The position numbers and the translations under genes were made by a program. Below, piece by piece: positions 1-64,000 of a stretch of DNA of 64,000 bases; within the stretch, counting starts at the first letter, position 1, and each line of letters begins with the position of its first letter. A model generated the notes under the pieces. The model ran no database searches and was not told the DNA's origin. It saw only the letters and a program-made list of their open reading frames with translations. Source of the DNA: Owenia fusiformis (lineage: Eukaryota); contig CAIIXF020000001.1 in NCBI GenBank assembly GCA_903813345.2, positions 1,178,001 to 1,242,000 of the forward strand. The letters run 5' to 3'.

Positions 1-125
1 TAATTCCTTTCACAAAACTGTTATGGAGTTGATTATATTATCTTCTGACTGTTTTCTCATGACATGATGCTCTAAAGTTAATGCTTATAGGCTACTGCAA
101 ATAGGCTGGTACTTGTTGATGTTTT

Positions 126-262
126 TAGGCTGCTTCTAATGAGATGATGTTCATAAGTTGATGTGTTTAGGCTGCTTCTAATGAGATGATGTTCATAAGT
201 TGATGCTTTTAGGCTGCTTCTAATGAGATGATGTTCATAAGTTGATGTGTTTAGGCTGCTTC
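126..262. repeat. 41-bp tandem repeat, about 3 copies
   Basis: TTAGGCTGCTTCTAATGAGATGATGTTCATAAGTTGATG repeated; a single copy occurs in the paralogous segment near 5350-5395. Confidence 0.85.
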
Positions 263-436
263 TTTATGTTGCTGTTTATCTAAAAGTAAATCAGGTGCAG
301 GTTCAAGTTGATGCAATCATGCTTATACTTTACCATAAAAAACATAATTTTGCACTTTCACAAAAAGTCATTTCACCATAATTTTCACAAAATATTTTGA
401 TTTTGAAGAATGCGATGTATAAAAATATGTAGATAG

Positions 437-905
437 TAGTGTTGTCGCGATGTGCCATAATCGTACATCGATGCATCGGCAATTTTCAGTAGTAAACATC
501 GATGCACATCGCGATGTACATCGAGAAAAAGTCCGAGAAAAGTGCACTGAAATACCGAACGTCAGTGCACTAAAATACCGAACAGAACAAATTAATAAGA
601 GTACGCTAGTACATCCGGGAACTTCTAGGAACGGAGAAATGAAAGTAAAGTAATTTTTTAGAATTTAATGGTTCATTTCGACTAGCTAAAACAGTTTTAA
701 AGCGAAAGAATATCAGAAACATTGGAAAATGAAATAAGACATGAGAAAGGTAAGCGATTTGCGTCAAAATAAGATAAGAAAGGGTGATTTTTAGCAAATT
801 TTTTTTTAAAAAAAACATCGATGTTTTGTGTCAGACATCGATGCATCGCCAGAATCAGCTTTGGCGATGTATATCGCGATGTATCGATTAATCGCGACAA
901 CACTA
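437..905. mobile_element. hAT-type MITE
   Basis: Perfect 15-bp TIRs TAGTGTTGTCGCGAT / ATCGCGACAACACTA; 8-bp TSD GTAGATAG (429-436, 906-913); subterminal ATCGAT/ATCGCG motifs. Confidence 0.9.
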
Positions 906-1619
906 GTAGATAGTACTAAAATTTGGGAAAATATTACAAATTTTATTAAATATTGGTAATTGTAAAAAATTACATACCCCCCATGGTCAGAATGAATCAT
1001 TTTTAGGTGTAACATGAAGAATACAATGTCACATAAAACTTTGGAAAATATTTAAGTGTTTGGACCCACATGGGCTGAGGTTGAGGTCATAAAGGAGCAG
1101 AACCAAAATTTCCTTTGTATAACTGTAATATTGAGAGGTCTAAGAAAATGTTGTATATGCTATTTTGTTCCAACAATGTTCGGAAAGACATTTTATTTCA
1201 TTCTCAAGAATTGGTAGAAAGGAACAAAAAACAATTGCACTAAAAAACAAAAAATGTTAACAAAAACAGTTATATAAAATATATATAAATAATTTTTGCA
1301 TTACATTGTTGCCAATCAGTCAACATTACATAAAAGCACCGTGTTTTTTACAGAATGTTTTCAATAATTGGTTTAAGATAAAAACATTGTTGAATTCAGT
1401 TCACCATATCGATACCTACCTATCCTTTCAGCAAGGGTGTATTGACTTGACATGGGATGTGCTCCATTGACTTAACATGTGGATATCATCATATTCCAAT
1501 AGAGGCCGTTGGTTTCTATTGATTATCACAAAAATACCCAAAGTATACTATGACCTGAATCAATTGCAAAATAAATAATTTTACTGAATATGACATCAAA
1601 TGTGCAAATATGGAGTTTG

Positions 1620-2046
1620 CAATAGACTACATGCGAGTAGAAATAATCTTGATTTACGTCATTAATATTCAAAATTCAGTCAAAGAGATGTCATATTTGA
1701 AATCTGCATGTAAATGTACATCTAGAAATATGGTTTCGAAAATTGTCTATCAACTTTGAAAACTTAATTTTTTTTGAAAATGTGACCTCTTGTTCGGGTT
1801 GATTCCTCATAGACCCCATGTTAGAAAATCACAAAAAGTGAATTATCTTTTCTTGTATTGGACAGATAACATTTTCTTTTACTGGACATATTTTAATTTG
1901 CATACCTATTAGATACATAAGGGTTATATGAAAATTGAACCACGCAAATAGATGTAATTTAAGTTAAAGGGAACTTTCTACTATACCCGCCATGCTATCT
2001 GACCCGAACGAGCCACCTGGTGGTGAATCTGGTAACTACCTACTCG
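1620..2046. mobile_element. Interspersed repeat; inverted copy at about 26594-27003
   Basis: For example GAGCCACCTGGTGGTGAA..GGTAACTACCTACTC here versus GAGTAGGTAGTTACCA..TTCACCACCAGGTGGCTC at 26594. Confidence 0.75.
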
Positions 2047-4231
2047 CATCTGCGTTATTGATTCAGGTCATACTTTAAATTAAAAGATTATATATTTTTT
2101 CATATTTTTTCCTACAAAATGGCTATGAAAAATGCTCCAAAAGTAACTTTTGCACTTATCAAAAGTAATACAACTTTGTAAATCCAAAGACTATACTATT
2201 ATATTCCATAATTAATAACATATTTGGATAAGATATAAGGATCCAAATGATGCAAATGGATTTTGACAGACACAAAATGTTTAAATGATTTAGCATCTAC
2301 ACCTCTACACTTCATGATTGAATATTGACCCTAATAAATGGCCCATTCATCAATACAGTGCTGAATATAGATCAACAAGATACTAGTGTACATATAAATG
2401 TAATAATAAAAGCAATATTCATTTTGAAAAATTAGATGAATTAATTTTTCTTCATGGGGAAATCATAATGGAGCATGCACTAGATCCTTTGCTTGGCATA
2501 TTGTGTGGTAACTATACAAACATGGTTGATTTACGATAAACTTTTGAAAATGATTATACTGATCAATTATTTAGGATGGATTCAAAGCTTTTGGCTATCA
2601 ACTAATGGAATACAGTTTGCCCATTTGGCAATGGACTGCATGCCAATATATAATTGTGCCATCATGTTTATAACAATAGTCATGAACCTTGTATTTTTCT
2701 GTCTGGCCTTTCATTCTGAAACAACTTTAATTAAAATGTTTTTTGAATGAATGAAAGCTACTGATTGATTTCTAATCATTTCTGGCCAGAAATATACAAG
2801 AGAGTAAGAACTCACTCTGGCTTTTACATATAGTGTATGCACCCTCAGATGTATAGCCTGTATAGTGTATGGTTCATTCCTTAAAGTGATCACATAAAGA
2901 AACATTTTAATTTAATACTTAATATTAATATTTAATATTAGAGCCACATGCAGGCAGATTTCTGATTTTTGAATTCATGTTTTGCTTAATAATCAACCAA
3001 TAAAGGACCACAATACAATTTTGAGGAAGAACATACAAATGTGTTACAAAAACCAAACTTCTGTATATCTTAGTAACAAATTACATCCTGTATATGGAGT
3101 AAAACTGTGATCTCTTGTAATGTAGAGCTTTTCAACCATGATAATTATGAAGCCATGCTTTGAGAATAACATGACAGAGAAGCATCCATTTGTTAGCTCA
3201 ACCTTAATCTAAAATATACATGATTTTACTGTGATTTAGAAATTCCACTTGTTCTGTCATCTTAATAAATATAAATCTTTAAAATACAAGATGTACAAAT
3301 GTTCTCACCTTGTTCAGTTCTCATATGTGTAATAATGAACTAGCATCTAAACCAATTCTGCTACTATGCACACTACACTGAGGCTCACAAGCATATTAAT
3401 TGATTTCTTATTCAGCAGTTCACTGACCAATACAGTCTCCTTGATTATATTTTGCATGAACATACAGCACTTCAGTACAATATAGATTTTTTATCTTATA
3501 AATCCAATAGAGGAGTTTTTAAATAGCTTTGAAATCTTACTAATTCTCATTTTTTCATCAGATTTTAAGAGATTTGCGCTTTTTACCTCTACTTTTAACT
3601 CCAATAATAGCTTTGGATTATCAGTTATGTCATTTGAATAATTTTTCCATGACATTTTAAAAAAACTTGGGCAAAATCTCCATTGACGCAATGCTAAAAT
3701 TCATTAAAACCTTGGCTTATTCATATGACAACCCACATTTTCATGTTTAATCACAATATGTACATTGACAGGGTCATCCAATAGTATGCCATTCGAGTTT
3801 CAGACAGATTCAACCAACACTTTTTTGATAAATCATGAAATTAAGTGACTATTGCAATTTTCTATCATACATAGAAGTGAATGGAGGTCTGGCCCAAGAA
3901 AATCAAAGACAAACGAGGGTGACATCTATTATGTCAGCGTTATTCAGCTATTTAGAAACTATACAATGATCATAATTGGTAGGATGAAAGCAGGTTTATT
4001 CAAAGATTTGTAAAACGAGAAAGTTAGTAAACAGGTTGATGATTCTCTTCATGAGTATTTCTATGAATCCAATTGCTAATATTAATGAATTGGGTGATGT
4101 TTTGTAACAGTATTCCGTGAATGTTTACAAATTATTTGAGTCTTTAAAACTACCCATTTTGGAAAGAACAATGTTGCGGTGGCTCAAACTGTTTTAATTT
4201 AACATTGTCAAAATATGTTTTAAGTCTTATA

Positions 4232-5263
4232 TCACAGTTTCATAAAGTCTTCAAATTTCATGAATTTGTATCCAATTCCATTTAGTCTTGACACTGGACT
4301 ACCATTGAAATATTCTACATTGAACTCTGGGTGTTTCTTGGTGTCCTCTAGAATCTGCTTGAATGCAGTTACATGAACCACCTCATTGTTTGGAACATTA
4401 TACACATCACCTTTCACTTGGTAATTTGAAAAGAAATAGTTTGAGTTGTTTTTAGGGGTTTCTTTCATGATAAGTGTCCCTCCTTTATGGCGTGTTGAAC
4501 CATTGATGTATTCAACATAATTCATGTCAATTCCTAGGAGCAAGATCTTCTCATATCCTAAGTATTGTCCAATCCTCGCAGCTAAAGCTCCTGTTGAGAT
4601 TTCACGAGTCACTTTTACCATATTTTGGTCACTGGCTGCTTTAATGTTTTCATAAAATTTTACTTTCGGATGAGATTTCAGTTGAGGTTCTTTCTTGGCA
4701 ATATTTGATCGAGTAAAAAAGAGTTTCATGCCACGTTTTTCAGAGTTTTCAATCATATCCATTAGCTCCGGGATGTGTGCGATGTTAACAACAGTATCAA
4801 ATGATGCATAATATGTCGGCCACCAATCAATCTGTTTCCAATATCTAAAGGCTAAGTTCATTCCTAAGGTATCCACTCCTTTAGTCTTGAAGAAGTCAAA
4901 TCCCTTCAGTGACGGCCCATTTCCAAATACAATAAGTTTCTTTTGTGGGCGACACTTTTCCCTGTATCCAAAACACCACAGGGAGCACTGGTGATATTGC
5001 GGTCTATCCTTGGTGCCTTCTATACATGACTGAGTATCATTGTTTCTGCACCAGCCACATTCGTTAGCACTTTGACACTGTTTTTGGTTTACTATAGATT
5101 CACATATACTAGTTCTAGTGAAGCGTCTTGAATTGTCGGATTGAGCACTGTGAACTGTACTTGGTAGCTCTCTTCCATAAAGTACATAGAAACCTAGTCT
5201 TAGAGCTAATATTCCTATCACTATGACTATGAAATATCGGATTGCTTGCGACTTATAACTCAT
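4232..5263 (-). CDS. Type II membrane glycosyltransferase-like protein, copy 1 (343 aa): TM anchor + PSI-like Cys-rich module + GT42/DUF115(Maf/MptE-like) catalytic domain
   Basis: Uninterrupted ORF. The first ATG (5261-5263) gives MSYKSQAIRY followed by hydrophobic FIVIVIGILALRLGFYVLY. The module ICESIV..CQSANECGWC..CIEG..CSLWCF..C has 8 Cys. Catalytic motifs IVFGNGPSLK, GMN, YYASFD, ISTG, LGYEKILLLGIDMNY, NYFFSNY and NGSPVSRL parallel CstII GNGPSLK / ITSG / LGYKEIYLSGIDFY. The ORF track's 5308 start is a non-ATG codon. Confidence 0.85.
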   Translation of the reverse strand: MSYKSQAIRYFIVIVIGILALRLGFYVLYGRELPSTVHSAQSDNSRRFTRTSICESIVNQKQCQSANECGWCRNNDTQSCIEGTKDRPQYHQCSLWCFGYREKCRPQKKLIVFGNGPSLKGFDFFKTKGVDTLGMNLAFRYWKQIDWWPTYYASFDTVVNIAHIPELMDMIENSEKRGMKLFFTRSNIAKKEPQLKSHPKVKFYENIKAASDQNMVKVTREISTGALAARIGQYLGYEKILLLGIDMNYVEYINGSTRHKGGTLIMKETPKNNSNYFFSNYQVKGDVYNVPNNEVVHVTAFKQILEDTKKHPEFNVEYFNGSPVSRLNGIGYKFMKFEDFMKL

Positions 5264-8200
5264 TATTTCTGTCTTTATATTTTGGTCGTCTTCTACCTGC
5301 TTCCACAAAGCTTTTATGAAGTTGATAATATTATCTTCTGATAGACTGGTTCTAATGAGATGATGTTCATAAGTTGATGCATTTAGGCTGCTTCTTTATG
5401 TTGCTGTTGATCTAAAAGTACATCAGGTACAGGTTCAAGTCAATTTAATCATGCTTATATATATTATTTAATCAAATGCTCAATGCTTATGACGTACAAA
5501 AGGTAGCTTCTAATACCCTTTCACAAAAAGTCATTTCGCCATAATTTTTACAAAATATTTTGATTTTGAACGATGCGAATTATGATAATATGGCTTTTCA
5601 CTTTTGGCAATAGACTAATGGAATACAGTTTGCCTATTAGGTAATGTGATGAATGCCAATATAATTGTACCATCGTGTTTATAACAATAGTCATGAGTCC
5701 TAGGATGAACCATGTATTTTTCTGTCTGACCCATCAATCTGACACAACTTGAATCAAATTGTTGTTTTTTGAATGAATGAAAGCTCCCGCTTGATTTTTT
5801 AATTATTTCTGGCCAGAAATATTTTTTAACAAGAGAGTTAGGACCAACACTGGCTAGTATATGGTTCATCATACTTGAAAGTAAATCACCTTTAGAAACA
5901 TGGTGTTTTCCCATGAGTTATGTGTGTTATTGCATATTTGATCCTATTATATCTAATACCCCTGGCATAGTCCCAGCTCGAAATGTATGATGTACATGTA
6001 TATACTGATTTAATGTTAGAACCACATGCAAGCAATCTTAACAGTATTTTGGATTGTGTTTTGCTAAAATAATCAACCAATAAAGGACCACAGTGTGCAA
6101 TTTTAAGGCAGATCTGCATGATGAGTTTTTTTGCAATTTTGAAAAGAGGACTGCTGAAATTTTAGTTATTTATGCATTCTAAAAAACAATTAACACTCAA
6201 TTATTAATCTGGGTACGCTAAAGCACCCTTTGTACGTGCAAAAATGAAAGATTTATAACATGTTTGGAATGAGTTATGTTCATCTGAAAAAAGCACATGG
6301 TCATCAAAATTGTAGAAAGTACAGTCTGACCTTAAGGAGGAAAATACAAACATGTTATAAAAACCAAACTTCTGTATACAAATTAGAATATGCAATAAAA
6401 TTGTGATCTCTTGTAATTCAGAGTTTCGAGTCAATCATGATAATTCTGATGCCATGCTTATGAGAATAACATGACAGAGAGAAGCATGATATATATAACT
6501 GAGGCCACACATTTGTTAGCCTCACCTTGATCTAAAATATTTGTGATGACCCACAAATATGTTAAATATCCTACACTTAGCTTATACATACCAAAAATTA
6601 TGTCAGATGTGATACATAAATGTATTTATTGAGCAAAATGGTTACATCCTATCTCTAATTTCACTGCTATCTGAGGGGTAAAATTGTCTAAAAATCATTT
6701 TTTGGGCGGGTTTTGGCACTTCTATAATTTTCTGTCAGTGTGTCAATGTTTATTTCAAACCTGTCAGTTATGACCAGATTGGGACAGGCTTTACAATGGT
6801 ATGAAGAATATAACATATACAAAATGACATCCTTGGCTTAGAGGAAAATGTATTACATTGTTTTATAGCAAATCGTAATTTATGACATAATTCAATGGAA
6901 AAAATCACCTCTGTATCAGATGCTGGCACACTTTTGCCGGAGGTTTGCAAGAAGTAACTTTTGGCAATGCAGTATGTTAGAGTAACCTAGTAGGTGTAAG
7001 AAAATATAAGGTGATGGGCTTTAAAGTGGTAAAAACAATTTTCACAGCCGAATTGGACTTCAATTCCTAAGATTTCAGGGGGTACTATAAGATTATTTCA
7101 TAACTTAAAGGATATATTTGTGATTGTTCTGCTTTCTACAGCACACATTACTAGTCCAGAGATGAATAATATCCTAAAGTTATAGGCTGATATCTGTATT
7201 AGTCTCAGAAATATTGCAACTCAGTGAGTTTGTGAGACAATCTAGTTAAGCATTGCTGACTTTTTTAGATTTTCATCTAATTTTTTTAATTTCCCACTAG
7301 TACTATGTATGCCATTTGCCTCTAAGAATTTAGTAATATCATACAAAATTTTGAAAATGTTATGACTGATAAAGGACCATGCACTTTTTTTCTTTACAAA
7401 GGGTAGTGATTTAGATTTGTATTTTTTTATTTGAAATTGAACTGACTGGTCCAGTGATTACTTTGTTTTAGCAAAGTTCAACTGTGCTTTATAGAGATTT
7501 ATAAAGCATAAAATCATCTATTATCTATTATATGGACATCAGATCATAATCAAATTCCACTTGTTCTGCCATCTTATTACCTAAAATTCAAGTTGTACAA
7601 ATTTGGGTAAAACTTCATATTCTTACCTTATTCAGATCCTAATATGTGTAATAATGAACTAACATCTTATTCTAAATCAATTCTGCTACAATGCACACTA
7701 TACTGGCTCGCATGCATATTAATTATTTATTTTTCAGCAGTACAATCAATTGACCGATCAATACAGCCTCTTTAATTATTGTGCATGAACATACAGCACC
7801 TCAGTACAATATAGATCTTTTATCTTATAAATATCCAATTAGCATGATTGTTTGGATGATATAACAAACTCGAGTTGGTCAGTTGTATTTCTTATGTTTG
7901 CTTACATAATTAGATGGTTAAGGTCAGTTGTATTTCTTATGTTTGCTTACATAATTGGATTATTTAGAGCAAGTATATCAAGCTATTACCAGTTAGTCAT
8001 TTTGACAAACGTTCATTTTGTTGAAGCATTCATAAAACATTCATTGTGCAGTGAATCAATAGCTTTGTCATTGTCATAGGGTGGGGGGGGCGGGTGTATA
8101 GGGGGTCTTGGAAATTCATATACAATATGTTTCAGCTCTCTTATACCATATACAATATTTTTTCACCCCTTTTATACCATATACAATAATTTTCACAGCT

Positions 8201-9149
8201 CTTATACCATATACAATAATTTACAAAAGTTTAGATGAAATACAATATACAATAATTTTGAAACTGCTGTTGATCGAATATTTGATATTTATAAAGGAAT
8301 AATATTAGGAGAGAATCCATGTACTCCATTAAATGTATTATTATAAGGCAAATATAAGACTCCACATACTTACCACAATGATTTCATTTATTACATTATA
8401 ACCGAGACACCATTCAGGTACATCCGCATGTTCAGAAATTCTTTGACCACTTTTATTTTCAGGTAAAAAATTGATTAAAACATATTTATGGTATAAGATT
8501 CTTGACTTTCTGCAATTGGCTAAAGCCAGTATCTGTAAAAGTGCCATAAAAATATTCAAAATTAGCACAAAAATCGCATCATTGAAATGGGTGGAACTCA
8601 GTGTACCTCTTTCTTATGACCTACTTTCCTCAAGACTTATTTTAATTGGCAATGGAATCCTTCATAAGGAGTCAGGGAATTTCTCGAAACATAATTGATC
8701 CAAAACTGAGAATGTGGAATAAAAGATTCATCATGTGTTCTCTGAAAATTAAGTATGCTGAGGAACACTATCAGGAAGATTCACAATGCACAATATTTTT
8801 GTAAGAAAGTCACCTGGAGAATATTAAGTATTGAAAACAGTTTCGGAAACAATAATTAAAGTACTTCACAAATAAAACTTCCATGTAGATAATTCAATTT
8901 TGATTGGACTCGAGTCTGGACTAGAGTTTGAAATAAAGGCAAGATGAGGCTTGATTGTTTAATCATTTGAAACAGAGACACTTCGGGGTTTCAGATAAAG
9001 CAGCCTTAAAAACAGTATAAGTCAAACAAAAGTGTGTCAAAATTAAGCAAATTTCCATAAAGGTCAAACCACTTGTTTCACGAATGATTTCAAGGCAAAG
9101 ATGTGTTGATGAGAATGAAAACTACTCTATGTAACTCGAAACTCTATGT

Positions 9150-10822
9150 AAGGACCATGGATGGTATTGCAACAGATTTCAGTCATATGTTGGATTTTGG
9201 CTATTTTCTGAGGATTTTAACAGATGCATGTGTCAGGCCATCATTAACTCCAGGACAAGCAGCCAAAGAGATGATAAAATAATTTGGACTGTAAGACAGG
9301 GAGGGTGCAAACACCCAACCAACATGTTTTTTCTGTAATGTTGTCCTGATTTCCAATCTTTTAAAGAGGCTCTATTCCATAGGATAGCACAATCAAGACG
9401 CCTCTGGACTTTTTGCATATTGAGTTTCACCACATATTTACCCATATACTTGCCAGAAAAGAAATTCCAAAATCCCCCTCTTTCAGTGTAAATTTTGCGA
9501 TTGTGCTGGCCTTTCTAATCATTTTCAAAGAAATTAACTCAATCTGAAGTTTGAATATACCGGGAAAGTCCTCCTGTTATCTGATTGGTCGTTGAATTTG
9601 TTTATCATAAACCTGATTGGCTGCCTGGTTCAAGGCGCTTGTGGGCGCTTGTGTGACTCAATGGGGATTCCCCTCGCTAGCCGAGGAATAGATTGTGTTT
9701 AATTCTGGAGTTTGGTTGTTCTGTTGATTATTTCCGATATTTCATCAATAATATACCCAAAAGTTATTCTCAAGATATATCCATGGTATGTGAGATATTA
9801 TATGAGCAATAACAATAGGACATCATAGATTGTCTGGGGGAGAAACCTATGGCATAATGCATCTTTAAACATCTGTTTTTTCAATATTTGTTGCATTAAG
9901 GGGCGGGGTCAAAATATCGATGTTCCTATGGAGACGAAAGTACTTTCGCGAGGGGGGGAGGGGGTTTTTGGGCACTTTCCTTGACCAAAAAAACATCGAT
10001 AATTCAGATCTGATATACAAAAAATAATTGGACTTACCCACTTTTTCTGGCGCTATGTTCTGATAAAAAGGCTTGTTTTCAATAGTTCGTGAGCTTTTTT
10101 GTGTGATAGGTCCAAAATATCGGTAGATAAAGACGATAATTCGATCATTTTTCAAATAAATTCCGTACTTTTCCCTCCCCCTTTTGAAGAGTTCAATGCA
10201 GTTAAATTGCGAACGTGTGTTAATTCACCGTAATCATTTGACAGTCACTGAAAATCAATGTTTTTTTGAAGTGACCTAAGCTTTCGTCTAGAGGGGGGGT
10301 GGGGGGGTTGTCCAAACGAAATTACTTTCGTCTCCATATGAACATTGATATTTTGACCCCACCCCTAACATGTTGTGTTTTGAGACACAGTTAACATCTT
10401 TAAAGGAAAATATGATTCATGCTGAGGTTTTAAAGATATCAATTTTGGGTGACTAAAATTAAGCTGAAAACAATATATCACATGAGTTTTCCCTATGTGA
10501 AAATAACATAAGGAATATTGTTTTTCACGTTATCCAAATGAATCATATTTCCTTTAAATAGGTTGACTATTTCTAAACATGCAACATATTGATGCACCAA
10601 ACATTGAAAAAAACATATGTGAAAAGGGCAACATTTCAGAAAATCGTTTATTGGGTGTTTGCACCTTCCCTGTCTCAAAGTCCAAATCATTTTATCACCT
10701 CTATGAGTGCTTGATTTGGTTAATGCAATGACCTAACATATGCACTTGTTCAAATCTCCAATCAATAGCTGAAATCCAACATGACAGTTTGAAATCAGTT
10801 GCGATACCTTCCGTGGTCCTTT
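9150..10822. mobile_element. Degenerate non-autonomous DNA transposon with long TIRs (Kolobok-like termini); related sequence at about 31500-33160
   Basis: AAGGACCATGGATGGTATTGCAAC at 9150 is the inverse of GTTGCGATACCTTCCGTGGTCCTT ending near 10821; inverted similarity extends about 180 bp. Confidence 0.55.
9900..10365. mobile_element. PIF/Harbinger-type MITE nested in the previous element
   Basis: About 50-bp TIRs GGGGCGGGGTCAAAATATCGATGTTC..GGAGACGAAAGTA / TACTTTCGTCTCC..GATATTTTGACCCCACCCC; 3-bp TSD TAA on both sides. Confidence 0.85.
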
Positions 10823-10827
10823 CTTTG

Positions 10828-11956
10828 ATTATCCCACCGAACGAAGTTCAAGAGGGATATAGGAAACCGTCCGTCCGTTCGTCCATCCGTCTGTTTGTCC
10901 GGGCGATAACTCAAATACCGTTTCACGGATTTGATTCAAATTTTATAGGCTTATGCCTTATGGGTGTAGGACCTCTGCTCGAGAAGGAATTTTCAATATG
11001 GCCACTGAATTCAAAATGGCCGCCATTTTTCGTAAAAAATGTAATCTTTAATAACTCAAATAATAGTTTGCGGATTTGGTTCAAATTTTATATGCTGATG
11101 CCTAGGGACAAAGGAGTTTCGCACAAAAAGAGATTTTCAAGATGGCCGCTTAATTTCAAAATGGTGGCCATTTTTCGTAAAAATATGTAATCTTTGATAA
11201 CTCAAATACCAGTGAACAGATTTGGTTCAAATTTTATATGGTGATGCTTAGGGACACAGTTACTATGTTTGACAAAACATTTTCAAGATGGCCACTTAAT
11301 TTCAAAATGGCGGCAATTTTTCGTAAAAAACGTAATCTTTGATAACTCAAATACCAGTAAACAGATTTGGTTGAAATTTTATATGATTATGCCTATGCCT
11401 AATAATTTTCAAGATGGCGGCCCATATTCGTAAAAAACGTAATCTTTGATAACTCCTATACCAGTGAACGGATTTGGTTCAAATTTTATACGGAACGGAT
11501 TTGGTTCAAATTTTATATGATGATGCTTAGGGACACAGTAGCTATGTTCGACAAAACATTTTCAAGATTTCCACTTAATTTCAAAATGGCGGTAATTTTT
11601 CGTAAAAAACCTAATCTTTGATAACTCAAATACCAGTGAACAGATTTGGTTGAAATTTTATATGATTATGCCTAGGGACACAGTAGCTCTGTTCAAGAAA
11701 TAATTTTCAAGATGGCGGCTGAATTTCAAGATGGCGGCCCATATTTGTAAAAAACTTTATCTTTGATAACTCATATACCAGTGAACGGATTTGGTTCAAA
11801 TTTTATATGATGATGCCTAGTTCACAATGGTATAAACTAACTTTGTGCCAAATTTCATGCTTCTATCACAAAGTGCACGTCATTTCAACATTTTCACGCA
11901 TAATATGTTTTGTTCGGTGGGATTTGCTACTCCGTGGAGTTGCTGTTTTTCTAGTT
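10828..11956 (+). mobile_element. Helentron-associated non-autonomous element (HINE/DINE-like) with internal ~145-bp tandem repeats
   Basis: subTIRs ATCCCACCGAAC (10831-10842) / GTTCGGTGGGAT (11912-11923); (CCGT)n microsatellite; 6-7 repeats containing GATAACTCAAATACC and CAAGATGGC; 3' hairpin GCTACTCCGTGGAGTTGC. Confidence 0.8.
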
Positions 11957-13068
11957 AGTTTTAGGACCAAATAAACACCTTTTGCAATATAAGAATATCT
12001 AATGATGCTTGAATTAAATATACGCTGTATGAACACTTTATATTCAAATATTTTAATGATTTATCCCACATACCCCGAAACACACGTAGCTATAGTGACC
12101 ATATTTTTCATCAAAGTTGAGAAGAGTCAATGACATTTGGCATTCTTATTTGACACTGTATTTAACACCTCCTGTGAAAATTTGAATGAAAATGGAAAAA
12201 ACCTTTGAGAGTGATTTTCTCAAAACTTATTGATTGACATGGAATGTGGAACCAATTAGAGTGACTATACTCTTTCATGTTTTCCAACACGATGACAGTA
12301 AAAAGTCAGCACAATGGAGTTTTTCAGGGCACAATTTCTTCATAATTAGCCTTCAATTCTTTACCTTCTGGTGCCTTGAGATACCATATATTTTCTCTTA
12401 TACCATATACCATATTTTTTACACCTCTTATACCATGATAAAATTTGCCCCCTCTTATACAATATACAATAAATTTTCACCCTCTTATACGATATACAAT
12501 ATCCCCCCCCCCGTCATAGTAGCATCTGGTCTCAATGAATAATGTATAAAGCGAGCCCATGTGCCAATCAGATGATTTGCCTGGTTATCAGATCAAAAAA
12601 GGTCCATTGATACCAGTGTGAATTTGAATCAAACTTTTTGACATTAAGTAGAAAGGCAATTTTTCATGTGCATGTTCTGTACAAACCTTTACATTCATCA
12701 TTAATGAACTATTGCAGAGATGACATCTTTTAATACTCTGTCGAGTTTTTTGATTGACGATTCTGTAAAGAATACTGTTTACAGAAAAACAGCTTTGGTA
12801 CAAAACAAAATAATGAAAAATCTTTACAAAAGCTTTATTGAATCAGTTTATAAAGTAATATCAGAATAAATGCAAAATCATTGCAGATTCTTTGAGGGAA
12901 ATGTGTACTTTTGGAATTTGTATGCAGTCCTCATTGGAGTCACATGTTATTTTAAGGAATAGATAATAACCCATTTTATATATGGTCTTCATCTTTCATA
13001 TTTTCACAAAGAGTGCACTAAGGGACTTATTTAGGTCACTGAATTTTCTCATTTTTTTCAGCCGTATA

Positions 13069-14103
13069 TCACAGTTTCATAAAGTCTTCAAATTTCATGA
13101 ATTTGTATCCTATTCCATTTAGTCTTGACACTGGACTACCATTGAAATATTCTACATTGAACTCTGGGTGTTTCTTGGTGTCCTCTAGAATCTGCTTGAA
13201 TGCAGTTACGTGAACCACCTCATTGTTTGGAACATTATACACATCACCTTTCACTTGGTAATTTGAAAAGAAATAGTTTGAGTTGTTTTTAGGGGTTTCT
13301 TTCATGATAAGTGTCCCTCCTTTATGGCGTGTTGAACCATTGATGTATTCAACATAATTCATGTCAATTCCTAGGAGCAAAATCTTCTCATATCCTAAGT
13401 ATTGTCCAATCCTCGCAGCTAAAGCTCCTGTCGAGATCTCACGAGTCACTTTTACCATATTTTGGTCACTGGCTGCTTTAATGTTTTCATAAAATTTTAC
13501 TTTTGGATGATTTTTTAGTTGCGGATTTTCCTCAGCGATATTTGATCGAGTAAAAAATAGTTTCATGCCACGTTTTTCAGAGTTTTCAATCATATCCATT
13601 AGCTCCGGGATGTGTGCAATGTTAACAACAGTATCAAACGATGCATAATATGTCGGCCACCAATCAATCTGTTTCCAGTATCTAAAGGCTAAGTTCATTC
13701 CTAAGGTATCCACTCCTTTAGTCTTGAAGAAGTCAAATCCTTTCAGTGACGGCCCATTTCCAAACACAATAAGCTTCTTATATGAGCGACAATTTGCATC
13801 ATGGGGACTGAAACACCAGGAAGAACAATGGTGATTTTCTGCTCCATCTTTGGTACCTTCTACACACAATGGAGTGTCATTATTTGTGCACCAGCCGCAT
13901 TCCTGAGCACCCAGACACACTGTCTTGTGAACTATGGATTTACATATTCCTGCGGAGAATCTTAAACTGTCGGCCCTGAGAACCTTTTCAGGGGTTTTGA
14001 TTGATTCATCTTTTGGACCGAATAGTAAATACGACGCAAAGTTCAGTCCAAGTATTACTGCTAGCCCTGCTAGGAAATATTTTGTTTTCTTTGTCATTTT
14101 CAT
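13069..14103 (-). CDS. Type II membrane glycosyltransferase-like protein, copy 2 (344 aa), paralog of 4232-5263
   Basis: Uninterrupted ORF: basic tail MKMTKKTKY, TM segment FLAGLAVILGLNFASYLLF, the same 8 Cys, and a catalytic domain differing from copy 1 at only 4 of 236 residues. Confidence 0.87.
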   Translation of the reverse strand: MKMTKKTKYFLAGLAVILGLNFASYLLFGPKDESIKTPEKVLRADSLRFSAGICKSIVHKTVCLGAQECGWCTNNDTPLCVEGTKDGAENHHCSSWCFSPHDANCRSYKKLIVFGNGPSLKGFDFFKTKGVDTLGMNLAFRYWKQIDWWPTYYASFDTVVNIAHIPELMDMIENSEKRGMKLFFTRSNIAEENPQLKNHPKVKFYENIKAASDQNMVKVTREISTGALAARIGQYLGYEKILLLGIDMNYVEYINGSTRHKGGTLIMKETPKNNSNYFFSNYQVKGDVYNVPNNEVVHVTAFKQILEDTKKHPEFNVEYFNGSPVSRLNGIGYKFMKFEDFMKL

Positions 14104-14181
14104 TGTAAACTGTTATATCACTGCTAATGTCACTTTGCTGCTCAGCTATAATGTCACTAAGCTTCTTTATGCTGATGCATA

Positions 14182-14892
14182 CTGGGTATTTACCAAATTA
14201 AGCGTGACAGTTGAATGCATGGGGTAAGGTACAACACGAGGCTGATACGATTTGAACAAACTGATGTTTTCATTGTTTCAGAAAGTTTTGGTTTAGTTTC
14301 TAGATATTTTACAACATCTTAGACAGTGAACTTGACCATGAATTTTATAATTAAACCTACACAAACTCTCAATGTAGTATACGGTTGTGTTGTACCTCAC
14401 CGTTACCGTGCGTTATACCGTATACACATTGGGAATTTGTGAACATCTATAATATGAAAACATCAATTACAGTAAAATTTTAAATGTTTGGAACTACTTT
14501 GAATTTAAAAAATAAGCTATCAAAGGACCATATTTGAAGCAGTATATTTAAAAATAGAAACATTTATACATGTCCTAACTTTTGTATATTTTAGTTTGAT
14601 TTGTAGTTTAGCTATCATATCTGTGCCCTCTTATATTTTGATGCTTCTCTGCCATGTTATTTTCGGAAAAATTAACATGGCTGAAACTCCGTAAATTACA
14701 AAAGGCTACAGCTTTCCTGCACATTATACACACAACTATCCGAAATATACAATATAGTCATTTGATTGCTTATTTTTTAAATTCAAAGTAGTTCCTAACA
14801 TTTAGAATTTTACTTTAGCTCAAATTTCATTAACTTATGTTGTACCATACCCCGCACGTGCAACTGTCACACTTAATTTGGTACACACCCTG
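14182..14892. mobile_element. Tc1/mariner-like MITE with an internal inverted-repeat pair (about 14470-14535 / 14750-14815)
   Basis: About 55-bp TIRs TACCAAATTAAGCGTGACAGTTG..GGTACAACA / TGTTGTACC..CAACTGTCACACTTAATTTGGTA; left flank is TA. Confidence 0.75.
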
Positions 14893-17219
14893 TGATGCAG
14901 TTGAACCTAGAAACAAATCAGATACATTTTATTTGTTAAAACTGGATTTTTAGTGGTAAACTTTGGTTGAAAACATGGCCTGCAATTTTTGCTAAGCGCA
15001 ACATAAATTTAAGTCAGTGTGACATTGTTCAGCAACCAGTATTTCCAAATTTTAATAGGACTCTTCAATAAAAGCAAATAAAAAATACCATTTTGGGTTT
15101 AGCAATAATAAATGATTTATTCCATTATATTGAGAACTAATAATATTGTTCACAGAGATTTTGCTACACTGTTGAGATTTTTATGAATCCCAAATCTCGG
15201 CTTTTCAAATCAAAACAAAAAAAACTATTCATTTGCTGAGAATCAAGTATTGACAAAGAAATTTGTTATTTGTAACATTATGGCTTTAATGCATGAATAA
15301 CCACGGAATGTATGGTCTAGACTGCATATCCCTGGGATTGGTTCATAATCAAGGAAACAAATTAAACATATAGGAGATTATCTAGAAGTGTTAATTCAAA
15401 ACTGAAGTCTCTGTTATTGTATGGTTTTTTATCAATATAGCCCAGATTTAACATTTAAGTCTACTTTGTGAAGGTGTATTATAGGTGTTACTTATTTTTG
15501 TGAAATTCAAAATGGCCAATTTTGAAATCTATATATTATTTCTGAACCTCCATATTTCATGCTATTTTCAGATAGTACATGGAATGCTGATTATTTACAT
15601 GTGTTAAGTCTCTGAAACCTCCTTCTAATTTGTCTCTAGAGTAACATTGCTATACATAAGAAGATATTGTACATCTGAAGCATTAAGACAAACCTACTAT
15701 GAACGTTTTCATTTCTAACATTATTTCATAACCAAATAAATCTCTGATGATTTTTCTTATAATTAATCAATTGGGTGGCAAGGTGATTTACCCTGTTGAA
15801 ATTGACGTGTCACCTTGTTGAAAATATGCACTATGTCAAAAGTGTGACTTTTTTGTTATTTTGACCATTTTGTATGAAAAGGTAGAACATGTTGAGCAAA
15901 AATACATACCTGTCCTCTTTATTTGGCTTTGATCAAATAGTGAGCTTTGAATCGACTATCAGAATAAAATACTCTTTCAAACAACTCATATTTGCTTATA
16001 GAAATTTTTGTTTGGCATAAATAAGGCCATTCAAATTTTAATATAGTTTAGTAGTACCTCACTTCTATGCTTAAGCAAATTTTCAGAAAACAAACAAAAA
16101 TGTTTAGTGTATATTTACGTGTAATGAATTGAAATGACAAAAGAAACTTCAAAATTGTGATCTAAGATCATATGTACATGTATATATATTACAGTGAAGG
16201 GAGTTCTAAGATAGAAAATGTCATGTGTCTGAATTTCAGCTTCTGCTTCTACATTAAAAAGTTCATGTAAACTCCATGGTTGTGTCACTTTATCAATCTC
16301 TCTCTTTTGTGTTCTGATATTTTTACTATCGAATAATATAAAATCTCAATAGCAATATAATAAATAAAGTTTATTTTAATTTGTTTGTTTTTCACCTCCA
16401 ACCCTCCTAATATTCGGCCCTTCGTCAGGACAATAAACATGTAATTAACTTTAAATTGCCTAGGCAAAACTGATAAAAGATTGCACACAATGCTTTTTGT
16501 GAATGTAAATATTTATTCTGGAGTTGAATGAACTATTAAATGTAAATGCTGTGTTCACTGGTTTAGGAATACTGCATTTTGTTAGTAGCATGTATAGGAT
16601 TTGAAAGAGTATATGTAGGAGTTTTTGACTTATTCTGCCAATCCTTACCTCATTCAAATGCCAATCCCCAGCAAGCAGTGATCTTATTCTTTTTTTCTTT
16701 TTTTTAATAAATCTTTATTTTCACATATTATTTTACAGGTTATTAATGTTGTTTACTGTAGAAGGAGAGAGAGAGAGAGAATGGAAAAATTGATGATTTT
16801 TGTCACTTTATAAAATGATGATATTAACTTATGATTATTAGATAACACTTCTTCTATGAATATTATTTTGTCACGTTTGTCATATTGTCTAGTTTTTCAA
16901 TTAAAACAGCATTGGATTCTCACTGTGGAGAATTCACATGGAACTAGGGCCCTTTTACTCTCAGAATTTGTCATCTCAACTTATGGTCAGAAAACTTGAA
17001 AAATTGGAAATAATTATAAGTGTTTACTTTTATTGTTATGGCTGTTTTCAGGATGGGGATATTTTTAAAATAATCTAACATAGTTTACTTTTATAGTTAT
17101 GGCTATCTTCAGCATGGAAATAGGAAATATCTTTAGAATAACCTAATTTTGTTAACATTAATTGCTATGGGGAAATGTTTTTATTAAAGTAACCTAACAT
17201 TGTTGACTTTTATTTTCAG

Positions 17220-17315
17220 GATGGGGCTACTCCACTATTCAAGGCCAGCCACAAGGGACATGGAGATGTTGTGAAAGCATTACTAAAATATAAACCATCT
17301 CTACAGGTGCTACAG
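17220..17315 (+). CDS. ANKRD29: Ankyrin repeat protein (ANKRD29-like), third-from-last coding exon
   Basis: ttttcag acceptor and gtaatt donor; 96 nt, phase 0; DGATPLFKASHKGHGDVVKALLKYKPSLQVLQ is an ankyrin repeat resembling the ANKRD29 segment DGTTALLKAANKGYNDVIKELLKFSPTLGILK. Confidence 0.8.
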
Positions 17316-17573
17316 GTAATTAACAACTGCCTCTTTACTCTATTAGACAATTTGATTTTAATATTTCAGAATTTACATCTTCAATTTTCTTACAAGTTAA
17401 GACAATTTTAAGACAATAATATGACATGTAAAAACTCCATGTGAAACAATTGGATACTTTCGAAATTACAAATGCTTAAAAAACTTTCAACAACAGAGTG
17501 TCCCAAAAATGTGAGATCCAGTTGGACAATCTTTATCTTATTTTGCGATATACAATAAAAATTGAACCTTATT

Positions 17574-17930
17574 CACGGGGGTAAAGCAGACCCGATGATT
17601 CAATGAGCTTGCTCGGCAGTATCATGACTGTGTAACGGGTCTTGATGTATAAGTGAGCTCGGCGGTAGGTTCAAACAATGCGGATCCTCAAAGCATGTGT
17701 TCATGGTATTATCGTGGCTTAACACCAGTGGTAAAGAGCTGTAAAGTTAACGTAATTTTGGATTATTGCACCTCACGGGGGTAAAGCAGACCCGATGATA
17801 CAATGAGCTTGCTCGGCGGTATCATGACTGTGTAACGGGTCTTGATGTATAAGTGAGCTCGGCGGTAGGTTCAAACAATGCGGATCCTCAAAGCATATGC
17901 TCATGGTATCATCGTGGCTTAACACTCGTG
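17574..17930. mobile_element. Dimeric 157-bp element with a 43-bp spacer and 5-bp TSD
   Basis: Units 17574-17730 and 17774-17930 are nearly identical; each begins CAC and ends GTG with imperfect TIRs; TTATT flanks both sides. Confidence 0.7.
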
Positions 17931-18437
17931 TTATTCAGTATCTTTCTGTCTCATATTATTCCGAGCCATATTGACTCATACTTTATGAATATTCAACGAA
18001 ACAAAGAGATCTGAACAAAAATACATATATAAAATTTTTATAAAACTCTAAATAGTTTTTGAGGTTAATTTGATAAAACCTAATGATGCTGCCTATAATA
18101 CACTGATCAGTGTGATTCTATGTTTTTTTATATGTACAGTAAATCAAGAATTTTTGAAAATTTTGTACTGTTGAGGGGGATGTGTGACATTGTGTTTATT
18201 CACAAGTGATATTCCCGATGTTCAAAAGGCAAACATAACACATTGAGATATAATAACAACACTTATTAAGGATACTGACATCATAAGCCAGTCACAAAAA
18301 GACAAAAAAAAACACAATATGTCAGCATCTTGTCATGGTGGTGACATATTTGTGGTGACAGTAAACTAAATAAATGAGTATAATACTTAAATGAATATAC
18401 AATCTACAGTATAATCCTGTAAAATCTTGTTTTTTAG

Positions 18438-18536
18438 AATGGGGAAACTGCTCTCCACGCCTCAGCCCTGTTTGGACATCTACATGTTGTAAGAGAACTG
18501 GTAGAAGGAGGGACAGATATCAAAATCAAAAATAAA
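18438..18536 (+). CDS. ANKRD29: ANKRD29-like, penultimate coding exon
   Basis: tttttag acceptor and gtaagc donor; 99 nt = one 33-aa ankyrin repeat, NGETALHASALFGHLHVVRELVEGGTDIKIKNK. Confidence 0.82.
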
Positions 18537-19238
18537 GTAAGCAAACGTGACAGTTGGATTTGACTGGCTTTAATTACAATTCATTCTCTTTGCTTTACAC
18601 GACTCAGATGGTTTTCTTAAAGCTATTCCTATTGCTTTAAGAAACTAGATATTTATGAGAAATTATATATTATGAGTTTAGACAAAAACGCTAATTAGCC
18701 ACTAAAGGAGAAAAGCTTGAGATTGCTGAATAGATTCATATAATGCAGTATATGATTCTGTATATGTTTGTTTCTGTCAGTTGTAGGCATTTGTTCTCAC
18801 TATTTTTGCACTTCTATTCATTGATTGAATGGATATTAGTTACAATTAATCAAGGCTTGAAACTCACCAAAAGAACAGTAAAACCTGTCTTAGTGAACAC
18901 TTATCTCTTGCAAATATCTCTCTCTTGTGGACACCCTTCCTCCACACATACTCTTAGATCTCTCTATAAATTTCCCTCTCTGTAGTGAACACCTACCAAC
19001 ACTAAATTCCTGGCAAAAAATATTCAATAACACAGATTTTACTATATTTGCTACCAGACTTCAAAGAATAACTACCTGTAATTCCCAATGGTATCGCTGT
19101 TTATGCTACCTGTAATTTCCATGGTAGTTATTTGTGCTACCTGTCTTGGAAGTTTGGTTTTAAGGCATAACATCACCCAAGTGCTAGGTATGACTGAATA
19201 ATAATGAATTTTAAACTATAAGATGCATTTTCTTACAG

Positions 19239-19334
19239 GATGGCCAAACTGCGGCAGATTTAGCTCGAGAAGCTGGCTTTGACCACATTTACTTCTACCT
19301 CGAGAATCCAGATGGAAAAGCAACGTCAGCATAA
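19239..19334 (+). CDS. ANKRD29: ANKRD29-like, terminal coding exon
   Basis: ttacag acceptor; DGQTAADLAREAGFDHIYFYLENPDGKATSA* (capping half repeat); an AATAAA lies downstream near 20884. Confidence 0.8.
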   Translation, partial: DGQTAADLAREAGFDHIYFYLENPDGKATSA

Positions 19335-22096
19335 CCACCAACACCAAACGAGATTATACGACAAGACTGTTTATGAGAAATATGCAAATGAAATGTATGG
19401 TGATATGTGTCTATAACTCAATTATGAGAATTTGTTATTGGTGTAAGCATGGGGTTGTAGACTTAACTGTTGCTATTGTACGCTAATATGAGATTTGTTA
19501 TTGTTGTAAGGATGAAGGCTGACATGTGTCCCAATCACTTTTTCCGTGTCAATCGAAACTAAAAAATAAGTAATCACAAGACACAGTGCAATAAATGATA
19601 GAAAAATACATTCATCTTTTTGCATCTAAAATATGGATACATTTTTCATAGGACATTGCACAGTTGTCCTATTTGCTTATTTCTAAGTTTGATTAATGCA
19701 CCAAAAATGATTTGGAATATCTACTCTAATATGAGAATTTGTTATTGATGTAAGCATGGAGGTGTAGACTTGTCTATAGCTCACTATTATGAGAATTTGT
19801 AATTGATGTAAGCATGGGGAAATGTCAAGGAAATTACTTTTGTGTATAATAATGACATTATGCAAGAATAGAGCATTAGGCTAATGGGTGTTGGTATTAT
19901 CGTTCTTTTCTCTCAAGATATGAATTAAACTTGCTTTTTTATTTATATATAATATGAACTGGTCGAATATTATTTCATGAATGTGATGAAATGACTTGTG
20001 CAATGAATTGTAACTACATGTATGTGCAAATGTTTCTGAATAAATTGCTATTTATGTATTTTTATTTGCCATACTATCATGATATAGCATTGAAAAACAA
20101 TTATGTGATATTTTTTATGCAGCTGTCACAAAATTGATTCAGAAAGAGATCTCTTCATCAAATTACATCCTTCTTCTACAAATATGAAATTCTTTCATTA
20201 GAGATCTTTGGTAGATGGCTTATACATGTTACATAATGACATTTACAATCAGCTTTGAGGACGGACATGTTTAACATGTTTTTAGTTGAAACGCCATCTT
20301 ACGATTTATGATACACCAGGACAAAGCAATGAGTAGATGAAGTTTTTTATGTAATTTATTTTCTCATGGTAACTTTGATTTTGCATTCTTTGAGACTAAC
20401 ATGTAATTCCCAAGATTTTCCTTAATCCATTTGTACCAAGAAAACAAGTTCCCCTTTCTCCAATTGCTTTTGTAAACTGAATTTATAAAATTTCCTTTAA
20501 TGTTCCATATGCATATTTTGTAATATTTGCATCAATTTTTTTGTACTGTATGTAAATTATCTAATTATTATACATTATTTATGGAAACACCATTCTCCAT
20601 ATTATTTGTAAAAATAATTGTGCTTGATTGCTTACATGTGCATGTGTAGTATGTGATATTATTGGCATTCATATTGCACAACAAAATATCCAATATTTTC
20701 TCTACACAATGCCATAAGTGACAAGCATTTGTTTCACTGGTATCTACTATAACCAACATGTTGTATATAATAGTTCTTAAAATTATCATGGATTTCTGCA
20801 TATTAGACAATGTTTAAATCCTGTCTGTACTGTGTATTGTATTGTATTGTATTATATTGAGGCACACATAAGACTAGTTTCTCAATAAAGATCTGATGGA
20901 AAACAACAAAATCACTTGTGTTAAATTCTGAATTTATATTTACATAAAGACAATACATGTATAATATACACAAAAAAGTAAAAACAATTTTTAAGTAAAA
21001 ATATATATATATATTTGTAGACCTCTGGAAGGACTACACAAGATAATTATTTAGCAATGTCTACATGTATGGTAGTTCCTACAAATATTTTCAAATAGTT
21101 TAATGTCTTCTTCCTAAGTAGAAGCAGTACCTAAAGTGTAAGGCCTGAGTAAGTTAACAAATCGTTAAACATTCATGTGTGTCCCTAACTCTGTTCTACT
21201 TTTCTCCAAAACTCTACTCAAAACGTTTATCGACAGAATCAGAAATCTATTTTTTCAGAGAAAAAAATGAGTAAACAAGACTGGATCAAGGTTGAATGAA
21301 AAAGTAGAAAATGTTAAAAAATCATGATGTGTTTAACACTTTATTGACTACCCTGGCCTAAGAACATAAATTAGGAAAGTAAATATCTCAACACAACGTA
21401 AATTCTAATACAGAATGACAATGAGCTTTCACAAATTAATTTTACATATTATAATTATTTGGTTCATTCATTTTTTCTAGTGCATAATAATTACATTCAT
21501 TTGCTTTCAGTCATTAAATAAATATACAGTAAAACCTGTCTAAATAAACAATACAGTAGCTGGCCAGAACTCTTAACACTTGCAGGCATTCACATGAATA
21601 GGTTTTGATGGAACAAACACTGCAAAAGTAGATGAACAAAAACAGATTCACATTTCAGGGTGTTCCTTGGTTTCTGAGGTGTTCACATACACAGGGTTAT
21701 CTATACCTTGGATATACTTCTCTTGGTTTCACTTTTATGTACAAAGCATTTTAAATGTGGTTACATATAGGAACAGCTAATAGTGATCCTACCTCCAGTC
21801 TGACATAATATACTGCATAACTTAATCATGAATATCACATATCTGGAGATCATATCAGATACATGATATCATATCATTTTCAGATGTTTGATTTTATTTC
21901 CAGTCATAACTTTTATTTTGGCATTTTGTATAAAAAATATCCGAGATATTTCAAAATTCTTCATTGCTATATCCATGAAACATCTGAGTCACTTGATTGG
22001 TTAGTTGTAGTCTTATAAGTGATGTTTTTCAAATTGGATTTGGCCATTTACAAAGTATGGATTGTTTTACTGTTGAATATAAGAGTGTTTGGTCGT

Positions 22097-22151
22097 TTAC
22101 CAGTCAGGGATTGAGTGATCCATCAACTTCTTAACTAGACTGTTCCCCATA
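22097..22151 (-). CDS. SDCBP: Syntenin-1 terminal coding exon
   Basis: (C)MGNSLVKKLMDHSIPDW*, matching the syntenin C-terminus (human LMDHTIPEV). The six exons sum to 918 nt = 305 aa + stop. Confidence 0.92.
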
Positions 22152-22868
22152 CTGAAAATAGATGCAGATGTATTCAGATGCATAGTCCAGACACAAGTTT
22201 GTGGCTAGGAATATAAAAATATTAATGAAATGAATGTTCAAATATAATATGGTTTTATAACAATTATTAGCTTCATGAATATATTTAAGGAATAAAGACA
22301 TGATTTCGGTCTTTTAACAATGAACAGAATAAAATTTGAGGTCATATATTTGACATAAATCATAAAATCAAGTTCTTTGTTACGATTCTAATATGATACA
22401 CAGACAAGAAACACGACTATTTGCATTTATGAATTTTAGCGGTCATACATACTCCAATATAGACCAGTAAATCAATTGTTCAAGCAGTGTGAGGTCATGT
22501 ATCATGTTAGAATCATGAATACTGATTGGACAATGATTTAATGACGAAATGAAGACAATATTTGATGAATTCACTGCTACTGCCCTACTAAACTTTCATT
22601 TTATTGTATTCAAAGACTGCAGTGACTTGTACTGCAAGACCATTATAGAGTCTAAGTTAGTACATGTATCTCTCAAAAGATTTACAATTTTGTTTGACGA
22701 AAGACAATATTATTAAAACTGCTACTGCCCTACTAAACTTTCATTTTACTGTATTCAAAGACTGCAAGACCATTAAAGAGTCCAAGTTAGTACATGTATC
22801 TCTCAAAAGATAAGTTATGATATAAAAATTAATTTTTTTAATTAACAATTTTGTTTGATGGAACTTAC

Positions 22869-22960
22869 CATTTGATGATGTGCTCATATATGAAACTTGG
22901 CATGATTGTGATAGTGATACACTCTGGACCAGAACGGATCAGTTCACGCGTGTCTTCATC
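22869..22960 (-). CDS. SDCBP: Syntenin-1 coding exon 5
   Basis: DEDTRELIRSGPECITITIMPSFIYEHIIK; 92 nt; donor gtaagt. Confidence 0.9.
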
Positions 22961-23192
22961 CTGCATGCAGAAAATTAATACTCCATATACAATACAGTTA
23001 GTTTAACCATTGATTTTTGAGCAGTAAAAAGCTGCTATTGGACTACAGAATAAAAATCTTTATTGTTTGATACAACAAGTAAAAAATATTGTATCATAAA
23101 ATCAAGGCATTTACATGCAAAATGTCAACACCGAACACCTGACATTTGTTTTTGTTAAAGATGCCTAATACCAAACGCCGACCACTAGACGC

Positions 23193-24055
23193 CAGAGATC
23201 ACGGTAGAGGTTCGCCATTCGCCAATCGCGAATTTTCGAAAGAGGTGGCGAAAAATATGTAAAGGTATTTCGCAGTTATGGCGAATTAGAGGTGTCACGG
23301 TTTCCCGATATTGGACCAAATTTCGAGTTCGGGACATGGGACAGAAAGGGTTAATATCGGTTCATAGATTCCTTCCCTAAAATGCATAAAAACGTGTATA
23401 AATAGCGAGGAACACCTCCGATTTCGTTCTGAAAAATTAAATATTTTCACTTACCTCGTACCTAGATTACACTTCTTTGCATTGAAAAGTGTTATTAACG
23501 GACCCGCGATTTCAGGTAGATGGTAATACTTGTTCGTAAATTTCTTCATCGTCGTTCGCAAATCGAGTGCATCATCAGTATGCAGGATGTAGGAAAGAAA
23601 TTGAAAAATCGAGCCGGCATCTAAGTCGAAAAAGTCGCCAGTTTGGAAGTATTTTGGGACTCCGATATGACAAGGTAAACGAATTGGTGATATCACACCA
23701 TGCAGACTATGTGAAATGCCGATCACATTCGCGGCAGATGCTTTACATTCAATTTTAATTGACGTTTTTTTATTTCTGAATAAGATTTTGAAAAGTGAAA
23801 CTGAAAGTGAAACTGTCATCATCAGACATTGCACCATTTTTAATGTTCTGTCCCGTCCCGTCCCGAAAGTACCGTGTCGAGACCATTTGTACCGTTCCGT
23901 ACCGTACGGAAATTTTCTTGGACCGTGACACCTCTATTGCGAATTCCCTTTTTACGGTTTTTCAAAATGGCTAATTCATATTTTAGTTGGCTAAAAAAAT
24001 TTTGGAAGATTTAGCCACAATGGCTAACAAGTTTTTTCAACTATCGTGATCTCTG
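23193..24055. mobile_element. hAT-type MITE (outer) in a syntenin intron
   Basis: TIRs CAGAGATCACGGTAG / CTATCGTGATCTCTG; perfect 8-bp TSD CTAGACGC (23185-23192, 24056-24063). Confidence 0.9.
23287..23936. mobile_element. hAT-type MITE (inner, nested)
   Basis: TIRs TAGAGGTGTCACGGT / ACCGTGACACCTCTA; 8-bp TSD TGGCGAAT / TTGCGAAT (1 mismatch). Confidence 0.88.
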
Positions 24056-24458
24056 CTAGACGCCGTCACAAAAAATTTGGAAACTATAACAATATCTCAT
24101 TTCTTGCATTGTGACAAAAAATTAACAGTTTTTCACATGAAAGTCTAAATGATAAATTTTAATTAGTATTCACTTCCTAACATTTCATAAAATGTAATTG
24201 TAGGGGTACTCTTAATTATAGCATGTCATTTGATTTTTGTAGATTAAAGTAGTAAATAACTGGATTTACTTTCAAAATCATTAGCAGTTAAATGGATAAA
24301 TTAATTTAACATTTAAAAATCAAAATGTAATTACATGGTGAATTATCCATGTTCTACCGGATGATCCAAAAAAGCAGAACTATTTATTCAGAAGAACAGA
24401 TTCCTGGGTTCTGTTTTCTTGGGCCACCCTGTATATAACTTGGAAAACTTAAACATAC

Positions 24459-24630
24459 CTTAAGTCCAACACAGTTCTGTCCATTCACCTCCACAAGATG
24501 GTGCTCAGTTAGGACGCCATTCCTAGCGGCAGACGAATCCTTGACCAAGGAGTTGATTTTACCATTCTTGAATACAAATCCAATGGTGCCACCACTATCT
24601 TTATGCATTGTGATGGTTCGCTCAAATGGT
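24459..24630 (-). CDS. SDCBP: Syntenin-1 coding exon 4 (PDZ2)
   Basis: [57 protein letters not shown]; 172 nt; donor gtatgt. Confidence 0.95.
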
Positions 24631-24734
24631 CTAAAAACAAGGTGGTTATATTGTAATATCTGAATACATTTTGACATATTTTATAACAATCACATATTAA
24701 TCCAGTGTAAAAGATTAGGAGGTTAATTCTGTCT

Positions 24735-24855
24735 GTTCGCTGTTCAAATTGAGAGGTGTTCTCATTACAATGCAAAGAAAAAATGGGACTGAAAAAAGTG
24801 TTCAGATAGGAAGTTGTTCGGGTTAGCCAGGTGTTCAGATATACAGGTTCTACTG
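24735..24855 (-). mobile_element. Tc1/mariner(pogo)-like MITE fragment (TA-CAGTAGAACCTG family; relatives near 18876, 21527, 42765, 62210)
   Basis: Terminus TACAGTAGAACCTGTATATCTGAACACC on the minus strand, with repeated GAACAC motifs. Confidence 0.65.
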
Positions 24856-24858
24856 TAC

Positions 24859-25034
24859 CTGTCTCTAATTGCCATGGTGATTTTCTGTGGTTCACATTTC
24901 TTCAGATACTTGTGTGCCTTATCATTGTCCCAGCCTGCCACTGTCTGGTCATTGATCTGCAGGATTTGATCCCCAAACCTTACACCAGCCAGAGAGGCTG
25001 GAGAATTAGCATGCACAAAGGCAACAAATAAACC
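24859..25034 (-). CDS. SDCBP: Syntenin-1 coding exon 3 (PDZ1)
   Basis: GLFVAFVHANSPASLAGVRFGDQILQIND...MAIRDR; 176 nt, ends in phase 2. Confidence 0.93.
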
Positions 25035-25303
25035 CTGAAATCACAAAATAAAATTAAAGGTATTTATCAATTTCACTATAACAAATTAGCTTCTATCATG
25101 ATCAATCTAAGTTGTATTAATTTCTCAGTATGTTTACACTATTTGGACTGACAATTCCATTTTCATTAGAAATTTTATATTGTGATATCACATATTAACA
25201 CTAAATTGGTGTCATTGTAGTTTGAATGAGGCTTCATAAAAGTACAGTTGTATATCATGATGAAGTATATTTTACAAGAAAAGATGAAATGTATGCCACC
25301 TAC

Positions 25304-25675
25304 TTTGTTAACATGTCGGACTCTTAGTCCAATCATTCCACTCTGATCTTTACACAGCTGCACAAATCTAATCCCATCCTTAATTTCCGCACGTCGCAAT
25401 CCAACGTCATTGCCTGTTACTGGCGCAACTTGCATCTGACCAGCTCCCGTTACACGTCCATACGCAGGAACAGCTACCTGCTGATTCTGATTGGCAGCGA
25501 CAACAGGCATGTTCTGTGCGATACATTCAGGGCTGAGGGAGAGACCCATGTAGTCCTGGAGAGAGGGGTATAAAGATGACCCCCCAGCAGCAGCAGCTGT
25601 GGGGTAGGTCTGGGCTGCCTCTCCAGGGTACTGCACAGCAGGCTGCTGGGCTGCTTGCTGGTATTGAACCTGGGC
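25304..25675 (-). CDS. SDCBP: Syntenin-1 coding exon 2 (N-terminal region and start of PDZ1)
   Basis: 372 nt, phase 0/0; contains [34 protein letters not shown] and [13 protein letters not shown]; canonical AG/GT boundaries. Confidence 0.93.
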
Positions 25676-26160
25676 CTGAAAATAAAATACTATTTTTTAC
25701 TTTTATCAACAACCAAAGAAATCAATATAGGTGAATCCACACTAAAGCAGATATCAACAAATGAATCATTGAAGTAAACAGTGATACATAGTCACACTCA
25801 AGGTTTGACCTCCTTCATTCTTATCACACATAAAATGACTACAGATATATAGTAAATAAACAAATAACTCTGATTTTACATAATGCTAGTACTGGGACTT
25901 TGTATGATTCACTTCTGTATGACTACCTTACATCCTGCATTCATTGTACAATTTAGACATTCAAACATATACACTTATATATAATGTATATTAAAATTCA
26001 CTGTAAAAGTAACACAAGGATTTCTTTGTGATATCTCCCTATATAAGCTAACGACCTTTCTATAGGATAACACCATGCTATAGGATAATGCCCCTGCTAC
26101 TTGTATAGGATACGCCTGTCCCTTGCTATAGGATAATACCCCTACTATGAAATAACATAC

Positions 26161-26211
26161 CTGTTGCATCTGGTCAACCTTCATATCCTCTAGTGTGGGA
26201 TACAGCGACAT
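26161..26211 (-). CDS. SDCBP: Syntenin-1 coding exon 1 (MSLYPTLEDMKVDQMQQ)
   Basis: Diagnostic syntenin N-terminus with an LYPxL motif; acceptor tttctag before 26237; donor gtatgt. Confidence 0.93.
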
Positions 26212-27105
26212 ATTGTTGGTTATGTTTTAGTCCCTACCTAGAAATGTAAAAATAAATCAATGCTAAAATGAATTTATATTTGCAATATAAGGTTCATGAT
26301 GTCGTCCCAAGATACATTCAACTAAACTGACTCTTAAGATTTATATTTACAAATTGGTACTTCTATATATGTACTCTGTTTAATCAAAAATGTTTCCTGC
26401 TCTTTTTGCTTAATCTTTGATAGAAACACTAAGAACGGACCACTTAGAACACAAGATATACTTATCTAAAGGGAAACAATATTTATACAAGTGGAAAATA
26501 TCTTTAGAACAAGTTTATACTTGTGATTAGCAAAATATTTCCTAAGTTTGGAATAATCTGATGCAGTGATGTTCTAAATCAATTACTCAGATGGAGTAGG
26601 TAGTTACCATTTTCACCACCAGGTGGCTCATTCAGGGTAGATAACATGGCAGGGTATGAGAAAGTTCCCTTAAATTTGAATATTCATCAGTTTTAGTGGT
26701 TCAATTTTCATATTACCCTTATGTATCTAATAGTTACAAATTAAGATATGTCCATAAATATCATCTGTCGAATATAAGAAAAGATTTTTCACTTTTTATG
26801 ATTCCATAACATGAGGTCTATGGGGAACCTCCCCGTCCTAGACGTCACATTTTCAAAGAAAAATAAACTTTCAGAGTTGATAAACACTTTTTAAAACCAC
26901 ATTTCTATATGCAATTTTACATGTAGATTTCAAATATGATAACACGTTGACTGAATTTTTAATGACGTAAATCAAGATTATTTGTACTCGCATCAAGTCT
27001 ATTGTCTCAATGTTCTTCATAATTTTACAGAGCTTTACTTATATATGTTAAAACTTGCTCTATTCATCTCTTAGCAGAATCCAAGGCCCCTCCCGATAAA
27101 GATAT

Positions 27106-28746
27106 ACAAGAACACAAATGTGTACAAAATGTCCCCACCAATGGGTGATCCCATGAAATGGTTATCCTGAAAATGAGTAGACAAGACTTTACCAACACAA
27201 TTTTAATTGATCCGTCACACAGTTAACTAGAAAACATGTAAACAAGACTTTACAGACAAGATTTTAGGATGGAAAATCCAAAATGGCTGCCTTGACATTT
27301 ACCCAGAATGTCAAAAAACAAATCTGTTCCTAGATTTTCATACTAAGAATCATCCCTGAAAATATGACATTGATCTACCAAATGGTTCACCTGAAAACGC
27401 GTAGACAAGACTTTACAGACAAGATTTTAGGACAGAAAATCCAAAATGGCTGCCATGACATTTACACAGAATGCCAAAAAACTAATCAGATGTAGATTTT
27501 CACACTAAGAATCATCCCTGAAAATTTGAAATTGATCTACCAAACGGTTCACCTAAAAACGCGTAGACAAGACTTTACAGGCAAGATTTTAAGACGGAAA
27601 ATCCAAAATGGCTGCCTTGACATTTATCCAGAATGCCAAAAAACTAATCAGATCTAGATTTTCATACTAAGAATCATCCCTAAAAATTTAAAATTGATCT
27701 ACAGAACGGTTCACCCCGAAATGCATAGACAAGACTTTACAGACAAGATTTTAGGACAGAAAATCCAAAATGGCTGCCTTGACATTTGCCCAGAATGCCA
27801 AAAAGCTAATCAGTTCTACATTTTCATACTAAGAATCATCTCTGAAAATTTGAAATTGATCTACCAAACCGTTCACCTGAAAACGCGTAGACAACACTTT
27901 ACAGACAAGATTTTAGGACGGAAAATCCAAAATGGCTGCCTTGACATTTACCCAGAATGCCAAAAAACAAATCAGATCTAGATTTTTATACTAAGAATCA
28001 TCCCTGAAAATTTGAAATTGATCCACCAAACGGTTCACCTGAAAACACGTAGACAAGACTTCACAGACAAGATTTTAGGACGGAAAAATCCAAAATGGCC
28101 GACAATAAAAAAGTGATTATGTGTTTTTGCTGATTTCTTCTTACAAAATTATCACATATTACTACTGTTAACAATAACATAGGCTTTTACAACAAAGTAG
28201 ATCTGAAATTATTTATAAAGCTACTAAATAGTTAAAGTATGAAAACTCAAAAACACCATTCAATATGATACAAAGTATTATCGTGCGCTAATCTTCTTAA
28301 GACATTCAAAATGGCTGACATGACTGAGCTAACAGGTCCAAAACCTAATCAGATCTAGAATGAAGTGAGCTGAACAAGATGTTAAAGTTTTAAAAGCAAC
28401 TGTGAAGCCGTTTTTCTTAAAGTTTGCAGACAAGGATTTTAGCATTTGACTTCAAAATGGCAGACAGGAAGTAGGTATCGAGTTAAAAATTTTTCATCCA
28501 CATCTGTATGCACTCATAAGTAATCCCTGAAAATTTGAAGGTGATATCTGTAGCGGTTTTGGAGAAAACTCCCGGACGTACGGACAGACGGACGGACAGA
28601 CGGACGGACGGACGGACGGACGGACGGACAGACAGACGGACGCGCCTAGGCCGACAATATGGCCCCACACTATGTGGTGGCGACATGAGACGGACGCGCC
28701 TAGGCCGACAATATGGCCCCACACTATGTGGTGGGGACATAAAAAA
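27106..28746 (-). mobile_element. Helentron-associated non-autonomous element with 162-bp internal tandem repeats
   Basis: subTIRs ATGTCCCCACCA (27129-27140) / TGGTGGGGACAT (28729-28740); repeat anchors at 27242, 27405, 27567, 27729, 27891, 28053; (GACG/GACA)n tract about 28574-28642; duplicated terminal hairpin module. Confidence 0.85.
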
Positions 28747-29670
28747 GAGGTTATTTAATGGGAAGGATAGAATATGAATTTTATTCCGAGGGAAAATATC
28801 ATATTAACACTCAGGCTATCACCTTCAGTCAATATGATATTTTTTGGCCAATATCATATTTTCACTCAGAATAAAATTCATATTCCATTCCTAAAAACTT
28901 TTGTGTGACTTTTGTAAAAAAAAAGCTAAACTATTCACTGAGACATGGAAACATGACAGCAAATCATATAATATCATAGATAAAATCAATTCAAATGTAC
29001 AATAAAACATCCCATAGGTAATTAGTTCATATATAATTGTTTTATTTAACCCTTTCTCGACGTGAATATAAGAGGAAAAAGTTGGCCCTTGTGATGGATA
29101 AGTAAGAGCAGTTTTCAGGGGAAAACTGCAAATTACCTCCACCCCAGGACCTATACCTTGAATTGTATCACTGAAATACAATTTCTACAAGGATTATCGT
29201 ATTAGAACAATTTGTCAAAATGTGGTGTAAAAATACTGAATAGAACGGGAGATATTGTCATTTCATTGATGTATATAAATAAAAATAATGGTGCCAAAAA
29301 GGATTACACAATAGGCCTCCATATGGAGCCTATCCTGGTGAAAGGGTTAAGCTTGGAGGAAATGCAGATAGCGAATGTCACTCGACTTTTGTGAAGTCAT
29401 GTCTGCATTTCACAGTTCAAAATTAACTTCTGTAGAAACCACCTTCTAATTTGCCTCATTGACCTTTTATTGTTTCTTAAAACATTTCTCTCAAAATCAG
29501 GAAATTAGGGTGTTGAGCAGGGAAATTTTGTAGGGAATTTCATTCAGTCACAAAAAAACAACGAGTGACAACTTATACTTCCTCAGAGGGTAGCGATGAT
29601 AAGTGATGGTATTTGAAGTTTTGAATTGGATTTAAAAGTTACAGTCTGAGTCAATTAGATTTTGCTTTAA

Positions 29671-30068
29671 GGCTCAGCTGGAAAGTAACATTTTGGTAAA
29701 AAAAATGCTATACCTGCACATGCTATTTTCTGGTACAAAATTAAGTATGAAGGCATGTGTGTATTTCCTTGCTTTTTTCAGGAAAGTATCAGTACACTGT
29801 CTACTTTTAGTAAACCTGGAAACAGGTCAATGGTAGTTGTCTGGAAACTTTGAAAGAAAATTTGGAAAAATAGAAAGTGTGAAATATAAGAATTTCCTGG
29901 AGTTCCCATTGAACTCCTACCAGATATTCTAAAAGAAGACAATGTAATGATACTTTCCTGAAAAAAGCAAAGAAATTGACGCATGCCTTCATACTTTATT
30001 TTGTACCAGAAAATAACATGTGCAGGTACAGCAATTTTTTACCAAAAATGTTATTTTCCAGCTGTACC
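29671..30068. mobile_element. TTAA-flanked MITE with about 140-bp TIRs (Kolobok/piggyBac-type target)
   Basis: TTAA|GGCTCAGCTGGAAAGTAACAT ... ATGTTATTTTCCAGCTGTACC|TTAA. Confidence 0.85.
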
Positions 30069-30698
30069 TTAACCTAAATAAATAAGATTTTGACAACACA
30101 TTTTCAATATATTTTGCAGTTGAATGTATATTGAGAAGTAATTAAGTTAGTAATATATATCAAACCAAGTGATTAAATGTTGATTAAACTGAATTCACAA
30201 TGAAAATGCTATAAGATCTGGAACTAATTTCTTACATGTTCGATAGTGTTGATGTTGATAGTGCTGATACGGTCAAGTTGTAGGAGAATATGTTGAATGA
30301 ATACATGCTAAATACTGATAGGTAAGTAATTTATATATAGATTTTTGTCAAAATCTTATTTTCTGGGGCACGGACATCAAATACATTCTTCGAACTGGAA
30401 TTATATCAATATTTTGAAATCCAAGAATCTCCTTTTGCCAGAAACATTCTCTCTGACTGTGTTCTGGGGTTTATTTGACAAACAATCAACTTGACTCGCA
30501 CTGTATGACAGTAGAACTCCTACTCCGGAATTCTAGAAATTCACCAGTCTAATATTGGATTGGGTATATTTGTTGAGCTGATATAACTACAAATATTCTG
30601 GCTTAGATCTGTATCTTTGAGTTCTTCAGTGTAACTGTTTCTCCGAATCAAAATGTGAAAAATTATCATTTTTTTATTTATTTTCATTGGCAAATCTA

Positions 30699-30990
30699 GG
30701 GATTCCCCAGTCAATTGAGATATTCAACAGAAGAAAATAGTTTCAACAAAACTTAAAAATGATAATCAAGAATTCATGATCAAGTATACTTACTTTTGTA
30801 AATATTGTCTGTCTTCCAGCTGAGTTATAAACGAAACTTAGAGAGAAAATATCAGCTTTTCTGATATATTACAAATGGCCTTCTGACGTCATACGTCACG
30901 AGAAATGAGTCATGCGCTATTTAGGGATTCGCCAGTTTTTAACATTTCGTTTAGAGTGCTTCCGTTGCAGATATTAAATTCCCGGGAAAA
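30699..30990 (-). promoter_or_regulatory. Probable syntenin promoter and non-coding first exon
   Basis: Minus-strand donor gtaagt at 30793; CRE TGACGTCA 30884-30891; AP-1 TGAGTCA 30906-30912; palindrome TTCCCGGGAA 30979-30988; kB-like GGGATTCCCC 30699-30708; locally CpG-richer. Confidence 0.55.
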
Positions 30991-31938
30991 GTCCAAGCTG
31001 GTTACGAACCCCGGGTTACGAAATGCAATTTGATACCGTATTTGATTCTTCCAAAGAAATATAATGCCCGCCAACTTTTTGTAATGACTCGACCCCCACC
31101 CCCCGCCCCGCCCAAAAATAATTCTTTCCCATCGGCTAACCTAAATCAACCCCCTCAGTAATGCAAAATGCAATGGTGGAACTGGAAGCTAAGATGTGGG
31201 GAGTGCCACACCAGGACCCACATTCAAGTCAGACAGATGTCTGCTCCTAAAACAGAAAATTCAGCCCAAATTTTGAAAAACTAGGCCCATCAAATTCTAA
31301 CAAAACACAAAGGATGATCCTGGAAACCCAGACTGAAGGGAGAGGCATAAAAACATCCGTGCTTGAGTGGATGAAAAAAATCGCCCCCATTTTGCAAAAA
31401 ATGCCCAGTGCTGATGCCATTGTTTATCTAAATTGCCCAATTTATGTTGGGAAGAGCTGATTTTCCTTCAAGAAAGCAAAAGAGGTAGGTCCACATTTTT
31501 TAGGAGATAACAGGGGCCCGATCATACGTATGTTTTTCCCGTTTTTTCTGAAATGGTGTCGTGATTTTCAACCCCTTCCACCTCTGCTTTTTCAATTTTT
31601 GCTGCATCAATATATTGCATTTTAAGACACAGTTAACCCCTTTAAAGGAATAAGTAATTCCTCTTTTAGATAAAGTGGAAAACAATATTTCCAATGTTAT
31701 TTTCCCATAGGGAAAACTCATGCAATCCATTGCTTTCAGCTAATTTTGGTCACTCGACACCCATAATGGATATCTTTAAAACCCCTGAAGGAATTACTTA
31801 TTCCTTTAAAGGGGTTAATTGCTGTATGTCAAAACGCAACATATTGATGCAACCTGACTAAATTGAAAAAACAGGGGTGGAAAGGGTTGAAAATCAGGAC
31901 AACATTTCAGAAAAAACATTTGGGTGGGTTGTTTGCAT

Positions 31939-32968
31939 GTGATCACCTCATTATAACGACGGGCATTGTACCGAAAAGTATTATACCGACGTGCAATATA
32001 CCGAAAACCAATATACCAATGCGCGCTATACCGAAAACCATCAACAGAAGATGGCAGATATCAAGATTATTGAAAATCATTCACGTTTAGTAAGTCCAGG
32101 CAAAAATAGCAGCAGAATATAGGATTCATCATGTTCAAGGGAAACTTAAAAAAGCAATCAAACACTCCCGCAAAATCACAGCCCAAGTCAAGCATCTGGG
32201 AACGAAATAGATACCGGAGGTATTCCAATGATGTGCAAAATGTGGGAACAGCTATTTCATATCATTACAAAACCTGTACGCAATGTTGTTAGCCGGCAAA
32301 AATATTTCGTTTCATTTATTATTAAAGCTCTATGCGTAACACTTAATTTCCCAGGCCCTGAACGATTCTGTTATAAATGAGATTAAAGAAGTCAAAATAA
32401 GCTTTCCAATGGTGTGCTGATAATGCTGATAATGTGGCTAGCTATTTCAAATCATGTCAATGTTTTCAGTCCGCGAAAATATTCATCTTTTACATAAGTT
32501 TAATTTAATTTTAATTCAGTCAATTATATTTTTACTTTTACTCTGATTCTCTGCTCTCGGGAATGGATCCTTTGACTCAGGCTGGACAACATGGGATAAA
32601 TGTGGGAACTTTTTTTTAAGAAATGGCTTCCATTTTCGATATTGATAAATCAGACGTCTTGTGGCAATAATTAGGCGTATATATTATTATATAAGTAAAA
32701 ATAAGAAGAACTAATTAAATACGTTTGAAAATCTAAACATGTTTCTATATCGCTTTCGAGTCACACAGGAAAACTTATCATGGCACATCAGTATTATGAC
32801 ATTAATTCGGTATATTGCCTTTGCGGTACAATGTGCGTCAGTATTATGGCATTCGGTATAATGCCTTTCGGTACAATGTGCGTCAGTATTATGGCATTCG
32901 GTACAACGGCCTTTCGGTACAATGCGCGTCGGTACGATTGGTTTGAATCGGTATAACGCGCGGACCCC
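31939..32968. mobile_element. MULE/foldback-like non-autonomous element nested in an older MITE
   Basis: 8-bp TSD GTTTGCAT (31931-31938, 32969-32976); arrays of ATACCGAA on the left and TTCGGTA on the right in inverted orientation. Confidence 0.7.
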
Positions 32969-33320
32969 GTTTGCATCTTCCCTGTCTCAAAGTCGAACTT
33001 ATTTTATCATCTCTGTGAGGGCTTTCCTTGGAGATGATGCATTGGCCAACGGACTTTTCTTCAGGTCCGTGATTGGCCTAACATATGTACCTGTTTAAAT
33101 CCTCAGAAAATAGCCAAATCAAACATATTACTGGCCGAAATCTGTTGCGATTATTTCCCTCATCCTTTTGCAAAATTTGAGCAAAGGGTAAAATCATAGC
33201 AACTTTGGCAACATTTTAGCAAATTTGGCTAAATTTCACCAAATCCACCAGTATGTCTCCGAAATATTTTTGGGCGGGAAATATTATAACCCCCACCCCC
33301 CCCCCCCCCCCCCCCCCCCT

Positions 33321-36055
33321 TTATGCTAATGGTAATACACATATGAAAAACATCTTCCTATGTGGTGACTTCAACTTACCAGACATCGATTGGGAGAATG
33401 GAACTATAAGGCCTAATTCTCAATATTCTAATGCTCTTAATGAGAAGATGATTACAATAACTGATGATCATGGCCTAACCCAACTAGTCAAGGAACCAAC
33501 TAGACAAAATAACATCCTTGACTTAGTATTCACTACATGCCCAAACCTCGCAGAAAGAATCTCGGTGGTTCCGGGCATGAGTGATCACGAGGCAGTCCTA
33601 TGTGATATAAACCTAAAAATGAAAATTCAGAAAAAGAAGCCTCGTAAGGTCCACATATACAAGCGGGCAGAATGGACTGGACTTAAAGAGGCTCTACGAT
33701 CTAAGTTCAGCGAATTCAAAGAGAACTGTGAAAGTAGATCAGTTGAAGACAACTGGTCCTCCTTCAAATCTACATTAATATCGTCAATCAATGAGCATAT
33801 TCCAAGTAAAACTCTAAGTGGGAAATTCAAAGTACCCTGGATTACCACCAGGATACTGAGAATGATCCGACAGAAACAAAGACGATATAATGTTGCCAAA
33901 CGTTCAAATGAACCTCATCATTGGCATAAGTACAAATCACTACGGAAATTAATCCATAGTGAAATTCGTAAAGAACATCAGCGCTACATCAACGATCTGC
34001 TTGACATTGATGAAAGCGAAATCATAAATGAGAATGTTCAGCACAAAGGTATTACCAAACGCTTCTGGAGCTACATAAAGTCTAAACGCAAAGATGCATC
34101 AGGTATCAGCGTGCTGCGTAACAAAGATGGCGACGAAATAACAGACGCCGCCCAGAAAGCAAACATCCTCAATGACCAATACAATTCTGTATTCACAGAT
34201 GAGGATGCCACTCTACCGACAATGGTACCTAGTCAAATTCCTGAAATGCCAAATATCAAAATTTCGACAAAAGGAATTCACAAATTGCTAACTGGCCTGA
34301 ATCCATCAAAAGCCACTGGACCCGATCTTATTCCGACTAGGGTCCTGAAGGAATGCAGTGACAGCATATCACCATTCCTTCAAATAATTTTTCAACAGTC
34401 TATCGATGAAGGCTTAGTGCCTTTGGACTGGAAACATGCCAATGTTACTGCTATCTATAAAAAGGGACGAAGAGATGAGGCTGTGAATTACAGGCCTGTA
34501 TCTCTGACGTCAGTTCCATGTAAAATAATGGAACATATTATATTCCATCATGTTATGGCCCACTTTGACCTCTATGAAATTCTAGTAAAATTCCAACATG
34601 GATTCAGGTCAAAGCACTCATGTGAAACACAACTTGTCAATACAATAGAGAATATAGCTCGGGCCCTCGACAACAATAAACAAACAGACATGTTGGTATT
34701 AGACTTTTCCAAAGCGTTTGACACGGTGGCTCACGAACGCCTCTTGCTCAAACTCGACTATTATGGAATTCGCAATAATAACTTGAACTGGTTCAGATCC
34801 TGGCTTGTGGGAAGATCACAACAGGTAGTGCTCGATGGTGAATCAAGTTCAAAAACTCCAGTAAAATCAGGAGTTCCTCAAGGAACAGTTCTTGGACCAC
34901 TCTGTTTCCTTGTTTATATCAATGATATGGGCAATAACCTATCATCCTCAGCCAGTCTTAAGCTTTTTGCCGATGACAGCCTTTTATTCATGACAGTCGA
35001 AAGCAAGCAAGATGCATTAACACTACAGGAGAATCTCGATAAACTGGTCTCCTGGGCATCAACATGGCAAATGAAATTCCATCCATCAAAATGCTATGTG
35101 CTAAATATTCACAAAGGTAAATCCCTATCATGCACAATTACACCATGCTAGGGGAAAACCTTAAGTCGGTAACACACATCCCATACCTAGGAATTGACAT
35201 CACAAATAACTTACGCTGGACTACACATATTCAAACTATTGTATCCAAAGCCAATAAGGTGCTTGGATTTCTCAGGCGCAACCTCCATCAATGCCCTGAA
35301 AAAGTGAAGGCTCAGGCGTATAAGTCACTAGTCCGGCCTAATTTAGAGTATGCCAGCTCGGCATGGGATCCATACCGACAAAAAGATATTGATATGTTGG
35401 AACAGGTACAGAGAAGAGCAGCCAGGTTTGTAACCAAATGTCACTCAAGGGAACCAGGCTGCGTCACCAAAGCTCTTCAAGACCTACAGTGGGAGCCACT
35501 GAAGGAGCGTCGAGAGGCTGCTAGAGTTTTCCTTTTCTACAAAGGAAAGCAGAACCTAGCAGCCATCGACGTGCCTCCATACTCCCGCCAACAGATCAAT
35601 ACCAACACTAGGTTGTATCATCCTTCTAAGTTCATACAACCATCAGCTAGAACGGATGCATACAAATTTAGCTATTTCCCTAGGACAATAGCTAAATGGA
35701 ACACTCTACCTGGTGACATCTTAGACTGTGACAGTCTAAGTAGTTTTAAATCATCATACTATGCCTATGTCAATAACTGCAATTAAATAGGTGTGTTTTT
35801 AATATAGATCTATGTTTTAATGTAAAGGGTCCCCAGTGCACAGCAACAAGCCTGCACTACTGGTAAAAGGGGGTGATGTCAACGCGGTTAGCCTGACAGT
35901 CTCCCCAGGTAAAATGAGTTGTAAACCATAGATCTATTTTTAAATGTTAAGGTTTTAAATTATATTCTATTCAAATTCTATCACTGTTAAATTATATATC
36001 TGCTTCATATGGGCTTATTAGCCTTTTGCAGATTATTGACATAGACATAGACATA
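33321..36055 (+). mobile_element. 5'-truncated CR1/L2-group LINE (partial APE endonuclease + reverse transcriptase) with one frameshift
   Basis: GDFNLPDIDW and SDH endonuclease motifs; NYRPVSLTS, QHGFR, LDFSKAFD, GVPQGTVLGP and LFADD RT motifs; frameshift near 35125 into ORF 35130-35786 (WDPY, VQRRAARFV, FPRTIAKWNTLP); 3' stem-loop and (GACATA)3 tail at 36038-36055. Confidence 0.95.
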
Positions 36056-36084
36056 CGCCACTGAATAAAATATTGTCAAATGAT

Positions 36085-36313
36085 ATTTCCCCGGGTATTG
36101 CACTTCTTTAGTTCCCGGGAATTAATTTGAGATTGTTTGTAATGAACGAACTTCTGTAAAGACTGATTCCTTTGACATCTCGCGAGATCGAAATTCACGA
36201 GAGTTCAACATTTTTTCGACTAAAAAATTATTTGGGTTCTAGCAAAAAGTACCTAATCACGACTTATATTAACCATGTAGAGGCGTATTATGTATATGCC
36301 CAGAAAGGTAAGT
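36085..36313 (+). promoter_or_regulatory. Candidate promoter and first exon of an unidentified + strand gene
   Basis: TCTCGCGAGA palindrome 36178-36187 (a known housekeeping promoter motif); TTCCCGGGAA 36112-36121; strong donor AAG|GTAAGT at 36307/36308. Confidence 0.4.
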
Positions 36314-37809
36314 CATTTAGAATCATATTTTTTACAAAATTGCACCAGTTTTTGTTTAGAATTGTGAAGAATATTCATGAGGAATTGTCAACTTTTGTAT
36401 TTACTCTTGATGACCTCACTGCACTGACAGTGTCTGTCTGCAATCTATTCTGCATTCTGCAATCATTCTGTTAATTTAACATGTTCACACCCAAGGACCC
36501 TGACAAGGGTACCGCCTGTTGTCTAAATGGCGGCTACAGGTTTGTTATGGATTCTATTTTCATAACAGGAACTGAACAGGAACAGAAAAATCTGTAAAAG
36601 AAGAAGTAGTCCTACAGATGTCGACTCGCTATTTTATACATGTTCCCGGGGCCTATGGATAAGACCCCTTTTCCTGTGGCCTGGCTCATATGGTTAAATA
36701 TCTTCTACTATCGAAATAAAGGCTTTAGTTTTACTGATCAAATTATGACACAGGACAGCGGATACTGAATAAATGACAACGATAAATGTGGGTCAAATGT
36801 GCTATAAAATCGAGATGACAGGGGTATCTATCTTTAAGGACAACTGTAACGTTTCTAGATCATGTTGTCATTTTCCTATGTTCCAATGCAATACATCCAC
36901 CACATTCCATTGTCACATCTTACCATGAATTGTTGTCTCTGTGATTATTTGAAATTCGAATTCCGTTGTCATTGACGATATGGAGGATGGTGTATTGTGG
37001 TGATTCAGTCTATATTTGACTGAAATTGGGATTTCATTTAAAGTCCATTTCACTGTTTAACTGCGTCAGTAAAAGCTAAAAAATAAGAAATCAAAATATC
37101 ATTTTGCAATAATATATAGAAAAATATATTCCTATTGTACATGAATGACATTTGTATATCTTGGATTGCTTCTAGTTTGGCTTATAAAGTGTGTGGCCTC
37201 TTATATTTGGATGCTTCTCTGCCATGTTATTTTCAATAAGCTTAACATGGCTGAAATTCTTCAAATTACAAGACAGCACAGGCTTATTGCACAAAAAACT
37301 AAAAAATCTGAGATATACAAATGTCATTCATGTACAATATGAATATAATTTTCCATATATTATTGCACAATGGTCTCCCATTTTCTTATTTTTGCCGTTC
37401 TACTGACGCAATGAAGCAGTGAAATGGACTCTAATTCAACAATCACAAGAGCTTGATAAAATAAAAGCGACAGTTACGTCCACCATTTATGACAGTGGTA
37501 TCTGACTTTGCCCTTGTCAGGGTGTTCTGTTGTGAAGTTCATGTCGTCACGAAATATTATCAAGGGTTTATGAGAGTGTAACTTGCTTTCTGCAATCCAA
37601 GAAGGAGTATTAGGTGCCACATAATGGTATTTACAATGATTTATTACATATTATAAGAAGTGAAATTTTGGTCCTTTATAGGGTTCTTAAGGCGTCCTCA
37701 CATTCAGTTCATTTTTTTTTTCTTTTCAATATACATTGTAGTTTATTTCAGTTTCTAAGTACAGATACAGTAGTAGTAAATCAATTACAATCTTATCATA
37801 TTCCAGTTG

Positions 37810-38255
37810 TTTCGGCATTCTAGGATGGGGAGAAGGGCCTTTGTTGGGAATGGCACCTTCTGGCTCATGAGTAAAAACTGACACAAATTGGTCATTGAGC
37901 ACCTCTGCCTTGGCTTTACTTGAGCTGAATGTTGTGCCATCACGCTTCAAAGGGGCCACACCTGAGTTGTCACATTTCTTGGACTTAATAAAGCTAAAGA
38001 AGCATTTGTTACAACCGTCACCCACCAAGCCATCCAAATAGGTGTTATATGCTTTTTTGCATTCTCGCTTAGACTTGTTCTTCACTGAACGATAATAGTT
38101 CCAGTCCTGCGAGCGTTTGGATTTCCGGGCACGGTTGTATGCACGCTTCTTCCGATGTGATAGCTGTTTCACAGTTGTTGTTATCCAGGGCTGGTCAAAG
38201 CGTGACGACGTCATCTTAGATGGTACGCTCTTTGCCATAAAGCGGTTACAAGCTT
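37810..38255 (-). mobile_element. Internal fragment of a related CR1/L2-group LINE
   Basis: PWITTTVKQL..KKRAYNRA..FFSFIKSKKCDNSGVAPLK..KAEVLNDQFVSVFT aligns by eye with the EN-RT linker of the 33.3-kb LINE. Confidence 0.85.
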
Positions 38256-38259
38256 CAAA

Positions 38260-38560
38260 ATTCCTTCAAAATTCCGTTTTATTCCATTATTTAATTCTTG
38301 AATGTATGCTTTATATATCACAAATGTTACAATACTAATAAAATAGTTCAAAAATGCAGTCTGGTTATCATTTCCATTATATCCTATTATCAACTTTCTA
38401 CATGTTATCTTTAAACCGCATGTTATCTTTAAACTCACATTCAGTTCATTATTTTTTCTCAAGGAGTCTATCAGATTTCTCACTGAAATTAGATGAAATC
38501 AAAAGTCGATTTACTACAAGATCCTTATTCAAAATCTGAAAAAACTTGCACTTAGAGAAA
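38260..38560 (-). mobile_element. Possible degenerate L1/Tx1-like ORF2 C-terminal fragment
   Basis: LIIGY..FLNYFISIVTFVIYK resembles the post-zinc-knuckle segment of Tx1/L1 ORF2; weak. Confidence 0.35.
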
Positions 38561-41500
38561 AAATCAAATTCACTAATGATATGTTGTAGATCTATATATT
38601 AGAGTGATGCTATTGCTAATGTTGTTTAAACTTGGTGCCAATTTGAAACTTTGGAATGTTTTTTGCGACTCATACTAAAAAAGTTGAGTGACAAATGACC
38701 CTAGCCTTGCCCAAGTGGGTCACTTATCTTGATTTATATCAATTATCATGACCGCCTTGTACCAATGAGAAAGCCACATGCTTTACTGACCCAATGTTTA
38801 TGTTGGTAAATTTGACCAATCAATGACAGCCCTGCAGCGTTAGCTCATTATTATGCACAGTCAAAACAAATACACTTTTTACGAACAAATCTTGCACAAT
38901 TCATTATGAAAATACTAATATTTTACCAGATAAATATCAATCAGAGTTTAGTGGATAGGGGAGCATCAATCGGATTCCCGGTGGTGAGAAGATTTCAACT
39001 AGAAACATTCGCTGAAATGATCAAACTTGATAGCTACGATCTAGGCTGAGATTCCTATCCAATCACTGAATCAGATCGACGACTATTAGGACTAGGTCTT
39101 CGTGAATTTTAAATCAACATTAAATCACATGATTTAATTTATTATGCCTGCTTTCATTCTAATGTCCATTTAATTACAGAATGTAACTCTGAAGAAATAC
39201 TCGATCAGATCATTTGAAATTTTTTATATTGTTATGGTCTTCATTTTTGTGACGGCGATTGGCAATCAGTCGTCGGGTGATCGCGGTTGGCATCTGCTAG
39301 CCTGTCAACCCTCACGCATTAGGCGTGATTGTCACGCATTTGCTGGAAAAATAGAAATCACGCATCAATTTAGCGTGTATGATCAAATATCACGCAAATC
39401 ACGCATTTTGTTGAAATTTGTAAAAATGTTTTTTTTAAAATGCTGACACGGTAAAATACTGAACGGCGAAAAAAGCGAACGCATTCCGGTACAAAATATG
39501 TGTATATATCACGCATTTGTTTCGAAAATATTTACACCTACCCCCCATAATTTTTTTTCAAATTATATTGTTACCATTCAAAAGATGACCATTAAATTGA
39601 CATTATATATGTAACATTTTCAGAACTTTTTGATGACTGGTTTAAGAGAAATGTGAGTTCAAAAAGTTCGCCACATCGATACCCATCTTTTGACTAAGAT
39701 TGAATCATAATATTGTGAGCAACGAGGTGGTGATATTTTTTATGTTAATGCCTTATTACATTAAAGTCAAATGGCAAATTAAAAGATCTGACTACAAGTG
39801 TTTGCATTGAGAGCTGTTAGATTAGTTAAAAATTAGGCAGTAACAGGTACAAATTGTAAGTTGAGAAGATGTTGCTAAACAACGCAGTTCAATCCGGAAA
39901 TAATAAAGAGGATTTCATTGATTTTTATTCTGGATTAGATTTATGGACATAACATTGAAACATGTTAGCTTTAATGGCTTCAGAGGCTTTAATACATTTG
40001 TGCCAGTTCCATGATTTTCAGTGTAGTTATTATCGCACCTCCAGTGACCACCTATCATTATTATGATCTTAGTAGTGTCCTGTGCTTTTTTGTCATTATG
40101 ACTCCCAATAAAACCACTTGTAACGGGTTACCAAGTTCAATACTTTTGGGTGGACATCTTATTTGCCATTTCAAAAGCTTTGGGTAAATCTTTTCTTCAT
40201 CATTTCAGGAAGACTCCATGGCTTTTCTACCAGTTTGATTTCATTCACATCTTATGTGTCCAAGGAGATGTGCAATTTAGTAAAATATTTCTAGAATAAG
40301 GATCTCTTTGAACCAAATATTACATTGAAAGATGGACATTACAAATATTATGGTATTTAAGCTTCATTGGCAGTTCTTAGTCTTCAAAATATGAGTAATA
40401 TTGTTACCAATTTGATAGGTACGCCAGGCAACTGAGGATTGCGTTTGAATATCGGCTATCCTTCTTGGAATGTGGCTAGATAGATTTTAAATCCCTTTAC
40501 ATTTCGATCAACACAAGGCATCATGTTACAATGCATGATTATAATGTTAAATGCAGTGTAAGGATGTGCATACAATTTTTGTGCAGTTTGTGTATATATG
40601 CCATTTTCTGGATTGGTTATTCATATCTGTGTTATGTGGCAGCTTTGTCTAGACATGGCTATCTAAAAATTTATCATTGTTTAGACATTTGATATATTTC
40701 TTTCTAAGGGACTCTGTCACTATGTATGCCCATGGATGAATTACATTCACAGTGAACCCTTCAAATTGTTGAAAATTGTCAAGGATTTTCTCTCCTTTTC
40801 TACCCTAATTTAGCAATATGCAAGATTGACCCAACTTTTGGCAAGAATGAGTTATAGGCATGTTTTACATATGAGTAAAGGACTGATATATTACATATAT
40901 TACATTTATTCCCATAGTTACATTATAATAATGACATTACACATATGGGCAATTAAAAAAGAAATGATACATGATGTCATATAAATAACACTGTATCTGT
41001 TTGCCATTGACTCTAGTACAAAGGCATTTCTACTTGTTTCAAAATCAGATTATGATTAGTAGATTGATTGTTCATGACAGAAGATACAATATAATAGTAC
41101 ATAGCATAATACCTATTGCCTTTGAAATTCTAAATGTTCATTTATTTTTTAAAGTGCATTTGTATACATAAATAGATGATTTATGAGTAATACTCAAAGC
41201 CGTTTCATCAGATCTATTGAATTATTCAGCACAGGCCCTCTTTACAGGTCACTATAACCTGGGCCTATTATTAACATCTAACAGTTCTTTTTACCACAAA
41301 GTGACCACATGTTACTTGTAATTGTTCCAGAAATTAATTGGTAATTACAATAGGTGATTAGGATGTTATCTGACACTTGGTAAGTTGCTTATTCATTACT
41401 GAAGGTGCTAAGGTCAACTTGGTTATTTTACTTTAATTAAGAGGAACTTGCTAATTGGTTCTTTGTTCATGATGTCCAATTTATAAATTAAGTTTTTGTA

Positions 41501-41858
41501 AAAATTGAGCTTCTATGAATATGTGATAGGCCTTTCTGAATACCCAAAATCTACCCATTTTACATATGTAACATGGAGCTTATTTTGATAGATGTCTGGC
41601 TGGTATTAGCCAGGTCCACTGTGGGGAAACCAGTGCCTGACATGACCTCAGAGATCAACCAGTGGTTCTTATGGTGGTTACCCAGTGTAGAGGTATCAAT
41701 GTCTTCTCACTGATTTCACATCATTCTTTGTTGTCTGTAGGGCAGTCAGTCAGTTAGAGCCACTTGCTGTATTATTTAAGTTTCTCTTTCTTGAAGGCAG
41801 ATGATTCTGAGATGCTACTGAGGAAAGAACAAGAGTCTAAAAAGCAGGTTATTTTCAC

Positions 41859-41910
41859 ATGTTGTTAGGGCCTGGATATGAGATGAGCTATAAAAACCAT
41901 TGCAAAGCTG
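41859..41910 (+). other. Candidate small coding exon (MLLGPGYEMSYKNHCKA) of an unidentified gene
   Basis: Upstream acceptor-like sites (tctgtag ending 41740; ttcttgaag ending 41796) and donor CTG|GTAAGT; ends in phase 1; no recognisable domain. Confidence 0.25.
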
Positions 41911-44900
41911 GTAAGTTGGTTCACATTTTATTGTCTAGCAATTCAATATGTCCACATTTACATTAATGAAATCAAATGTTGATTCAGCTGTCCTCCAGGG
42001 GATTCTGTTGTCATGGTTACCAATTAAACCGTATGTAAAAGAAGTTATAATTGAATAACATATATGATGACCAAAATGGTAGATAGTTTATAAGAATATA
42101 TGTTTTTTTATATAATGATTAATCAGATCAGCTGTTAGCTAAGACTAGTGTTAATGGATTAATCCAATATCAGTATCCCATAATTTCTCACTCCTGGCCT
42201 ATTTGTTTCCTGGCCCAGTCAGAGAAATAATGGGGTAATTGGGGGGGGGGCGCAGGGGTTTAATGCACATTGACCTTTATATTGTGTCCATGATTCAAAA
42301 GTTCATATTTGTTGTAGGAGAATGACATGAAGAATAGAATCAGCTGAGTATAATAAATTATCAGCAGTATTTCCTTCTGTAAGCTTACATTATAATGACA
42401 GGCTGATATTGAGAGAATAGGATATCTGTTAGTGTATGACTGTACAGTGTCTATATGACATTCACTGAAACAAAATTTCCAAAAAAAAGACTTTTTTGGC
42501 TTGTTTGTTCAAAGGCAACTCATGGCTACAACCCTTGGACCATATAGACAGGTAGTTCGCAATTTGGAATTAAAGTGTTTTACTGCCATGTTCTCTGTGA
42601 GGCTGTTCTATATTATTTATAAGTACACTGTAGTTATAAAGTGTGGGAACCAATTCTTGTGCTACTGACAGGTAGTTACAATAAAATTATAAGTTATGGC
42701 AACTTGCATAATTCTCCAACACATCTCAATTGCTAATATTAAGGTGAAACTGGGATATGATAAGTACAGTAAAACTTGTCTAAACCGATCCCTACTAGAG
42801 CCAGCCAAAAGTGTTCAGATTAGCAGGATGGTGTTCACATTTTGATGTTTCTTAATATGGTGATAAATGGGACTGAAAAAACATTCACATTAAGGTAGTG
42901 CTCATATTAAAAAAGGTGTCTGGATATACAGGTCAAACTGGGCTATCAATTGATTGTGACCATCTCTCTCAGTCAAATTGACTGTGAATTAAGCTCATGA
43001 GAAAGGCATGAAATCAAGTGAATTTAACATGAAAAGGTATGAAAAGAAATTAATTTAAATTGTGGATGAAGGAGAGGTTCTCTCATTGTCAAAATGATTA
43101 TTATTTATAAGACACTGTATTACCATCGATTCATCAAACAGACCTGTACATGTACATGTATATAATTATCAGAAAATCTGTAATTTGACCAAAAGTGCAT
43201 TGTGAATACTTATACAAACCTTCTAATTTGGAGCTATAGTTAAAAAAGAGAAATCTGTAAGTGTAGAGCCATAATAATCCCTGACCATGTCTACATATTG
43301 GTGGCATAGTCTGCAGATGGTCAAGTCATGGAGAAACAGGTGGAAAACAATAAGGGTGTATGGGTAATAATTATAATTTACAATTTCATTACTAATTTGA
43401 GCTTGCCCTAATGTTATTCAGTTTATAGTTTTAAATAAAAGAGAAATAGTGTGATTATTACATGAAAGGAAATCAACTGATATTGTTGATAGAAAAGTAA
43501 GTACACTGTAATTAATTACAGGTTTTGACTCGCTCATAAAATATTAATTTTTCACCGCTAAACATTCTTGAAATAATATTACATGCTTGCATGTCATAAA
43601 GTAACTTATAATGTTCAATGGTGAAGAAATATTTTCTCCGTCTATTCTAATTACGTAATTTATAAAGGTTATGATGCCAATATGTAGGAAATCTACTGAT
43701 TTAGCCATTGGCCAAAAAAGCCAGAAAACTGTGAGAACTATGAATTTCATAGATTGATTATTTGGAAACGATAATGTCCAGTCTTAGAGTATAGAATTTG
43801 CTCAATTCCTAATCATAGCAGAATAGATTTAGTAAAATATATATTATGTTCAAGCTCCAGACAGACTGTAGTCAAATGTCTTACTTCTTGCCTGATTTCA
43901 TTTTACTGCAAGGATTATTCATTCAGAATTCTATTCTGGGAATTCAGCATTTTGGGAAAACATAATAGAAAAATGTCAAGGTATCCTAGAGACTTGTTTG
44001 ATCAGGAAATTGATTATTTTAGTCTCTCTAAGCTTGGGATGAATAATAGCCTAAATTTGGTGATGATATTGTGAATACATTTTCTCTGTTGAACGCTTCT
44101 ACAGGTCAATGGCTTTAAATGGATTTTATCTATTTTATTCTTCCCTAATATGACGACTTATTTTAGCAGTTTCTTTTTTGAAATCAGCTTTCCTTCCAAG
44201 ATATATGTAAAGAAAATAGAGATTGATAAAAAATTGACTAGTTTGAGCAGTTATAGACAGGTTCCAATTCTAATAATTCAAGTTTTTGAGGCATTTTTTA
44301 GAAAAAGCAACAGACCTATTTTTACTCGATCAGTTTTTCATGCTGATAAAGATATTAAAAGATGACAGCTCAACGGGGTGGTCACGACACTGAATTTTGG
44401 CATTTTTACCCCCCTAGGAAAATATTCTAGGGGGTACTATGAAACTAGTTCATAACTCAAAGGATATATGAGCTATTGTTCTGAGTTGTACACCATAGAT
44501 TGCTAGTACAAATATGAATACTATCCTAAAGTTATAGGTTGATACCCTTATTGGTCTCAGAAAAAATACAATAAACAGGAAAAAGATATGCAATTTTTGT
44601 CTTGCCAATTTTATATTTGTAGCTTCAAGCAAAATATGACAGCTTTAACAGCTCATAGTAGTATTCTAAAAACATTTCCAAGCTATGTGCATTATTGTAA
44701 CACATCTATTTTAGTTATGAAGTACTATTTTGTAATTTTAATATGACTTTATAGTGCCCTACCCCTGGAAAATTGAAGAAAGTGGATGTGGTGAATTTTA
44801 TCATTTTGCAGCATTAAGTTAGAAACATGTATTGATAGACACCAAATCAATAAATTCATACCATCATCAAATGTTAGGTGACATTCTAATTCATTTATTA

Positions 44901-45125
44901 CGAGAATATAGGACTTAAGATATTTTATATGTAAGTTTTCAATTTAGTACATGTATCATAATGAAATCTAGTGTAATGACATACTAGAGAGGACATTGAC
45001 ATAAAGTCTAAACATTATAATCATCAATTGATCTCATTTGAGCAACTAGACTATGGTGGTCATCATGCACAAGTAATGTACTACAGTACCCCATGTACTA
45101 GGGCACGAGTCATTTGAGCCATATA

Positions 45126-45330
45126 CTGTATAAGTGGTATTTAATCCGAGTGGTTAATTTTCCGAATGGTCAAATTTCATCATTTTCCTAATTTTAATTT
45201 TCCTAATGACAAGAAACCTCCAATTGGATAACATTATAAAGACAATATTTCCGACATTTAATTTTCCGAACATGGCAAAAATTAGGAAATAGGCAAATTA
45301 AATGATTAGGCAAAATTACCACTTATACAG
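45126..45330. mobile_element. TA-flanked MITE
   Basis: TA|CTGTATAAGTGGTA ... TACCACTTATACAG|TA. Confidence 0.8.
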
Positions 45331-46771
45331 TATACCTCCTGGTATATACCTTTACAACCCATTCAGAAGGGTCATTTACAATGTGCAAAACATGGCAAAA
45401 GTTCCGTGAAACTGTTAGTTCTCATCATCTGGCCATATAGCAGAGTCCTCATTAAGCCATGATGCATCACAGCCAGATGTTAGAAAAGTAGCTAAGAATC
45501 TTTTTTATAAACCAAAGATGACTTTTCCAGCGATGGTGCCTCACACTTGTATAACTTAGTGTAACTTATTTATTATTATTTGGGAGAATTTGAACATTTC
45601 CCCCTTTTTACACTTTGAATTTTAAACAACATTACCAATTAATAATATATTATGGATCTTTTGGGAGATATTATATTTGAGATTGTAAGAAATACATTGG
45701 TAGGTCAACTGTACATGTTGCTTTCAATTTTGTTTATTCTACATAGATCTGATTCTGCATTTAAATACCAAGACTTCAGTTTACTTCAACTGTCATGACT
45801 AAAGCATTTGATAGTATTTACATAATAATGTTATAAAGGAGCATGTAGGTTATCGCAAACAACTTCAGACAATGGTCCTTTTTCCATATAGCTTTGAAAT
45901 CACGTTAAGGTCTTGTTTTTAATGAGATTAAAAACTAACGTTTTCTTCCATCTGATGGCATGTTTGAATTCTGTGAGTAATTCTCTATAAAAGCAACTTT
46001 GATTTGCACTGTTATTTACCATTATTCAAATTCTAATGATTTTCTGGTTGTCTAAAAAAGGTCGGGCTAAATCCCCATTGACACAATGCTGAAAAACCTT
46101 TAAAAGTTCATTAACTCTTACGAGGATCACAATTTTAATGTGAAATCACAATCCACATGTCAATAAGATCATATAGTTACATTCCAATGATGTTTTAAGT
46201 TGATCCAAATGGAATTACTTCTTAAATCAAGAAATTAAGTGACTCTGGCAATACATTTACATGTATTCTAGCCCTACCCAAGCTCTACCAATACCCATGA
46301 TGCCATCTATTTTTCATTTATATGGAAAAATCTCAATTCTAACTTGAATTATGAATATTTTCTGACCATGAACTTGGATATATCTTTTAGATCTATTCAT
46401 TATCTTCAAGAAAAGTAAATATAATCATGATTAATCAGACCTAAGTGATATTAAAGGGAATGGCCCAATCAACATACTTTTTACTAAAAATGATGACCTA
46501 GTTTTTACCAAAGATGCAACCTTTAATTATATTGTTGAATGCATAATTAGAATATGCTTTGAGACATGTTCTATTTCGTAAGAGGAAAAGTGGATTGCTC
46601 CAGGGACTTTAAAGACACTGCATTTAGATGACCAAAATGAACTGAAACCAATGGTTCAAGAGCTATTTGATACATTAAAATAAAGGATAGTAATGCATTA
46701 AACATTGTTAAAATGATTGCATTTTTGGTGTGATTGAGGTCAACAACATTAGGTGTTATAAGTCCCAGACC

Positions 46772-48064
46772 AGCATATTTGTTTAACAAAATAATTTTGT
46801 TTCTAATTTTGTTTATTAACTTAATTATTCATAATAGAAATTAATTTATTAAATAAAGGAACAAAAGTATATAAAGTTGTGATTTTGATGAATATCAGAA
46901 TCACTAATCATAATAATTTGGTTATCTAATTAACATTTATTAATAAAGATATTTAATGTAAAAAATACTTTTTGAACATGGTCTTTCATTGTATTTCACT
47001 GCATTGCAAGAAAGACCATTGCATTTCATTGCATATCATGATCAATCATTGTTTTTCATTGCATTTCATGGTGATAGTTATGAGTATGGCAATGAAATAC
47101 CATGGTATGACCATAGTATTTGGTGGTCAGGTTTGACAATAAAATGCCATGAAATACCACCAACCATGAAATGCAATTATAAAACCATGATAAATGAGAG
47201 TTATGATTTTGGCAATGAAATGACATGGTATGACCATGGTAATTGATTGTCACACCAAACAATGAAATGCCATGAAATGTCATCAACCATGATATACCAT
47301 GGTAATACCATGGTAAATGATGGCCAGGTACATAACAATAAAATATCATGGTATGACCATGGCATTTGATTGTCACATCGTACAATGAAATACCATCAAC
47401 CATTATATACAATGGTAATACCATGGTAAATGATGGTCAGGAACAAGGCAATGAAATACCATGGTATAACCATGGTATTTGATTCTCAAATCTTATAATG
47501 AAATGCCATCAACCATAATATACCATGGTAAATTATGGTCAGGAACATGGCATTGAAATACCATGGTATTTGATTGTCACATCTTACAATGAAATGCAAT
47601 CAGTCATGATATACCATGGTAATACCATGGTAAATAATGGTCAGGAACATGGCATTGAAATACCATGGTATTTGATTGTCACATCTTACAATGAAATGCA
47701 ATCAGTCATGATATACCATGGTAATACCATGGTAAATTATGGTCAGGAACATGGCATTGAAATACCATGGTATTTGATTGTCACATCTTACAATGAAATG
47801 CAATCAGTCATGATATACCATGGTAATACCATGGTAAATAATGGTCAGGAACATGGCAATGAAATACCATGATAATAACATGGTATTTGATGGTTAACTT
47901 TGAACATGAAATACCATGAAACATGGTATAACATGATATACCATGGTAAAAAATTGACCAAAAAACATCATTGCCACCATGGTCAGAGTTGATGGTAATT
48001 TCATTGCCGATCATGATAGACCATGGTAAACCATGGTATACCATGGTTTACGTTTAAACATGGC
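46772..48064 (+). mobile_element. CCATGG-rich repeat element, 5'-truncated copy, including three 102-bp tandem units (about 47525-47870)
   Basis: Closely similar to 56878-58156; ends TTTAAACATGGC. Confidence 0.8.
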
Positions 48065-51000
48065 AAGGATGCCACTTAACAGTTCTGGTATTTTTGAGGT
48101 CCCAACCCTCTATTAATGGGAATAGTTAACCATTGTAAAGCTACTCATGGTTAACTGACAGAATTGATTGTATCTTCAACTAAGAAGTCAATAAAATGTT
48201 AAAACCAGAAGAAAACCACACCAACTTTCTTCTATTTACCAGGGGTAGGGCACTATAAAGTCATATTAAAATTACAAAATAGTACTTCATCACTATAATA
48301 GATGTATTACAATATCACACATAGCTTGGGAATGTTGTTAGAATACTACTTTGAGCTGTTAAAGTTATCATATTTTGCTTGAAGCTACAAATATAAAATA
48401 AGCAAGAAAAAAATGACAAAAATTGCATATTTTTTTCTAATTAATTGTATTTTTCCGAAACCAACAAAGATATCAACCTATAACTTTAGGATAGTATTTA
48501 TCTCTGTACTAACAATGTATGCCGTAGAACTCAGAACAATAGTTTACATATCCTTTGAGTTATGAACTAATATTATAGTACCCCCTAAGATAATTTCCTA
48601 GGGGGGTAAAAACGCTAAAATTCAGTGTCGTGACCACCCCGTTGAGCTGTCATCTTTTAATATCTTTATCAGCATGAAAAACTGATCCAGAAAAAATAGG
48701 TCTGTTGCTTTTTCTAAAAAATACCTCAAAAACTCTTTCCCTTGAGATATTCTGAAATTGGAACCTGTCTATTATTATAACCCCTAAGGGCTACTTTCAG
48801 CAATTTTCAACGCTTTTTTAGCCAGTGATATTTATATACATCCATCAATAGAATACCTTAAATTTAAATACAAATTAAAAGACAAAACTAACTAATTTGT
48901 AGAACTATTAAATCTAGCAGTTAACATGTATTAAGCAAAAACCAATTTAGACATCACAAAAATCATTTTTTATATGATCTTGCCACTTTAAATGATGTAA
49001 TTCATCCTGAAATAATCCTATTACCACATGCCAGTGTTATCTTAAGCTTATCCTCCACTGATAAAGTTTGTATTTTGTGGCTATCATTTACAAAAACTCA
49101 GGGACTAAACTAGGCAAAATAAATGACCATTTATACCATCCCAAATAAAGCTCTGATTAGAGGCTAATTCTGGATAGACTAAAAGTGGATGTGATTAGAA
49201 TGGAAATGGAATGGCTGGTTTAGGATGCCTGGTCATGTCTGTTCTTTAGGGAGATTTAAGAGATTCCATAGTCTTTTACAATATTGTAAAAAATGCAAAA
49301 AATGTTCTCGTGTATTTGTTGTATTTTAGCATCACTCAGCATATTTAAGCTAATTTAAATGTAGAGTCACGCAAAGTGGTATTATATTAGATTAAGATAA
49401 CGCCAGGATACGAGGTAATGCCATTGATTCGATATAGTCAAACAAACTATGGTCAATACAAAGTATATTACAATATATTAAATATTATCCCTAATAAGCC
49501 ATACCTTTGTATGTATATTAGACATTTGTACTTCTATATATTAATGTTTATTTAATCTACCAATCATTGATGTTTATATACATATATAATTAGAAATACA
49601 GATGGTTTTAATAATACAAATGCAGGTAATGAAACATTTGTATCTGTATTAACACCATCATCACTTAATGATTATATGTTTATTATAAAAAATACCTGTT
49701 TTAGGCCTATTTAAATACATACTTGACACAGATTTACTAAGCTGAACACTGTAGCTTACTTTAGCATGCGTTGAGATTTAAAGGGCTTTCTAAAGTGAGG
49801 CTCTATGTTTACAAATAGAAATCACCTGATCCTGGGATTTCTAGTTTATTGAATAGTTGACCTTTTCAGAGTTAAGGTTGTGTTTGCCTTATCTTTTGTA
49901 CTAAAGAATCAAGGTGTGTAAAGTAGTAGAGTAAGAATTTTGGTAACATGTTTGATCTTTAATGAAAATAGAAACTTTTCTTATATGATCAGTTATCAAA
50001 TGTCTATGGTTCTAAGTATATCAACCAGTTAACCTGATTTAGGACACAGAATTTGTCCAGAGTGAGTTGGAAACTACTGTAAATTTTATGAGATCACATG
50101 GGACAAACTGACTGTGGGAATATTAAAGCTGTAATATATCACCAAGGAGATAAATGAAATCTAAAAGATAACCATATCGACTAAGTCAAGTTTCTAAGCA
50201 ATTGGTAAGTAAAATACTATTTAGTTAGAGAATTATTGAACGATAGAACCTGATAAGTCCAGTATTGAGGACATAATGTGCACGAGATGACCATATCATA
50301 GAAAACTTTGTTGATCTGAAATTAATAAATATTTTTCTTGTTATCTGAGTGACATCACATCTATATAAACAAATGACAATAGACTATAGTATTTGACTTC
50401 ATTTTTGAGAGTTAAACCATGAATGAAGGAATATTATATACATCCTAATATAATTTCAAAGAGAATATTTAGATGACATGCAATTCTCTTTCATTCAATG
50501 AGGTGAAAGTTTATATGGCCTTAGTTTACATAGTTCTATTGATCAGGCTAATGGTAAGTTCCTGCAAGTTCAGCATTTCATATAAGCTAAGTAATACAAG
50601 GGAACAGAATATTTGGATACCCTTACATCAATTAGGACATCAGTTAGAATATAAGCATACAACAGAAAAAGTTGAATATCAGTGAAACAAATATTCTCTT
50701 ACAAAATTACATAAATACTGTTGCTCAAATACATCGGGTGATTGAAATTTTAAGAAATGATTCGATGTAGGAATCCATAGTGTTATTTTAGTTTCCTTAT
50801 TTTGATGTAAGGAATTAGCTGTGCAGTTCCACTATTTCATCAATCAATTATTACTGGTACAAGGCGCTCATTGGGAATAGCATTAAACTTTAATTCACTT
50901 GTGGTCATAAGAATTCAATATGGAATCACTGATAAATGAAATTGATGGAGAATAAATTTATGAAAATATCTACAGTTTTCAGTAAGGCATTGGGTGCATT

Positions 51001-51780
51001 GCGCTATATTGGATGTATCAAAAATCAAAAGATGGTTGATTCATGTAAGTATTTGAACGAGTCGATTGTTGATTTATATAAGAGATTTAAGTTGATTTAT
51101 TTTAGGGTGGTGGTCTCTATGTTAATAGAAAATTCCTTCTTTGTATATTGTTTGAAAACCATGACTTTAAATGAATCACCTTTAAATAAAACAGACATCT
51201 GTGAAAGGAGTACATTAAGCAATTTAAGTGAGTAAACAATATTAAAAGAAAGTGACGCTGTATTATATTGGGATCAAAACACTCATAAATCAAACATAGA
51301 GGAAAAATGTATACCATATGTATGTATTTTTACATTGTTTCATAAAACAGTTAAAGTACCAAAATACTGTAAGTGAAGGAGTGAAGGCCTGGATTCATGA
51401 CTGTTGATTAAGACAATGGAATAGCATGGTCAAACTACATGTACATGTATAATAATTTACAGTCCATTTTGCTTTTTCTATTATCCATCATAAACTTTAT
51501 TTTTAGGTATTGATGATATTCAATGTGATTATTAAACTGTTAAAGTGATATAATTGATTTGCAGTTAATTTTGACCTCAAAACATATATAATCATAACTA
51601 ATCTACTTGATATTATTCAGTATATGTTTGACATTTGTAAATTGGAATTTTCAATACTGGTATTGGCATTGTACATAGAAATATGTCTTACATTATTGTG
51701 ATGAATTGTTCTATTGTGTTTTATGGCTGTTTTTATCAGCGGAGCTCAGCTGTGCTATCTGGGTCAGGAGAGAAGTAAAT

Positions 51781-51990
51781 AACACTTTGTTCAGAGGGGA
51801 TAGCACTTTGTTCAGAGGGGATAGCACTTTGTTCAGAGGGGATGGTACTTTGTTCAGAGGGGATAGCACTTTGTTCAGAGGGGATGGTACTTTGTTCAGA
51901 TGGGATAGCACTTTGTTCAGAGGGGATGGTACTTTGTTCAGAGAGGATGGCACTTTGTTCAGAGGGGATAACACTTTGTTCAGAGGGAAT
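51781..51990. repeat. 21-bp minisatellite, about 10 copies
   Basis: (AGCACTTTGTTCAGAGGGGAT)n; it explains the repetitive ORFs at 51706-52099. Confidence 0.95.
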
Positions 51991-53458
51991 AATGCTCTAT
52001 TTCGAGATTGCACTTAATTCATCAGAGAAAACATTATGTTCAGAAGGGGGTAATATGATGTGCATTATGGTAACACAATGTTCAGAGGTATATTCTTAAA
52101 GTATAAATCATTCTTTGATTAAGTCAGAAAATCATGACACTTATGACTTTAATTCAGATTCAAGTTCTATTAAAATGCCATATAAGCCACAATTAAGACC
52201 ATTGATAAGGTCTTATCAGATTTAGAAACCTCAAAATCCTATCATGGCCAGAGAGAAGTGTTGTTAGCCAAAGTGATGCAGGGTAGTAGGCTGCAAAATC
52301 TGATTTGGTTCAGTCAGATACTTTGTGAGAAGGTCAGGGCCATTCATAGTCCAAGGCTATTTCTGTGATGTGAAGCATAGGGCAAGCTCAAATTAGAAGT
52401 TCCCAGTAAACCCAAAGTACATTGGTAGAGATAAACGTATAAGGCAAGCAAAAATGTGAGAATAAAAACTATTTGCACTGAAAATGTTTCATGAATCCTC
52501 CCCTGGTGTGATGTGTGTATTTCCATTAGGAAGTCAAAATGTTATTCAATATGGACAAAAAAGACATGAAATTGCCACTTAGTGGTTTATAACATGCTAA
52601 CAGGGAAAGAACAATTTCCTCCCCTCTCAGCTGGCCTCCTCTGTAACCAAATTGATTAGAAAGATTTGAAGATCATGCAAGCCGTCTAGTTTGGGTCATT
52701 TCTCATCTGAGTGTCTGTACTTTTCATTGCTTGGATTGATTTGTGAACAATTAAATAAAGATATATCATAATTCCTGGAAATCGTCATCGGCTAAAGGAT
52801 AGCTGGTTTGTAATTTGTGGAGAAATAAGATTGATTATGGCTTGGATGACAAGTTAAAGCATCTAACAGGTTTTTATGAAGGTAAGAGGAGGAAATAGCC
52901 ATTGATTTCCCCTATAATCTTTCACCAGTTTTATTGATTAATATTTTTATCCTGGTTTCATTAAAAATGTTTATGTTGAAGTGTTTTCAAACAAACCAGG
53001 AGATACAGATACAGTGTAATAATAATTGTGTTGAAATAATGTCAATGTATGAGGGAGGGATATATAGTCTAGGATGTTATTTGCCAAATTGCAGTCATTA
53101 AGGTAATCCTGCTATGTAATTACCCTCATGATATTGTACATAATAATCAGGAATTTTACATGAGACGTCTTATGCATATTTGAGTTATCCAATGATATTT
53201 CAATTGGAAGTCAAATTATTTCAAAATTTTTTTTTAGTTACATATAGACAAAAATGTATAATATCTTCAGTGTACATAAACATGTTATTGGTTTATCTGG
53301 TCATAGTGATGATCTAACAATGCACCTATAAGCCTCTATTATTAGTCAGGCCACAATGTAATTCACTTCCTCAGCTGATAGACTATGATATGCTGATATT
53401 ATTGATTATAACAAAATGTACTTTTACATCTTCATTGTTTTTATTGTGAGTGATAATT

Positions 53459-55148
53459 CCACTCATTTACTGAAAGCACTCATAACATAGCACTCATTCA
53501 CTGAAAGCACTCATAACATACCACTCATTCACTGAAAGCACTCATAACATACCACTCATTCATTGAAAGCACTCATAACATACCACTCATTCACTAAAAG
53601 CACTCATAATATACCACTCATTTACTGAAAGCACTCATAAAATACCACTTATTCACTAAAAGCACTCATAACATAGCACTCATTCACTGAAAGCACTCAA
53701 CATACCACTCATTCACTGAAAGCACTCATAATATACCACTCATTCATTGAAAGCACTCATAACATACCACTCATTCACTGAAAGCACTCTTAACATACCA
53801 CTCATTCACTGAAAGCACTCATAACATACCACTCATTCACTAAAAGCACTCATAATATACCACGCATTCATTGAAAGCACTCATAACATAGCACTCATTC
53901 ACTGAAAGCACTCATTCACTGAAAGCACTCATAACATACCACTCATTTACTGAAAGCACTCATAAAATATCACTCATTCACTGAAAGCACTCATAACATA
54001 GCACTCATTCACTGAAAGCACTCATAACATACCACTCATTTACTGAAAGCACTCATAAAATACCACTTATTCACTAAAAGCACTCATAACATACCACTCA
54101 TTCACTGAAAGCACTCATAACATAGCACTCATTCACTGAAAGCACTCATAACATACCATTATTCACTAAAAGCACTCATAATATACCACTCATTCATTGA
54201 AAGCACTCATAACATACCACTCATTTACTGAAAGCACTCATAAAATATCACTCATTCACTGAAAGCATTCATAACATACCACTCATTCACTGAAAACACT
54301 CATAACATACCACTCATTCATTGAAAGCACTCATAACATACCACTCATTTACTAAAAGCACTCATAACATGGTACTCATTCACTAAAAGCACTCATAATA
54401 TACCACTTATTCATTGAAAGCACTCATAACATACCACTCATTTACTGAAAGCACTCATAATATACCACTCATTCATTGAAAGCACTCATAACATACCACT
54501 CATTCATTGAAAGCACTCATAACATACCACTCATTCACTAAAAGCACTCATAATATACCACTTATTCATTGAAAGCACTCATAACATACCACTCATTCAT
54601 TGAAAACACTCATAACATACCACTCATTCACTAAAAGCACTCATAATATACCACTCATTTACTGAAAGCATTCATAACATACCATTTATTCATTGAAAGC
54701 ATTCATAACATAGCACTCATTCACTGAAAGCACTCATAATATACCACTCATTCATTGAAAGCACTCATAACATACCACTCATTCATTGAAAGCACTCATA
54801 ACATACCACTCATTCACTAAAAGCACTCATAATACACCACTTATTCATTGAAAGCACTCATAACATACCACTCATTCATTGAAAGCACTCATAACATACC
54901 ACTCATTCACTAAAAGCACTCATAATATACCACTCATTTACTGAAAGCATTCATAGCATACCATTTATTCATTGAAAGCATTCATAACATAGCACTCATT
55001 CACTAAAATCACTCATAATATACCACTCATTCACTGAAAGCACTCATTCACTAAAATCACTCATAATATACCACTCATTCACTGAAAGCACTCATAACAC
55101 ACCCAAAAACACTCATAACATACCACTCATTCACTGAAAGCACTCATA
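53459..55148. repeat. 31-bp satellite array, about 55 copies
   Basis: (CACTCATTCACTGAAAGCACTCATAACATAC)n, built from 17-bp and 14-bp subunits that both start CACTCAT. Confidence 0.97.
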
Positions 55149-56104
55149 TCAGTTTGCACTCATCGTTGCTTTTATAAATCCCCATGATGCACAAGCTTAA
55201 ATCAAGCTAATGTAATTTATCTTTCCATTCATTATAAGGTAGGTGGATGTCATTATTCTCTGAGCAACTTGCTTTCATATCTGCTAGCAATATTTTAACA
55301 AAACACTACCCTGCGTGCAGAGTCTAGTTAAACTACACTCTGCCTAGTAGAGACCATATTACAGTTTAGTAGCCCCACCCCCACGACGGATACCGGTGGC
55401 AGTTCGGGTAATAAATCGCTTTTGACCTACGCGCTGACCTTTCTTCCACCAATCAGCGAGCTTGAAGAAACATATGCCAAATGCGTTCTAATTAAATATT
55501 CGCATGTCATCGGTCAATTTCGGGCTCAACGATGACGTCAGAAGGAATGACTATATATAGACCGTCGGTCAAATTTGGCCGACGAACACTGATTGGCGCG
55601 GTGAGTTCACAGGTTTATTTTAGTTTGAAAGAGTGAAGACGAAGCTCTCTTTTAAGAAGTGAAGTCAAACGAATGCAAAGGGTAACAAAACACTCACTTA
55701 TCATTGAAACCTCTGCTGATTGATAATATTTACTCAAAATAAGTTGCTTTTCACAAAACATGAAAAAATTGCATACTGATCATGAGCTAACTAAATTAAT
55801 GATGGTGTTTTGTGGACTATTGTGTTGCCTTTTGTAAATGAATGTTGACCTTTAGATACTCTAATGGTTTCATAGACTGCACTAGATTATCTGTTCCACA
55901 TCATTTGAAACTGAATTTCCTGAATGGTAAGGGGAGAGGGTAGACATTGTTTCTTCACAAGTTAGATCAAAGTTTGGGATATTTGGGGTTTGTTTTCCAT
56001 ATGACACTTTATTTATATTTTCTGTTTAGCATGTGTATATACATATTTATTATGATCACTGTAAAATAAATGTTTGTGTCAGTCTGACTGCAATGGTGAT
56101 CAGA

Positions 56105-58156
56105 GCCATGTTGAAATGGACCATGGCCATACCATGGTATACCATGGTATGACCATGGTATACCATGGTATATGGCCATGAAATGCAATGAAATACCATG
56201 GTAATACCATGGCCGATCATGACGTTAAATGGCACCATTGCATTTCATTGTTAACAGTGCGTTTTTAACAAGGAGTTTTCCATTGAAAAAATACTGCCGT
56301 TTCGCAGTATTTCATGGTCAGAAACCATCAAATGCAATGATATCATGGTCAAGTTCTCGGCCATGATATCATTGCATTTGATGGTTTCTTGACCATGATA
56401 TCATTGCATTTGATGGTTTCTGACTATGAAATACTGTGAAACGGCAGTATTTTTTCAATGGGAAACTCCATGTTAAAAAAAACGCTCCTGACCATGAAAT
56501 GCAATGGTGCCATTTAACGATCATGATATACCATGGTATACCATGGTCAATTAACATGTAATTTTGTATCTAAAAAATACCACCGTTTCACAGTATTTCA
56601 TGGTCAAATACCATGAAATGCAGTGATATCATGGTCTAGACATTAAACCATGATATGCAATGGAGCCATTTAATTATCACGATCTACCATGGTATACTGT
56701 GGAAACTATACTTAAAATTTTGCATTTAAAAATACTGCTATTTTGCAGTATTTCATGGTTCCAAACCATCAAATGCAATGAAGTACAGTCAAGATGTTTA
56801 ATCGAAGACTGGAGGTTTGACTTACAAAATATTAAGTTGATCTCCTATTTAACTGACAACAGTCAAATAAAAGTAAAGCATATTTGTTTAACAAAAAAAA
56901 ATTGTTTCTAGGGTTATTAACTTAATTATTCATAATAGAAATTAATTTATTAAATAAAGGAACAAAAGTATATAAAGTTGTGATTTTGATGAATATCAGA
57001 ATCACTAATTATAATAATTTGGTTATCTAATCAACATTTATTAATAAAGATATTTCATGTAAAAAATACTTTTTGAACATGGCCTTTCATTGTATTTCAC
57101 TGCATTGCAAGAAAGACCATTGCATTTCATTGCATATCATGATCAATCATTGTATTTCATTGCATTTCATGGTTAAACGTGGTATTTCATTGCATTTCAT
57201 GATCCATTTCAACTCTGACCAATTTTAGACTTGAGACTCTTGTAGAGTTCTTTTTAGCAATGAAATACCATGGTATAACCATGGTATTTGATGGTCAGGT
57301 TTGACAATGAAATGCTATGAAATACAATCAACCACGAAATGCAATGATATGCCGTGATAAATGATAGTTATGATTATGGCAATGAAATACCATGGTGTGA
57401 CCATAGTATTTGATGGTCAGGTTTGACAGTAAAATGCCATGAAATACCACCAACCATGAAATGCAATGATAAAACCATGATAAATGAGAGTTTTGATTTT
57501 GGCAATGAAATGACTTGGTATGACCATGGTAATTGATTGTCACACGGTACAATGAAATGCCATGAAATGTCATCAACCATGATATACAATGGTAAATGAT
57601 GGTCAGGTACATAACAATAAAATATTGTGGTATGACCATGACATTTGATTGTCAAATTGTACAATGAAATACCATCAACCATGATATACAATGGTAACAC
57701 CATGATAAATGATGGTCAGGAACATGGCAATGAAATACCATGGTATGACCATGGTATTTGATTGTCACATCTTATAATGAAATGCCATCAACCATGATAT
57801 ACCATGGTAAATTATGGTCAGGAACATGGCATTGAAATACCATGGTATTTGATTGTCACATCTTACAATGAAATGCCATGAAATGCAATCAACCATGATA
57901 TACCATGGTAATACCATGGTAAATGATGGTCAGGAACATGGCAATGAAATACCATGGTATTTGATGGCAAACTTTGGACATGAAATACCATAAAACATGG
58001 TATAACATGATATACCATGGTATACCATGGTCAAAAATTGACCAAAAAAACATCATTGCCACCATGGTCAGAGTTGATGGTAATTTCATTGCCGATCATG
58101 ATAGACCATGGTAAACCATGGCATACCATGGTATCATGGTTTACGTTTAAACATGG
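56105..58156 (+). mobile_element. CCATGG-rich foldback-like element, longer copy
   Basis: Termini GCCATGTTGAAA / TTTAAACATGG; dense ACCATGGT/GAAATGC motifs; internal long inverted repeat about 56155-56550. Confidence 0.75.
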
Positions 58157-59726
58157 ATGTTCATGCAAAATGAAATGAATCAATATAAAGGTTTCTATAT
58201 AGGTGGTCTGAAGTCACCTAGAGAGCATAATTTGTCTCTACTTGGCAGTTAGGTGATATCTGAATTATAATTTGTAACCTATAAGATATGTCATATTTCA
58301 TTTCCTGAAATCAAACAGTTGGAAAATATGACAGTAACATATAATTTATGAATTTCATGATATTTTATTCATGTAATAATTATCTGTGATGCCTTTGAGC
58401 ATGTTACATACATGTGTAATCATCTCATTTAAACAACATGTGATGGCTGTCTGAAGATGTACATCACCTGATCATAAAAGGAAAAAGTGCACAGGGGTCA
58501 GTTGTCAATGACATCAATTTGTCTTTCCAGTCATTGGTAGAAAGGAAGACATGATTTAGAAATCTAGCTCTTTGATATTGTTTTTCACTCTTGAAATATT
58601 GTCAATTGTGCCAAATCAGATGCCTGAAAATATATTGCAGTATATTGATATCAACCAGTCTATTTCTTGGTAATATTTGTGAACTTCAAAATGTTATTTG
58701 TACAAATGAAATATGTTTGATCCAAGCAATACCAAATGCTTCCCAATTTATTCTGTGCCACTATTAATCAAAATTTCTATTGTTGCTTATATTGACCTTG
58801 TTGATTGGAAGAAAGCAAATGTTATACAACCAGGGTCTAATGGGTCTAAGGTCTAATGAATCTAAGGTCTAATGGATCTAGGGTCTAATAGGTCTCTTTC
58901 CCTGAAGACATCTGCAGCTTTCATCACTTGGATTAATTCAATAATTTTAAGATGTATTTTGGTTTCAAGCAATATTGTGCTTTATAATGTGTTAAGAGTT
59001 GGTACTTCAACTGCCTGGTTTTGTCATTTTGAACTTTGGATTTCAATTTGTATCTTCAATACATGAATACTAAATGGGAAGCAATATGCTTCTTTTACTG
59101 GAATATCCACCATAAGTGTGGCTTATATCACAAGTGCAGAAAGTTTGGGGACTGATGTTATCAAAGCAAGGAGTTCTACATACTAAATCAAAGTGGCCTG
59201 ATATTTATCAAAGGATTATAGTTTGGTGATCTTTAAATATTGACCAATCTCTCAATGGTCAAATCAGATTATGTTGCTCTTAATTCTGGCTTTGATTGCA
59301 TTATGTGCATGGAATGTTACTGTTGTGTTGTGGTTCAATATCATTAGGTAAGAAGTTGCTAGATTCCATTGAGGTGTTGGATACAAAGCTCTATGAGTAT
59401 CGTCATTTTTGTGTACATGTTTGGGAATTTTTTAATATGTTGCAATAAAGTTGACATTGGGTTGTGAGTTTAGTTAAATGGAACACAAAATGATATACTT
59501 TGACAAGGACTGATGTGAAAAAGCCTGTGTGTTGGGGATAATATTTTAGATATACACTGGAATAAAATTTGCATTGGATCGTCAGTGAGTGTGTGATTCT
59601 ACATCATATTTTATTCATACTTCATTTAAGCTTTTGTTTTAAATGTTAATTGTTTTTTGGTGTCTTTTTGGTGTTTTGGGGTATTTTCTACAAATAGGTA
59701 GAGTTATGTAGACTTCTAATTTTTTC

Positions 59727-60129
59727 CTCACTTAGATTTCAATTTACGTAGTCAGTTTAGATCCTGATATGTAGCAAGACTAGCAGACATGTTAATATCG
59801 TACTTTGCAATCTTTAGAATCTGGGAAGGTGACAGTCTGGATATATTCAAAACTGAGATTGCCATCTCAGGTTACTTCCACCTTATTGATTTTCTTTTTC
59901 TTCAGTGTCCATATGAATATACATTGTCCTCACTTAGATTTCAATTTACGTAGTCAGTTTAGATCCTGATATGTAGCAAGACTAGCAGACATGTTAATAT
60001 CGTACTTTGCAATCTTTAGAATCTGGGAAGGTGACAGTCTGGATATATTCAAAACTGAGATTGCCATCTCAGGTTACTTCCACCTTATTGATTTTCTTTT
60101 TCTTCAGTGTCCATATGAATATACATTGT
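59727..60129. repeat. Recent ~201-bp tandem duplication
   Basis: CCTCACTTAGATTTC...TACATTGT occurs twice head to tail and appears identical. Confidence 0.92.
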
Positions 60130-60147
60130 ATGTTTTTGTGTTTGCAG

Positions 60148-60244
60148 ATGATCACTGCTGCAACTCCATACCAGCCAGCTACACATGGGGCTGGGTCAGT
60201 CCATACTTAACCTTGTTGTACCAGGATCTGGTGCCAGACCATAG
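60148..60244 (+). other. Candidate internal exon (DHCCNSIPASYTWGWVSPYLTLLYQDLVPDHR)
   Basis: tttgtgtttgcag acceptor, ag|gtaggt donor, GC-richer than its flanks, open in phase 1 and so compatible with 41859-41910. Confidence 0.3.
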
Positions 60245-60544
60245 GTAGGTGGTAAAGCCTTCTTTCTACTCTATGGTAGCCTTAAATTAGGGGGAGTACA
60301 TGGTTTACGAAAATTTGAATAATAAACATGTTATGTTATGTCCCCAGTCCAGGGATCACTGTCCTTCTCTCAATCGGTTCTAGGACCTATTCACCTAATC
60401 TATTTTTCTTATACCTTTATATTAAGTCAGAGAGGTGTAACTTAACCTACATATTATATACAATTGTACATGTTTGTTAAAATTAGTTTTACTGTCAAAA
60501 ATGTGGAGGGATAAGTACAACAGAATGTTAAGTGACACCTCATA

Positions 60545-61465
60545 TTTTTATTTATTTATTTAGATATACACTTTTTTAACAGTGGCACTCTTACATTAAG
60601 GTGCATCTAATCGAAAGTATCCACAATGCCATGTTGGTTAAAAACAGAACCTTTTATCAAACTAAAATGAGTCTTAAAAAGAATTAAAACATTAGGTATG
60701 TTAATATTTACTTAAAATCTTATTTAAAAAGCTTTTTACTAAAGAGTCGAATAAAACACCATATTCGTGCCCCCCAAAGATGTATGCCTCATCTCCCAGT
60801 AACCATTTCAATTTTGTGTCAGTTGGGGCGCTAAAGAATATCCCTGTTAAATGTATGGGAATTTTATCCTCAAGTATTTTATAAAATTTGGATCTTTCCC
60901 CTGCAAAATTAGAACAAAATAGTAATCTATGTTCTATGTTCTCTTCTATATCAGGGCAAAAATCACAGAATGGGCTATTAACTTGTACATTTGCCCATTT
61001 ATATGTTTCACCTTTAAGACCTAGTTTCCCGGTCCGAGCAAGAAATTTTAATCGTGCACTTGCAAAATCAAAAGCATTTCTTAAATAGTACTGTAAACCT
61101 TTATGTTTAAGATCAATAAGCTGTCTATACAGTGTCAAGGAAGACTTTCCGTTCATTTCAGTTTGTATCTCAGAGTCGCATGTCTTCTGAATAGAAGGTT
61201 CATAATTTTCTATCAAAGTATTTAAGTTATTGTCAATGCCTTTAAGGTCAATCAGTTTAAAGATATCATTTATGTGCTCGACATATTTCCAACTATTTGA
61301 TTTGTTACATGCAAATCGTTCTTGCATTCTTGTTAGTAGTAATCTTATGAATGACCCCTGATCAAGAGTCTGTAAATGGAGAAAATATTGGATTTGTCGC
61401 TTGAGGACTATGTACTTAATTGGTGTCCAACCAAGTTCATTAATGATAGCAACATATGCAGGGGT
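60545..61465 (-). mobile_element. 3' fragment of a non-LTR retrotransposon (post-RT region with zinc knuckle)
   Basis: ELGWTPI upstream; SLTLYRQL, LKFLARTGKLGL and CDFC..EENIEHRLLFC in ORF 60701-61327; (AAAT)n-like tail on the minus strand near 60545-60562. Confidence 0.8.
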
Positions 61466-64000
61466 ACTTTTTATGCTTTTATGCTATGAAAAATCCAATG
61501 TTAAATCCCTAATTTACTCAAAGTAAGTGAGTATATGTGACTATTTTATGCCCTAACCTGGTATCAGTACCTGGACTTATTAAAATGAAATAAAAGTCAC
61601 TAAAATAAAAAATGTCCAGTTGACCAAAGCTTGAGGCAATACTTTGTCAACATTAAAGTGTCACATTTCCTGATGGCTAAAAAGGGCTATTGTATTGATG
61701 ATATATTTTTTATGTCACCACATAGAAGATGTGACGATTTGTGGTGATCTCTGTTTTTGTAGACATTCTGCTTTTCATGCTCACCATCATGTTCAGATTG
61801 TGCCGCATTTGATAAACTTAATTGCAATAACTAGATGTATAATTGTAAGGTTCAGATTGACTTATGAACATTTAACTGTTGGTGTCCACGTATAATAAGG
61901 CGTGAAGCTTCATAAGATTTTTGGCAATATCTGTTACCGGCTTGGCAAAAAATGAAGGTATTAATTGTGTTAAAAGAATTAATTGTGGTTTACTAATGTT
62001 GCCCTTGGCACTATTTTACCCAGTTTGTGTTATTTAACATCCTTGGAAGATGTTGAGATTAGATTTCAAGGTTTATTTGCAGAGCTTAAAGTATAATCTT
62101 GCCAACCTCCCCTTTACAAGAATATGTAGGAGTCAAGATTAAATACCTATACAGCTCAAGCTCAAGTGAAGACCTGAAAGTGTGTTTGTAAATAGGTCTC
62201 TCATGTGATAGTGAAACCTGTATACCTGAACACCTCTCAGTGTGAACTATTGACTTACATATTTATAAATCTTTGAAATATGAATACCTGCTAATCCGAA
62301 CACTTTTGGCTGATCCCAGAGGTGTTTCGATTAACAGGTTCTACTGTACAGTATATAAGGTTTTCAGTCAAAATACAAGTAGTGTATTATTTGAAGTGTA
62401 TTGAATCAGGGTTGGTCCTAAGTTGTTATTAGTATTATGTTATCTATATCCACACATTCCTCATAGCTGTTATCATATTAAGCCCTCTTGAGAATTTTTT
62501 AGCAGAATTGGCAAGGCTGATAAAGTGTCTATTGTTCTGGTACTAATTGTAAAATATGGTATAACTTGCCTTATCTGAACACCATTGGGAAAGGTCTTGA
62601 AAAAGTGTTTGTGTTTTTAGCAGGTGTTCAAAATCCGAACACCATTGGGAAATGTCTTGAAAAAGTGTTCACTGTTCAGATTAACAGGTGTTCATATTCA
62701 AAGCTCTTCATGTGAGTCAATTGGAGATAATAAAAGAAAAATTGTCAACATTGAGAGGTGTTTGGATTGGAGAGGTGTTCAGATATATAGGTTTCATCAT
62801 TTTGATTTATTTATCCAAAACATGTGAGACATGAAGTTTATGGATCCCACAATGCTGTTTCACTGTAAGATGCACTGAAGGGGTTTCACTAGAATTTCTC
62901 ACAACAGGCTAAATAAATGAAAACAACAGGCAAAATTAATGGAAATCATAAATTTAACATGGAAAAGTAGAAAAGTCCCTAAAAACAACAGACGATTTTG
63001 TGAAAACAACCAGTGAAAATCGCCTTTTGCCTGTTGTTAATGAAATTCCAGCGCACTCTCAGTGTTCAGAGTACTCTAATTATCAGATCCTTGTATATTA
63101 TCTAGTTCTCACATTTGACCATGTGGGCCCACTGTTCGCCACCGTGTGAATACTTTTGGGCAGATGGCGGGGCATGGCATAGACACTGTGGTCAAAACAG
63201 ATATCCCCATCACATCAAATACAAAATTAATTAATTGATTAAAAAATTGATACCCAAAATTATCTACTCAGTGACGATCTGTGAGCCTTTCGGCCTAGTA
63301 CTTAAGCTCAGAAAAGGAGAGACAACTACTTGTTGCTGATAAGATCTAAATGACCCTAAAAGTAGTTGTTAATTGGACTTTAATGAGGGATTGATTATGA
63401 AATGAATGCCAGGTACGTATGAAAATATAAATCTAGTGAAAGTTTCTTTGATTGGATAGCTTTGTTCTAGCATTCTGATTGGTTAGGGCTAGATCTAGTT
63501 ATTATCTAAAACTCAATGGGAAGGGTAAGGGTATGCTCAGAGCATATAAAACAGAAGTTGATAAATAACCATGCCAGGTGATACCAACGTCACACCATGG
63601 GGTAATTCAGAGCAAAAAATTGTACCATTTGGTCCCTCTATATTTTCCCTGAGGTAAGTATCATAGAAAAAATGAGTTGAAAAGAACAGAATTTGGCCTC
63701 TAAAATATTATTTACCATTCCATAGACCTGTATCAGCACTTGTTAATGTTTTTTTTAGTTTCAATGATTAACTTGTCTAACTTGAAATGAGGTCAAAAGT
63801 TTTGTCCTTCTGGGTTAATTTGTTTGACTTACACCTGATTTAGGACTGTTTTATGTACTTCAGCTTGCCACTTGTCAATGTTATCTGAATGATGAAGTTC
63901 TAAACTTTTGTAAAAAAAAAGCTTAACATAATATGAACATGCATTTGTCATTGATCTTGATTGAAGGTTGATATCAGAGGATGTTTAAGAATTTAAGCCC

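Follow-up and report, generated by a model that had tools for sequence, protein, structure and literature searches.

The window, a stretch of 64,000 nucleotides of the Owenia fusiformis genome, carries two related genes on its minus strand, each encoding a predicted membrane-anchored transferase in which a cysteine-rich module stands between the anchor and the catalytic domain. Their features are as follows.

4232..5263, minus strand: copy 1, an intronless open reading frame of 343 amino acids with a type II layout (anchor, stem, PSI-like module and GT42/CstII-like domain)
5180..5236, minus strand: signal-anchor of copy 1, residues 10-28, with basic residues N-terminal of the anchor
5105..5179, minus strand: variable stem of copy 1, residues 29-53, judged from the dN/dS of anchor plus stem and from the anchor-to-CGWC distance
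4952..5104, minus strand: predicted PSI-fold disulfide module of copy 1, residues 54-104, with 8 cysteines and 1 N-glycosylation sequon (N75)
4235..4939, minus strand: catalytic domain of copy 1, residues 109-343, GT42/CstII- and Maf-like (PF01973 and family profile) and free of cysteine
5412..7626, minus strand: spliced 5′ untranslated region (UTR) intron of copy 1, GT..AG, with the joint 5411-7627
7627..7767, minus strand: non-coding first exon of copy 1, placed by RNA depth and molecule ends, its 5′ end approximate
13069..14103, minus strand: copy 2, an intronless paralogue of 344 amino acids, with a catalytic part apparently homogenised with that of copy 1 and a diverged N-terminal half
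13789..13944, minus strand: predicted PSI-fold module of copy 2, with 8 cysteines (Pfam PSI E 0.052, 14.3 bits)

Copy 1 is transcribed, with a stranded RNA depth of 63-126 across 4001-5203 in three runs; some reads across the module carry letters of the neighbouring copy, so their assignment to copy 1 is incomplete; what is specific to copy 1 in the RNA is its upstream exon and its 3′ flank. The joint 5411-7627 is spanned by 7, 6 and 20 reads in the three runs, RNA depth in the bin 7610-8010 is 4-20, and molecule ends pile up at 7767 in one run. The first exon is only 77% alike to the equivalent stretch upstream of the neighbouring copy. No splice joint lies inside the coding sequence of copy 1 among the joints listed for the three RNA runs, and the reading frame runs unbroken from the anchor to the stop codon, which bears out the original prediction that the module and the catalytic domain are joined without an intron. 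Four residues separate the end of the module from the first strand of the catalytic domain. An alternative joint, 5413-7670, and a length variant of a 42-base tandem repeat at 5350-5391 in the 5′ UTR (13, 7 and 36 reads) were also seen at copy 1. The module of copy 2 is hardly covered by RNA (depth 2.5-4.7 in the bin 13625-14025).

The catalytic domains of copies 1 and 2 are identical at 231 of 235 residues and their anchor and stem at 15 of 55, and dS between the copies is 1.39 in the module versus 0.13 in the catalytic domain. This pattern suggests gene conversion that homogenised the enzyme part only and ends near codon 110-120. The apparent conversion tract over the catalytic domain, 13069-13770 against 4232-4930, is interrupted by a 60-base patch at codons ~181-200 (48/60 identical).

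Genome-wide, the catalytic domain has nine matches, every one a single open frame: three are on contig C1, of which one lies just before the window, two each on C3 and C6, and one each on C5 and C10. Eight carry the module and one, L009, does not. The nine transferases form one clade (100/98-100/99). Contamination was considered and is ruled out by the chromosome-scale contigs, the spliced transcript and the presence of paralogues on at least four contigs. All nine have a single N-terminal hydrophobic stretch preceded by basic residues and none later; in copy 1 the anchor has a mean hydropathy of 2.38 and a preceding net charge of +2, and later hydrophobic stretches all reach 0.89 or less. This type II layout is that of Golgi enzymes, and sequons occur in all copies. 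The lumenal or extracellular placement that had been proposed thus agrees with the topology predicted from the distribution of charges in all nine copies, and we consider it highly probable that the disulfides of the module form in the lumen. The stretch that precedes the catalytic domain of L009 (G000:C10:21067919-21068638) is similar to the central part of the L004/L005 module (5/7 residues) and, judged by its sequence, may be the remnant of a deleted module.

Copy 1 has exactly eight cysteines in the whole protein, at residues 54, 63, 69, 72, 80, 93, 97 and 104, and the spacing in copies 1 and 2 is 8-5-2-7-12-3-6/7. The eight cysteines predicted for both paralogues were recovered at 4952-5104 in copy 1 and 13789-13944 in copy 2; the likeness of the two modules was put slightly too high at about 60%, the count being 28 of 52 columns (54%). 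Across the eight module-bearing paralogues, which are 27-98% identical to copy 1, all 8 cysteines are invariant, together with one glycine and one tryptophan and nothing else; the tryptophan of CGWC is present in seven modules and is replaced by phenylalanine in L007. The module cysteine count is even in all eight copies (8 or 10), in seven copies CGWC is the only CxxC, and L003 and L008 have extra cysteines in the stem. With paralogue pairs of saturated dS omitted, dN/dS in the module is 0.17-0.60 (16 of 21 pairs computable), compared with 0.44-0.92 in anchor plus stem and 0.07-0.25 in the catalytic domain. The module gives no sign of positive selection, every value being 0.60 or less. The distance from the anchor to CGWC varies from 40 to 98 residues among paralogues.

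The module very probably adopts a PSI fold. A model built from the eight worm sequences alone (pLDDT 83.1) combines a short helix with a hairpin and one further strand; a model of the whole protein from a single sequence (pLDDT 36.7) was of no use. Among 48,161 solved chains, 25 match the module model at Z≥2, and 20 of these, including all of the top 13, bear a PSI domain, the PSI ranges in the matched chains being assigned partly by titles and partly from recall. PSI domains (PF01437) of Met (1ssl/5lsp), plexin A2 (3okt/5l74), integrin beta3 and SEMA4D (1olz) match at Z 3.0-4.7 with an rmsd of 1.8-4.0 Å over 39-53 residues, among them plexin A2 at Z 4.5 (3.2 over 52) and Met at Z 3.6 (1.9 over 39). 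In a second structural comparison, all 20 matches listed are plexin, Met or integrin beta chains. These matches are weak in absolute terms, with no Z of 5 or more, and Foldseek returned no row at E≤0.001 for the module model in either PDB or BFVD. A PSI-like fold is nevertheless what the model predicts, as the original prediction had anticipated.

At the level of sequence, the PSI scan of the cysteine-rich segment proposed earlier gives a divided answer: Pfam PSI (PF01437, gathering 23.1 bits) matches 3 of the 8 members, all below the cut-off (best E 0.0053) and copy 1 not among them, and the modules are absent from the 22 genome-wide PF01437 matches. PSI domains are reported to have six invariant cysteines and a conserved tryptophan (10.1101/2023.12.02.569716). 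Mapped by spacing, the invariant cysteines correspond to C54, C63, C69, C72, C80 and C93, all kept in 8/8 copies. At the position of canonical C2 there is no cysteine in any of the eight copies, and a WC-x6/7-C pair stands in place of C2-C8. The claimed PSI pattern therefore holds for the fold, the six core cysteines, the tryptophan of CGWC and the linker position beside a larger domain, but not for the canonical eight, as C2 is absent and an extra cysteine follows the last tryptophan. The module also differs in belonging to a type II enzyme rather than to a type I receptor. Among host repeats it is closer to those that we class as attractin/MEGF8-type than to the plexin/semaphorin type (hhalign 95.6-96.6% versus 62.4%), in keeping with the attractin-like character noted originally. 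Searches of PDB sequences gave chance-level rows only, both with phmmer for the whole protein and with the module profile, a PDB sequence search with a host attractin-type exon found no attractin/MEGF8 chain, and ESM Atlas yielded no usable match to the worm module. On its predicted structure, the module so appears to be a divergent PSI fold outside Pfam PSI membership.

The catalytic domain of copy 1 matches PF01973 at E 3.3e-5, below the cut-off; in a family of 61 sequences, PF01973 is found in 49 and CST-I in 23. A profile of these 61 sequences matches 9 sialyltransferase chains among CstII/CstI structures (E 2.7e-13 to 9e-11), the alignment being confined to two short stretches, GNGPS and TG..A..LGY..I.LLGID. 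Residues N115, P117, N136, G225, G244, D246 and Y249 are invariant or nearly so in the family and match the GT42/CstII motifs, namely the GNGPS nucleotide-binding loop, an Asn, (S/T)G and GID..Y. H297, conserved in at least 90% of the sequences, lies outside the CstII-aligned stretches; it may be the counterpart of the catalytic histidine base of CstII. Campylobacter CstII/CstI (GT42) and Maf (PF01973), the latter a domain reported to be related to GT42 (10.1101/2020.06.03.131540), thus share the GNGPS and GID stretches with the worm enzymes and differ elsewhere, with neither anchor nor cysteine module in the relatives.

Relatives of the catalytic domain number 1,237 at E≤0.001, the best 150 of them listed, and come from bacteria, phages and giant viruses. 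Neither an anchor nor the CGWC module was found in the 160 non-worm relatives examined; one of them (P0073) has four scattered cysteines and no CGWC. In three transferase trees (115, 42 and 54 rows), the worm clade falls in a polytomy with viral, unlabelled and bacterial rows, and neither its sister group nor the order of L008, L009 and the rest is separated. Single-protein scans of viral contigs found no locus with the catalytic domain and one with P0037. The transferase domain was also seen as a stand-alone gene on two viral contigs of 22-25 kb (L048 and L087); these, like the loci from the single-protein scans, presumably resemble small polinton/virophage-type elements.

The fused form was not found outside the worm in the proteins, viral contigs or cassette loci searched. 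A DNA pattern for a fused module and GNGPS gene, with its first codons fixed and hence not exhaustive, gave 0 matches on viral contigs; the module was found in none of 8,331 open reading frames (ORFs) of 95 cassette loci, and the transferase domain in none of 737 ORFs of 19 loci around viral module genes. The impression that this architecture is unfamiliar among glycosyltransferases is thus borne out, the combination of anchor, PSI fold and GT42-like domain not having been found beyond the worm in these searches. A literature search covering few subscription journals found no account of the architecture or of the sugar cassette described below in Owenia, and 10.1101/2025.04.19.649669 does not mention ‘Owenia’ in its main text. 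POMGnT1 has the same order of anchor, folded stem domain and catalytic domain, but its stem has an unrelated, FAM3-like fold for which glycan binding was demonstrated (PMC9802357).

The transferase on contig C5 belongs to a putative sugar cassette.

G000:C5:13911043-13924704, one strand: CMP-synthetase-SDR fusion (L088, 475 amino acids), 2-hydroxyacid dehydrogenase (L092, 329 amino acids) and transferase (L008, 382 amino acids), consecutive annotated genes, all intronless

The synthetase-SDR fusion is the sole CTP_transf_3 (PF02348) match in the genome and lies 11 kb from L008, with the 2-hydroxyacid dehydrogenase between them; a decayed retroelement piece lies between L092 and L008. The same fusion is present at 8/15 viral loci and at 6/80 loci from metagenomes (the six with a GC of 0.22-0.35); in bacteria, 5 of 15 loci have a synthetase and a dehydrogenase close to the transferase, as separate genes. 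A dehydrogenase insertion of 12-20 residues is common to the worm and 6 of 11 viral rows and is found in none of five named bacteria. The dehydrogenase trees (56 and then 30 of 95 rows) left out duplicates, two thirds of the high-GC metagenome rows and four long branches; under a mixture model and with the insert removed, the worm falls on the viral side of the split (SH-aLRT 99), as sister to the sampled viral group and not within it. The top identity of the worm dehydrogenase, 55-57%, is to a bacterial-type row. In the synthetase tree (41 rows) the worm lies among viral rows (80/92), and the worm synthetase is 57% identical to a giant-virus bin versus 37-42% to named bacteria. Predicted pathways for Kdo and for CMP-sugars are reported from giant viruses (PMC9614988).

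A giant-virus-related donor of the cassette is likely, and the C5 locus is the probable founder locus of giant-virus type. The description of the enzyme as bacterial-type is accordingly in doubt on the donor side, as the cassette that adjoins the most divergent paralogue, L008, is of giant-virus type. An exon-wise search of the worm genome did not find NeuB, a result that does not prove absence; the HpcH-type aldolase of phage loci was not found with the one query used, and a PF03328 match was seen on contig C11.

For the module, too, we favour a viral origin. In a search of BFVD with the module model, 15 of the 16 top rows are named giant-virus proteins, and the top ten have a probability of 1.00 and TMq of 0.62-0.72 (best E 0.002); BFVD holds predicted viral models and PDB solved chains, so host attractin/MEGF8 PSI repeats are not in this comparison. 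P0167 (E 1.7) is the sole outside match of the module profile among 5.8 billion proteins, and its gene adjoins topoisomerase II on a giant-virus bin; ESM Atlas returned three unnamed Nucleocytoviricota clusters at 0.81-0.82 for P0167, a lead only. Viral contigs scanned for the motif yielded 19 loci. With out-of-frame loci (L100, L103 and L110), a 26-residue fragment (L105) and a duplicate (L115) dropped, 15 distinct ORFs of 106-180 amino acids remain, in each of which a hydrophobic stretch at the N terminus (read by eye) is followed by a short stem and the module. Small Nucleocytoviricota membrane proteins of this kind (BFVD W5S4L6 of Pithovirus, A0A7D3QUP1 of Fadolivirus and A0A1V0SH27 of Hokovirus, P0167 and L098-L116) share with the worm proteins the anchor, the stem, the module and the lack of C2, and with L008 an extra cysteine pair; they differ in ending in a short, often basic (Arg-rich) tail and in having no transferase domain. 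The viral family (L098-L116, L216, L217 and P0167) is widespread and unnamed, and a Pfam PSI row was obtained for 0 of the 15 scanned. A search for further viral kin with residues 28-92 of P0171 gave no candidate.

The motif CxxCxxCG[WFY]C, which was not a component of the viral scan pattern, is present in 16 of 16 viral modules (P0167 included), in 0 of 22 host PSI matches and in one of the eight worm modules, that of L008. The most divergent worm paralogue thus carries the viral cysteine pattern; the extra pair is absent from the other seven worm modules, including copies 1 and 2, and also from the viral L216 and L217. On the module profile the best viral ORFs score 35.8 and 34.4 bits and host PSI exons at most 21.1; because the viral set was gathered with a pattern from the worm module and P0167, this comparison favours the viral set. 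Two of seven virus records with the dehydrogenase also carry a module gene. The proposal that a eukaryotic module had been joined to a bacterial domain is therefore doubtful, as the giant-virus family of anchor plus module matches equally well or better (hhalign 97.4%; Foldseek probability 1.00).

The module could instead be a host PSI repeat of an attractin/MEGF8-like worm gene, captured by exon shuffling or retroposition before a horizontally acquired transferase, with the viral likeness reflecting the viral proteins’ own descent from eukaryotic PSI repeats; we consider this rather unlikely. The top scorers on the module profile among the 22 host PSI matches are exons that we class, by our own label, as attractin/MEGF8-type. 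A profile of hand-picked host exons of this type outscores the viral profile in raw bits in 5 of the 8 worm modules, where 0-20 of 300 shuffles reach the scores, both profile sets having been chosen with the worm module known. Copy 1 scores 27.5 bits on the viral profile (null 8.5) and 33.2 on the host profile (null 14.2), and 0 of 300 shuffles with its cysteines, tryptophans and CG[WF]C core fixed match its score on either. The deeper paralogues reverse the order, with viral and host scores of 29.4 and 25.3 for L006, 31.9 and 20.4 for L007, and 21.4 and 9.8 for L008. Since hhalign gives the host attractin-type exons 96.6% over 54 columns, against the 97.4% of the viral family, the profile scores, as a comparison of sequences, do not separate a viral from a host attractin-type origin.

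Host exons L035, L037 and L038 run in the same register as the module from C6 to the last tryptophan, and copy 1, with C1-x8-C3-x5-C4, has the same spacing as the host repeats apart from the lost C2. Yet the C2 pattern is kept in 20 of 22 host PSI matches and absent from every worm module, no host match has the cysteine pattern of L008 and the viruses, and module queries found no host gene outside the transferase family. Many host matches, moreover, are partial and cut at exon ends, whereas the module is intronless with its anchor. The exons L035, L037 and L038 (G000:C1:31051983, C4:9774895 and C4:9732415) are themselves of note as complete 8-Cys PSI exons beside EGF-like exons that fall below the Pfam cut-off and belong to an unnamed family.

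We propose that the module is a PSI-fold knot in the lumenal stem of lineage-specific type II Golgi-style GT42/CstII/Maf transferases, which would be made of giant-virus parts and in which the knot would serve as a pedestal; we put the probability of this explanation as a whole at about 0.55. A giant-virus-type sugar cassette would have been taken up by the worm, and the half comprising anchor, stem and module would most likely have come from small giant-virus membrane proteins of the same layout, the two viral-type genes having fused either in the virus or in the worm. The fused gene would then have acquired a 5′ UTR that is spliced, and multiplied to nine copies on at least four chromosomes. 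In the lumen, homology with the PSI domains of Met and plexin predicts the pairs C54-C69, C63-C80 and C72-C93, the connectivity reported for Met PSI being C1-C4, C3-C6 and C5-C7 (10.1101/2023.12.02.569716), and C97-C104 would be a fourth pair, probably closing a local loop. The knot would form a stiff pedestal, resistant to proteases, on which the microbial enzyme, itself free of cysteine, is held and oriented above the membrane, much as PSI domains are described as linkers that orient domains, stalk and head, in Met and SEMA4D (10.1101/2023.12.02.569716). The putative activity of the enzyme would be to transfer a CMP-activated 2-keto sugar acid, supplied by the C5 cassette, to a glycan.

On our analysis we lean towards a mainly structural role for the module over one in recognition, because its invariant columns are only cysteine, glycine and tryptophan, its constraint is intermediate and L009 lacks it. 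The viral kin of the module occur without the catalytic partner. A role in binding an acceptor or partner, in which faster divergence of the module would retarget paralogues with near-identical catalytic domains, seems unlikely. It would fit the 231 of 235 identical catalytic residues against 28 of 52 module columns in copies 1 and 2 and the end of conversion near codon 110-120, and a folded glycan-binding stem has a precedent (PMC9802357); the stop in conversion, however, can be explained by prior divergence of the N-terminal halves, and both the lack of a sign of positive selection and the few invariant columns speak against such a role.

Oligomerisation, or retention in a Golgi sub-compartment, is the less probable still. 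The module adjoins the anchor, as retention signals of Golgi transferases commonly do, and the extra stem cysteines of L003 and L008 could link chains; against this, the even number of module cysteines in all eight copies leaves none spare for an inter-chain bond, and L009 lacks the module. That the cysteines bind metal on the cytosolic side, the PSI likeness being superficial, is very improbable: the CxxC pairs in L008 and the viral kin and the weak Pfam rows of viral modules, to zinc-ribbon or Fe-S models and in every case far under the cut-off, would suit it, but the type II charge distribution in 9/9 copies, the sequons in all copies, the single CxxC of seven copies and a fold list full of PSI chains speak against it.

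A broader proposal is tentative: an annelid may have domesticated a giant-virus sugar island made up of a CMP-ulosonate synthetase-SDR fusion, a dehydrogenase and a GT42-like transferase, a second viral gene supplying anchor and knot may have made the transferase Golgi-type, and glycans may be capped with a sialic-acid-like keto sugar acid. If true, this would be a capping route without NeuB or GT29 in a lineage reported to have no sialic acid supply. An alternative acidic cap would be unexpected there, because Lophotrochozoa are reported to have lost both supply routes (PMC5811610). If the viral reading holds, the family would be a rare animal case of a giant-virus glycosylation cassette that was kept, expressed and amplified, and a record of a soluble microbial enzyme refitted for the secretory pathway. 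An uncharacterised CMP-keto-acid pathway becomes testable in a laboratory animal model with analysable glycans, and a widespread, unnamed family of giant-virus membrane proteins is tied to the PSI fold. The PSI-like proteins of Pandoravirus cluster 12 likewise have a divergent membrane-bound PSI-like domain outside a receptor, but with a signal peptide and a C-terminal anchor (type I), another cysteine spacing and no enzyme, and their homologues were reported in pandoraviruses only (10.1101/2023.12.02.569716).

Elsewhere in the window, the minus-strand gene at 23451-25696 has introns and PDZ-like exons and is an ordinary animal neighbour, presumably syntenin. LINE-type reverse transcriptase and endonuclease frames lie in pieces at 33220-35786 (plus strand), 37726-38265 (minus strand) and 60701-61483 (minus strand). 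The stretch at 10818-12020 is repeat-derived and highly covered, with a strong, plus-strand-biased RNA signal and a very high contig depth.
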